From: Azolla caroliniana
Lineage: Eukaryota > Plantae > Polypodiophyta
DNA length: 64,000 nucleotides
Assembly: GCA_043228905.1 (NCBI GenBank)
Contig: JBHGNT010000008.1
Coordinates: 15,996,001 to 16,060,000 of the forward strand
Reading direction: 5' to 3'
The position numbers and the translations under genes are program-made. The notes beneath the pieces are model-generated. The model worked only from the letters and a program-made list of their open reading frames with translations. It did not search any database and was not told where the DNA came from. Below, piece after piece: positions 1-64,000 of the stretch; the first letter of the stretch is position 1, and each line of letters begins with the position of its first letter.

Positions 1-108
1 TCTTATTATTCATAACTAGCCTTAAGTGGTATTCCTCTTCCTCCTAGTCCAAAACCTCGGCGGTTTCCACCCGATTCACGCAACGATCCGGAGCCGAAAG
101 GCACGACA
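1..108 (+). repeat. G1 5' LTR (3' end only)
   Basis: Direct repeat of 6381-6488 ending in GCACGACA. Confidence 0.95.
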
Positions 109-112
109 CAGT

Positions 113-130
113 TGGTGAACCCGACGTGAA
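113..130 (+). promoter_or_regulatory. Primer binding site complementary to tRNA-Trp
   Basis: TGGTGAACCCGACGTGAA is the reverse complement of the plant tRNA-Trp 3' end (..UUCACGUCGGGUUCACCA) and lies 4 nt after the LTR. Confidence 0.85.
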
Positions 131-146
131 AACGGGTGGCAAGGAG

Positions 147-2189
147 ATGGAAAATCAACCGGAGGCTAGCAACATGATGATGATGTTCGAGCGCATGCTA
201 CAAGAACAACGCGCGATGTCGGAGATAGCGGCATCAGTGGAGCGGCTCGTGCAACGAAACGGACAATTCAACGGGAAAGACGTGTCGCGGTATCTTCGGG
301 ATTACAAGGCGGAGATGCTACAGTGCGGAATATCGGAAGGACTGCAAGTGACATCCTTCAACCGGGTGGCGACCGACGGGCTTCAAGCAAGCATCCATGG
401 GCTACGACAGCAAAATCCGACATGGGAGGCGTTTGAAGTAGAGCTAAAGAGGACGTTCGCCATCGAGGATTCCTCCAAGGCGACGCGAAGGGGATTCGAA
501 GATTGGGTGGAGACGCCGGACAAGGGATTGAAGGTCGTTGATGTGTTTTCGGCATTCGAAAGCCGGTTCGGGAGGTTGTCCGCGAGAGATCAAGCTATCC
601 TCGTACCGGACAAGGTGATCATGTTCTTGCGAGCCGTGGACGTCCGGGACCGGAAAGATCTCGGAGTGCTCTTGGAGGACACGACCACGGAGAGCGGCCT
701 CACCGAAACATGGGAAAGCGTGCGGGATATCGTCGCGCGATACACGAAGAGGGGGCAATGGCTTGCCGACGAGGAAAAGAGGGTTTCGGAACCGATTCCG
801 AAACCGAGAACCGGATTGGAAGACCATCAACTGAGGGCTCGAGAGACTACAACCGAGAAGGGGATTGATGCATCTACGGTGGAGCAACTATTGAAGGAGA
901 TGGAGAATATGAAGATTGCGATGGTGAAGAAGTCGGATGACCGCCCCACAAGCTCCAAGTATACGGACCGACGGTGCATATGGTGCGATAGCGCCGAACA
1001 CGATCGGAGGGATTGCGACGAGCATAAGGAGGCGCTACGGCGGGATCTCATCTACTACGAGGGAAACCGGATTCATTCGATGGACTCTTGGAAGCCACTC
1101 CGACCGAACTTCCGGAAAGGCGGCATGAAGAAGGTGCTCGAGGAGGAATTGGTGGCGATAAGCAACTATGCGACAACCGCGGGAATATGTGGCGGGGAGT
1201 CATCGAGAGCAAAGACGTTTTTTTGGCCGGAAGTTCTAGAAAACACCGAGAAAACCGACTCCAACGAGATCCGAAGCACCGCGGAAGATGTCCGGGAAGC
1301 TACGGGATGGGAGTGCCCTGTCGACAAGAATAGCGTATACGCCCTGTGTCAATTGCATAAGGTGTATGTGGACGAGAGACGACGACGCACGGAGGATGCG
1401 GCCGGGCCATCAAAGATACCGGAAAGCTGGAACTCCGGAGGTAAGGGAAAAGAAAAGGCGACTCCGGCATTCAAGCTCGCCTCGGACATAGAACAACAAA
1501 CCGACTTGAAAAGAGTGTTCGAGGAAAGAATCTTGGATAGCCGGGTAGATTTCTCGCTTCGAGAGCTACTCGGAATAGCAAAGAAGGAGTTCCACGATCT
1601 TCTCGTGGATCTCGTGAAGCGAAAAAGACAAAGTACGGAGGAAAATGCTCCAAGGGTGAATGCGAACACCGTTTTAATGAACGACACCGAAGCGGAGGAC
1701 GAAATTCCGAACTCCCACTATACAAGGCCACATTGGGCACACGCGACTACGGAGACTCCGGTCCGAATCGGCAACATCAAAGAACCCGTGCTAGCATTGA
1801 TTGATCACGGATCGGAGATCAACTTGATGTCCAAGGAGTTCTACCGGAAGGGGAAGTGGCCTATTAACACCAACCATGGATGGAAGATTCGGGCGGCCAC
1901 CAAAGCAACGGAAGATCTATTTGCGGCTTGTCCGGATGTGACGGTGAAGATCGGGGATGTCGAGATTGACCAAAATTTCTTCGTGCAAGATGAGGTTTCA
2001 CATTCCGTCATCCTCGGCCAACCCTTTATCACGGCATCACGGATGGAGACGAAGGTGCTCGATAGCGGTGCGGCTTTTGCGCGAATTTGGAGCCAAAACA
2101 GTGGGAAATCCGTCCAATTCCTAACAGTGCCGGCAAATCACGAAAGGAACAAGAGGGAACTCTTGTCCCAAGTGAGAATGGATTTTTAA
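147..2189 (+). CDS. gag: G1 Gag-protease (ORF1)
   Basis: Open 126-2189 with first ATG at 147. Zinc knuckle CIWCDSAEHDRRDC, retropepsin motif LIDHGSEINLM and ILGQPF. Confidence 0.9.
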   Translation: MENQPEASNMMMMFERMLQEQRAMSEIAASVERLVQRNGQFNGKDVSRYLRDYKAEMLQCGISEGLQVTSFNRVATDGLQASIHGLRQQNPTWEAFEVELKRTFAIEDSSKATRRGFEDWVETPDKGLKVVDVFSAFESRFGRLSARDQAILVPDKVIMFLRAVDVRDRKDLGVLLEDTTTESGLTETWESVRDIVARYTKRGQWLADEEKRVSEPIPKPRTGLEDHQLRARETTTEKGIDASTVEQLLKEMENMKIAMVKKSDDRPTSSKYTDRRCIWCDSAEHDRRDCDEHKEALRRDLIYYEGNRIHSMDSWKPLRPNFRKGGMKKVLEEELVAISNYATTAGICGGESSRAKTFFWPEVLENTEKTDSNEIRSTAEDVREATGWECPVDKNSVYALCQLHKVYVDERRRRTEDAAGPSKIPESWNSGGKGKEKATPAFKLASDIEQQTDLKRVFEERILDSRVDFSLRELLGIAKKEFHDLLVDLVKRKRQSTEENAPRVNANTVLMNDTEAEDEIPNSHYTRPHWAHATTETPVRIGNIKEPVLALIDHGSEINLMSKEFYRKGKWPINTNHGWKIRAATKATEDLFAACPDVTVKIGDVEIDQNFFVQDEVSHSVILGQPFITASRMETKVLDSGAAFARIWSQNSGKSVQFLTVPANHERNKRELLSQVRMDF

Positions 2190-5100
2190 AGCGGACTGTT
2201 GTGGAGTGGGGAAGTGATTGTCCGAGAAGCCCTGATACCCCACATAGGAAGAAAACTCTCGGAGCAAAACATGTACGAATCGGTCCGGATGGGGCATCTA
2301 CGTACACGACCGTAATCGGAGGATTGAAGAAAGGATACCGACAAGTGGAGGATAAGTTGCGGTCGGCATCAATAATAAAAGAAGATGAAGAAATCGTGGG
2401 GATAGTCCAGGAAGTGTTCTATGGGAGCACGCTACAACGACTTGAAGAGCTTGCGGAAGATAAAAGCCAAGGGAATCGGGTAGTCCCGGTGGAATCGGTC
2501 GAGATGTATGAGATCATTGCGAAAATGGAGCCGGATACGCTCCGTAAAGAAGAAGCAATGGTAAGTACGAAATACAAGACCGTGGATAAGAAGGTGAAAC
2601 CGGCCGCGGGACCACGACCCGCCGATAGCGAACAAAAGAGGAAAGAAGTCTCAGGAGATCCGACACTTCGGAAGTCCGTGGATATCGGACATGCCTTCAC
2701 GGATGAGACCCGGAAGAAACTTCGGATCGGTGGAGGTGGGTTCCTATTACAGAAAGAAGAAGAACGGTTTCGCGAGATGTTGGAGCAACACGGCAAAGCG
2801 TTTGCATTTACATCAAGGGAGATAGGGTGTGTCGATCCGAGAATAGTGGAGCCAATGGTGATCTTTACGATTGACCATGTACCGTGGAATCTGAAGCCGA
2901 TTCCGGTGCCACGAGCGCATATTCCGAAAGTCATTGACTTGCTCAAGGAGAAGGTGGCGATGGGGATTCTAGAGCCATCAACTGCTCCGTACTCAAATCG
3001 ATGGTTTACGGTTCCGAAGAAGAATGGGTCACTCCGATTTATCCAAGACTTGCAACCGGTGAATAAGGTCACGATCCGGAACTCGGGAGTCGGTCCGATA
3101 GTGGACGAATTTGTGGAAGCTTTTGCCGGTCGTGCGATATACTCCATCGGAGACCTATACTCAGGGTATGACCAATTCCAACTAGCCGTGGAGAGCCGAG
3201 ACATCACAACCATGCGAACACCGATAGGATTAGTCCGAATGTGCACACTACCACAAGGAGCGACAAACTCGGTTGCTCATATGATGAACGCGATGAACAA
3301 GGTGCTTCGAGACTGCATTCCGGAGATAACGATGCCGTTCCTCGATGACATTCCGATGAAAGGATGCGCGGTCGAAGAAAAAGATGAGACTATGGATGAT
3401 CGGGGATGTCGAAAGTTCGTGGTCGACCATATTCATGCTTGCAAGAAAGTGTTGCGAAAGCTAGAAGATGTGCACCTAACACTTTCCGGGGAGAAATCGG
3501 CATTCGGGCAAGAAGAAATATTGGTGGTCGGACATCTATGTGGGCCCTACGGCCAAAGACCGTCACCAACAAAGATCGATGCGATTCAAGCTATGGAGGA
3601 AGTATGCGAGTCAACATCCGAAGTCCGAAGGTTTCTCGGTGCATGTGCATTCTATCACATATGGATTCCGCACTATGCACATATAGCGGACCCGCTCTAC
3701 CACTTGTTGCGGAAAGGTAAGAAATTCGAATGGAAACCGGAACACACCAAAGCCATGAAGAAATTGAAGAAGACACTTCGGAGGGCGGAAGCACTTAAGA
3801 AGCCGAGCTACGACCGACCGATCATAGTAACGGTTGATACAAGTCCAACCGGTATCGGGTGGGTCATCAATCAAGCCGACTCGGATGGTTCGCGGTATCC
3901 GATCCGATTCGGAGCAAAGGTTCTCAACGAAAGGCAACGTGGATATGCACAAGTCAAAAGAGAACTGTGGGGAGTCGTGTCGGCGATAAAATCGGATCGG
4001 GATTATTTGATCGGAGCCGAAGTGGTGATCGAGACGGATTGTCTTCCGATACTCGGGATGATGCGGTGTTGTACGATACCAGATGTAGCTATGCTAAGGT
4101 GGGTTGCATATGTCAAGTCGCTTAATCCGGAGGTTCGACACATCTCGGGGAAGGAAAACGCGGTAGCGGATATGTTATCAAGGGCTCGGTTCGGAGACGA
4201 CATAACCGAATCGGATAATGAAGAAGTTTCCGAAGACTACTTCGCGTCGGAGCACATATGCCGAGTGAACGTAATCCGAGAATTTCGGGAAGAAGAATAT
4301 GAGGGAGAAAGTTTGATGATCGGAAAGATGTTACAAGAGGCCGAGGACTCGACAAACGATAAAGGAAGAAGAGCCGAGATCCGAAGGAAGAAGAGGCAAG
4401 TCCAAAAGTTCTTCTTGGAAAACGGATTAATATGGAGGGCGCCGAAAAGACCGGATGGTATACCACTTCGAGTAGTCGGGACAAAAGAGCAACGAAACCG
4501 GATAATGTCCGAGTTTCACGAATCCGATTGGGCTGGACACCGAGGAACATGGGCAACATTTGTGAAGATCAAGCAAAAATATTGGTGGAAGAAAATGTAC
4601 AAAGATATCGCGGAGTTTACCGAAAGCTGCGAGAAATGTCAAGTCTACTCCGGGGTTCGACATCGAGATGAGTTACATCCGACATTCTCACCGACAATCA
4701 ACTTCAAGTGGATGGTCGACATAGTGGCCATGCCGACCGGGATCGGACAAAAGAAATACTTGGTATTAGCTCGGGAAGATCTCACGAATCAAGTAGAAGG
4801 TCGAGCGCTTCAGAGGAAAACGTGTTCCGCGGTATGCCAATTTCTTTTGGAGGAAGTATTTTGCAGGTACGGGTGCGTAGGACAAGTGATTGCAGACCGA
4901 GGAGAACTCGACTCGGACAAAGCTAGGGGATTCTTCGCCAAACACGGAGTTCGGTTATCGCTGACAACGGCATACAATCCGGAGGCCAACGGGAAAATCG
5001 AACGAGGACATAGTCCGATCGTGAAAGCACTTGCAAAGGCATGCGATGGAAAGGTGAAGGACTGGCCGCAGATGCTTCCGTATGCACTATGGGTGGATCG

Positions 5101-5821
5101 GACGACGCATAGCTCCATAACCGGTTACATGCCGGCAGAACTCATGACCGGACAAGCACCGGTAATGCCGACGGAAAACGCAATCGCAACATGGACAGTG
5201 CTACCGTGGAAGGAAGAGATGAGCCGGGAAGAACTACTAGCAGTCCGGATACGACAACTAGAGGGGAGACCGGCAGACATAGCGGAAGCAATACGCCGAC
5301 AACAAGAAGCACGATTAAGGAACAAAAGCCGGTTCGACACAAAGCACCGACTACGACCGAGGAGGATTGAAGAAGGAGATTGGGTGATCGTCTATGACAG
5401 TAGTTTGGACCATCAACATACAACGATGCGGAAATTCGCGAAAAGGTGGTTCGGGCCATACGAGGTTCGGAAAGTCTTTGACAACGGAACGTACCGACTG
5501 TCCGAGTTGGATGGAACAATACTACGAGTGCCTATAGCCGGGAAGCGGGTGAAGATTTTCAAGAAGCGGACCGACGACAAACCCTATGTGATCCAAGCCA
5601 AGGCCGACAACGAGGAGCAATCGGATGAAGACCACGGTGATGCGGGAAGCGAAGAAAGTGAATTACAACTCATAGTCGACATAAGGGGAGAATCGGAGGA
5701 AGCTTTGGGTGAAGACGGATATGGGGAATCGAGAACTTCGGCACATACCGGAGGATGTGCGGGTTCGGAGGGGGCGAGTGTCGTAGTGTATTCTGCACAC
5801 TATGTGAAAACCATAAAATAA
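2180..5821 (+). CDS. pol: G1 Pol (RT-RNase H-integrase), in the -1 frame relative to ORF1
   Basis: RT motifs DLYSGYDQF, LPQG and FLDD. RNase H VDTS...ELWGV...NAVADMLSR. Integrase H..H..CEKC zinc finger, DDE core and GPY motif. The stop codon lies inside the 3' LTR. Confidence 0.95.
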   Translation, partial: GFLKRTVVEWGSDCPRSPDTPHRKKTLGAKHVRIGPDGASTYTTVIGGLKKGYRQVEDKLRSASIIKEDEEIVGIVQEVFYGSTLQRLEELAEDKSQGNRVVPVESVEMYEIIAKMEPDTLRKEEAMVSTKYKTVDKKVKPAAGPRPADSEQKRKEVSGDPTLRKSVDIGHAFTDETRKKLRIGGGGFLLQKEEERFREMLEQHGKAFAFTSREIGCVDPRIVEPMVIFTIDHVPWNLKPIPVPRAHIPKVIDLLKEKVAMGILEPSTAPYSNRWFTVPKKNGSLRFIQDLQPVNKVTIRNSGVGPIVDEFVEAFAGRAIYSIGDLYSGYDQFQLAVESRDITTMRTPIGLVRMCTLPQGATNSVAHMMNAMNKVLRDCIPEITMPFLDDIPMKGCAVEEKDETMDDRGCRKFVVDHIHACKKVLRKLEDVHLTLSGEKSAFGQEEILVVGHLCGPYGQRPSPTKIDAIQAMEEVCESTSEVRRFLGACAFYHIWIPHYAHIADPLYHLLRKGKKFEWKPEHTKAMKKLKKTLRRAEALKKPSYDRPIIVTVDTSPTGIGWVINQADSDGSRYPIRFGAKVLNERQRGYAQVKRELWGVVSAIKSDRDYLIGAEVVIETDCLPILGMMRCCTIPDVAMLRWVAYVKSLNPEVRHISGKENAVADMLSRARFGDDITESDNEEVSEDYFASEHICRVNVIREFREEEYEGESLMIGKMLQEAEDSTNDKGRRAEIRRKKRQVQKFFLENGLIWRAPKRPDGIPLRVVGTKEQRNRIMSEFHESDWAGHRGTWATFVKIKQKYWWKKMYKDIAEFTESCEKCQVYSGVRHRDELHPTFSPTINFKWMVDIVAMPTGIGQKKYLVLAREDLTNQVEGRALQRKTCSAVCQFLLEEVFCRYGCVGQVIADRGELDSDKARGFFAKHGVRLSLTTAYNPEANGKIERGHSPIVKALAKACDGKVKDWPQMLPYALWVDRTTHSSITGYMPAELMTGQAPVMPTENAIATWTVLPWKEEMSREELLAVRIRQLEGRPADIAEAIRRQQEARLRNKSRFDTKHRLRPRRIEEGDWVIVYDSSLDHQHTTMRKFAKRWFGPYEVRKVFDNGTYRLSELDGTILRVPIAGKRVKIFKKRTDDKPYVIQAKADNEEQSDEDHGDAGSEESELQLIVDIRGESEEALGEDGYGESRTSAHTGGCAGSEGASVVVYSAHYVKTIK

Positions 5822-6488
5822 TATATCCGATTTTAGATACATATAAATAAATAAATAATATATCAAAAAGAATTTATCACGTGCATAGGGCAAGATTCGA
5901 ACCATGCACCTCCACATAGATAAACCCCAACTTTACCATTGTAATAACTTATCTTTAATGTTATAAATATAGATTTAATACGTATAGGACCTTTATTTAC
6001 ACATACCTTTATTAAAAAGGTAAAAATCATGTATTCTCTAGAGTGTGAATATTTTATTTACACGTGACATTAAAAGTGACTCATGCACATCTAGCGTGCA
6101 TGAGCCCTATATTTAGGAAATGACAAAGCATCACATGCACATTTAGTGTGCATGGGCACTTTAGGTGAAAAAGCATGAAGCCATGCTTAGCCTCTTCCAT
6201 CTTTATATAAGGAGGAGGGAAATATGTATATGGTTGTTGATTAATATACAAGGATTGATCAATCTAATATATTCGGGGGGGGATTCACGAATTTTGCCAT
6301 CTAATTGCTCTTATAATCTAAATATTGTTTTAAAATGCACTAAACTCGTGGGATTCACGAGATTACTATCTTACTTCTCTTCTTATTATTCATAACTAGC
6401 CTTAAGTGGTATTCCTCTTCCTCCTAGTCCAAAACCTTGGCGGTTCCCACCCGATTCACGCAACGAATCGGAGCCGAAAGGCACGACA
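5779..6488 (+). repeat. G1 3' LTR (710 bp)
   Basis: TGTCGT...ACGACA termini, preceded by a PPT; TATA-like TATATAA near 6204. Confidence 0.95.
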
Positions 6489-7019
6489 GCGTTGTGGGCG
6501 TATCGTACGACTTTCAAAACAAGCATCCAATCAACCCCCTTTCGAATGGCGTTCGGGTTAGAAGCCATAATGCCCGTCGAGTTCCAAGTTCCGAGCCTCC
6601 GAGTTCAAATCACAGCACGGCTCCCCGAGGCCCTATCCGAGCAATACCGGCTGGAACAACTCCTCGAACTCGGCGAACATAGGATAGAGAGTATGGCCTA
6701 GCTCGAACAACGCCAACGGCAACGCAAGGCTTTCGTGGATCGACATCAACACGGGCTGGAAAAGGAGCTCACCATCGGCAAACCGGTTCTTCTTTTTCAA
6801 ACGCGACTCGGGTCTATGCCGGGAAAATTAAGATTTCGGTGGACCAATCCATTCTGGATTATCGACGAGTTCAACGGGATGTTCCAGCTCGGCACACTCG
6901 CCGGCGACACTGTCAAAAGCTGGGCCAATGGGTTCCGACTTCGACCATATCGAGGCACTACACCACCCAACCCGTTTCGGGAAATCACCATGGAGGAGGC
7001 CACGTGTCCCCCTCAATAA
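6489..7019 (+). pseudogene. G2 integrase C-terminus with an in-frame stop
   Basis: LWAYRTTFKT..PFRMAFG..MPVEF and KLRFRWT.PF closely match the G3 integrase. Confidence 0.9.
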
Positions 7020-7543
7020 GGACTCACCCACCTTCTTGAAATTAATAAAAGTAGTAGTAGGTAGGATTAACCATAGTTTAGCCACCGATTAGCTACAGCT
7101 ACACCACCCACCTAGGCACCCACAAATTTAGGAGCACCCCTCGCCACCACTCATTTAGTACCTATTTAAGCACATGCAAAGCACTGGAAGCACCCCACTT
7201 ACCTTCAGGACACGTGGTGTTAGTCACTTATTATCACACCCACGACTCAGAATCTTTAGGATTCGCTTCAGGCACAAAACCCTAGGAGTAAGTTACTAAA
7301 ACCGTTTCCAAAACGCAGCACAGACGCAGAAGTTCATTATCACTCCCAATCTCCATCGCTCTCAAGCTCAGAAACCCCGTCTCGCTCTCATCGCTATAAA
7401 CGCTCTTGCTCTCAAGCCCTCTTTCGCTCTCATAACCCCTCTACTGAACTTCCCCTTCCTGCTGTTCCTCCTCTGTCTCGCCCTCGCCTCATCACTCTTC
7501 TTCACATTTCCACACAGTCAAACCCCGTCTCCATCTCCACCAG

Positions 7544-10500
7544 GCCTCTTACCACTTCAATAGAAACCCGCGCCTGGCTCCAGGAATGAGGAATGGGCGG
7601 TTACCTGAAGATCATCGATGCCCCCGCGCACCCAGATGCCCAAGGTGTGGCCAAACGTATTTGTCCCGAAGCCATCACCAACAACGTGCTTTGGGTTGTT
7701 TTGGAACTGCAACGGGGAGGGGACCATGAGGTCGACCTACCCCCGGCATCGAAGATGAAAGCGTACTTCGGTGAGTACTCAGCCTCAGGGAAAGCATATC
7801 GCACGTATGGCGATCCCAACAGAGCTTTCGGGGAGATTGCTCGTATATTAATGGAGTATGCGTTCGTGCATACGAACCCAACGAGCATGCCGCAGAACAA
7901 GGCAGCCATCATCATCAGCGCGTATGAAGGAAATAGAATCGATTGGGAATCATCACAGGCGAAGGACTCCGTACCGTCTTAGCTTCATTTCAGTTCGGTA
8001 AGAAGATGTTGTCTGTTCTTACCCACTTTTTGATGGTTCTATACCCACCCTCTTCTCTTCCTGCCCCTCGCACACTCACGTCCCCACCACCACCACGAAG
8101 GAAGAAAGAGAAATTCGTTGCCATCAGCCACGAAGCATGGGAGGAGCCCACATCACCTCCACCTCCTGCCGCCGACCAAAACCCCGCATCTACAACACCA
8201 CCCACCCAACCCCAACAAAAAAGGGCAGTTTCCGAGACCTGCCAAGAATGGGAGGAGGAGGTAGCCATGGAGGACAACACGGCAGATGATGTCACCATTC
8301 GACAGCCAACGTCGCACCCCTCGGTAACTTCCCTAGGGCCTAGCCCATGCCCCAACACACAGCAGGCTGCACCACCACGACCCTAGAAAAGGAAGCAGGC
8401 GGAGGAAACGACACTACCGGCCCCGGAACCCCAAACACAGCCGAGCAAGAGAAGACGACTCAACCGCGAGTTCTCGGAAGAATAGAAAGAGCCACAACAG
8501 GAGCAAGCCTTAGTTGTCAGACAGAGCAACCTGGCCATCATCCCTGAGGAGGCATCGCTGAACTAGGGAAAGATCGAGCATGGGCAGACAACGCAGATCT
8601 CGGAGGATGAAGTCCTCGGGTATAAAGACCCCCCCGCGGAGGCTTACGAATTTAGTGCGCTCCTACGCCTCGGTACGACATTCGAGCTGGTCGACTTCCT
8701 CGCTAGAGCCCAAGTCGCGGCAGCTGCTCCAATGGCGGAAGAGCACGCCGAAACAAAAATGATTCAACGCGCGCTAATAGGTGAAATTGAGCCCCAGGAG
8801 GACAGGGCTTTACAAAAAATCGGGAGAAAGAAGCAAGCAAAACAAGCCGCTCTCCTCATGGAGGTCCCCGAGTTGAACACGGCCCTTATCGAGGCATATA
8901 GGAACTTGGATCGCACTATGCGGGCAGCCAAAGACATGGCCCGAAAGATAAAAATAGCCCAAAAACAGGATAAGATGGCTACAGAATTATGGCACGCTGC
9001 GAAACAGAAGCTGGCAGCCTAGGAGCAAAACCGGCCGGAACAACAACTCTTGAGCCTTCCGACCACGACCACCGAGGCCCTCCCAGCCCCTCCACGCATA
9101 ACAATGATGGATGAAAGCACCGTCACAGTTTCAATCCTGACGATGCAGGCCAGTACACAAACGGACTCGTTACAAATGGTCGATGCCTGCACAACAACCG
9201 AGGCGGCCACGCCCATGGAGAAGACCGAGATACCACCCCCTCGTGCACCCAAGGAGGTGGCAACCCATACAGAACCCCCGCTTCGGGATTACCGCGCGGA
9301 GCTTAAAGAAGAACAACGGCGAACCGAGAGACACAAACAACGGCATCAGGAGGCGATGGATCGCCTAAAAGAAGAAGCTTCCAAGCAGATGGCCGAGATT
9401 AGAGACCAGGCCGGCCAAAGGATACACGAGCAGAACGAAGCACTGGGCCGGTTACAAGCGCAAGCCGCGGGCAAAGAAGCCGAACTCAAAAGAAAGCTGG
9501 AGGAATACGCAGCCACAGTGGCAAAGAAAGAGAAGGAGGTCCTAGACCTACAGGTCGCGCTCGACAATGCAAAAGACTGGAACCATCGGCAGGAGGAAAG
9601 AAATCGCGAACGGGAGGAGAGAATGATCGCGGAGAATGCCGAGCTGTAGAGTCAGCGTACGACCCTTAAAGAAATGGCTGACGAGTTTTTCATCAAATGC
9701 AAGCTACTTTCAGAGCAAAAAGACGAATTATCGGATTCCTACTTCGCCCTACAAGAAGAGAAAATCGTCAAACGGGAACAAGTCCGGGCCGCGTGTCAAA
9801 AAGAATGGGAGCAAGCCACCGAAGAACTCACCAAGCATTACGAGCAGGCTATCCAGCTCATAACTGTAGAAGCAAAGAACACTCAAGCCCTCTATGAACT
9901 ACGAGCAAAGAAACTTCAGGCCGAGGTCGACGGCTTAAAACAAGAATTAGCAGTCATCCGAGCACAGCCCGGCATGGATGAGACACGCATCAGAATACTG
10001 ATCGAGAAACAACGCCAGCACCTTACCAAAAAGGTCGAGGAAACATTAAGTCGCGCAGGAGACAAATGGGCAGCCCAAGCTGCTGAATTGCATATTTTAC
10101 TCGCCGACGCCGAGAACCGACGGAAGGAGGGTCGCGGCTTCTACAAAATAGACGAAGCCAGCATACAAAACCTGCGTGCAGATTTAACCGAGGATTACCA
10201 GTCCTTGGCAAAATCTCACACCGCGGCAATCGAGCAAATAATGGAGGACTTCAATGACGGTCAGATGCTGTTTCGCCTGGAAGCAGAAGCCTTCGAACGA
10301 GAACGACTCACAGCCATCCCAACCAGCCCTCCAACAGCCACAGAGCAGAAGGAAGAACCTTCCAGCAAGGAGATCACGAACACGGCACAGGAGGAACTTG
10401 CCCCGGCCAACAGACATCCCATGGACGCCCACACGGTACCAGATCCAATCGAAGTAGAGATCAGCGCCCTCGAACCCACACCCCCACCAGAAGAATCGGC

Positions 10501-10636
10501 CGTAGTTGAGGCGGACGCCCGAGAAGATATGACACCCCCGGACCAAACTCAACCCCCCGCACTAATAGTCCAACTAGACCACCCTGCCACCACCCCGGAC
10601 CCCGAAAACATCCTCGACATCTTAAAAGAGGAATGA
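7544..10636 (+). pseudogene. G2 extra 3' ORF (coiled-coil protein), broken by stops and frameshifts
   Basis: Fragments 7593-7982, 7943-8386, 8732-9022, 9050-9649 and 9674-10636. Shares YFGEYS...KAYRT, AYEG..ID, QAAEL..L.ADAENR.K and LDIL.E with the G3 extra ORF. Confidence 0.85.
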
Positions 10637-10734
10637 AATGAGGATCACGCCTAAAAGGCAATTTTTGTAATATTGTTAGTATTTTGTAAGTCGTGGGTCC
10701 GACGGACAAGGTCCTGTCCCACGGGTGTGCTAGG

Positions 10735-11195
10735 TGTTGTCCAGAGGACAGAAATGTAAAATTAGGAAATTAGCAAACGCCGAGTCCGAGTATCACGGGC
10801 CACCGACGGCTCGGCTGTGTATTAGGGGAAAAGTTATTTAAACGAGGACTAGTACCTCAGAGGAGGGGGGAGAAGAAAAATATAGGCGGAAGCACTAGCT
10901 GAGCCCCTCGTAACTAGATAATCTTGTAAGGTCACCGGCCGTAGGCCGTGTTCTGTAATCTTTTCTGTCGCAATAATATATCTGAATTGTGCCCAGTTTC
11001 CTCCATGTGTCCGTGCTTTGATTCATACCTATGATTTGAGCGCCGCCCACGCCTGCCAAGATCTCGTTAGTGTTTTCTCTCTGAGCACTGTCTCTCTCTC
11101 GACGCCTCTGTTATGAGCCTTCACGTACCACGCCCTTGAATACCGATAGCCGCAGATCTATCGAAGGTGTTCACCCAAAGAAACAGGTAACAACA
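10735..11195 (+). repeat. G2 3' LTR (about 461 bp)
   Basis: Start placed by aligning the upstream motif with the G3 3' LTR boundary; terminal inverted repeat TGTTGT/ACAACA. The partner LTR is not in the window. Confidence 0.7.
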
Positions 11196-11691
11196 ACCAC
11201 GGTGCAAGAGGAGTTGACCATGAGTACTACTATCGCCCACATACAGGAGCCTAATTGTACTGAGAAGGAGCATACTAGCATCACCCATGAGGACAGGGTA
11301 ATAAAGACCACCCATGAAGGGAGCACGATGGTCTTAAGAATGAGATGACTATCATCACCAACCATGAGTTGACCATGAGTACTACCACATCCCACATACA
11401 TGAGCAACAACATGTGGAGAACAAGATGAGTGATAATTTGACCATCAACAATACCTTTGTGGATGTGTGTACAAGCATTGCAGTTGCAGAAAACACAGTT
11501 GCTCTCTCAAGCTTGCCATTGCTATAAGATGCCCGTACATCCACGCCTGTCTCTGATGATGAAGTGCCACTTAGTAAGTTGATACCTTAAGGCTTTAGGA
11601 TAAAGAAGAATGTAAAATCCCAAAAAATTGGCACCAATAACAAGCGCACTAAAAGATCGGCAAAAATGTGAAATGGTGCCTGGCTATTGTA

Positions 11692-12097
11692 CTTGAACTA
11701 TAGCTGAATTGTTAGTGATGTCTGTACTTGAACTATTTGTAATACTAAAATACTGTCTAAATTACTAATGTGAAATGTTGTACGGACTCTAGTTCACTCA
11801 TCTAGTGTTGCTAACGTAATCGGAAATTCTATATTGCCAATTGTAGAGAATGAGAATGTATTTTATTGTCAATTGTCATGCAACCATGATTGTGTTGAAC
11901 TACAACTGAACTGTTAGTGATGTCTATACTTGAACTATTTGTAATACCAAAGTACTGTCTAAATTGCTAATGTGAAATGCTATGAAGACTAGATCACTCA
12001 TCTAGTGTTGTTAGTGTAATGTGAAATTCTATATTGCTAATTGTAGAGAATCAGAATGTATTCTATTGTCAATTGTCATGCGGCCATGATTGTGTTG
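11692..12097. repeat. Tandem duplication of an ~200-bp AT-rich unit
   Basis: GAACTA..CTGAA.TGTTAGTGATGTCT...CCATGATTGTGTTG occurs twice in tandem. Confidence 0.85.
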
Positions 12098-12689
12098 TTT
12101 CAAATGAGATACTATCTTTGTCTGTGTAGTAGGGAACATTTGACATTCATATTAGTACTAAAATAAGCTGTATGTATCCGTCTAACTGAGATAATTCGGG
12201 AGACTACTATGTATTAGTGAACATTTGACATTCACATTAGTACTAAACTATTATGTATATTGTAATAAGTTTGGGTTCTATTGATACTTGCGAAGTATGG
12301 TCTCCTTGAGTGCACATAGTTAGAGTTGAATAGAGACTTAACACAATAGGAATTAGACTACTGGTATTGATACTTCAATAAGTTTGGGCCATATTGATGC
12401 TACTAAGTATTGATACTTGAATAAAGACTTCACACCCTAAATCCTAGAAACAAGCAACTCTATAATTACCATGAACACTTACAAAACAAGCTCAATAAAT
12501 ACTCTAAACACTTTAGAAGAAAGATGAAATATATCGATTCATTTGTCAATCATCAAAATTAATAACCAATCTAGATACAAAGTACAAATAATGAACTACA
12601 AGCGGATGTGAAATGTTGCCAACTACAATGTATTAATAAGGTAACTTTCAAGCATTAAACAAAGAGACCTCCCCTAATATGTGCTCATG

Positions 12690-15600
12690 AACCTCTGCCC
12701 ATAAGTTGTAGCTCCAACAAGAGCTGAACAACATCCGACAAAGAGACATGTCGGTTATGGATTACACCACCAAGATAAAGGAGATTTGCGATGGACTCGG
12801 GTCCATCAACGTGACGGTGGATGAAGACTAGATGGTACAAATTTGCCTCGGTGGTCCAACACAAAGGTATGGGCCAATCCGGACATCGATATGCACCCGG
12901 GAGAAACCACCGTCTTTCTTCGACTTGCAATCGATGTTGATGGTTGAAGAAAACCATGCGAGTGGGTCAAGGACCACTCAATCGGACGGCTGGATGCTGT
13001 ACATAGAGACAGATTGGCCCCATGCACGTGGTGGACGAGGTGGGTCAGCATGCAATGGAGGCGGCCAGCAAGAGCAGGACTGGAGGCACAGAGGTGGTGT
13101 CGACAACAGTTCCAGACCCTCCACAAGCATGGGGAGTCAAAGCGGCGCCGGGAACCGGCAAGGAAAGGCCAGCACGGAATGCTAGTACTGTGGCAAAAAG
13201 GGCCACAGGGAAAGTGAGTGTTGGAAGAATCGCGTCGATTCGGACAAATCCGGATCCGACAAAACCTGTCGGGAGAACCGACAAAGCTCGCACTATGTGG
13301 AAGGATCAGAAGGATCTGGAACTGGGAAAAACAATAAGGGGCCAGCCTTCGTGCTGAAGCACAAGGCTAACTCGATGAAATTGGAGGAAGTATGGTATGT
13401 TGATTCTGGAGTGTCTAACCACATGACGAGCCATGAAGATTGGTTCTCCTTTTTAGAGAAGCCGAAACAACCGGGGATTGTCGAAACCGGAGACGACACC
13501 CCTCACCCGGTTGTGCATGTAAGAGAAGTCCCTTTAAGCCATGTCAAACAAAAAGGGAAGTTGATGAACGTACTAAACGTTCTGACTATCACAAAGAACC
13601 TGGTGTCAGTTGGACAAATCGTCAACCAAGGGATGCAGGTGTTGTTAACGCACCTAGGGTGCTACATCAGGGAAGAAGGTTGGATAATTGCGCAAGGGTG
13701 CAGAGAAGGGGGGATGTTCATCCTCAACACCAATGACATTAGCACAACCCTGTTTGCCAAAGGGCAGAAGGTCGAGTCAGACATCGACCTGTGTCAGAAG
13801 CGGATCGGTCACGTCAACTACCGGAGGCTTCAGGACTTGCAATCAAAACAAGTTGTCTTCGGTTTATTGAAATTTAGCGGCCGGAAGGCCAAAATTTGTG
13901 AAGCTTGCCAACTTGGGAAGCAACATTGGCTTCCATTCCCTACCGAACGAAACCGGAACCGTAACAAGCTCGATCTAATACATTCGGATGTATGGGGACC
14001 GGCACAGAACGTTAGTCTTGGCGGGAGTCGATACTTCGTCTCCCTCATCGACGACTACAGCTGCTGGCACACGTGGATCTACCTCATCGAACGGAAGAGC
14101 GAAGTATTCGAATGTTTTCGGAACTTGGAAAGCTTAGTTGAATTGGAAACGGAGAGGAAGGTGAAGTGCTTGCGATCGGATGGCGGAAAAGAATACTTTT
14201 CCGGCCAATTCAACAGTTATCTACAGCAAAATGGAATTCGGAGAGAATTCAGCTGCATATATATGCCGGAGCAAAATGGTGCGACTGAAAGGAAGAACCG
14301 GTCGATTGTCCAGGCGGCAAGGACACTGCTAGAGGAGAAGAGCATGCCCAATTCTACTAGCCCGAGGCAATTTGGACGATCGTCTACATCCAAAACCGGA
14401 TCAGAGATAAGGTGTCATCACATGAGCAGTATTTTGGACGGAAGCCGAATTTGAGGCACCTTCGGATATTCGGTAGCATAGCATATGTGCATGTACCGGA
14501 TGAGAAGCGGAGGAAGCTGGATCTGAAGTCGGAGAACTACATCCTAGTCGGCTACTTGCATGAGCAGAAGGGGTATAAGTGCTATAACCCACGGAATAAG
14601 CAGGTCCGAGTAAGCTGAGATGTGGAGTTTGATGAGACGGCATCATGGTAGTCCTTACCGACTGCAACTCCCTACGAATACATGATTCCGGAAGATGAGG
14701 CTAGTAAGCCCGAGGAGGTTCAGTTAGAAGATGAAGTATTCGGCACTCTAGAAGAGAGTCTGATCTCATTTCGGCTCAGTGGACCGAATGAGCAGTTGAG
14801 TCGACATGACCAGTCGGATGAAGAACCGGTAAGTAGTGGAGACTTTGCCGTGCTCTCCCCGCGCAAGGAACCGAGGAGACGGTTCACACGCAAATAGAAG
14901 GGGAAGAAGAAGATGCCGGAATACGAAATTGGCAACGTTCAGTCGTATTGGAGCGAATCTGACTCCGGAAAGGATGAAGACGAATCTTTAGGAACGAAAT
15001 CCGAACCAGCTAAGAAGGGCCCCAAACTGGGTGATGACAAGTTACGCCGGTCTTCCCGCCTGAAGAACCTCGTTACGCGGTATGGGTAGAATGAGTACAT
15101 GGTGCATCACTATGCATACATGACCAAATGGCGGTAGTGCATGAGCCGGAGAGCTACATAGAAGCGGCAAAGGACGCAAATTGGCGTGCCACTATGGAAG
15201 AAGAAATGCTGGCATTTGATGCCAACGACACATGGGACCTCGTTGACCCTCCCCTACACTGTAAACCGATCGGTTGCAAATGAGTGTACAAGGTAAAGTA
15301 CAATGCCGACAATTCGGTTAGCCGGTACAAGGCCCGGTTAGTGGCAAAGGGATAAGCTCAGACCCACGGAATCGACTACGACGAGACCTTCACTTCGGTA
15401 GCAAAGATGACGACGGTTCGTGTGGTACTGGCGGTTGTCGCGGCAAGGGGGTGGCATCTTCACAAGATGGACGTGAAGAATGCGTTTCTTCAAGGCGACC
15501 TTCAAGAAGAGGTCTTAATGATCCAACCCCCCGGATTTCAGTCGAAGATGAACAAGTTGGCGGTAGGCCGGCTTAAGAAGTCGCTTTACGGTCTGAAACA

Positions 15601-16340
15601 AGCCCCCCGAGCTTGGAATGCAAAGATCACGCACCAGTTGCGTAAGATGGGATTTGTGACCTCTAAATCTGACTCCTCTTTGTTCATCCGGCAAAGGGAT
15701 ATGCAAAGACCCAGGGAATCGATTACGACGAGACCTTCGCCCCGGTAGCGAAGATGACAACGGTTCGTGTGGTACTGGCGGTCGCTACGGCAAGGGGGTG
15801 GCATCTTCACCAGATGGACGTGAAGAATATGTTTCTTCAAGGTGGCCTTGAAGAACGGGTCTTTATGATCCAACCTTCCGGTTTTCAGTCAGAGATGAAC
15901 AAGTCAGCGGTGTGCCGGCTCGAGAAGTCGCTTTACGGTCTGAAACAAGCCCCCCGAGCTTGGAATGCGAAGATCACGCACCGGTTGCGTAAGATGGGGT
16001 TTGTGACCTCTAAATCTGACTCGTCGTTGTTTATCCAGTAAGGTCCGGATGGTCTGGTTTGCATCCTACTTTATGTTGATGATTTAGTCATCACCAAACC
16101 CGGACTCAATGAAATCAGTCGAGTAAAGTCCCAACTGTCAAACGCATTTGAAATGAAGGACTTGGGGGACCTTCATTATTTTCTCGGGATCGAGGTGATC
16201 CGAACCCCCGATGGCATATTGCTCTCACAACGACAATATGTGTTGAACATATTGAACAAGTTTGGCATGCCGAAAGGCTGACCTATCTCCACAGCCCTGG
16301 ATGGGAACTAGAAGCTTTGTCCCAACTCCGGACTTGCATG
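12690..16340 (+). mobile_element. C1: decayed Ty1/copia internal region of family A (Gag-PR-IN-RT), no LTR seen, interrupted on the right by G4
   Basis: WYVDSGVSNHMT protease, LDLIHSDVWGP / LRSDGGKEY integrase and HQMDVKN / LKKSLYGLKQAPRAW RT motifs, with many stops. Confidence 0.9.
15343..16040 (+). repeat. 347-bp tandem duplication inside the C1 RT
   Basis: ORFs at 15407 and 15754 both begin MTTVRVVLAV (offset 347); GGCAAAGG microhomology at the junction. Confidence 0.9.
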
Positions 16341-16833
16341 TGATGAGAGTCAGGGGAGCTCTCAGGCTCATCGTGCCGAGCGGGATCTTGCATAGGAGGC
16401 TAAGTAGAAGTAAACCCCCATAGAACATACAAGCTCTTCACCGGGCCAAAACCCTAAACAAACACGGAGGGGCAGAAGAAGAAGAAGAAAACCAAGACGA
16501 AACCCTAAACGAAATAGGGCGAAAACCCAAGTACAAACCCTAAGGGAACAAGAACAAGATGAAGAGGAAGAACTCTACCAAACCCTAGACCTAAGTGGTA
16601 TACCCTCCTAACTCAAAATGGGCAACCCCTCTACAAGGGACCATCCCTTCCTTTTATAGAACAAGGAGAGGGATATGTTACAATGTGGGATAAATCCCGA
16701 CTTACATGGGTTCTCTGTCCCGACTTGAATCCTACTATTCACACGTTTTTACAAGGGTAAGTGCACATGGTGCATCCTGCTGATTCTCCCGATATTCCCC
16801 GGTTTCTCACCATGGCCCGGAATCTTCACGACA
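16341..16833 (-). repeat. G4 3' LTR (about 493 bp)
   Basis: TG...CA ends, adjacent PPT at 16834-16845; truncates the C1 RT at the left edge. Confidence 0.6.
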
Positions 16834-17983
16834 TCCGCCCCCACCAAACCGCACGTCCACTGGTACGTGCCAAGTTCGGAGAAGGGCGAGAGATTCCGGC
16901 CGATGAGGTACCAGTCTTCTGTAATCCGCATTCTGGCTGCTACATTGCCCTCGCCGGTCAGAACCGTCGGCTCCGGCTCCCTTCCCACATTTGCCTCGCC
17001 GTAGGTTTGTTCGACCCGTCGATGGGTCATTCTCCGCGATCCCGTAGTGCGCGTGCTTCCCCGTTGGCCCTTCTCTTGGCCGCATGCACGCCCCTCGTTC
17101 CTCTTTCGTGTGTGCCACTTTCGGCTCAGCACACCGCTGCTTAACCGAGTGTCCCCAACAGCTCACCGGAAGATCACCCTTGCACGTCCTGGCCCGCATG
17201 GCCTCCTTCTCTCACGTAATGCCTTGGTTGGTCAGGGCTTATGCTGCTGCCACCTTTGTCCCCTCGCCGCCACCTTCCATTGCCCTCGGTCTCACGTTGC
17301 CACGTTGGCCGATCGGCAAGGGTCTCTGGGCAGGTGTGAAGGATCCTTCTCGGGCCTCCGTTTAGTTCAGTCACCGAGTCATGTGCCAAGCACGTCCGAT
17401 CTTTGTCACGCATCCGGTTTGTGGTCGCCCTATCGGCCTCATACCTCCTTTCGCTCTACTTCCCGTCGTCTGATCACGTTCTCCTGCCGCCACCGATCTC
17501 TCCTATAGGACTCACGCCGACACTCGGGCCAACCGCCGGATCAGTGTGAGGGTCTTCGTGGACTGCCCCTCCGTAGTTCTTTGCCCTTGTCCCCTCACTG
17601 CCACCGTCAGTCTCTTGGTCTTACGTCAGATCCAATGCTGACCGTCGAAGTCTCTAGATCCGGTGTGAAGGATCCTCCTTGGGTCTCCCGTCTTCCTGAC
17701 CCTATCCTGGGTCTTCCTTTTCCGCATGTCGAGAGGGTAGCTCACTCCACACCCTCTCCCGTGGTACTGACGTACTGTGTTCCCGGCCTCTTCGTAGGCC
17801 TGCTCTCTTCCTCCCTTTATGGATCGGTTATCCGGAAGTCCGCTCCGCCCGGTTCTCGTCCGGGTTCGTCCGTCATTCTCGGGATTGTCGGGTCCCGTTC
17901 TCCTGCCGCCACTGTCATGGTCTTTGGTCTTACGTTAGATCTGATGCCGACCGCTGAAGTCTCTAGATCCGATGTGAGGTGAC

Positions 17984-18507
17984 TGTTACCCCGTACGAGA
18001 TGTACGGAGAGTTAGTGTGATGAGCGAGGGTCGAATGTTATCATGATGTGGTTGTGTATGTGTAGGGTACATAAATGTAATTGTGAGTCTATACATATGT
18101 GAACACATGCACACGTGTGTGCATGTGGATGGATACGAGGAGGTGTGAGTGAGTGTCCAGTATGAATGCTCGAGGGGGCTTACACCCCTATGTACCTACC
18201 CCCCTCTTGTACTATTTAACCCCTTATGGGGAATGAATGAAATATGAATAACCATTTCTCTCTCTCTCAATCTCTCTCTTGTCATCTCTCTCTTCTATCT
18301 CCCCTTACGTTGAACCCCCTTGGGAGGGGGCTAGAGCCATTCTAGGCACCACCCCCCACCCCGCAATGCTTCTCAATGCACATCATGCTATCACCCACAT
18401 GATCTCTCTCGCCATCAATCCCATACTCTCCATCATCATCATAACCACCATGTCTATCTTTATCATGATTATCATCGTCATTAACCCTAACCATAAAACC
18501 TATAACA
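17984..18507 (+). mobile_element. S1: solo LTR (524 bp) of a family not otherwise seen in the window
   Basis: TGTTA...TAACA termini; perfect TSD GTGAC at 17979-17983 and 18508-18512; the empty site is visible in the sister repeat near 19478. Confidence 0.9.
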
Positions 18508-18632
18508 GTGACCCATAGGACCGGACTATCCCTGCCTTCCGCCCTCGTCCCCTCGCCGCCACCGTCAGTCTCTTCGTCTTACGTCGGATCCAATGCCGTT
18601 CGCCGAAGTCTCTAGATCCGGTGTGAAGGATC

Positions 18633-19187
18633 TGTTGGGAGACAGGTCCCTCCGAATGGGAATGGAGAAGAACAGTGCTGATGAACAAACTCAGCCGAGG
18701 CCGAAACCGGATAAGGAGTACCCGGCTACGGAGAGCCGGATGGTGCAGACCCGGTGAGGAGTGCTCACCAGATGAAAAGACATATTCGTAAATATGTTTT
18801 TGAGAGTCCATCATGGCTATATTTGTAAATAGCCGAAAAGTCATATTAGTATAAATATGACTTAGGGCAAACTTTTAAGTGTGTGGTTATTCTTGTTGGT
18901 GCAAGAAGAGTGAGAGTGCGTAACCGTGTATAGAGAGAGAGAGAGAGAGAGAGAGAACGAGGTCATTGCCTCTGTTGAAACCGCCGCTTGTGGCGAAGAT
19001 CGTGAGCACGAGGTCGTTGCCTCCTATGGGCTACCGTGGTTTTTTCCCTAGTTTGGGGTTTTCCACGTAAACATCCTGTGTACCCTTCTCTTCTTTGTGT
19101 CGTGCATTTATTTCCCGTTTTTCTGTGTATGATTCTAAGCTCGGTTGTGGCCGAGCGTTGCGTATAGGGAGCGTGCAGTTCCTGTCA
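18633..19187 (+). mobile_element. S2: solo LTR (555 bp) of copia family B
   Basis: TG...CA termini; perfect TSD GGATC at 18628-18632 and 19188-19192; homologous to the B2 LTRs. Confidence 0.93.
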
Positions 19188-19789
19188 GGATCCTTCGTGG
19201 GCCTCGTTTCTTCCCGACCCTATCTTGGGTCGTCCTTCTCCATATGATGAGAGGGTGGCTCGCTCCACACCCTCTCCCGTGGTACCAACGTACCGTGTTC
19301 CCGGCCTCTTCGTAGGCCTCCTCTCTTCCTCCCTTCCGGATCGGTTATCCGGAAATCCACTCCGGGTTCGTCCATCATTCTCGGGATTGTCAGGTCCCGT
19401 TCTCTTGCCGCCACCGTCAGTATCTTGGTCTTACGTCAGATCCGATGCCGACTGCCGAAGTCTCTACATCCGGTGTGAGGTGATCTATAGGACCGGTCTT
19501 CGTTCTCCGCATATGTCCCTGTATCAGCACCCTCATGCCGATTCTAGCTCCGATCGAACAATCCACTACTGGATCACGCTCCAACCGAATCGGAGTGTCG
19601 CGTTGTTCGATCCCCAATCGGGTCGTTTCTTGGTCTCTTCGTCGACCTTCTCGCGAGCCATTTCCCATCCTTCTTCGCTTGCATCGTGCCAGGACTCCTC
19701 GATACCGTCATCCATCTCCTCGGTCTCACGTGGGCGTAAGGGCCCAAATGCCGAGTTCTCCGGAATCGGGTCCGAGGGCTTTCGTCGCT

Positions 19790-19943
19790 CCCCGTGGGAC
19801 TTAATGTGTCAGACCGATGTTGTGTGCCGATTTAATAGATTGTACTCACACCGCTGCATTGTGTGTGACCAAGAGTGGCACAACATGCATTGAGTCCGCA
19901 TTGTACATTCCAGGGTAGAGTGGTCGGGGTTGAGGCCTGTTGT
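19790..19943 (-). pseudogene. G5 gag zinc-knuckle segment (left of the G3 insertion)
   Basis: The minus strand translates LNPDHSTLECTMRTQCMLCHSWSHTMQRCEYNLLNR, homologous to G3 Gag LNSGHSTVDCTLRTQCVICNSRAHTTDRCEYNLLNR. Confidence 0.9.
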
Positions 19944-20330
19944 TGTTGGCCGGTCAGAAGAGCAAGGACAAGTGGGAAGGCGGAATCGGATCGGATAATA
20001 GGAAGTAATAGTAGAATTATTATTCGGAGGGACGGATTCGGTACAGTTGTACCGATCCGGATCCGAACCGATTCGGATGTCGGTTGCCTAAGCGCACCGA
20101 TTGTAACCTTGCCGGATGCCTATAAAAGGATCCGATGATTTGTAAAGTGTTTTTGACGGAAGTAATACAATAGTAATTATTGTGTATTTATCTGTATCTT
20201 GTATTGTTTGCTGTCCGTGCTTAATCGTAATCATCTTATGCGTGTAACCTAGCATCCAATCCTTACCACCCCTTTGGAGAAGTGTCGGGTAGACACCTGT
20301 GTTGAGGCTAGTCCAGCCAGACAGACAACA
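19944..20330 (+). repeat. G3 5' LTR
   Basis: Direct repeat of 29686-30058; TATAAAA near 20121. Confidence 0.97.
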
Positions 20331-20336
20331 CTATTT

Positions 20337-20347
20337 TGGCGACCACG
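20337..20347 (+). promoter_or_regulatory. G3 PBS, probably tRNA-Arg
   Basis: TGGCGACCACG lies 6 nt after the LTR and is complementary to the ..GUGGUCGCCA end of tRNA-Arg(UCG). Confidence 0.75.
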
Positions 20348-20382
20348 ATTCCTGCAAAGTGCAGAGGACAACCGGGGGATGG

Positions 20383-23300
20383 ATGTCTAAACCAAACGAT
20401 GACCACATCACCGAACGAGGGAGACGATACACCGAACGCGAGCAACGACGGGAAGCCCTGCAGCAAGCCGTCGACGAGATCCGGCGGGATCGGTCATTCT
20501 CCAAAACTCTTCGGAGAGTCACAGAAGAAGCACTGCAGTTCTGGGTTCTGCAAATCCCCGACGAAGGCAGTAGCATAACAAGCCTGCAAGAGGCGGAAAC
20601 GATACTGCAGACGCTCGCCGCGGGCGACGGGGACTCGGAAGCATTCGCAACACTTGAGGCGGAGTCGGAAAGCGACGGAAGCGTTGCATCCCGGTATAAA
20701 AGCAGCCACGACACACCAAACGACCGGGAGGACGAGGGGTCAGAAGACTCAGTAACACCGGCGCCAGAGGAAGAAATAACCCTGGAATTCGGTGACCGGC
20801 AACCGCCGAGGAAGGCTGACCGGATACCAACAACAACCGCGAGGGAACCGAAGGAGCGGATACCTACAACACCCGCGGAGGAACCAACGGACCGGACACC
20901 GGCAACACCCGCGGAGGAACCAAAGGTTCTCAAACCAACGCCAACAGCGGACAGAGAACGGAGGGAACAGGAGAGTCAGTTGGACGACACGATGCCGTAC
21001 CCATACCCAAAGTACCGGGATGAGGCCGACGCGGAGGCACACGTGTACGCATTCCTCCAAACATGGGAAGCCAACCATATCTCCCAAAGACTGACGGAGC
21101 CCGAAGCCGAACGATCCAAAATCGCCGAATTCGGCATAACCTTAGAAGGACCGGCGGCCCAATGGCACGCAAAGCACTTACCAGGCACCTTTGCCACATT
21201 CGATGCCTTGAAGGCCAGATTCCTTAGGTTTTTTCACAGACAATTTGAGCAAAGGGAATTGGTCGGGCAGTTCTACACCACCCGACAGGAAGAGAACGAG
21301 ACTATGCCACAATTCATCATTCGGTTCCAGACCCTGCACAGCCAACTGACAAGAGCACCACCCGAAGACGAAGCCAAAGCAGTCTTTCTGGCCGCACTGA
21401 AAGAGCCACTTCGAACAATGTGCGGAGTCCTTGATTTCCAAACCAGCACAATGGACCAAGTTATTGATCGGGTTTTAGAAATGGACAAGACTAGCCCCTT
21501 CTTGTCGATGGGGATGTTACACCGGGCACTCCCAAAAGAGGAAGACCCGAGGTTCCGACAGGCCTTACAATGTACAACATGCCTAAATTCGGGGCACTCA
21601 ACAGTAGACTGCACCCTGCGGACACAATGTGTGATCTGCAACTCTCGAGCCCATACAACGGACCGATGCGAATACAACCTGTTAAATCGGCAGGCAGCAC
21701 CGGTTCGACACATAGAACCGCGCAATCAGAACCCGGACGAGGATCGATTCCGGAGAGACGACCGCTACCAACGCGAACGCGGTAACAGATACGCTGATAG
21801 AAGATGCGACAACTATGACCGAGAGGAGAGACGCAGAGATAGCTACCCCCGGGACCGGTACGACAGAGACGAATCCCCAGAAGACGACAGACGCGGAGAA
21901 GAGAGGCGACAAGGATACGCTGATAGAAGACGCGACAACTATGACCGAGAGGAGAGACGCAAAGATAGCTACCCCCGGGACCGGTACAACCGAGACGGAG
22001 CCCCGGAATACGACCGACGCAGAGAAGAGAGGCAACAAGGGAACCGAAATTTCCGACGGAATCAGAAGCGTGGATTTTTCCGAAGAGAGGAACGTCGGGA
22101 GGCAGCAAGGAATGACAACCCGGTATCCGTACCGGATAACCGAAAAACCGAAGACGACCGCCGGAGCATACCCACCCTCCAAACCGGGGACAAAGGAGAA
22201 ACGAGCAACGGTCACAAGGTGTACTGTTATTACTGCCGCAAGGAAGGCCACTATAGTAACCAATGCCCAAGCAAAAGCTATGACAAGCAGCCGGAAGTCA
22301 ACATGGTTATAGCCGAAATAACAGAAGTACAGCAGGTCACAACCCGGTCAAAGGGAAAGACCGTTGAGTGGGAAGCCCAGGAGGCAATCAGAAAACAAGC
22401 GACACAATGGATCAAGGAGGCCAATGAACAGAATGCGGCAGAAGTAAGAGACCAAAATATGTCAAAAGACGAAGAAATCATACATCCAGGAGAAAACCCG
22501 ACGTGGCAAGCGCTACAGGACTGTCAAATCGTGCTGCCGTTAGCACGACTACTACAGTTAGTGCCACGATTTACGGCAGACCTACAGGCATCCGTCAGCA
22601 AACCGAAGCCGACGCCAGCACCGGCATTCTTCTCCAACCCGGAGGAAGGACCAGCGGTGGTCGATACAAGTAGCCCGGCGATCACGACAATCGTGAAAGG
22701 AAAGGAAATTGTTGGAACGATTATTGATGGAGGCTCCGGGGTAAATGTCATCAGCCAACAGACATGCAACGACCTGGGCATCCGGGAATGGGAACCATGC
22801 CCCTTCTGGTTACGCATGGCGGATACTAGCTCAGTCCGACCGACCGGGCTTATCCGGGATTTGGAAATCATGATCGGAGGCCACGTATTCCGGATATCGG
22901 CCATGGTGCTGCAGCTGAATGTACAAGGCGCGTACCCCCTACTGCTAGGACGACCATGGCTGCGAACGGCGCATATCAAGCAGAACTGGCAAAAGAACAT
23001 GATCACATTCCGGCGAGGGAAAACAAAGGTACGAGTAACGACGCAACCACGGGTGATCACCAGTAAGGAAGCAACTCCATTGTATGCGGAAAGCATTAAC
23101 ATGTTGGAGGGTTTACCGGACGAGGAAGTCGAGCGGTACCTCGAGGAACACCCACGAATCGTCCCACTATTTGAGGTGGATATCACGGCGGCAGTAGAAC
23201 CGTACATTACGACGCCGGAAGAACCGGACCAAGCGGCGATCCGGGAACTACGACAAGCGCAGGAATTCCTAGAGAGGGAAATGACGATATCCCAGAGGGT

Positions 23301-26300
23301 AAAAGCATCCCAACTCGAGGAGGTGGACCTCGGCACAGCAGACAAGCCCCGACCGGTAAATGTTGCAAAGGAGTTGCCGAAGGAAGAAAAGAAGGCAATG
23401 GTAGCATTGTTAACAGACTTCAAGGATGTGTTCGCGTGGTCGTACGAAGACATGCGAGGACTGGACCCCCAGCTCTATCAGCACCAAATTCACCTAAGTA
23501 CGGACGCGAAACCGATTGCTCAACGCAGATACCGGATGAATCCGAATTATGCGGCAAAGGTGAAGGAGGAAATTGATAAGCTCCTCCGGGTCGGATTTAT
23601 CCGACCGGTCAAGCAGGCAACCTGGCTGAGTCCGATAGTGGTGGTCCCGAAAAAGAACGGAAAAATCCGGGTATGCGTGGACTACCGAAGACTAAATGCC
23701 GCAACAGTGACCGATGCGTTTCCACTACCATTTACGGACGGGGTGTTAGATGCGGTAGCTGGGCACGAAGTTTACAGCTTCCTGGATGGATTTAGCGGCT
23801 ACAACCAAATACAAATGAACCTGGCCGACCAAGAGAAGACAGCGTTCGTGACGGAATGGGGAGTGTTCGTCGCGGTCGTGATGATGTTCGGACTAAAGAC
23901 GGCTCCAGCGACCTTTCAAAGGATAATAATGGCAATTTTTGGGGAATATATCCCCGGTTTTATGCAGGTCTTCCTTGACGATTTCGCGGTCTACAGCCGG
24001 CACGGAGAGCATCTCGATCACCTCCGACTGTGCTTGGAGAAGTGCCGCGAGTACCAATTGAGCCTGAATCCGGCCAAGTGCGTCTTTGGAGTGGCAAGTG
24101 GCAACTTGCTAGGGCATGTGGTGAGTAAGGAAGGAATCGCGGTAGATCCGGATAAAGTCAAGGCGATTCTCGATGCACCAGCACCAAGTAACGCAAAGGC
24201 TTTAAGCCGGTTCCTGGACCAAATAAGGTGGCATAGCCAGATGATACGGCACCTCGCGGACTTCGCTACACCGTTACATACCGCCGTACATAGGGTACCC
24301 TTCCTATGGGCAGAGACGGAGGAGGAAGCCTACAAAGCGTTGAAGGTCATGCTGTCGCAAGCTCCGGTGGTGCAACCGCCGGATTGGAGTAAAAGCTTTC
24401 ACGTCTTCGTCGACGCGTCGGACATAGCAATCGGCAGCGTTCTGATGCAACTCACAGAGCCGAAATGGTACCGACCGGTGTACTACGCAAGCCGGAAACT
24501 CTCAAAAGCCGAACGGAATTACTCTACGACGGAACGCGAGGCATTGGGAATGGTGTATAGTGTCACAAAGTACAGGCACTATCTGCTCGGAAGGAAGTTT
24601 TCCTTCCATGTCGACCATTCGGCAGTACTCTACCTGGTCTCGAAGGCATCCCTGACGGGACAAATTGCACGGTGGACACTGCTACTACAGGAATTTGAAT
24701 TCGACATTTTCCACCGACCCGGGGCGCAGCATGCAGTTGCGGACTATCTAAGCAGACTTGAATCCGGAGAAGCAGGGGACGGCGTCCAGGATGAGTTTCC
24801 CGACGCCGAATTGTTCCGGATCACGATGAAACCGGCAACGGATACAACGGTAGCCGACGAAGACACATGGCTAACTGAGATGCACCAGTTCCTGAGCACC
24901 GGAGTTCCCCCGGACAACATGGACCGCGATGAAAGGAAAAGGGTAGCAGTAAGAAGTAGACATTTCTGCTTGGTTGGAGACACCCTTTATCACAAGGGGG
25001 CAGATGGCATCTGGAGACGAGCAGTGCGGAGCGATGAGAAGGATCTAATCCTCAGGGAAGCCCACTGTGGAATTGCTGGCGGGCATTATGCCGGCGACGC
25101 AACCGCTCGGAAAATATGGCAGAGCGGACTGTGGTGGCCGACCACCCTAAAAGATACCGTGAAGTATAGCAGAGAATGCGATTTGTGTCAACGACTGGGC
25201 CAACCCACAGAGCAGGCCCGGATGCCACACCACCCGGTCTTGCCCTTAGAACCGTTTCAAAAGTGGGGGTTGGACTTTGTCGGTCCCTTCAAACCACCGG
25301 CAATGCGAACCGGAAATCGGTATGTCATAGTGGCGACCGACTATTGCACCAAATGGGTAGAAGCAAAGGCCTTACGGGACAACACGGCCGCTTCCACGGC
25401 AAAGTTTCTGTACGAATGCATATGGTGCCGGTATGGATGTCCGATCGAGCTTATAAGTGACCAAGGAGGACATTTTCTCGGGCAGGTAGTAGAAAGCCTG
25501 ACGTCATTTTACGCGGTGGTACATAAAAAGAGTACACCCTACTACCCTCAAGCCAATGGACTAGCGGAATCAACGAACAAAACTCTGCAGAACATCCTAC
25601 GAAAAATCGTCAACGAGAACCGGACCGACTGGGATACGAAATTGCAAAGCGCGCTATGGGCGTACCGAACAACGTACAAAACCAGCATCCGGACAACCCC
25701 GTTCCGACTAGCATTCAGATTAGAAGCGGTCATGCCGGTAGAGTTCCAGATCCCCAGCTTACGGATTCAGGTAAAGGAGCGCTTAAGTGAGAACGAGTCC
25801 GAACGAATCCGACTGGCAACGCTGTTGGAATTAGAGGAAAACCGAATAGCCAGCTTACTACAACTCGAACTGGAGCAAAGGAGGAGAAAAGCCTTCGTGG
25901 ACCGACACCGGCGTGGCAATGAAAAGGAGTTCGAAGTCGGGAAACCGGTGCTACTATTCCAGACAAGGATGGGGAACATGCCGGGAAAGTTGCGGTTTCG
26001 ATGGACCGGACCGTTCTGGATCACCAAGGAGTACAATGGGTCGTATCAGCTCGGCACGTTGTCTGGAGATGTCATCGGCAAGTGGGCAAATGGATTTCGG
26101 CTAAAGCCGTATAAAGGAAATATGCCAGCCAACCCGTTCAAGCGAAACCCGGAAATCCGGCAAGATGAGGAACCGACACCGACAGACGCTGCTGAAGACA
26201 TTCAGACCGAGGAAGAACCGACACCAATACTGACGAGGACCATCCCGGAAAACCGACAGAAGGATCCGGTATCCACACGAACCGACCCGAACAAAGCGGG

Positions 26301-26316
26301 GGGGACCAGCAAATGA
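20383..26316 (+). CDS. gag-pol: G3 Gag-Pol polyprotein (Gag, three Cys/His knuckles, PR, RT, RNase H, IN), uninterrupted, about 1977 aa
   Basis: Protease IIDGGSGVNVI. RT LDGFSGYNQI, MMFGL and FLDD. RNase H VDAS..YYASRKL..YSTTEREAL. Integrase HHCC, WGLD, SDQG, NGLAE and GPF. Confidence 0.97.
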   Translation: MSKPNDDHITERGRRYTEREQRREALQQAVDEIRRDRSFSKTLRRVTEEALQFWVLQIPDEGSSITSLQEAETILQTLAAGDGDSEAFATLEAESESDGSVASRYKSSHDTPNDREDEGSEDSVTPAPEEEITLEFGDRQPPRKADRIPTTTAREPKERIPTTPAEEPTDRTPATPAEEPKVLKPTPTADRERREQESQLDDTMPYPYPKYRDEADAEAHVYAFLQTWEANHISQRLTEPEAERSKIAEFGITLEGPAAQWHAKHLPGTFATFDALKARFLRFFHRQFEQRELVGQFYTTRQEENETMPQFIIRFQTLHSQLTRAPPEDEAKAVFLAALKEPLRTMCGVLDFQTSTMDQVIDRVLEMDKTSPFLSMGMLHRALPKEEDPRFRQALQCTTCLNSGHSTVDCTLRTQCVICNSRAHTTDRCEYNLLNRQAAPVRHIEPRNQNPDEDRFRRDDRYQRERGNRYADRRCDNYDREERRRDSYPRDRYDRDESPEDDRRGEERRQGYADRRRDNYDREERRKDSYPRDRYNRDGAPEYDRRREERQQGNRNFRRNQKRGFFRREERREAARNDNPVSVPDNRKTEDDRRSIPTLQTGDKGETSNGHKVYCYYCRKEGHYSNQCPSKSYDKQPEVNMVIAEITEVQQVTTRSKGKTVEWEAQEAIRKQATQWIKEANEQNAAEVRDQNMSKDEEIIHPGENPTWQALQDCQIVLPLARLLQLVPRFTADLQASVSKPKPTPAPAFFSNPEEGPAVVDTSSPAITTIVKGKEIVGTIIDGGSGVNVISQQTCNDLGIREWEPCPFWLRMADTSSVRPTGLIRDLEIMIGGHVFRISAMVLQLNVQGAYPLLLGRPWLRTAHIKQNWQKNMITFRRGKTKVRVTTQPRVITSKEATPLYAESINMLEGLPDEEVERYLEEHPRIVPLFEVDITAAVEPYITTPEEPDQAAIRELRQAQEFLEREMTISQRVKASQLEEVDLGTADKPRPVNVAKELPKEEKKAMVALLTDFKDVFAWSYEDMRGLDPQLYQHQIHLSTDAKPIAQRRYRMNPNYAAKVKEEIDKLLRVGFIRPVKQATWLSPIVVVPKKNGKIRVCVDYRRLNAATVTDAFPLPFTDGVLDAVAGHEVYSFLDGFSGYNQIQMNLADQEKTAFVTEWGVFVAVVMMFGLKTAPATFQRIIMAIFGEYIPGFMQVFLDDFAVYSRHGEHLDHLRLCLEKCREYQLSLNPAKCVFGVASGNLLGHVVSKEGIAVDPDKVKAILDAPAPSNAKALSRFLDQIRWHSQMIRHLADFATPLHTAVHRVPFLWAETEEEAYKALKVMLSQAPVVQPPDWSKSFHVFVDASDIAIGSVLMQLTEPKWYRPVYYASRKLSKAERNYSTTEREALGMVYSVTKYRHYLLGRKFSFHVDHSAVLYLVSKASLTGQIARWTLLLQEFEFDIFHRPGAQHAVADYLSRLESGEAGDGVQDEFPDAELFRITMKPATDTTVADEDTWLTEMHQFLSTGVPPDNMDRDERKRVAVRSRHFCLVGDTLYHKGADGIWRRAVRSDEKDLILREAHCGIAGGHYAGDATARKIWQSGLWWPTTLKDTVKYSRECDLCQRLGQPTEQARMPHHPVLPLEPFQKWGLDFVGPFKPPAMRTGNRYVIVATDYCTKWVEAKALRDNTAASTAKFLYECIWCRYGCPIELISDQGGHFLGQVVESLTSFYAVVHKKSTPYYPQANGLAESTNKTLQNILRKIVNENRTDWDTKLQSALWAYRTTYKTSIRTTPFRLAFRLEAVMPVEFQIPSLRIQVKERLSENESERIRLATLLELEENRIASLLQLELEQRRRKAFVDRHRRGNEKEFEVGKPVLLFQTRMGNMPGKLRFRWTGPFWITKEYNGSYQLGTLSGDVIGKWANGFRLKPYKGNMPANPFKRNPEIRQDEEPTPTDAAEDIQTEEEPTPILTRTIPENRQKDPVSTRTDPNKAGGTSK
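20820..20927 (+). repeat. 3 x 36-bp coding repeat in the G3 Gag N-terminus
   Basis: DRIPTTTAREPK / ERIPTTPAEEPT / DRTPATPAEEPK. Confidence 0.85.
21789..22040 (+). repeat. 2 x 126-bp coding repeat (Arg/Asp/Glu-rich) in G3 Gag
   Basis: YADRR.DNYDREERR.DSYPRDRY.RD..PE.DRR.EER.QG occurs twice. Confidence 0.9.
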
Positions 26317-26731
26317 CGTGGTCCAAGAAAGAAAGAAAGAAAAAAAAAAAAAAAAAAACGTGGGCAGAATCGACGCGAATCATCGTAATGATGGGGAGAT
26401 CACAAGAGGTGGGAGCACCACCATGCAACGAAGAGGCGCCATGCATGAAAGAAGGACGTGTGCGGACTTGCTATTTAAAGCAGGGAACGTGGGCACTCAC
26501 ACGCGGCAAACAAGAAAGGACATACTAATTATGGCGGGAGAGGAACATGCGCGGGAAACGAAAAAGGACGGCTCGAGGCACAACCCACTATATAAGACAC
26601 AGGCCTGCGAAGGGCTCACGTTTTACGAATTTTCCTACATACAGGCGCAGAAGCACAGAAGAGCGACCCGACGCACAGAGCACACACAGCGCGATCCCGA
26701 ACACCAGGCAGCAGACGAAGAATTCGAAGCA

Positions 26732-29635
26732 ATGGTACTGTCGGAAGTGGCACGCCAATGGATGAGGGAAAACGGGTTAAAAGGCTTGCTGCGGATCGCC
26801 GACGCTCCACCACACGCAGAACCAGAGCAGGCGGCAGCATCGATCGATATATCAGAAGTCACGGAAGGAGCGGTGCAGGCACTCATGGGGATCAAAGCAG
26901 GAGGACTGCAAACAATCGAAAACCCTTCCAGTGAAATCCTGTTCGAATATTTCGGGGAATACTCTATCAGCAACAAGGCGTACCGAACGCAAGGCGGAGA
27001 GAACCTGCTGTTCGGAGAAGTGGCCCGCGCTATGATGGAATACGGATTTGTGAATCCCCGTCCCCCAGCCATAGCCAAGTATCGGGCAGCATTCTTGATA
27101 GCAGCGTACGAGGGCTTACAAATAGACTAGCTCCATTTCATAACCGAAGGATTGAAGGAGGCCATCAAAAATCTGGTGGAAGGAAAAAAGCCATGGGCCG
27201 GGATAGCACAATGGCTAACGGTGTTAGTCCCACCGGTACTCCCCATCACACAAAAGAAAAGAGGTCAGCAGGAGACGACGCCGAAAAAGGTCACAAAGCG
27301 CCGACAGATCTTGGAGAAACACACCCCCGGATGGACCCCGCAAGAAGCAGAACAGCAGGGGGAAGGACCATCCCGACAGCAACAGGAACCGGCAATAAAG
27401 GCAAAACCGGCAGGTAAAGGCAAAGGGAAAGCGGCCGAGGAGGAACCGGTAGCGCGCAAACCAATCCATATAACGCTGCGATGGCCGGAACCGGAACCAG
27501 AGGTCTCTAGACAAAAGGTCCGTCTGGTAACCGCACCGGAGGAGGAAACTGAAACAGAAGACTCATCCGAACCACTGGTAAGACTCCCAGCAAGACAAGG
27601 TCGGGAGAAACGGGCGAAAGGACCGGCTCCACCAGTGGACAGAACTCAGCAGAGGGCGCAAGGACCATCTCCAGTAGCCGAGGCGGAAACAGCACCGGAA
27701 CCCGTACCCAGGGAAGCAGCACCGACACCGGTTGGGCCGGACTTCAGAAAACCGGTCATCCCAGAGAAGAAGAAGGAACGAGCACCGGAGCCGGAGCCAG
27801 AGAATAGGCCGGAAAATCAGCCTGGCTTAAGTGAGCAAGGCCACCCCGAAATCGGAAGAACAAAGCCACAATGGCTGAGATGGCTTTCGGAGCAGTTATC
27901 GGGAGTAGCGGACCAGTTAGAGAAAGAAGAAACGTGTAGGCAATAGCTGACGCATACAACAACTCAGGAGTTGGTCGCGCTCCGAACACAGATCGAGGAA
28001 ATGCAAGGGGAGCTGTTGCAGGCAAGGGAAGGAATTCAACAAGCACAAGCTGTCACCGAGCCAGTCGGGACAACAAGGAAGCAACCAGAACCGGAACCGG
28101 AACCGGTAGCCTTGCAAACCGGCCCTGAGACCGAAAAAATAATAGAAACCTTACGAGAGGAGTTACAAGCTCAGGAGGCATTAAGGGAAAGAGAAAGGGA
28201 GCAGCGGAAAGCGGTGGAGGATGACAGACGAAAAATGGAAGAAGGCCTCCGGAAAGGTCGAGCCGCTAATGACCGACTGCAAGAAGAAAAAGAGAAGCTG
28301 CAGAAGGAGAAGGACCGACTACGTCGACATGCCGAACAAGAGATAGAACGACTGCAGGAAGAACTCCGACAACAGAAGGACCGGGACGATCGGTTAAGAG
28401 CTCAGGCAACCCGACGCCTGAAGCAGAAGACGGAGGACTTCGACCGTCTCTACCGAGATCACAAGCAGGCCGAGTCGGACAACAAAAAACGAGCAGCAGA
28501 CTACGACCAGCAAATAGAGAAGCTGAAAGAGCAGCTCAAAGAGACCCGATTAGACCTGGCTAAGGCGATGGATGAGGTCAGTGCCAACAAGGAAGCATTG
28601 TCGGCGGAAATAGCCCAAGCAACGGAGAGAAGGAAGGAATTAGAGGCGCTAAGGCGGGAAAAGCTGGACCTGACCAAGATCAAGAATGAAGAAAAGGAAA
28701 AATCGACCTTCACGATCAGCAAACTGCAGAGTACCTATGAAAAGCAGAAAGCAGATTACGAGGCCCAGGCTCAGATAATGGCCGACATTATAAAACGGGC
28801 AAGGAAGGAAAAGCAGGAAGCTTATGCGCATGCTAAGGCAGGAGTTGACCGGATCAAGCTCATCATGTCAGGATGGAGTACCCGAGCTCAGGCAAGTATC
28901 AACGAAAGTACGGAAAAGCTATGGAAGGAGTGGTCACAACAGGCAGCCGAGCTGCAGACACTCCGAGCGGATGCCGAGAATCGGAAGAAGACCGGCGACA
29001 GGTTCTACAAGATGGATGAAGAAAGTATCGTCGCCATTCGGGAGGAATTGTCGGAGGATTTCTACACTTTAGCAGAAGAACACCTCAAAGAAATCCGAGG
29101 GTTGGTAGAGAGGTTGGATGACGGGCAGCTCGCAACTCAGTTGGAGTTGGAGAGATACGAGCAGGACCGGTTACGACAGGAAGCTAAGGGAAGAACGACG
29201 CCAACCACTATTGGTGAGGGAACGCGACCGGCGGAAGATGAACCAACCGACACCGAACAACCCCGACGAGGAATACCTGAAGACGAACTTGAAGAAGAGC
29301 AGGAGCGGACCGATGCCGGAGAAGAAGAAGAGCTGAGACCGGAAGACACCAGAGCAGAGGAAGGAGGCATATCAAGTCGACCAGTCGAGACCGGAGAAAG
29401 CGACACCGGTAACAGAACAGAGCCAGAAACGGAGGGAGAACAGGAAGAACCCGGACGAAGCAGTGAGGAAGCACCGGCACCACGGAATCAAGCAGAGCCG
29501 GAGCAGAAAATTTTTATGGAACAGCCTACCCAACAGGAGGTCGGAGACCAGGCAGGCAAGGAACAGGAACAGGAGGAAGAAGCACCACTTGACACTATCG
29601 AGCAAAGTGTGCTCGATATTTTGGAGGAAGACTGA
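26732..29635 (+). pseudogene. G3 extra 3' ORF (about 967 codons: globular N-domain, Pro/Glu linker, long coiled coil, acidic tail) with two in-frame TAG stops
   Basis: Track ORFs 26318-27130, 27152-27946 and 27971-29635 share one frame and are homologous to the G2 extra ORF. The start ATG is inferred. Confidence 0.85.
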
Positions 29636-29685
29636 GGCCGGGAGTGGATTCGAAGTGCAAGGCACTTTCCCACGGGCGTGCCATG

Positions 29686-30058
29686 TGTTGGCCGGTCAGA
29701 AGAGCAAGGACAAGTGGGAAGGCGGAATCGGATCGGATAATAGGAAGTAATAGTAGAATTATTATTCAGAGGGACGGATTCGGTACAGTTGTACCGATCC
29801 GGATCCGAACCGATTCGGATGTCGGTTGCCTAAGCGCACCAATTGTAACCTTGCCGGATGCCTATAAAAGGATCCGATGATTTGTAAAGTGTTTTGTAAA
29901 GTAATTATTGTGTATTTATCTGTATCTTGTATTGTTTGCCGTCCGTGCTTAATCGTAATCATCTTATGCGTGTAACCTAGCATCCAATCCTTACCACCCC
30001 TTTGGAGAAGTGTCGGGTAGACACCTGTGTTGAGGCTAGTCCAGCCAGACAGACAACA
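29686..30058 (+). repeat. G3 3' LTR
   Basis: Direct repeat of 19944-20330, followed by TSD GTTGT. Confidence 0.97.
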
Positions 30059-31280
30059 GTTGTGCCCTGCACTGCCTGTGCAAATTGCAGGTCTTCTGCT
30101 CTGGGCAACTCTCATTGTAGAGCCCCCATTGCCATGTAATTACTATTTTAGGCCTTATCCATTTCCCGCACCCGATCGGTGACTTCATCCATGGTGCTGG
30201 TCCTGAAGTCCAACATTGAGAGCATTGTCCAGAGCGGCTCCTAGAGCACGACCAAAAAGACTGCTTTTGCCTCATCCTCTAGAGGTGCCCTTGTAAGCTG
30301 ACTATGCAGTGTCTGGAATTGGATGATGAATTGTGGGACTCTTTCGTTGGGTTCCTGATATACCGTATAAAATTGTCCAACGAGCTACTGTTGCTCCACC
30401 TGTCGGTGAAATAGTCGCAACAATTTATCCCGTAGGACTTCAAATGTGGCGAAGTTACCTGGAAGATGCTTTGCGTGCCATCTCGCCACTGGTCCCTCCA
30501 GGTCATGCTGAATTCCGCAATTTTTGACCGCTCTACTCCTTCGTCCGTTAGTCGTTGTGAAACATGGTTGGCTTCCCATGTTTGCAAAAAGGTGTATACG
30601 TGTGCCCCTGCATCCAGTTCATCTTTGTACTTTGGGTACGTGTACGACATGTTGTCATTGTCTACCGGTCATTCCGATGATGGCATCAGTACACGATTGT
30701 CCTTCTTATTCGATTTTTGGTCCGGTGGTGGTGTCGGTATGCGACCGTTTATCTTCTCCGATTGCGTTCCAGATTCTCCTCGTGCGCCAATGGTGTTGTC
30801 ATTTCTGACTCCGGTGTTGGTATGTGCTCATATCTGTCTTCCTCTGGTGTGACTGGATCGTTAGTTGGAGTGGAGGTTGTGTTCGCTATCCGACTCCGAC
30901 TCAAATGCTGAAAATGCTTTCGTGTCCTCGGCACCTGTGGCTAGGGTTCACAGTATAAATTCTTCGTCTGAATTGCTGCCTTCGTCTGAATGTCGTTGAA
31001 TTTGCAACTAGACTGTCTCCTTCGCGACCCATCGAATCTCTTTGGGAAAAGAACGATATCGTCGAATCTCCTCGTCCATCTATTGGTAGGCCTCCCACCT
31101 TTGCAGTCTCTCGGCTAGTCTTCTCGCTCATTCAGTAATTGGGTCATTCATCAGTCTAGTCATCCATTCCCCGTCGTTCACTACACTTTGCTGGAATCGT
31201 GGTCGCCAAAACTTTGTTTACTTTGGGATGGCCATAGCCACAAACATAGGGACAGTCACCAAAGCCATGGTTAAGGGAAT
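30059..31280 (-). mobile_element. G5: 5' part (LTR end, PBS, decayed gag) of a G3-related gypsy element
   Basis: MSYTYPKYKDELDAGAHVYTFLQTWEANHVSQRLT matches G3 Gag. PBS TGGCGACCACG at 31198-31208 (minus strand). The LTR from 31215 is interrupted at 31280 by A1 and resumes at 63973. Confidence 0.9.
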
Positions 31281-31580
31281 TGTAAAAGAATACATGTGCG
31301 GAAGCATATGCGTATGCGTAAGAACATAGAGTACACAATCCGGTAGTACGACAATTCAGTAAAGCACAGAAATCACAGAGAAAGAGAGGGAGAGAGAGCA
31401 GAAATACAAAGCTATATTCCAAAAATAACTCTCTGTATGTTCTCTGTTACATATTTCGTGCTTAGTGAGCACCTTTAATACAAGCCCCAATTATTGGGCT
31501 AACACAAGTGCTGACAGTACTTGACCACTCATACATGAGCCTCCTACACTAACTCCCAATGTTGAGCTTGTCTCTCAACA
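31281..31580 (-). repeat. A1 3' LTR (internally deleted)
   Basis: Matches 63542-63972 except for a ~128-bp segment bounded by CCCAA. Confidence 0.9.
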
Positions 31581-34500
31581 CTTCCCCTCTAGCTCAACTT
31601 GAGGTTCCGCATGCTCCTCCAGATCTTCGTTGTGGCTTCTCCTGGCTTCACGCCTCGCTCGCACTCCTCGACCTGTTCGATTCCGCGCTCTTCGACCCTT
31701 CTGGTCAGCTTGTCTACTTATGCAGCCCTTTTCAGCTCCCTTGTTGTCGCGGTGTTGGCGCCTCTTTCGCTGCCCTTTCCTCCACTTGGCCCTCAGTTGA
31801 TTCGTAATGTCCGAATCGAGCATTTCGATTGAATCGGACACTTCCGATTCAATTCCACTTTCACCCGAATTGGCTTTCTCCAATTCGTCTTCTGTCTTTA
31901 GGCCCTTGACAACATCAGACCATGTCTTGGTCTTGGCCTCTACACCCTTCTTTGTTGTATTTCCCTTTCGTTCGGTTGTCTTCGACTATTCCTTACGATT
32001 ACGGCCCCTATTCCCTTCTTGTTCGGCTTCTTCAGCCAGCTCGAAATCGAATTCTTCATTCGTTTTGGCATAGCGGTCACTACCGCTCCTTTCACGCTCC
32101 TGTTCCTATCTCCCCATCAAGTTAGGCATGTCGAGGTGAAGCAAACCCAACTCACCCGAGAAATGTCGTAACTTGTCGAGACCAAGGGGCTTGGTGAAGA
32201 TGTTGGCAATCTGCCGACCCGTCAGAACATACGCCAGTTCGACTTCACCAGAAAGGACACGCTCGCGGACAAAATGATAATGCACCTCAATGTGCTTGGT
32301 CCGGGCGTTGAACACAGGTTTCTTCGCAAGGTGGATGTTGCTGAGGTTGTCACAATAGATCATCGTTGGATCGGACACCTCGACATGCAAATCCTGTAAT
32401 AGTCGTTTCAACCAAATGACTTCGCACGTAGTGACAGCCGCCCCTCAATATTCGGCGTCCGTGCTCGACAACGCTACTGTCGGTTGCTTCTTACTGCTCC
32501 ACGCGATCGCCACACTTCCCAATGAGAATGCGTATCCGGATGTGGATCTACGATTGTGAGCATTTCCGGCCCAATCGGCATCCGTGCAACCGACTAACTA
32601 TGCGGCTAAGCCTGCACGATACAACAACGCCATATCTTTCGTGCCGTTGACATTTCCTAATATTCTTTGCCCTCACTAAAGGTGTTCGGTCGTGGGCGGC
32701 GACATAAATAGACTGATCATTCCGATTGGATAGTTGAGGTCGGGCTAAGTGATTGTCAAGTAAATGAGGCTTCCGACAATTGGACCAAACCGTGTCGGGT
32801 CGCACGCCTTTCCCGAGTCTCGGCGAAGCTTTATGTTTGTATCCAGAGGGGTCAAGATGGGCTTACAATCTGCCATCCCGAACTTGAAGAGCATATTTAG
32901 CGTGTAATGATGTTGATTGATCAATATGCCTTCGGGGGAACAGATCACTTCGATCACGAGGAAGTAATGAAGGTCTCCAAGATCCTTCATTTCGAATGAT
33001 GCCGCAACTTGAGACTTGACGCGGCCGATTTCTTCCAAGTTGGCACCGGCGATGACTGAATCATCAACATAAAGTAAAAGGCTAACCGGTCCATGTTTAG
33101 CTTGCCGAACAAATAATGAAGAGTCCGACTTGGACGTCGTAAACCCCATTCTACACAACCGTTGTGTAATCTTCGCGTTTCAAACTCGCGGGGCTTGCTT
33201 AAGTCCGTATAATGCCTTCTTCAATCGGTAGACTCACGAAGTGTTCTATTCAGATAGAAATCCGGGGGGTTGTACCATGTACACATGTTCCTCAAGATCT
33301 CCTTACAATAACGCAATTTTTACATCCATTTGATGTAAGTGCCACCCTTTCACCGCTGCTACGGCTAGAACTCGCATGGTAGTCATCTTCACGATTGGTG
33401 CGAAGTTCTCGTCGTAATCTACGTCGTGCTTCTGTATGTAGCCTTTCACAACCAAACAGACCTTATATCGGTTAACGGAGCCGTCAATGTTGTATTTCAC
33501 CTTATACACCCATCTACATCCGATCGGCTTGACACCCTTTGGTACGTCAACCAAGTCCCAACTCTCATTGTCTGTTAAAGCTCACATCTCTTCGTCCATC
33601 GCGGCACGCCAATTTGCGTCTTTTGCCACTTCTACGTAGCTCTCTTGTTCACGCACTTCTGCCACTCGTGTCATGTATGCATAATGGTGTGCCATGTATT
33701 CATTGTACCCGTACCTCTTTATGGGATTCGTCAGGCACGTAGATTGGCGTAATTCGTGATTACCCGATTTCATGGCCTTTTCGGCCGGTTTTGACTTCTT
33801 TTGTGGAGATTCCTTTTCGATAGTCCCGAAATTAAACTTGCTCCGATCTAACTCGACATTGCCAAAATCGTATTCCGACATTTTCTTCTTTCATTTTTCT
33901 TTATGCGTAAACCATCTCCTCGGTTCTTTACACGGGAACAACACGACCAAGCCTCCACTACTCGCCGGCTCTTCATTTGGTTGGCCTTCTCGGCCCAACC
34001 CCTCATTCGGCCCACCCAGCCGAAATGAGATCGGACTCTCTATCAGTGTTACGGGCATGACCATATAATATCCCGTGGTGAGAATTTACCGTAGTATTCT
34101 ATACATGTGGATAAGTGTGAGGGTTAAACGAGAGTGCAAAGAAGGGGACGATTACTTTTAATCTTCGGGATTGAGACAACCCATTAGGCCAAGTGTGAAC
34201 TTGCCTGGGGGCCTTGGGTATCACTATAAATAAGAGGCTTAGCTACCCTCATTTCATCATCTTTTGACTACGTTGAGACTCTGTTTCGTGGTGGTTCAAC
34301 TCTTGTAGCGAGCGTGCCAGCACCAGGTACGACTCGACGCCACGGCGGTGGTATGGGACGCCAATCGAGGCTCGAGTCCGTCTTGATCCCTTTGCTCAGG
34401 GGTGGTCAGGTGGATTAGCACCCTCCTTTCTCTCTCTCCTTTCTATCTATCTATCTATCATTCTTTTATCCTTATCATACGCTTACATTAGATCATATCT

Positions 34501-35690
34501 CTAAAAGTCAAAGCTCTGATTTCCTCATCACGCGAAGGCAACTTGTCCTCGTTGACCTCTTCTTCAGAATTCCGAATGGAGTCATGAGGTATTGGAGGTG
34601 AAGGCAAGTACCACGAAGTGGACTGGTCGAACATGACATCTTGGGTTACACGTACTTCCTTCGTACAAGGGTTATAGTAGGTATACCCCTTTTGTCCATC
34701 TAAATAGTCGACTAAGATGCACTTTTCGGCTTTAGCGTCCAGCTTCCTCTGTTTCTCCTTCTACACATGTACGTACGCGATGCTGTCGAAAATCCTCAAG
34801 TGTGCCAAGTTCGGCTTCTTGCCATAATACGACTCATGTGGTGACACTCTTCCATTAGCAGAGGTCCGATTCTGCAAGTAAACTGCAACCCTTACAGCTT
34901 CAACCTAGTAAAACTTCGGCATATGCTTCTCTTCAAGCATTGCCTTGGTGGCTTCTTCGATTGTTCGATTCTTCCGCTCGGCTACACCGTTCTGCCCCGG
35001 CGTATATCTACATGAGAATTCACGTCAAATTCCCTCCTGTAGATAACTCGTGAACTGGTTGGAAAAGTACTCCTTCCCGCCATCGAACCGTAGGCACTTG
35101 ATCTTACGTCCCGTTTCCCTTTCCGCGAGGCTCTTCACCTTCAGGAACCACGTCAAGACCTCGCTCTTTTTCATGATCAAGCATGCCCAGGTATGCCATG
35201 TGAAGTCATCGATGAAGGTTATGAAGTAACGGCTTCCACTGAGACTCACGTTCTGTGCCGGTCCCCACACATCCGAATGGATCAAATATAGGGATTTCGA
35301 CTACGATTACGCTCATTGGGGAATGGAAGTTGGTGCTACTTCAAGAGTTAGCAAGCTTCGCAGACTTGGCCATTGCGGCCCCGAAATTTCGGCAATCCGA
35401 AAACAATGTTCTTCGTCCGCATTTCACGAAATCGTGAGAAGTTAACGTGGCCGAACCGCTTGTGCCACAAGTCAACATCCGATTCGACCTTCTGTCCTTT
35501 CGCAAACAACGCGGTTCCGGGTTGGTTGGTGTCGAGGATGAACATCCTCCCTCCACGGCGCCCCTACGCAATTACTTTGCCTTCTTCTTCGATGTAGCAC
35601 CCGAGGTGCGTGAATCGAACTTGAATCCCCTGGTCGACGATCTGAACGATCGACACCAAGTTCTTGGTTATTTTCAGGATGTGCAACACG
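31581..35690 (-). pseudogene. A1 pol remnants (IN, RT, RNase H)
   Basis: IHSDVWGP, CRWVYKVK, LLYVDD and YCDN..HIEVHYHFVRE motifs with stops and frameshifts. Confidence 0.9.
34042..34500 (+). mobile_element. S3: ~450-bp solo-LTR-like insertion in A1 pol
   Basis: Interrupts the EESPISFRL region. TGTTAC at 34047 to CTTACA at 34487, with TATAAATA and a CT-rich tract. No clean TSD, so the boundaries are uncertain. Confidence 0.5.
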
Positions 35691-35928
35691 TGTTGGGAAA
35701 CTGGTCCCTCCGGATGGGATCCGGTTATGAATGAAGAGATCTGGAAGCCCAATCGGATGGACTCGGTGACAACCGGAAGAGATCTAGAAATTGGATCAGA
35801 TGTACCCAATGAGAACCGGAAGAGAAGACATAATTGTAAATATGCTTTGAGTAAGCCTATTGAGGCTATATTTGTAAATAGCCCTAAGTTCACATAAGTA
35901 TAAATATGACTTAGGGCAATCACATAAG

Positions 35929-38900
35929 TTTTGGGAGTAAGTGTCGAGGCTCATTTATGAGCAGTCAAGTACTGTCAGTACTTGTGTCAGCCCATTGTCA
36001 GGGCTTGTATAAAAGTGCTCACTAAGCACATCCTATCTACAGTGTGAATATTATTTCTTAAATTTAAGTTCTTGTGTTACTCTCTCTCTGTCTCTCCTGT
36101 GCGTACTGTAAAAACCTAAGCTCTCCATTAAACCTATGTTTTCTGTTGTTCGGTTTTCCTATATTGCTTCCGCACACCATTCTTTTCATGGTATCAGAAC
36201 GAGAGGGTTGAGAACCTCTGGAGCTGACTTTGCTTGAAGGAAAAACCAACGAAGAAGAACAAGAAAACCGATGGACAAAGGAATGGCTAGCTCGCTTCCA
36301 ACGGAGAAGCTCAACAGAACCAACTACGCATCTTGGTCCTACAAGATGCACCAGTACCTGCTCGGACATGGTTACTGGAGCTATGTCAATGGAGCAAATG
36401 ACACAGTACCCGATTCGACACACAAAGACTTCCCGGCGTGGGAACAATCGGCGAGAAGAGTGTTATACTACTTCGCGTCTTGTGTGGGTGAACAGTTGCT
36501 AAGCTACGTTCGGGATGCAAAAACGCCGAAGGGTGCATGGGAAAATCTAAAGAAGATTTTCGCCGCGAGCACCACAACCAGGAAGCTTCAGCTTCGACAG
36601 GAGTTGAGCAACCTACGACAACGCGATTTGTCGGTGGCTAACTATACCTCGAGGATTAAGGACATATGCTACTCCTTAGCTTCCTTCGATGTGAACATCG
36701 AGGAGAGAGAGATGGTCCAGGTCTATCTCGGAGGTTTGGCGTCAAAGTTTGGGGCGTTCCGAACTGCAGTGTGTACCCAGGAGAATACGACGTCCTTTTT
36801 CGACTTACAGTCGATGCTCTTGGTAGAGGAGAACCACGCAAATGCGTCGACGAGCACGCACACCGACAGCAAGATGTTGTACACGGAGGGAGAAAGGCCC
36901 CGTGGTCGTGGCGGACGAGGGGAGTCGGTACGCAATGGAAGCGGCCGACGGGATCAAGGAAGAACGCATTGAAGTAATGCCAACAGCAATTCCGGACCCT
37001 CCGGAAACAGGGGGAGTCGAGGCGACGAGAACCAGAAAGGGAAATCCGCCACGGAATGTTGGTACTGTGGCAAGAAAGGCCACAGGGAGAGCGAGTGCTG
37101 GAAGAAGCACGCCGAGTCGGAGAGGTCTGGTTCCGGACATACCGACAAAGGAAATCGGCAGTGATTGCACTACGCCGAAGGATCCGGAAAAGCCGGAAAA
37201 GGGCCAGAGTTCATGACGAGACACGAAGCAAACTCAATGAAACAGCCCGCCCCGAAATTAGACGAGGTGTGGTATGTCGACTCCGGCGCGTCAAACCACA
37301 TGACGTGCCACAACGAGTGGTTCTCATACCTTGAGAAACCGACGCAACCAGGAGTAGTCGCAAGTGGAGACGACACTCCGCATCCGATCGCGAATGTCGG
37401 TGAAGTTCCCTTGAGCCATGTAGGGCAGAAAGGGAAACTTATGAACGTGTTACACGTCCTGACCATCACGAAGAATCTGGTGTCGGTCGGGCAGATCGTC
37501 GACCAGGGGATGCAGGTTCGGTTTACGCATCTTGGGTGCTTCATTGAGGAAGAAGGCCGTATTATTGCGCAAGGGCGCAGAGATGGGAGGATGTTTATCC
37601 TCGACTCTACTGACGGTGGCACCGCAATGTTCGCAAAGGGACAAAAAGTCAAGTCGGACATCGACTTATGGCACAAACAGATAGGCCACGTCAACTACCA
37701 ACGGCTTCAAGACCTGCAATCGAAATGCCCAAATTTAGTGGCCGGAAGGCACAAATTTGTGAAGCCTGCCAGCTTGGGAAGCAACACCGACTTCCTTTCC
37801 CAAACGAGCGTAACCGGAGCCGGAACAAGCTAGACTTGATTCACTCTCACGTGTGGGGGCCGGCACAAAACGTTACTCTTGGCGGGAGCCGATATTTTGT
37901 CTCCTTCATCGACGACTACACGCGGCACACGTGGATCTACCTCATTGAGAGGAAAAGTGAAGTCTTCGACTCTTTCCAGGACCTCAAAGGGTTCGTGGAA
38001 ACGGAAACAGGAAGAAAGATCAAGTGCCTGCGGTCAGATGGCGGAAAAGAATACTTTTCCGATCAATTCAACGGTTATCTACAACATATGGGAATTCGAC
38101 ACGAATTCAGTTGTAGATACACGCCAGAGCAAAACGGCGTGGCGGAGAGAAAAAATCGGTCGATTGTGGAAGCTGCACACGCAATGCTAGAGGAGAAGAG
38201 CTTGCCCAAGTTCCATTGGGCCGAGGCGGTAAGAACTGCGGTATACATCCAGAACCGGATTGGAGAAAAAGTGTCGGCGCACGAGTTATACTTTGGAACA
38301 AAGCCGAACTTGTGACATTTACGAGTTTTTGGTAGCATTGCGTATGTACATGTGCCGAAGGAGAAAAGGAGGAAGTTGAACGCAAAAGCCGAGAAGTGTA
38401 TCTTGGTCGGCTATTCGGACGAGCAAAAGGGTTATAAGTGCTATAACCCGAGTACCAAACAACCGCGACGTTGTGTTTGATGAGTCCACGTCCTGGTACT
38501 TGCCTCCGACTCCGGATCTCACCTCCAATCCGAGTTCTGACGATGAGGACAATGAGGCCAAGGTGCCTCCGGCTGAGCCTGAGATCGGGACCCCCGAAGA
38601 GAGTCCAATTTCATTTCGGTTAAGTGGACCGAATGGACGACTAAGTCGGTACGACCAGTCCGATGAAGAGCTGACGAGTAGTGGAGACTCGGCCGTGCAT
38701 TCCCCGCGTAGGAAGCCGAGGAGACAGCTTACGCGTGAAGAGAAAGGGAAGAAGAAGATGTCGTATTCCAGCACGGATAGGAACGAGTCAGACCAATGCG
38801 AGTCCGACTCCGAGGGAAGCGGCGACGGGCCTTCAGGAACGAAGTCCGCGTCGGCCGAGAAGACCTCGACATCGGCAAATGACCGTTTACGCCGATCTAC

Positions 38901-41378
38901 CCGCCAAAAGAACCTAGTTGTGCGGTTTGGATACAACGAGTACATGGCGCATCACTATGCGTACATGACCTGTGTAGCAGAAGTGCGTGAGCCGGGGAGC
39001 TACGCAGAAGCGGCGAAGGACGCGAATTGGCGCGCCGCGATGGAGGAAGAGATGCACGCGTTGGCGGAAAACGAGACCTGGGACCTGGTTGACGCACCGA
39101 AGGGTGTGAAGCCGATCGGATGTAGGTGGGTGTACAAGGTCAAGTACAACACCGACGGCTCGGTCAACCGATACAAGGCCCGGTTAGTGGCAAAAGGCTA
39201 CGCGCAGAAACACAACATCGACTACGATGAGACGTTTGCGTCGGTCGCAAAGATGACGACCGTCCGTGTTTTGCTCGCAGTAGCTTCGGCCAAGGGGTGG
39301 CACCTATATCAGATGGATGTAAAGAATGCATTCCTACAAGGTGAGCTTGAGGACCAAGTGTACATGGTACAGACCCCCGGATTTCACTACGGACCGAACA
39401 CGTCGACAGTATGCCGATTGAAGAAGTCCCTTTACGGACTGAAGCAAGCCCCGCATGCCTGGAATGCAAAAATCACGCATCGGCTACGTCAGATGGGTTT
39501 TGCAACGTCAAAATCGGACTCCTCGTTGTTCATTCGGAAAGGTCGACTTGGGCCGGTCAGTGTTTTACTCTATGTTGATGACTTGGTCATCACCGGCACC
39601 GACCTAGGTGAGATTAACCGCGTGAAGCTCCAGCTTGCGGCATCATTCAACATGAAGGATCTGGGGGACCTTCATTACTTCCTCGGGATCGAAGTGATCC
39701 GTCATTACGCGCTGAATATGCTCTTCAAATTCGGGATGGCAGACTGTAAGTCCGTCTCGACTCCTCTGGACAGAACTATCAAGCTTCGCCCCAATTCCGT
39801 CAAGGTTTGCGATCCGACAAGGTTCTGACAAGTTGTTGGAAGCCTTATCTACTTGACCATCACCCGACCCGATCTCAGTTATCCGGTCGGTGTGATCAGT
39901 CAGTTCATGGCGCGACCTACCGAGGAGCACCTTCAGTGTGCGCAATGCATAATGCGGTACGTAAGCGGCACTAAGGACCGCGGACTGTTATATCAGACCG
40001 ATACAGCCCCGCAGCAGTTGGTCGGCTACACTGATGCCGACTGGGCCGGCAATGTCACCGATCGTCGATCCACGTCCGGACATGCATTCTCTCTTGGGAG
40101 TGCCGCGATAGCGTGGAGTAGCAAGAAGTAGCCGACAGTTGCATTGTCGAGCACAGAAGCCGAGTATAGAGGAGTGGCTGTCGCAACATGCGAAGCCATA
40201 TGGTTGAAGCGGCTACTTAAGGATTTGCAGGTGGAGGTGTCTGATCCAACGACGATCTACTGCGACAACCTCAGCAGCATCCAACTCGCGAAGAACCCCA
40301 TCTTCCACGCACGGACCAAGCACATTGAGGTGCACTACCATTTTGTCCGTGAGCGTGTCCTTTCTAGTGAAGTCGAACTTCAATATGTTCCGACGGATGG
40401 CCAGACCACCGACATCTTCACCAAGCCTCTTGGTCTGGACAAGTTGCAGCAATTTTCGGGTGCGCTTGGGTTGCGTCACTTCGACGTGCCGAACTTGAAG
40501 GGGAGAAACGTTCCAGATGACCATGAAAGGGAGTAGGAAAGGAGCGGAAAAGACCTCGGATCGGCTGAAGAAGCCGAGAGCGGATCCGCGGAAGAGTCCA
40601 AAAGCGGACACAAGGGGAGCAGACGAAAGAAAGAGCCAAAGCCAACCAGGCATGGGGGAGCCGAGAAGACCGGAGACGAGTTGGAGACAGCCAACTCGGA
40701 CGAGTGCGAAAACCGATCGGAGGTAGCCGAGTCGGTTTGGATGTTTGATTCAGATACACTGAATCGACTGAGGGCCAAGCGGAAAAGAAGGCAGCAGGAG
40801 AAGCGCCAACACCGCGACAGCAAGGGAGCAGACAAGCCGGCCAGAAGGGTCGAAGCGCGCGGAGTCGAACAGGCCGAGGAGCGCGAGTGAGGCGTGGAGC
40901 TAGGAGAAGCCGAAGCGTAGGTCCGGCAGAGTAGGCGGAACCTCAAGTTGAGCTTGAGGGGGAGTGTTGAGAGACAAGCTCTACATTTGTGTGTAATACG
41001 ATGCGTAACCAGTGCGTAGACTGGGTTCACAAAACCGGTACGCAGACCGGTACGTAGAAAGGTCGTATCGGTGCGTAGACCAAAAGGCCATTAGAAAAAT
41101 ATTCCTCGTAAGGAATAGTTTTGGGAGTAAGTGTCGAGGCTCATTTATGAGCAGTCAAGTACTGTCAGTACTTGTGTCAGCCCATTGTTAGGGCTTGTAT
41201 AAAAGTGCTCACTGAGCACATCCTATCTACAGTGTGAGTATTATTTCTTAAATTTAAGTTCTTGTGTTACTCTCTCTCTGTCTCTCCTGTGCGTACTGTA
41301 AAAACCTAAGCTCTCCATTAAACTTGTGATTTCTATTGTTCAGTTTTCCTATATTGCTTCCGCACGCCATTCTTTTCA
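35929..41378 (+). mobile_element. A2: decayed copia (family A) inserted in the B1 5' LTR
   Basis: 5'-truncated LTR 35929-36188, PBS TGGTATCAGA 36189-36198, PPT GAGGGGGAG, 3' LTR 40965-41378. Confidence 0.93.
36271..40964 (+). pseudogene. A2 gag-pol with stops and frameshifts
   Basis: Gag KLNRTNYASWSYKM, knuckle CWYCGKKGHRESEC, PR WYVDSGASNHM, IN LRSDGGKEY / QNGVAER, RT LYVDD, RNase H YTDADWAG / YCDN. Confidence 0.93.
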
Positions 41379-42630
41379 GTTCGGAGTCTATGGGCTCCTA
41401 TGGTTTTTCCCATTTAGGGTTTTCCACGTAAACATCTTGTGTACTCTCTTTTGGTGTACGTGTAATCATCTCTATTCTCGTTTTTGTGTTTGATCATTAA
41501 ACGAAGTGATTCAAGACTTGGTTGTGGCCGAGCAATATTCCGCGCTATTCTCATCAAACTGGTATTAGAGCAAACAATACAGGAAATGGAAGAATCGTTC
41601 GGCGGCATGTTCAAGCTCATCGGCTCCAACTACTCAATGTGGAAGTCAAAGATGAGGGATATGTTGGTGGTTAAAGATCTTTGGTTGCCGGTTCAATTCG
41701 GGGGCAAGGGACCGGATAAGATCAACGCCATAGTGTGGGAGGTAACGCACATGAAGACGATGGCATACATTCGGTGCTTCATCGACATGAGCCTGTACAA
41801 TAGCTTCAATGAAGAAAGTAAGGCTCATGAACTCTAGGAGAAGATAGGCATCATGTTCCAGAACAAGAATGTTGTCAATCGGGTTTCGGTATTCTGAAAG
41901 CTAGTGAGGCTTCGGTACCAAGATGGCTCCTATATGGCAGAGCACATGAATTTCTTCAAGGGGCTAATACATGAAGCAACCTTGTTGGAAGTACCTCTCG
42001 CCGATGAGGTACTCACATTGCTTCTGCTCGGTTCCCTCCCGGATAGCTGGGAAACGTTAGTTGTCACGTTGGGTAATGTCGGGCCGGAAGTAAAGTAGTT
42101 GTCCCTAGCAAGGGTAAAATCAAGCTTGCTAGATGAAGAAGCTCACCGGAAGGACCGGGAGACCGGAACCAATCCAAAGGCCTTCGTCACGAAAGATGAC
42201 CATACCCGAGGAAGAGGCCGGTATCAGAGTCCCCAAAATCGGGACAAGTTGGGGACGAGGTCGAAGTCAAGGGCAGGCCTACTTGCTTCTACTACCCAAA
42301 CAGGGAAAAACCACGGCAGCCCATAGGCTGCAAACTATCACTATGTTAGGATGTACAACAGTGAGTTCACGGAGGCAACGACCTCGTGCTCACAATCTTC
42401 GCCACAGGCGGCGGTTACAACAGAGGCAACGACCTCTTTCTCTCTCTCTCTCTGTACACAATTACACGCTCTCTCTCTCCTTGCACCAAGAAGAATGACA
42501 ACTACTATAAAAGTTTGCCCTAAGTCATATTTATACTAATATGACTTTTCGGCTATTTACAAATATAGCCACGATGGACTCTCAGAAACATATTTACAAA
42601 TATGTCTCTTCATCCGGTGAGCATTCCTCA

Positions 42631-42840
42631 CCGGGTCTGCACCATCCGGCTCTCCGTAGTCGGGTACTCCTCATCCGGTTCCCACCGGGTCTGCACCATC
42701 CGGCTCTCCGTAGCCGGGTACTCCTCATCCGGTTCTCACGGGGTATGCACCATCCGGCTCTCCGTAGTCTGGTACTCCTCATCCGGTTCTCACCGGGTCT
42801 GCACCATCCGGCTCTCCGTAGCCGGGTACTCCCCATCCGG
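42631..42840. repeat. 54-bp tandem repeat, about 4 copies, in the B2 3' LTR
   Basis: Unit CCGGGTCTGCACCATCCGGCTCTCCGTAGCCGGGTACTCCTCATCCGGTTCTCA. Confidence 0.9.
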
Positions 42841-42869
42841 AGGGACCTGTCTCCCAACAAACTCCCCCT

Positions 42870-45800
42870 TCACTCCGGCATGGGGTGTCTTACCAGTCTG
42901 ATCCGCTTCCGGCATGCATCCAGCTTGTCAGGTATCAAAACTTTGGTCAGCATATCTGACCCGTTCTCGGCCGTGTGGATCTTCGTCGGCGTGAACTCCT
43001 GGTCATCTACTCTTTCCCGGATCCAGTGATACCTTCGCTAGATATGCTTCGTTCGGGAATGGTAGGCCGCATTCTTAGCAAGGTGGATGGCACTTTGACT
43101 GTCGCGATAGAGTCGGTATTCATCTTACCGGATACCGAGCTCTCCGATGAAGTCCTTCATCCATAAGATTTCCTTGCCGGCTTCCAGAGCTGCCATGTAC
43201 TCTGCCTCCGTGGTTGACAATGCAACCGTCTTCTGCAGTCTCGACTGCCATGAAACAGCTCCCCCTGCATATGTCATTACATACCCGGATGTAGACCGGC
43301 TGGTATCCACATCAGCCGATATGTCCGAATCGTTGAGGTTTTCCGGAGCTGAATCAGATACACATATTTGAAGTTCCCTTCAAATACCGGAGTATCCATT
43401 TGACTGCATTCCAGTGCTCCTTGTCGGGATTGCTCATGAACCAGCTCACCACTCCGACTGCGTATCCTATATTTGGTCGGGTGCACACCATTGCATACAT
43501 CAAGCTCCCAATGGCAGAGGCATATGGAATCTTCATCATATCCGCCTTCTCTGTTTTTGTCTTCGGGCTTTGCTTACCGGATAGCCTGCAGTTTGCCGGA
43601 AGTGTCGATCCGACCGGTTTCGCATCTGACATGTTGAACCGGTGAAGCACCTTTGTCATGTACTTCTCCTGTGACAGCCATAATTGCTTCGCTGACCGGT
43701 TCCGGATAATATGCATCCCCATCATCTGTCGTGCTGGACCCAAGTCTTTCATTGAGAAGGTCCGGTTGAGAGCCTTCTTCAGCATCCGTATTTTGACTTG
43801 GTCCCGTCCAACGATCAACATGTCATCCACATACAGAAGGAGTATTAGGAAATCGCCTCCTTCAAACTTCTTCACAAACACGGAGTGATCGGCCTGCGTC
43901 TTGTGGTACCCTTGATCAGTCATGAAGGAGTCGAACTTCCGGTACCATTGCCGGGGGGCCTGCTTCAACCCGTAGAGGCTATTCTTCAACCGGCATACCA
44001 GGTGCTCCTTCCCTTTCTCCACGAATCCTTCCGGTTGCTGCATGTAGATCTCCTCTTCGAGGTCTCCGTGAAGGAATGTCGTCTTCACGTCCAGCTGCTC
44101 TACCTCAAGGTTCATGCTTGCCGCTATACTCAGCACCGTCCGGATGGAGGTCATCTTTACAACCGGGGCAAATATCTCGTCAAAGTCCATGCCCTTTTTC
44201 TGTTGGAACCCCTTCACCGCGATCCTGGCTTTGTATCTCGGGGGGTTGCCGGCATCTCCTGGTTTCAACTTGTACACCCACTTGTTTCGGAGTGCCCGCT
44301 TTCCTTTCGGCAACTCCACCAATTTGTACGTATGGTTCTCATGCAGGGAATCCATCTCATCCTGCATGGCACTTAACCATTTGCGGTTGTGGGTGTCATC
44401 CTTCGCTTCTTCGAAACTTTCTGGCTCATCCTCATCGGTCAGCAGAACATGCTCTGCATCCGGAAATCTCCAGGGGGCCCTTCTCTCTCTGAGAGGATAT
44501 CTCCGTCTTCGGGCTTCCGTAACCGGTTCCTCCATTTGCTCTTCATCCGAATCCGATTCGGGGTCTTGGCCGGTTCCAGTCTCAGCTTCCTCTACTTCTT
44601 CTTCTGTCGGTTCAGTATCCTCACCGTAACCGGCTGGTTCCTCGAGTGCTAACCGGTCTCTTGCCGGTTGGGTCTGCTCATCGTAGAGTCTATCCTTACC
44701 GGTCGACTCGGAGTTCATTATCTTCTTCTTCGACTCCCAGTCGGCGAGCGTCTTGTCCTCCATGAAGATAATATCTCGACTCCGGGATACCTTCTTGTCC
44801 ACCAGGTCCAACACTCGGTAGCCGAACTCATCGTCACCGTAACCGAGGAATATGCATGCCCGGGTCTTTGGATCTAACTTTCCTCTCCGGTCCTTAGCTA
44901 CATGCACGTACGCGAGACACCCGAACACCATCAGATGCCGGTAGGACACTTCCTTACTGGTCCATACTCTCTGTGGCGTGTCTCCGTCCAAGGGTACTGA
45001 GGGTGATCTGTTTATCACATATGTCGTCGTCGACAGTGCCTCAGCCCAAAACTTCTTGGGTAGTTTTGCATGCGCGAGCATACTTCGGACCCTCTCCATT
45101 ATGGTCCGGTTCATCCTCTCGGCCAGTTCGTTTAGTTCCGGCGTCTTCGGCACGGTAAATTCGAGCCGGATTCCCTTCGAGCGACAGTACTCCTCGAACT
45201 GCCCCCGGTATTCACCTCCGTTATTTGCTCGAACCGCCATCAGCTTCCGGCCGGTTTCTCTTTCCACTCTCACGTGGAGCTCTTTGAACACGGATAACAC
45301 CTGATCCTTTGTCTTCAACGGTGTGGCCCACAGCTTTCAGCGGTGGTCATCTATGAACGTCACGAAGTACTGCGCTCCGGCATGTGACTTCGTGTCTACT
45401 TGACACACATCAATATGCACCAACTCCAGTGGTGCATTACATCTCATCGGTGGCCTTAGTCAAAAGGAGGTCCGGTTTTGCTTACTGGCTAGACAATCAG
45501 TGCACTTCTCCAAGTGCACATTCTTCACTGGAATGAGGTTGTCTTCTGCAAGCCTCTTCATCCCCTTCTCGCTCATGTGACACAGCTTCTTGTGCCACAG
45601 CTCACCAGCAGTGTTGGATGCCACATTCACTTCTTCCGGACATAACCGGGCATTCATCAGGTACAGAGTGTTGACCTTCCGGGCCCGAGCCACAATCAGG
45701 CTCCCCTTGCTGAACTTCATGACACCGTTCCGGATGCTACCCGTGTAGCCTTCATCATCTAGCCGACCGGCTGATATCAGGTTTAGTCTAACCTCCGGAA

Positions 45801-46902
45801 CGTGTCGGACATCCTTCAGCAGCAACTTGCATCCGGTTGGTGTCGACAACCACACGTCTCTTATGCCGACAATTCGGCATGTACCTTCATTCCCCATCCA
45901 GACACAGCCATGATCACCAGCTGAGTAGGATGAGAAGCATTTCTGGTCCGGGGTAAGGTGGAACGACGCTCTGGAGTCTACCACCCAGGTCATCTCGTCG
46001 CCGGCAAGGTTTATCTCACTCTCCTCGGTGATGAGCATCAACTACTCTTCACTTGCCGCGATTGCCGTCGTTCCCTTCCGGTCCGGCATCCTCCGGTCTT
46101 TACCGTTCCGGTCCGGGGTCCGCTTCGAATCGATACCGTCGGTTTCCTTGTCTTTTTGGAAATGACGACAATTCTTTTGGAAGTATCCCGGCTTGCCACA
46201 ATAGAAGCAAGTAGGCCTTCCCCTTGACTTTGACCGTGTCCCCGACTTCTCCCGGTTCTGGGGACTACGGTTTCTATGTCTTCCGCGTTCCGATTCGATA
46301 AGGAGCACTTTGGAGTCGGAGCTCGTATCTTTATCTTTCCGACGCGCCTCCTCATCTAGCAAGCTCGACTTTACTCTTGCTAGGGATAACCGTTTTCCTT
46401 CCGGCCCAGCGTTGCCCAAAGTGACAACCAGCGTCTCCTAGCTATCCGGGAGGGAACCGAGCAGGAGTAGCGCTAGTACCTCATCGGCGAGAGGTACTTC
46501 CAATGAAGTTGCCTGGTGGATCAGCCCCTGGAAGGCATTCATGTGCTCCGCCATGCTGGAGCCATCTTGGTACCGGAGTCTTACTAGCTTCCGGAATACC
46601 GAAACCTGATTAACAGCATTTTTGTTTTGAAACATTATGCCGATCTTCTCCGAGAGCTCATGGACCTTGCTCTCTTCATTGAAGTTGTTGTACAGGCTCA
46701 TGTTGATGAAGCACCATACGTACGCCGTTGTCTTCATGTGCATCACATCCCATATCGCGGCGTCGATTTTGTCTGGTCTCTTGTCCCCGAACTGAACCGG
46801 CAGCCAGAGGTCTTTAACCACGAGCATGTCCCTCATCTTCGACTTCCACACAGAGTAGTTGGAGCCGGTGAGCTTGAACATGCCGCCAAACAATTCGTCC
46901 AT
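42870..46902 (-). pseudogene. B2 gag-pol with a few stops and frameshifts
   Basis: Fragments 46438-46902, 46042-46419, 45460-46041, 43354-45318 and 43125-43310 are collinear with the intact B4 polyprotein. Confidence 0.93.
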
Positions 46903-47398
46903 TTTTTGTGTCGTTTCGCTCTAATACCACTTGATGGGAACTCAACGCTCCTTATGCACAACGCTCGGCCACAACCGAGCTTAGAATCATGCACAGAAAA
47001 CGGGAAATAATGAACGACACGAAGAAGAGACGAGTACACAGGATGTTTACGTGGAAAACCCAAACAAGGAAAAACCACGGCAGCCCACAGGCTGCAAACT
47101 ATCACTATGTTAGAATGTACAACAGTGAGTTCACGGAGGCAATGACCTCGTGCTCACAATCTTCGCCATAGGCAGTGGTTACAACCGAGGCAACGACCTC
47201 TTTCTCTCTCTCTCTCTCTCTGTACACAGTTACATGCTCTCTCTCTCCTTGGACCAACAAGAATGACAACTACTATAAAAGTTTTCCCTAAGTCATATTT
47301 ATACTAATATGACTTTTCGGCTATTTACAAATATAGCCACGATGGACTCTCAGAAACATATTTACGAATATGTCTCTTCATCCGGTGAGCATTCCTCA

Positions 47399-47690
47399 CC
47401 GGGTCTGCACCATCCGGCTCTCCGCAGCCGGGTACTCCCCACCCGGCTCTCCGTAGCCGGGTACTCCTCATCCGGTTCTCACCGGGTCTGCACCATCCGG
47501 CTCTCCGTAGCCGGGTACTCCTCATCCGGTTCTCATCGGGTCTGCACCATCCGGCTCTCCGTAGCCGGGTACTCCTAATCCGGTTCTCACCGGGTCTGCA
47601 CCATCCGGTTCTCCGTAGCCGGGTACTCCTCATCCGGCTCTCACCGGGTTTGCACCATCCGGCTCTCCGTAGCCGGGTACTCCCCATCCG
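47399..47690. repeat. 54-bp tandem repeat, about 5.4 copies, in the B2 5' LTR
   Basis: Same unit as 42631-42840. Confidence 0.9.
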
Positions 47691-47710
47691 GAGGGACCTG
47701 TCTCCCAACA

Positions 47711-50700
47711 GTCGGCGACGAGATAATGTGGGTTGTCGATTCCGGAGCATCGTTTCACTTTACTCCGGACCGGAGATGCATCTCATCCTACACAGTCGAT
47801 GATCATGGTTGTGTCCAGATGGGGAATGAAGGTACATGCCAAATTGTCGGCATAGGAGATGTGTTGTTGACGACATCAACCGGATGCAAGTTGTTGTTGA
47901 AGGATGTATGACACGTTCCGGAGGTTCTACAAAACCTTATATTAGTCGGTCGGCTAGATGATGAAGGCTACATGGGTAGTTTAGCAAAGGGAGCCTAATA
48001 GTGGCGAAAGCCTGGAAGGTCAACACATTGTACCTGATGCATGCCCGGATATGCCGGGAAGAAGTGAACATAGCATCCGACACTGCCAGTGAGCTGTGGC
48101 ACAAGAGACTGTGTCACATGAGTGAGAAGGGGATGAAGAGGCTTGCCGAAGACAACCTCATTCCGGTCACGAACGTGCAACTTGAGAAGTGCACCGATTG
48201 TCTTGCCGGCAAGAAAAACCGAACCTCCTTCTTGTTAAGACCACCAATGAGACGGAATGCACCACTAGAGCTGGGGTATACCAATGTGTGTCAAGTGGAC
48301 ATGAAGTCACATGCCGGATCGCAGTACTTCATGACGTTCATAGACGACCACAGCCGGAAGTTGTGGGTCTTACCGTTGAAGACGAAGGATTAGGTGCTAT
48401 CCGTTTTCAAAAAGCTCCACTCGAGAGTGGAAAGAGAAACCGGCTAGAAGCTGAAGGTGGTTCGAGCAGATAACGGAGGAGAGTATCTGGGGGCAGTTTG
48501 AGGAGTACTGCCGGTCGAATGGAATCCGGCTCAAATTTATTGTGCCGAAGACGTCGGAATTGAACGGACTGGCCAAAAGGATGAACCGATGAGGGTGACC
48601 TATGTGATAAACAAATCACCCTCAGTACCCTTGGGAGGAGACTCACCTCAGAAAGTATGGACCGTTAAAGATGTGTCTTACCAGCATCTGAAGGTGTTTG
48701 GGTGTCTCGCATACGTGCATGTGGCGAAGGACAAGAGAGCAAAGCTAGATCCGAATTCCCGACCATGCATATTCCTTGGATACGGCGATGATGTGTTTGG
48801 TTACCATGTGTGGGATTTGGTCGACAAGAAGGTGTTCCGGAGTCGGGACATAGTCTTCATGGAAGACAGGACCATTGCCGACTGGGAGTCGGAGAAGAAA
48901 TGATCAACTCCAGATCATCCAATGATAACCAGTTTGAGGATACAAGGACCTACCCGGTTGAAAACCAGATGTTGGTCGGCAACCGGATGACACTCGACGA
49001 AGCGGCCGGATATGGACAAGAAATTTAACCGACTGAAGAAGAAGAAGAAGAAGAAGACACCAGAACCGGACAATATCCTGAATCGGATGAGGATGAGGAA
49101 CAAACAGAGGAACCTGTCATCAGAAGCCAAGGATGGAGATATCGTCTCCGAGAGAGAAGATCCCCCCGGAGATTTCTGGATGCACAACATGTTTTGCTAA
49201 CCGATGAGGGGGAGCCGGAAAGCTTCGAAGAAGCAAAGAGAGACACCCACAGCCGCAAGTGGTTGAGTGCCATGTAGGACGAGATGGATTCCTTGCATGA
49301 GAACCACACATACGAACTGACAGAGTTGCCGAAAGGGAAGAGAGCATTCCGGAACAAGTGGGTGTACAAGCTGAAACCGAGAGATGACGGAAATCCACCA
49401 AGGTACAAAGCACAAATCGTGGTGAAGGGCTTCTAGCAGAAGAAAGGAGTGGACTTCAATGAGATCTTTGCCCCGGTAGTAAAGATGACATCCATCCGGA
49501 CGGTATTGGGCATAGTGGCAAGCATGGACCTCCAGGTAGAGCAATTGGACGTCAAGAAGGCATTCCTATATGGCAACCTCGAAGAAGAGATCTGCATGCA
49601 TCAACCAGAAGGATTTGAGAAGAAAGGGAAGGACCACCTGGTGTGTCGGCTGAAGAAGAGCTTATACGGACTGTACCAAGCTCCCTGGCAATGGTACCAG
49701 AAGTTCGACTCCTTCATGACCAATCAAGGGTACCACAAGACGCAAGCCGATCACTGCGTGTTTTTGAAGAAATTTGACGGACGAGATATGGATGATATGT
49801 TGATCGTCGGACGAGACCAAGGCAAGATTCAGATGCTGGAGAAGGCTCTGAACCGGATCTTCTCAATGAAACACTTGGGTCCGGCAAGAAAGATATTGGG
49901 AATGCACATCATCCAGGACCGGTCGAAGAAACTGTTGTGGATGTCACAGGAGAAGTACATGACAAAGGTGCTTCAACGGTTCAACATGTCGGAGGCGAAG
50001 CCAATCGGATCGACATTTCCGACAAACTGCAAGGTATCCGGAAAACAAAGTCTGAGGACAAAGGCGCAAAAGACGGATATGATGAAGATACCATATGCCT
50101 CTGCCGTCGGAATCTTGATGTATGTGATTGTATGTACCCGGCCGAATATCGGATATGCAATCGGAGTGGTAAGCCAGTTCATGAGCAATCCCGGAAGAGA
50201 GTACTAGAATGCAATCAAGTGGATACTCCGGTATTTGAAAGACAGCACGAGTATGTGCCTCTGGTTCGGCTCCGGTAATCCCCAACTTGATGGATTCACG
50301 GATTCGGATATGTCAACTGATGTGGATACCAGCCAGTCTACATCCGGATATGTCATGACTTATGCAGGGGGAGTTGTTTTGTGGCAATCAAGTCTGCATA
50401 AGACGGTTGTGTTGTCAACCACGGAAGCGGAGTACATGGCAGCTCTAGAAGTCGGCAAGGAGATAATCTAGATGAAGGACTTCATCGGAGAGCTAGGGAT
50501 CCCACATGAGTAATACCGGCTCTACTACGACAGTCAAAGTGCCATCCACCTTGCAAAGAACGTGGCCTACCATTCCCGGACGAAACATATCTAGCGGAGG
50601 TACCACTGGATCTGGGAGAGAGTAGAAGATCAAGAGTTCGTGGTGACAAAGATCCACACGGAGGAGAATGGGTTGGATATGCTAACCAAGGGGTTGACAA

Positions 50701-50762
50701 CCAACAAGCTGGACGCATGCCGAAAGCGGATTGGGCTAGCGAGATATCCCATGCCGGAGTGA
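47711..50762 (+). pseudogene. B1 pol remnants (PR, IN, RT, RNase H)
   Basis: WVVDSGASFH, LWHKRLCHMS, FAPVVKMTSIR and FTDSD motifs with many stops. Confidence 0.9.
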
Positions 50763-52127
50763 AGGGGGAGATTGTTGGGAAATCAGTCCCTTCGGATGGG
50801 ATCCGGTTATGAATGGAGAGGACCTGGTGAGAACCGGAAGAGATCCGGAAACCAGATTGGTGGACCCGGTGAGAACCGGAAGAGAAGACATATTTGTAAA
50901 TATGTTTTGAATAAGCCTATTGAGGCTATATTTGTAAATAGTCCTAAGTTCATATAAGTATAAATATGACATAGGGCAATCACTTAATGTGTGTGTGAGT
51001 GTGGTTTTCATACTGTGTATAACTACTGTACACAGAGAGAGAGAGAGAGAGAGAGGAGATATAGAGTTATATTGTGTTGTAACCGCCGCTTGGCGAAGAA
51101 ACGGAGCTCGAGGTCATTGCCTCTGAGTTTCTGACTGTAGCTTTCTCATATAGTGTTAGTTCGAAGTCTGTAGGCTACCGTGGTTTTTCCCATTTAGGGT
51201 TTTCCACATAAACATCTTGTGTACTCTCTTTTGGTGTACATGTATTCATCTCTATTCTCCTTTTTGTGTTTGATCCTTAAACGAAGTGATTCAAGACTCG
51301 GTTGTGGCCGAGCAATATTCCGCACTATTCTCATCAACATGTTCATAAGTTTCCCTTTCTACCCGACATGGCTGAGGGAAACTTCTCGGACATGTTCGAT
51401 GGTATGCAGAGTGTCGTCTCCTGTTTTGACCACTCCTTGCTTTTCCAGTTTCTCCAAGTACGAGAACCATTCCTCATGACTCGTCATATGATTCGACGCT
51501 CCGGATTTAACATACCACACCTTGCTTGGTTTCTAGGTGTTCACGGCCATCGAATTGGCCTTGTGCTTCATTACGAAGGTTGGGCCTGATCCACTTCCGG
51601 GTTGTTCATAGCCCTCAGTGTAGTGCAAATTTTGACACCTTCCTATGTCTCTTCCACTCAATCTGGCTTTGTCCAAATCGGCTCTCTTCTTCCAGCACTC
51701 ACTCTCCCTGTGGCCTTTCTTGCCACAGTACCAACATTCCGTTACAGCCTTCTCTTGCTGGCTTCCGGCGCTGCTATGACTCCCCCTGCTTCCAGAGATT
51801 TTGGAATTGCTTCCGGCACTTCGATTATTCCGCACGTTCTGCTCTTTTTGGCCACCTCCATTGCGTGCTGATCCGCCTCGTCCGCCACGACCACGGGGCC
51901 TATCTTCCTCCGTGTACAACATCTTGTTGTCGGTGTGCGTACTCGTCGACGCACCCGCGTGATTTTGCTCTACGAGCAACATCAACTAAAGCTCGAAGAA
52001 TGAAGGCGTAATCTCCCTTGTGCAAACTGCCGTCCAGAATGCTCCGAACTTTGATGCTCACCCACTAAGACATGTTAGGAAACAGGTCCCTCCGGATGGG
52101 AAGTGAGAAGAACCGTGTTGATGAGAT

Positions 52128-52397
52128 TGTAAAGAATCAACGCTCCGATTCTCCTTCTCCACTCGGCCACCACCGAGTAATCGCGGATCAATGCAGCAGA
52201 AAATAGGAAATACAGAGAAAGACGCGATACACAGGGATTAACGTGGAAAACCCTATACGGGAAAAAACCACGGGAGTGCGAGACTCCAAACCAAACTATG
52301 CACAGAGAAATATACAGTGGCGAGCTGCAAGGCGACGACCTTGAGCTCGCTGTCCTCGCCACAGGCGGCGGTATTACACAGAGGCGTCGACCTCTTC

Positions 52398-52436
<39 letters not shown>

Positions 52437-55400
52437 CTGCACTCACTCTGCTCTCTCGACTAGAACATAAAATGAGCAACAACATAAAACTGTTTGCCCT
52501 AAGTCATATTTATACACATATGACTTTCGGGCCATTTACAAATATAGCCTCAAGGGCTCTTGGCAAACATATTCACAAATATGTCCCCGCATCCGGATCT
52601 CTCTCCGGGTACATTCGTCATCCGGCTCCGTAGCCGGGGTCTACATCATCCGGCTCCGTAGCCGGGTCTTCGTTATCCGGCTCCGTGACCGGGTGTTCGT
52701 CATCCGGCTCCGTGCCGGGTACTATTTATCATCCGGTTCCGTAACCAGAACCGGGCTTGCCGTCATTCATCTCCGGACATCCCATCCGGAGGGACCGAGA
52801 TCCCAACAAAACTCCCCCTTCACTTCGGCATGGGATGTCTCTCCAATCCGATCCTCTTCCGGCATGCTTCTAGCTTGTCGGGTGTGAGCACTTTGGTCAG
52901 CATATCTGACCCGTTCTCGTCCGTGTGGATCTTCGTCAACACGAACTCCTGGTCTTCTATCCTTTCCCGGATCCAGTGATATCTTCGTTGGATGTGCTTC
53001 GTCCGGGAGTGATAGGCCGCGTTCTTCGCAAGGTGGATGGCACTCTGACTGTCGCAGTAGAGTCGGTACTCCTCCTGCCGGATACCGAGCTCTCTAATGA
53101 AGTCCTTCATCCATATTATTTCCTTGCCGGCTTCAACAGCCGCCATGTACTCCGCCTCCGTGGTTGACAACGCAACCGTCTTCTGCAGCCTCGACTGCCA
53201 CGAAACAGCTCCCCCTGCATATGTCATCACATACCCTGATGTGGACCGGCTGGTATCTGCATCAGCCGACATATCCGAATCGGTAAATCCATCGAGTTCG
53301 GGCTTACCGGAGCCGAATCGGAGGCACACGTTTGCCGTGCCCTTCAGGTATCGGAGCATCCACTTGACCGCGTTCCAGTGCTCCTTGCCGGGGTTACTCA
53401 TGTACCGGCTCACCACTCCGACTGCATATCCTATGTCCGGTCTTGTACACACCATTGCGTACATCAAGCTTCCGACGGCAGAGGCATATGGTACTTTCAT
53501 CATGTCCTCCTTCTCAGCCTTTGTCTTGGGACTTTGCTTGCTGGACAGCTTGCAGTTTGCCGGGAGGGTCGATCCGACCGGTCTTGCCTCCGACATGTTG
53601 AACCGGTGAAGCACCTTCGTCACGTACTTCTCCTGTGACAGCCACAACTGCTTCTTCTTCCGGTCCCGGATGATGTGCATCCCTAATATTTGCCTCGCCT
53701 GACCCAGGTCCTTCATTGAGAAGGTTCGGTGAAGAGCCTTCTTCAGCATCCGTATCTTGACCTGGTCCCGTCCGACGATCAACATGTCGTCCACGTACAG
53801 GAGGAGTATTAGAAAGTCTCCTCCTTCGAACTTCTTCACAAACACGCAGTGGTCGGACTGCGTTTTGAGGTACCCTTCGTCGGTCATGAAGGAGTCGAAC
53901 TTCCGGTACCATTGCCGGGGAGCCTGCTTCAGTCCGTAAAGGCTCTTCTTCAACCGGCATACCAGGTGCTCCTTCTCTTTCTTCTCGAATCCTTCCGGTT
54001 GCTGCATGTAGATCTCTTCTTCGAGGTCACCGTGAAGGAATGCCGTCTTCACGTCCATCTGTTCTACCTCGAGGTCCATGCTTGCCGCTATGCTCAGCAC
54101 CGTCCGGATGGAGGTCATCTTCACTACCGGGGCAAATATCTCGTCGAAGTCGACGCCCTTCTTCTGCTGGAACCCCTTCACCACGATCCTGGCTTTGTAT
54201 CTTGGGGGGTTTCCGGCATCTCCCGGTTTCAGCTTGAACACCCACTTGTTACGGAGTGCCCGTTTTCCTTTCGGCAACTCCACAAGTTCATATGTGTGGT
54301 TCTCATGCAGGGAATCCATCTCCTGCTGCATGGCACTTAACCACCTGCGGCTATGGGTGTCATGCTTCGCTTCTTCAAAGCTCTCCGGCTCCCCCTCGTC
54401 GGTTAGCAGCACGTGCTCTGGTTCCGGAAATCTCCGGGGGGCCCTTCTCTCTCTTAGAGGATATCTCCGTTCCGGAGCTTCGGTAACCGGTTCTTCCGAT
54501 TCTTCTTCATCCGAATCCATTTCGGGATCGGGGCCGGTTCCGGTATCATATTCATCTTCTTCGGCCGGTTCTGTTTCTTCACCGTCTTCGGCCGGATCCT
54601 CGAGTGCTAACCGGTCTCTTGCCGGTCGGGACTGCTCCTCGTAGAGTTGATCCTCACCGGTCGACTTGGAGCTCTTCATCTTCTTCTCCGACTCCCAGTC
54701 GGCGAGTGTCTTGTCCTCCATGAAGATGATATCACGACTCCTGAATATCTTCTTGTCGACCAGGTCCCATACTCGGTAGCCGAACTCGTCGTCGCCGTAA
54801 CCGAGGAATATGCATGGACGGGTCTTTGGATCTAGCTTTCCTCTCCGGTCCTTTGCCACATGCACATATGCGAGACACCCGAACACCTTCAGATGCCGGT
54901 AGGATACTTCCCTACCGGTCCACACTCTCTGCGGCGTGTCTCCGTCCAAAGGTACTGAGGGTGATCTGTTAATCACGTATGTCGCCGTCGACATTGCCTC
55001 AGCCCAAAACCCCTTGGGTAATTTCGCATGCGCCAGCATACTCCGGACCCTCTCCATTATGGTCCGGTTCATCCTCTCGGCCAGCCCGTTCAGTTCCGGC
55101 GTCTTCGGCACTGTAAACTCGAGCCGGATTCCCTTCGAGCGACAGTACTCCTGGAACTGCCCCCGGTATTCCCCTCCGTTATCCGCTCGTATCGCTTTCA
55201 GCTCCTTGCCGGATTCTCTTTCCACTCTCGCGTGGAGTTCTTTGAAGACGGACAATACTTGGTCCTTTGTCTTCAACGGTGCCATCCACAGCTTCCGGCT
55301 GTGGTCATCAATGAATGTCACGAAGTACTGGGCTCCGCCATGTGACTTCGTTTCTACTTGACACACGTCAGTATGCACCAGCTCCAATGGTGCAATACGT

Positions 55401-57193
55401 CTCGTCGGTGGCCTTGAGTGGAAGGAGGCCCGGTTTTGCTTACCGGCCAGGCAGTCGGTGCACTTCTCCAGGTGCACATGCTTCACTGGAATAAGGTTGT
55501 CTTCTGCAAGCCTCTTCATCCCCTTCTCACTCATGTGGCACAGCCTCTTGTGCCACAGCTCACCGGCAGTGTCGGCTGCCACATTCAACTCCTCCGGACA
55601 TAGCCGGGAATTCATCAGGTACAGTGTGTTGACCTTCCGGGCCCGAGCCACTATCAAGCTCCCCTTGCTGAACTTCATTACGCCGTTCCGGATGCTACCT
55701 GTGTAGCCTTCATCGTCTAGCCTCCCGGCCGAAATCAGGTTCAATCGAACCTCTGGAACGTGTCGGACATCCTTCAGCAGCATTTTACATCCGGTTGATG
55801 TCATCAGCCACACGTCTCCTATGCCGGCAATCCGGCACGTACCTTCATTTCCCATCCGGACGCAGCCGTGCTCACCGGCTATGTAGGATGAGAAGTATTT
55901 CTTCTCCGGGGTCAGGTGGAACGACGCTCCGGAATCGACCACCCAGGTCATCTCTTCTCCGGCAAGGTTCAGCTCCCTCTCTTCGGTAATGAGCATTATC
56001 TCTTCTTCACTTGCCGCGAGTGCTGTCGTTCCTTTCCGGTCCTGCCCTCGCCGATCCGGACCTCTCCGGCCCGTGGCTCCCCGGTATGCACCGTTTCTCT
56101 CCGGTGACTTCTTCGAATCGGTGTCGTCGGCTCCGTTGTCCTTTCGGTAATGCCGACAATTCTTCCGGAAGTGCCCCGGCTTCCCACAGTGGAAGCATGT
56201 GGGTCTTCCTCTTGACTGCGACCGGGTCCCCGACTTCTCCCGTCTTTGTGGACTCCGGTTCCATTGTCTTCCCCGATCCGATTCGGTAAGCAGCGCCTTC
56301 GTGTCGGAGGCCGGTTCTTTATCTCTCCGACGCGCTTCTTCGTTCAAAATACTTGTCTTTACCGTTTGTAAAGACAAGTTATCTTCGGTGCACGAGGTGC
56401 TGAGAGTCACCACCAAGTTCTCCCAGCTTTCCGGCAATGTACACATCAGGATGATGGCTTGCATTGCATCCTCCAACGGGAACTTAATCGCCGCAAGCTG
56501 GTTCACGAATCCCATGAACGTGCTTACGTGTTCCACCATACTCTCGCCGTCCCGGTACTTGAGATTCACTATCTTCCTCATCAGGGAGGTCCGGTTCAAC
56601 GCATTCTTCCTCTCGTAGAGGCCCGACAGCTTCTTCCACATCTCGTATGCGTTGGTGTCGTTCGCCACGTGTTGTAGGACGCTTACATCGACATATTGTC
56701 GGATCGTTGCTACGGCTTTCCGGTTCAGGAGCTTCCACTCCGACTCAAGTACCCCTTTCGGTATTTCCGACCTGTCAATAGGTTCGTACAGGTCCCGAAC
56801 AATCAGAAGATCCTCCATCTTGATCTTCCAGTCGGCGTAGTTCTGCGCGTTCAGCACCATCATTCCCGGCTGCCCGCTGCTGCCGCCTTCCATTTTCTGT
56901 GTTACCGTGCTCTGATACCAGATTGTAAAGAATCAACGCTCCGATTCTCCTTCTCCACTCGGCCACCACCGAGTAATCGCGGATCAATGCAGCAGAAAAT
57001 AGGAAATACAGAGAAAGACGCGATACACAGGGATTAACGTGGAAAACCCTATACGGGAAAAAACCACGGGAGTGCGAGACTCCAAACCAAACTATGCACA
57101 GAGAAATATACAGTGGCGAGCTGCAAGGCGACGACCTTGAGCTCGCTGTCCTCGCCACAGGCGGCGGTATTACACAGAGGCGTCGACCTCTTC

Positions 57194-57232
<39 letters not shown>

Positions 57233-57604
57233 CTGCACTCACTCTGCTCTCTCGACTAGAACATAAAATGAGCAACAACATAAAACTGTTTGCCCTAAGT
57301 CATATTTATACACATATGACTTTCGGGCCATTTACAAATATAGCCTCAAGGGCTCTTGGCAAACATATTCACAAATATGTCCCCGCATCCGGATCTCTCT
57401 CCGGGTACATTCGTCATCCGGCTCCGTAGCCGGGGTCTACATCATCCGGCTCCGTAGCCGGGTCTTCGTTATCCGGCTCCGTGACCGGGTGTTCGTCATC
57501 CGGCTCCGTGCCGGGTACTATTTATCATCCGGTTCCGTAACCAGAACCGGGCTTGCCGTCATTCATCTCCGGACATCCCATCCGGAGGGACCGAGATCCC
57601 AACA
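52128..57604 (-). mobile_element. B4: intact, very young Tnt1/Tork-like copia element (5.5 kb)
   Basis: 681-bp LTRs at 52128-52808 and 56924-57604 with no difference found by eye. PBS TGGTATCAGAGC 56909-56920, PPT 52811-52822, TSD ATGAG at 52121-52125 and 57605-57609. Confidence 0.97.
52820..56893 (-). CDS. gag-pol: B4 Gag-Pol polyprotein (1357 aa: Gag, CCHC, PR, IN, RT, RNase H)
   Basis: Uninterrupted ORF with CFHCGKPGHFRKNC, WVVDSGASFH, LVHTDV / IRADNGGEY / NGLAER, QMDVKTAFLHG, LLYVDDM and FTDSD / YCDSQSAIHL. Confidence 0.98.
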   Translation of the reverse strand: MEGGSSGQPGMMVLNAQNYADWKIKMEDLLIVRDLYEPIDRSEIPKGVLESEWKLLNRKAVATIRQYVDVSVLQHVANDTNAYEMWKKLSGLYERKNALNRTSLMRKIVNLKYRDGESMVEHVSTFMGFVNQLAAIKFPLEDAMQAIILMCTLPESWENLVVTLSTSCTEDNLSLQTVKTSILNEEARRRDKEPASDTKALLTESDRGRQWNRSPQRREKSGTRSQSRGRPTCFHCGKPGHFRKNCRHYRKDNGADDTDSKKSPERNGAYRGATGRRGPDRRGQDRKGTTALAASEEEIMLITEERELNLAGEEMTWVVDSGASFHLTPEKKYFSSYIAGEHGCVRMGNEGTCRIAGIGDVWLMTSTGCKMLLKDVRHVPEVRLNLISAGRLDDEGYTGSIRNGVMKFSKGSLIVARARKVNTLYLMNSRLCPEELNVAADTAGELWHKRLCHMSEKGMKRLAEDNLIPVKHVHLEKCTDCLAGKQNRASFHSRPPTRRIAPLELVHTDVCQVETKSHGGAQYFVTFIDDHSRKLWMAPLKTKDQVLSVFKELHARVERESGKELKAIRADNGGEYRGQFQEYCRSKGIRLEFTVPKTPELNGLAERMNRTIMERVRSMLAHAKLPKGFWAEAMSTATYVINRSPSVPLDGDTPQRVWTGREVSYRHLKVFGCLAYVHVAKDRRGKLDPKTRPCIFLGYGDDEFGYRVWDLVDKKIFRSRDIIFMEDKTLADWESEKKMKSSKSTGEDQLYEEQSRPARDRLALEDPAEDGEETEPAEEDEYDTGTGPDPEMDSDEEESEEPVTEAPERRYPLRERRAPRRFPEPEHVLLTDEGEPESFEEAKHDTHSRRWLSAMQQEMDSLHENHTYELVELPKGKRALRNKWVFKLKPGDAGNPPRYKARIVVKGFQQKKGVDFDEIFAPVVKMTSIRTVLSIAASMDLEVEQMDVKTAFLHGDLEEEIYMQQPEGFEKKEKEHLVCRLKKSLYGLKQAPRQWYRKFDSFMTDEGYLKTQSDHCVFVKKFEGGDFLILLLYVDDMLIVGRDQVKIRMLKKALHRTFSMKDLGQARQILGMHIIRDRKKKQLWLSQEKYVTKVLHRFNMSEARPVGSTLPANCKLSSKQSPKTKAEKEDMMKVPYASAVGSLMYAMVCTRPDIGYAVGVVSRYMSNPGKEHWNAVKWMLRYLKGTANVCLRFGSGKPELDGFTDSDMSADADTSRSTSGYVMTYAGGAVSWQSRLQKTVALSTTEAEYMAAVEAGKEIIWMKDFIRELGIRQEEYRLYCDSQSAIHLAKNAAYHSRTKHIQRRYHWIRERIEDQEFVLTKIHTDENGSDMLTKVLTPDKLEACRKRIGLERHPMPK

Positions 57605-57649
57605 ATGAGCAACTCGGCCGAGGCCGAATCCGGATGTTGCAGACCCGGT

Positions 57650-57795
57650 GAGAACTGGATGTGGAGTCCCCGGCAACGGAAGACCCGATGAGAACCGGAT
57701 GTGGAGTCCCCGGCAACAGAAGACCCAGTGAGAAACGGATGTGGAGTCCCCGGCAATGAAGACCCGGTGAGAACCGGATGTTGCAGGCCCGGTGA
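57650..57795. repeat. ~40-bp tandem repeat, about 3 copies, in the B3 5' LTR (one copy in the 3' LTR)
   Basis: Unit GAGAACCGGATGTGGAGTCCCCGGCAACGGAAGACCCGGT. Confidence 0.85.
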
Positions 57796-58313
57796 GAACC
57801 TCTCATCGGATGGAAGGGACATATATGTAAATATGTTCCAGAGAGCCCATTGGGGCTATGTTTGTAAATAGCCCGAAAGTCATATTAGTATAAATATGAC
57901 CTAGGGCAAACATGATATAGAAGTTGGTTATGTGATTATCGTTGTTGTGATAATTCTGTGCGTAATAGTGTACAGAGAGAGAGAGAGAGAGGACAAGAGA
58001 GGAAGAGGTTGTTGCCTCTGTTGTAACCGCCTGGTGGCGAAGCGAGGGAGCAAGAGGTCGTTGCCTCTATGCCCCATTGTTGTAATCTTGATATAGTGAT
58101 ATTTTGCAGTCTGAGGGCTGCCGTGGTTTTTCCCATATTTGGGTTTTCCACGTTAACATCCAGTGCACTCTCTTCTCTACTGTTTCGTGTGTAGATACAT
58201 CTCTCCACATCTCTGTTTTCTATGATTGATCCGACGTCTCGATTGTGGCCGAGCATAGCTTAGACGAGCATATTCCTATCAAACTGGTATCAGAGCGAAA
58301 CGACATAGAAAAA

Positions 58314-61300
58314 ATGGACGATTCGTTGGGAGGCATGTTCAAGCTCACCGGCTCCAACTATTCAGTGTGGAAGTCGAAGATGAGGGACATGCTCGTGGTT
58401 AAAGATCTTTGGTTGCCAGTTCAGTTCGGGGACAAGAGACTGGACAAAATCGATGCCTCGATATGGGAGGTGATGCACATGAAGACAATGGCGTACATAC
58501 GGTGCTTCATCGACATGAGTCTACACAACTACTTCAATCAAGAGAGCAAGGCTCATGAGCTCTGGGAGAAGATCGGCATTATGTTTCAGAACAAAAATAT
58601 TGTTAATCAGGTTTCGGTATTTCGGAAGCTAGTAAGACTCTGGTACCAAGATGGCTCCAGCATGGCGGAGCACATGAATGCCTTCCAAGGGCTGATACAC
58701 CAGGAAAAATCATTAGAAGTACCTCTCGCCGATGAGGTACTAGCACTACTCCTGCTCAGTTCCCTCCCAGATAGTTGGGAGACGTTGGTCGTCACTTTGG
58801 GCAACGCCGGGCCGGAAGAGAAACGGTTATCCCTAGCAAGAGTGAATTCGAGCCTGCTAGATGAGGAGACGTGTCAGAGAGATAAGGATACGAGCTCCGA
58901 CTCCAAAGCGCTCTTTACCGAATCGGAACGCGGAAGACAAAGGAACCGTAGTCCCCAGAACCGGGAGAAGTCGGGGACACAGTCAAAGTCGAGGAGGAGG
59001 CCTACCTGCTTCTATTGCGGTAAGCCGGGACACTTCTAGAAGAACTGTCGGCACTTTCGAAAAGAGAAGGAAACCGATGGTACCGATTCGAAGCGGACAC
59101 CGAACCAGAATGGTAAAGACCGGAGGGGAACGGACCGGAAAGGAACGACGGCAATCGCGGCAAGTGAAGAAGAGTTGATGCTCATCACCGAGGAGAGTGA
59201 GCTAAACCTTGTCGGCGATGAGATGACCTGGGTGGTTGACTCCGGAGCATCGTTCCACCTTACCCCGGACCGGAAATGCTTCTCATCCTACTTTGCCGGT
59301 AATCACGGCTGTGTTCGGATGGGGAATGAAGGTACATGCCAAATTGTCGGCATAGGAAAAGTGTGGTTGACAACACCAACCGAATGCAAGCTGTTGTTAA
59401 AGAATGTCCGACACGTTCCGGAGGTTCGACTGAACCTGATATCAGCCGGTCGGCTAGATGATGAAGGCTACACGGGTAGCATCCAAAACGGGGTCATGAA
59501 GTTTAGCAAAGGGAGCCTAATTGTGGCTCGGGCCCGGAAGGTCAACACGTTGTACCTGATGAATGCTCGGTTATGCCCAGAAGAAGTGAACGTGGCTTCT
59601 GACACTGCCGGTGAGCTGTGGCACAAGAGGCTGTGTCACATGAGCAAGAAGGGGATGAAGAGGCTTGCGAACGACAACCTCATTCCAGTGAAGAACGTGC
59701 ACTTGGAGAAGTGCACTGATTGTCTGGCCGGTAAACAAAACCGGACCTCCTTCGAATCGAGACCACCGATGAGACGTAATACACCACTGGAGTTGGTGCA
59801 TACTTATGTGTGTCAAGTAGACACAAAGTCACATGCCGGATCGCAGTACTTCGTGATGTTCATAGATGACCATGGCTGGAAGTTGTGGGCCACACCGTTG
59901 AAGACGAAGGATCAGGTGCTATCCGTGTTCAAAGAGCTCCACGCGAGAGTGGAAAGACAAACCGATCGGAAGTTGAAGGCGGTTCGAGCAGATAACGGAG
60001 GTGAATACCGGGGGCAGTTCGAGGAGTACTGTCGCTCGAAGGGAATCCGGCTCGAATTTACCGTGCCGAAGACACCGGAACTAAACGAGTTGGCCGAGAG
60101 GATGAACCGGACCATAATGGAGAGGGTCTGGAGTATGCTGGCGCATGCAAAATTACCCAAGACGTTTTGGGCTGAGGCGCTGTCAACAGCGACGTATGTG
60201 ATAAACAGATCACCCTCAGTACCCTTGGATGGAGACATGCCACAAAGAGTTTGGACCGGTAAGGAAGTGTCCTACCAGCATCTGAAGGTATTCGGGTGTC
60301 TTACGTACGTGCATGTTGCTAAGGACCGGAGAGGAAAGTTGGATCCAAAGACCCGGCTATGCATATTCCTCAGATATGGCGATCATGAGTTCAGCTACTG
60401 AGTGTGGGATCCGGTTGACAAGAAGGCTTTCCGGAGCCGAGATATTATCTTCATGGAGGACAAGACTCTTGCCGACTGGGAGTCGGAGAAGAAGATAATG
60501 AAATCCGAGTCGACCGGTAAGGATCGATTCTACAATGAACAGAGCCAACCGGCAAGAGACCGGTTAGCACTCGATGAACCGGCCGGTGACGGTAAGGAGA
60601 CAAGACAGGCCGAAGAAGAAGGAATAGGTGAAACCGGAACCGGACAAGACCCCGAATCGGATTCGGATGAAGAATAAATAGAGGATCCGGTTGCCGAAAG
60701 CCAAAGACGGAGATATCCTCTCAGAGAGAGAAGGGCCCCCCAGAGAAGGGCCCCCCAGAGAAGAGCATGTGCTGCTGACCGATGAGGGGGAGCCGGAAAA
60801 CTTTGTAGAAGCAAAGGATGACACCAACAGCCGCAAGTGGTTAAGTGCCATGTAGGACGAGATGGATTCCTTGCATGAGAACCACACATATGAATTGGTG
60901 GAGTTGCCGAAAGGAAAGAGGGCACTCCGAAACAAGTGGGTTTACAAGTTGAAACCGGAAGATGCCGGCAACCCTCCAAGATACAAAGCCAAGATCGTGG
61001 TCAAGGGGTTCCCGCAGAAGAAGGGTGTGGACTTTGACGAGATATTTGCCCCGGTAGTAAAGATGACTTCCATCCGGATGGTGCTGAGTATAGCGCCAAG
61101 CATGGACCTCGAGGTAGAGCAGCTGGATGTGAAGACGGCATTCCTTCACGGTGACCTCAAAGAGGAGATCTACATGCGGCAACCAGAAGGATTCATGGAG
61201 AAAGGGAAGGAGCACCTGGTTTTCCGGTTGAAGAAGAGCTTGTACGAACTGAAGCAGGCTCCCCGGCAATGGTACCGAAAGTTCGACTCCTTCATGACCG

Positions 61301-62361
61301 ATCAAGGGTACCACAAGACGCAAGCTGATCATTGCATATTTGTGAAGAAGTTTGAAGGTGGAAACTTCCTGATACTCCTCCTGTACGTGGACGACATGTT
61401 GATCGTCAGACGAGACCAAGTCAAAATACGGATGTTGAAGAAGGCTCTCAACCGAACTTTCTCAATGAAAGACTTGGGCCCGGCAAGACAGATACTGGGG
61501 ATGCACATCATCCGGGACCGGTCAAAGAAGCAATTGTTGTTGTCACAAGAGAAATACGTGACAAAGGTGCTTCAGTGGTTCAACATGTTAGAAGCGAAAC
61601 CGGTCGGATCGACACTCCCAGCAAACTGCAGATTATCCGATAAGCAAAGCCCGAAGATGAAAGCAGAGAAGGAAGATATGATGAAGGTTCCATATGCCTC
61701 TGCCGTCGGGAGCTTAATGTACGCAATGGTGTGCACTCGACCAGATATTGGATACGCAGTTGGAGTGGTGAGCCAGTGTATGAGCAATCCCGGCAAGGAG
61801 CACTGGAATGCAGTCAAATGGATAATTCGGTACTTGACGGGCACTTCGAATATGTGTCTCTGATTCGGCTCCGGTAAACCTCAACTTGACGGTTTTACCG
61901 ATTCGGACATGTCAGTTGATGTGGATAGCAGCCGGTCTACATCCGTGTATGTAATGACATATGCAGGGGGAGTTGTTTCGTGGCAGTCGAGGCTGCAAAA
62001 GACGGTTGTGTTGTCAACCACGGAGGCGGAGTACATGGCGGCTGTGGAAGCCGGCAAGGAAATATTATGGATGAAGGACTTTATCGGAGAGCTCAGTATC
62101 CGGCAAGATGAATACCATCTCTATTGCGACAGTCAAAGTGCCATCCACCTTGCTAAGAATGCAGCGTACCATTCCAAGACGAAGCACATCCAGCGTAGGT
62201 ATCACTGGATCCGGGAGCGAGTAGAAGATCGAGAGTTCGCGCTGACGAAGATCCACACGACCGAGAACGGATCAGATATGTTGACCAAAGTACTGATACC
62301 CGACAAGCTGGATGCATGTCAGAAGCGGATCGGACTAGTAAGACATCCCATGCCGAAGTGA
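58314..62361 (+). pseudogene. B3 gag-pol with several premature stops
   Basis: Fragments 58314-59039, 59175-60401, 60402-60677, 60862-61863 and 61909-62361 are collinear with B2 and B4. Confidence 0.93.
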
Positions 62362-63541
62362 AGGGGGAGTTTGTTAGGAAACAGGTCCCTCCGGATGGGA
62401 AGTGAGAAGCACCATGTTGATGAGCAACTCGGCCGAGGCCGAATCCGGATGTTGCAGACCCGGTGAGAACCGGATGTGGAGTCCCCGGCAACGAAGACCC
62501 GGTGAGAACCTCTCATCGGATGGAAGGGACATATATGTAAATATGTTCTAGAGAGCCCATTGGGGCTATATTTGTAAATAGCCCGAAAGTCATATTAGTA
62601 TAAATATGACCTAGGGCAAACATGATATAGAAGTTGGTTATGTGATTATCGTTGTTGCGATAATTCTGTGCGTAACAATGTACAGAGAGAGAGAGAGGAC
62701 AAGAGAGGAAGAGGTTGTTGCCTCTGTTGTAACCGCCTGGTGGCGAAGCGAGGGAGCAAGAGGTCGTTGCCTCTGTGCCCCATTGTTGTAATTTTGATAT
62801 AGTGATATTTTGCAGTCTGAGGGCTGTCGTGGTTTTTCCCATATTTGGGTTTTCCACGTTAACATCCAGTGCACTCTCTTCTCTACTGTTTCGTGTGTAG
62901 ATACATCTCTCCACATCTCTGTTTTTTGTGATTGATCCGACGTCTCGGTTGTGGCCGAGCATAGCTTAGATGAGCGTATTCCTATCAAGAAACACCTGCA
63001 CCATTTCGTCCTCCTCAACATTCACGTTGATCGAGGCGAGAGAGTCGTAGATCTCCTTGATTTGGGCTTTATAATCAGCCACAAACTGATCTTTCTGTCG
63101 GACATTGCTGAGCTCCTGCCTGAGCTGCAGCTTCCTGGCCGTTGTGCTAGCGGCAAAAATGCTCTTGAGATTTTCCCACGCGTTCTTTGGCGTCTTAGCA
63201 TCCCGAATATAGCTCAAGAGTTGGTCTCTTTCACAGGACGTGAAGCAGTAAAGAACTCAGCTTGCCGCTCAAGTTGAAAAGTCTCTGTGTGTCGATTCGG
63301 GTGATGTATTGTTAACTCCTTCGACATAACTCTAGTAACCATGACCAAGCAGGTACTGGTGCATCTAGTACGACCAAGATGCATAGTTGCTCCTATCAAG
63401 CTTCTCAGTCAATAGCGAGCTTCCCATTCCTCTGTCCATATTGTTGTCTTATCCTTTCCGAAGACGATAACTTAACTCTGTCTTTATCGCAAGCTTTTAT
63501 GTCGGTTGCAGAGGAGTCTCAACCCTCGTGCTCTGATACCA

Positions 63542-63972
63542 TGTAAAAGAATACGTGTGCGGAAGCGTATGCATAAGCACACAGAGTACACGGTTCGGTA
63601 GTACGACAGTTCAGTAAAGCACAGAAATCACAGAGAAAGAGAGGGAGAGAGAGAGAGAGAGAGAGCAGAAATACAAAACTATATTCAAAAAATAACTCTC
63701 TGTATGTTCTCTGTTATATATTTCGTGCTCAGTGAGGACCTTTTATACAAGCCCCGACTATTGGGTTGACACAAGTACTGATAGTACTTGACTGCTCATA
63801 ATGACCCTCCTACACTAACTCCCAAAACTATTCCTTACGAGGAATATTGTTCTAAAGGCCTTTCGGTTTAAACACTGCCACGACCATATTTTGCGTACGG
63901 TTTTACGCACCTAGTCTACGTACTGGGTTACGCACCCGTTTACGCACCCAATGTTGAGCTTGTCTCTCAACA
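63542..63972 (-). repeat. A1 5' LTR
   Basis: The minus strand reads TGTTGAGAG...TTTTACA, directly followed by PBS TGGTATCAGAGC. Confidence 0.93.
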
Positions 63973-64000
63973 GGAATGATGTTATTCGACACAGACCCGA

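What the first reader, a model, noticed from the sequence alone, without database searches (positions are those of the whole stretch)
29642..29685. No polypurine tract: a covarying 44-nt stem-loop sits directly before the 3' LTR of G3 (and G2)
Seen: the G3 LTR boundary is fixed by the LTR pair and the TSD, yet the bases upstream are not purine-rich. They align without gaps to the same position in divergent G2, whose LTR is unrelated: G3 GAGTGGATTC-GAAGTGC-AAG-GCACTTTC-CCACGGGCGTGCCATG|TGTTG versus G2 TCGTGGGTCC-GACGGAC-AAG-GTCCTGTC-CCACGGGTGTGCTAGG|TGTTG. Both fold into an AAG-triloop stem with a single bulged T and three compensatory pair changes (G-C/A-T, T-A/G-C, A-T/C-G). An outer GTGG/CCAC stem closes it, followed by a 12-nt GGGYGTGCYAKG tail. 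Established: LTR elements normally prime the plus strand from a PPT at exactly this position. Inference: this lineage may define its plus-strand primer with a structured RNA, or use the structure for packaging or circularisation.
Basis: partly seen in the sequence, partly recalled or inferred. Interest (0 to 1): 0.8.

Follow-up and report, generated by a model that had tools for sequence, protein, structure and literature searches.

The report
tRNA arm replaces retrotransposon polypurine tract
A branch of plant jumping genes has no purine tract where such elements normally start their second DNA strand and carries there a conserved copy of a tRNA's 3' arm split by a small hairpin, so a host tRNA likely primes that strand too, a route my literature searches did not find described.

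Summary
In detail: Ty3/gypsy element G3 (LTRs 19944-20330 and 29686-30058, 5-bp TSD) and divergent G2 have no polypurine tract (PPT) and share a 44-nt block. A pattern scan gave 101 more matches, 94 of identical length, with unrelated flanks. The 4-bp core hairpin covaries. The AAG loop and the third pair are not conserved, and folding energies are unremarkable.

Its last 10 nt are the exact reverse complement of the primer-binding site (PBS) of sister families. A distant relative found by protein alone (61% identity) also lacks a PPT and has the tail behind an unrelated hairpin. The 5' PBS takes three sequences while the tail stays fixed.

Best reading (0.55, inferred): a host tRNA anneals to minus-strand DNA at a bipartite site and primes the plus strand. 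Main rival (0.22): the element's own RNA acts as a tRNA mimic. The scan already reported this on other pieces of this genome, and those notes gave me the lead. Not tested biochemically; host tRNA gene not retrieved.

The parts
19944..20330 (+). G3 5' LTR, preceded by TSD GTTGT at 19939-19943
20337..20346 (+). G3 minus-strand PBS TGGCGACCAC, 6 nt after the LTR, followed by a small hairpin; differs from the complement of the 3' tail
   Evidence: same 10-mer after the LTR in L021, L045, L076
20293..26316 (+). G3 gag-pol, one open frame of 2007 aa (stop to stop): Gag, zinc knuckle, RT, RNase H, integrase; no chromodomain or second RNase H family hit
26234..29635 (+). G3 extra sense ORF (acidic, coiled-coil-like by eye), broken by two stops; no Pfam hit; ends 8 nt before the motif
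29644..29653 (+). tRNA-like T-stem 5' strand and T-loop (positions ~49-58); G3 has A where 95 of 96 copies have G
29654..29667 (+). 14-nt insert with the covarying hairpin (core 29655-29665: 4 bp plus 3-nt loop), at the tRNA 58/59 position
29668..29673 (+). tRNA-like positions 60-65 (T-stem 3' strand); one base (66) is missing after it compared with tRNA genes and with L104
29674..29683 (+). Acceptor strand plus CCA (GGGCGTGCCA), the exact reverse complement of the PBS of sister families
29684..29685 (+). 2-nt spacer between CCA and the LTR
29686..30058 (+). G3 3' LTR, followed by TSD GTTGT at 30059-30063
10693..10734 (+). G2 copy of the motif (CCA reads CTA in this copy) and its 2-nt spacer
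10735..11192 (+). G2 3' LTR; both ends inferred from sister loci, no partner LTR in the window
6489..10636 (+). G2 integrase tail and broken extra ORF, homologous to those of G3

Best explanation
The 40-nt block before the 3' LTR is a sense copy of a tRNA 3' arm that likely serves, on the minus-strand DNA, as a second primer-binding site from which a host tRNA would prime plus-strand synthesis in place of a PPT. Steps. (1, shown) The element lacks a PPT and carries tRNA-like positions 49-58, a hairpin, positions 60-76 without base 66, CCA, 2 nt, then the LTR's TG. (2, established for LTR elements) Minus-strand synthesis copies this region and RNase H removes the RNA. (3, inferred) A tRNA, probably Arg(UCU) (label partly recalled), pairs its 3' 16-17 nt and its T-arm 5' strand with the two flanks of the looped-out hairpin. 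This would be a bipartite site like the Ty1 PBS, broken at position 58/59, where m1A58 blocks pairing (recalled). (4, inferred) RT extends the CCA end through the spacer into U3; RNase H removes the tRNA; integrase trims the spacer as it does at the other end. Both DNA ends would then be made by the same tRNA-primed route.
For: CCA was left free in the pattern and is kept: C in 92 of 96 and A in 96 of 96 copies. T54 is kept in 92 of 96 and T60 in 95 of 96. ARAGORN-called tRNA genes L001-L004 show the same T-arm/acceptor/CCA layout with one extra base; L002 is called Arg(tct). Sister families have TGGCACGCCC directly after an LTR end in 11 loci (4 G2-type with 13 nt, 7 of a non-coding family), so the tail is the 3' end of a primer that this lineage uses. 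L104, found by RT-integrase protein without any motif bias, is a full element with 93% identical LTRs, no PPT, and CCACCAGGTGTGCCA-AG-TG behind an unrelated perfect hairpin. It matches 11 of 13 nt of the G2-type PBS complement (about 1e-5 per position, my arithmetic) and groups with G3 and G2-type L047 at SH-aLRT 99. The 5' PBS takes three sequences (G3-type, G2-type, L104) while the tail stays the same, which points to an outside partner. Cofold of the L002 arm with the minus strand gives the predicted three-way junction: net -25.6 (G3), -31.1 (L005), -29.4 kcal/mol (L006), against -6.6 for the G3 motif with its own PBS (RNA parameters and a phage tRNA as stand-ins). The commonest T-arm change (T55 to C, 35 of 96) and G3's G53 to A keep a wobble with tRNA on the minus strand; G53 to A breaks the self-stem. 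Elements with no hit to G3/G1 pol or the extra ORFs keep LTR, PBS and motif. In the L045 family the spacer is 4 nt, like the 2-6 nt spacers at the PBS end.
Against: No cDNA or biochemical data. No host tRNA gene was retrieved. In HIV RT an RNA primer on a DNA template favours the RNase H orientation (PMC3185511, passages), and a tRNA/DNA hybrid is an RNase H substrate. The two T-stem arms fold on each other in the template and would have to open. Three of 96 copies (one family) have A at position 54, a mismatch to the tRNA. L104 keeps only about 6 nt of the T-arm 5' strand, has C61 to T, and cofolds at only -9.8. Hairpin wobbles do not favour the minus strand (12 G.T against 9 A.C). The collection copies were selected by the motif, and 98 of 99 loci come from one accession series. 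Only one motif-independent relative (L104) had a readable 3' junction.
Confidence: 0.55

Rival explanations
1. The element's own RNA is the primer. It folds back into a T-arm mimic, the 10-nt tail stays paired to minus DNA, and RNase H cuts after CCA. The product looks like a tRNA bound to a 10-nt PBS without needing one.
For: The 5' PBSs of this lineage are short (10-13 nt) and cofold with the T-arm left closed. Loss of base 66 would stack the T-stem on the hybrid. The A54 and C55 variants are T-loop variants; L003 has C55. Wobbles in the hairpin lean slightly to the plus strand (12 against 9). It needs only the usual RNase H-resistant-primer logic (PMC5371799, passages).
Against: An RNA primer is complementary to its own copy whatever its sequence, so long-term identity to one tRNA acceptor strand is not required. 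The fold is no more stable than shuffles. In L104 the T-stem is reduced to about 3 bp while the tail is kept. G3's G53 to A breaks the stem.
Confidence: 0.22
2. The block works in the RNA as a circularisation, dimerisation or packaging signal by pairing with the element's own 5' end, and the plus strand starts from a primer not recognisable in sequence.
For: In G2-type and non-coding families the tail is complementary to the family PBS (net -20.9 for L006, -15.7 for L104). Ty3 and Drosophila gypsy link their RNA ends through tRNA (PMC5371799 passages; PMC1635307 sections 19 and 22).
Against: G3-type PBSs pair poorly with the tail (net -6.6), yet the tail is unchanged. Pairing would block the PBS. 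No other primer candidate is conserved: a 9-purine run about 55 nt upstream in G3 is absent from G2. The tight 2-nt spacing to the LTR fits a primer end.
Confidence: 0.1
3. A tRNA end captured once by an RT error now serves as an ordinary G-rich PPT substitute, and the T-arm and hairpin are passengers or minor helpers.
For: The tail is G-rich. PPTs share no consensus and can hold a pyrimidine (PMC3185511, passages). Athila PPT junctions are conserved in 97% of elements (10.64898/2026.03.20.713144, passages), so conservation alone does not prove an outside partner.
Against: The T-arm half and a hairpin of fixed size are kept across clades about one substitution per site apart, with roughly five independent double changes (read by eye from the tree). 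Only 8-9 of the last 15 nt are purines.
Confidence: 0.08

Closest known systems
Athila (non-chromovirus|OTA|Athila; Neumann et al. 2019, PMC6317226, section 9, passages and supplement 5 read; ATHILAfinder 10.64898/2026.03.20.713144, passages)
   Same: GAG-PROT-RT-RH-INT in one frame, no chromodomain or aRH hit, 5-bp TSD, size 10.1 kb within 7.3-22.8 kb, extra 3' ORF, short AT-rich spacer before the PBS. Angiosperm relatives are about 40% identical in RT-integrase.
   Different: Athila PBSs are mainly Asp/Asn/Ala, and Brassicaceae Athila have a conserved PPT junction. Here the PBSs differ and there is no PPT. G3's clade is separate from the angiosperm group in the RT-RNase H tree.
Ty1 and Ty3 bipartite PBS (PMC5371799, passages)
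   Same: The tRNA acceptor end and T-arm pair with two separate segments; in Ty1 they are split by a small internal loop.
   Different: Those sites lie on the genomic RNA and prime the minus strand, and both elements use a PPT. Here the site is on the opposite strand at the PPT position.
Drosophila gypsy 5' and 3' PBSs (PMC1635307, abstract, sections 19 and 22)
   Same: A second tRNA-related site near the 3' end of a Ty3/gypsy element.
   Different: That site is antisense to the anticodon/T stems on the RNA, bridges the RNA ends and is not needed for cDNA synthesis. This one is a sense copy of the CCA end abutting the LTR.
Conserved Hairpin Site of fungal GalEa copia elements (PMC5445492, passages)
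   Same: A conserved hairpin stands where a primer signal is expected and is shared by families with divergent flanks.
   Different: It replaces the PBS at the 5' end in copia elements and has no reported tRNA likeness.

Membership tests
Ty3/gypsy LTR retrotransposon | LTR pair with TG...CA ends and TSD | tested here: met
Ty3/gypsy LTR retrotransposon | Domain order Gag-RT-RNase H-integrase | tested here: met
Ty3/gypsy LTR retrotransposon | PPT directly upstream of the 3' LTR (usual, not strictly defining) | tested here: not met
Athila (OTA) | No chromodomain and no additional RNase H | tested here: met
   no such Pfam hit in the 2007-aa frame
Athila (OTA) | 5-bp TSD, long internal region with extra ORF | tested here: met
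   supplement 5 of PMC6317226
Athila (OTA) | PBS for tRNA-Asp/Asn/Ala | tested here: not met
   G3 PBS differs from the Asp/Asn PBS quoted; Arg label recalled
Athila (OTA) | RT groups inside the REXdb Athila clade | tested here: inconclusive
   no REXdb references available; G3's clade lies among bryophyte-like hits including Riccia, apart from the angiosperm group
Phygy / Selgy | 4-bp TSD, polyprotein spanning nearly the whole interior | tested here: not met
   5-bp TSD and 3.4 kb after pol
tRNA 3' arm (positions 49-76) | T-stem, T-loop, acceptor strand and CCA in register | tested here: met
   matches the layout of L001-L004 except for a 14-nt insert and one missing base; not detected by Rfam or ARAGORN
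tRNA 3' arm (positions 49-76) | Identity to a host tRNA-Arg(UCU) gene | not testable with these tools
   no genome held; no plant tRNA sequence found; phage L002 is Arg(tct), but L001 (Glu) and L003/L004 (Pyl calls) share the layout
Functional plus-strand primer site | Plus-strand DNA starts at this junction | not testable with these tools
   needs cDNA end mapping

The most novel reading that the evidence does not exclude
A clade of land-plant Ty3/gypsy elements has abolished the PPT and primes both DNA strands with host tRNAs, using a bipartite, hairpin-split binding site displayed on the minus-strand DNA. Its reverse transcriptase would start plus-strand synthesis from a tRNA:DNA three-way junction.
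Probability: 0.55. Interest if true: 0.9.

Novelty: new variant of a known kind. Interest (0 to 1): 0.8.

Why it matters
PPT priming is treated as general for retroviruses and LTR retrotransposons (PMC5371799, PMC3185511, passages), while the known exceptions concern the minus strand (self-priming, half-tRNA, CHS). A recently mobile, high-copy lineage without a PPT would be a natural test of what makes a plus-strand primer and of how RT avoids destroying an RNA primer on DNA. The two leading models give different, sequenceable products, so the question is directly testable. Annotation tools that require a PPT would also undercount such elements (inference).

Tried and rejected
No whole genome is held for the window, so there was no genome-wide, protein-selected count. 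Rfam found nothing in the window or around the motif at E<=10. ARAGORN found no tRNA gene in the window, in 99 motif loci, in 44 protein loci or in the L104 contig. Viral contigs held no relative by protein. The narrow read-laying gave no per-site variant table. No RNA holder was listed.

Rows dropped or set aside: L062 (49 nt, other collection, no LTR context) was judged a chance match. The six 45-nt copies were left out of the pair counts. L156 is a bacterial gene; L148 looked bacterial (GC 0.67) and did not hold my junction pattern; L149, L155 and L158-L163 were not read and occur at about the control rate. Of 44 protein-found loci, 15 were screened for LTR pairs. Part of that output was cut; pairs were seen in L104, L140 and L145. 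L140 and L145 (31-33% identity, outside the clade) have purine tracts.

The covariance model built from the 40 haplotypes barely sees L104 (E 1.5), so that link rests on the tail, its position and the tree. A hidden PPT upstream was rejected because it is not conserved. Ribozyme or HBV-epsilon-like readings were considered from recall and dropped: no Rfam match, and the tRNA layout explains the invariant bases.

Literature: searches listed no report of a tRNA copy at the PPT position. The library lacks most subscription papers. Neumann's additional files 1 and 3 were too large to read and may list such elements; the supplement of PMC5605234 was unreadable; bioRxiv supplements are closed.

Full report
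Setting. The window is a nest of LTR retrotransposons. G3 is a Ty3/gypsy element of 10.1 kb: LTRs 19944-20330 and 29686-30058 (95.6% identical), TSD GTTGT, one open gag-pol frame of 2007 aa and a broken extra ORF ending 8 nt before the motif. G2 is a relative whose 5' part is cut off by G1. The closest named relatives over the whole RT-integrase query are from the liverwort Riccia (43-46% identity); angiosperm proteins are at about 40%. A non-seed land plant is therefore inferred. No genome is held.

Observation. Both 44-mers are as quoted. There is no PPT in 102 of 102 copies of 44-45 nt (8-9 purines in the last 15 nt, longest run 3-4), whereas G1 and the copia elements at 42294-42859 and 52124-52809 in the same window have purine tracts. 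The fold of single copies is not better than shuffles. A pattern that left the 15 middle bases, two T-loop bases and the four bases before TG free found 101 matches in 99 metagenome loci; 94 are 44 nt long, 6 are 45 nt, and 1 (L062) is a chance hit. Ninety-eight loci come from one accession series, so they are many families but not independent samples. Flanks between families are 21-30% identical and the free motif positions 56-81%. Logan contigs pile up on the motif in all runs laid.

Covariation. On 40 distinct 44-mers, 96.6% of cells pair (shuffles 87.6 +/- 1.0, slid controls 34-56%; relatedness is not removed by the shuffle). Pairs 13-21 and 14-20 carry the signal. On a tree of the extra-ORF DNA of 40 copies I read by eye one double change at 13-21, about three at 14-20 and one or two at 11-24. 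Pair 11-24 is broken in 7 of 40, and the loop varies. The real structure is a 4-bp hairpin of fixed size.

What it is. Notes from the scan suggested a tRNA end, and I tested this. (a) ARAGORN-called phage tRNA genes have the same layout, T-stem, T-loop, T-stem, acceptor strand, CCA, with one base more and without the insert. (b) The free positions keep the tRNA letters: CCA (92 and 96 of 96), T54 (92 of 96), T60 (95 of 96). (c) In 11 loci the reverse complement of the tail, TGGCACGCCC, lies directly after an LTR end as a PBS. In four G2-type loci it extends to 13 nt and shows the base missing from the motif. These loci also fix the G2-type LTR termini. (d) G3-type elements use another PBS but the same tail. 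(e) A protein search of genome contigs, blind to the motif, returned L104 (61% identity), a full element with a third PBS, no PPT, and a 15-nt tail with CCA ending 2 nt before the LTR, behind an unrelated perfect hairpin. Its flanks do not form a clean TSD. L104, G3 and G2-type L047 share a clade with SH-aLRT 99 (quick tree). More distant L140 and L145 have purine tracts. The Arg(UCU) label rests on L002 and on recall; the host gene was not obtained.

Mechanism. Read on the minus strand, the block is a PBS. Cofolding with the L002 arm as a stand-in gives 10 bp + bulge + 6 bp and 10 bp around the looped-out hairpin (net -26 to -31 kcal/mol for G3, L005, L006; -9.8 for L104, RNA parameters). This resembles the Ty1 bipartite PBS (PMC5371799, passages) moved to the other strand. 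I put host-tRNA priming at 0.55. Against it: RT tends to bind RNA primers on DNA in the cleaving orientation (PMC3185511, passages); one family mismatches at position 54; L104 keeps little of the T-arm; hairpin wobbles do not favour the minus strand (12 G.T, 9 A.C). The own-RNA mimic model (0.22) explains the self-complementary T-stem and the missing base, but not why the tail keeps to one tRNA while the PBS changes. Circularisation (0.10) fails in G3-type elements (net -6.6). A plain G-rich primer (0.08) leaves the T-arm half and the hairpin unexplained.

Known systems and novelty. The element is a non-chromovirus Ty3/gypsy, Athila-like in build but not in PBS or PPT, and not Phygy/Selgy by TSD and layout. 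Drosophila gypsy's second PBS is antisense and dispensable for cDNA. The GalEa hairpin replaces the PBS, not the PPT. Searches listed no description of this arrangement, within an open-access library and at the level of search listings. At least ten earlier scan notes report the same feature on other pieces of this genome. They are not independent evidence; my score rests on the tests above. Papers seen: PMC6317226 (passages, section 9, supplement 5), PMC5371799, PMC3185511, PMC5445492, PMC5381547, 10.64898/2026.03.20.713144 and 10.1101/2022.12.06.519325 (passages), PMC1635307 (abstract, sections 19 and 22), PMC5389709 and PMC7339384 (supplement searches, no hits), PMC5605234 (nothing readable).

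Verdict. A real, conserved feature, better explained as a tRNA 3' arm than as a free-standing stem-loop. New variant of a known kind; interest 0.8.

Noticed in passing
window 20337-20375; L006:oriented 5516, L024, L057, L071, L021: The 5' PBS of G3- and G2-type elements is followed by about 6 nt, a small hairpin and often GAAC, the same order as the 3' motif read on the minus strand. Cofolding did not use the GAAC, so this mirror layout is only a hint.
   Followed up: partly
L010, L014, L015, L028, L032, L063, L067: Units of about 2.5 kb with no hit to G3/G1 pol or the extra ORFs (longest stop-free frame 133 aa in L028), arranged motif-LTR-PBS-interior-motif-LTR, as tandem arrays sharing LTRs or as collapsed assemblies. 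Both internal ends show the same tRNA 10-mer, inverted.
   Followed up: partly
window 30154-31211 and 19804-19943 (minus strand): G3 sits inside a related element in the opposite orientation, with the same PBS at about 31199-31208. Its 3' junction was not found.
   Followed up: partly
window 52124-57605 (minus strand): Copia element with LTR segments 100% identical over 686 bp and a 1370-aa open frame: a very recent insertion. Related copia LTRs carry 54-bp tandem repeats (42573-42913, 47370-47764).
   Followed up: no
window 26234-29635 and 7569-10636: Large sense extra ORF without a Pfam match; 11 homologues found, all from one source type; conserved acidic end of the form LDIL(E/K)E(E/D). 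L104 instead has a pol frame extended to 2444 aa.
   Followed up: partly
L104:15835-16812: A 325-aa open frame runs through the hairpin and tRNA tail into the 3' LTR. The contig with this plant-type element lies in a bacterial genome bin, likely contamination.
   Followed up: no
window 48-6494: G1, a distant gypsy lineage (26% RT identity to G3, DUF4100 in Gag) with an ordinary purine tract before 5779, inserted into G2.
   Followed up: partly
L138:1-22217: Kilobases of a short tandem repeat (period about 32 bp) surround a gypsy pol fragment.
   Followed up: no
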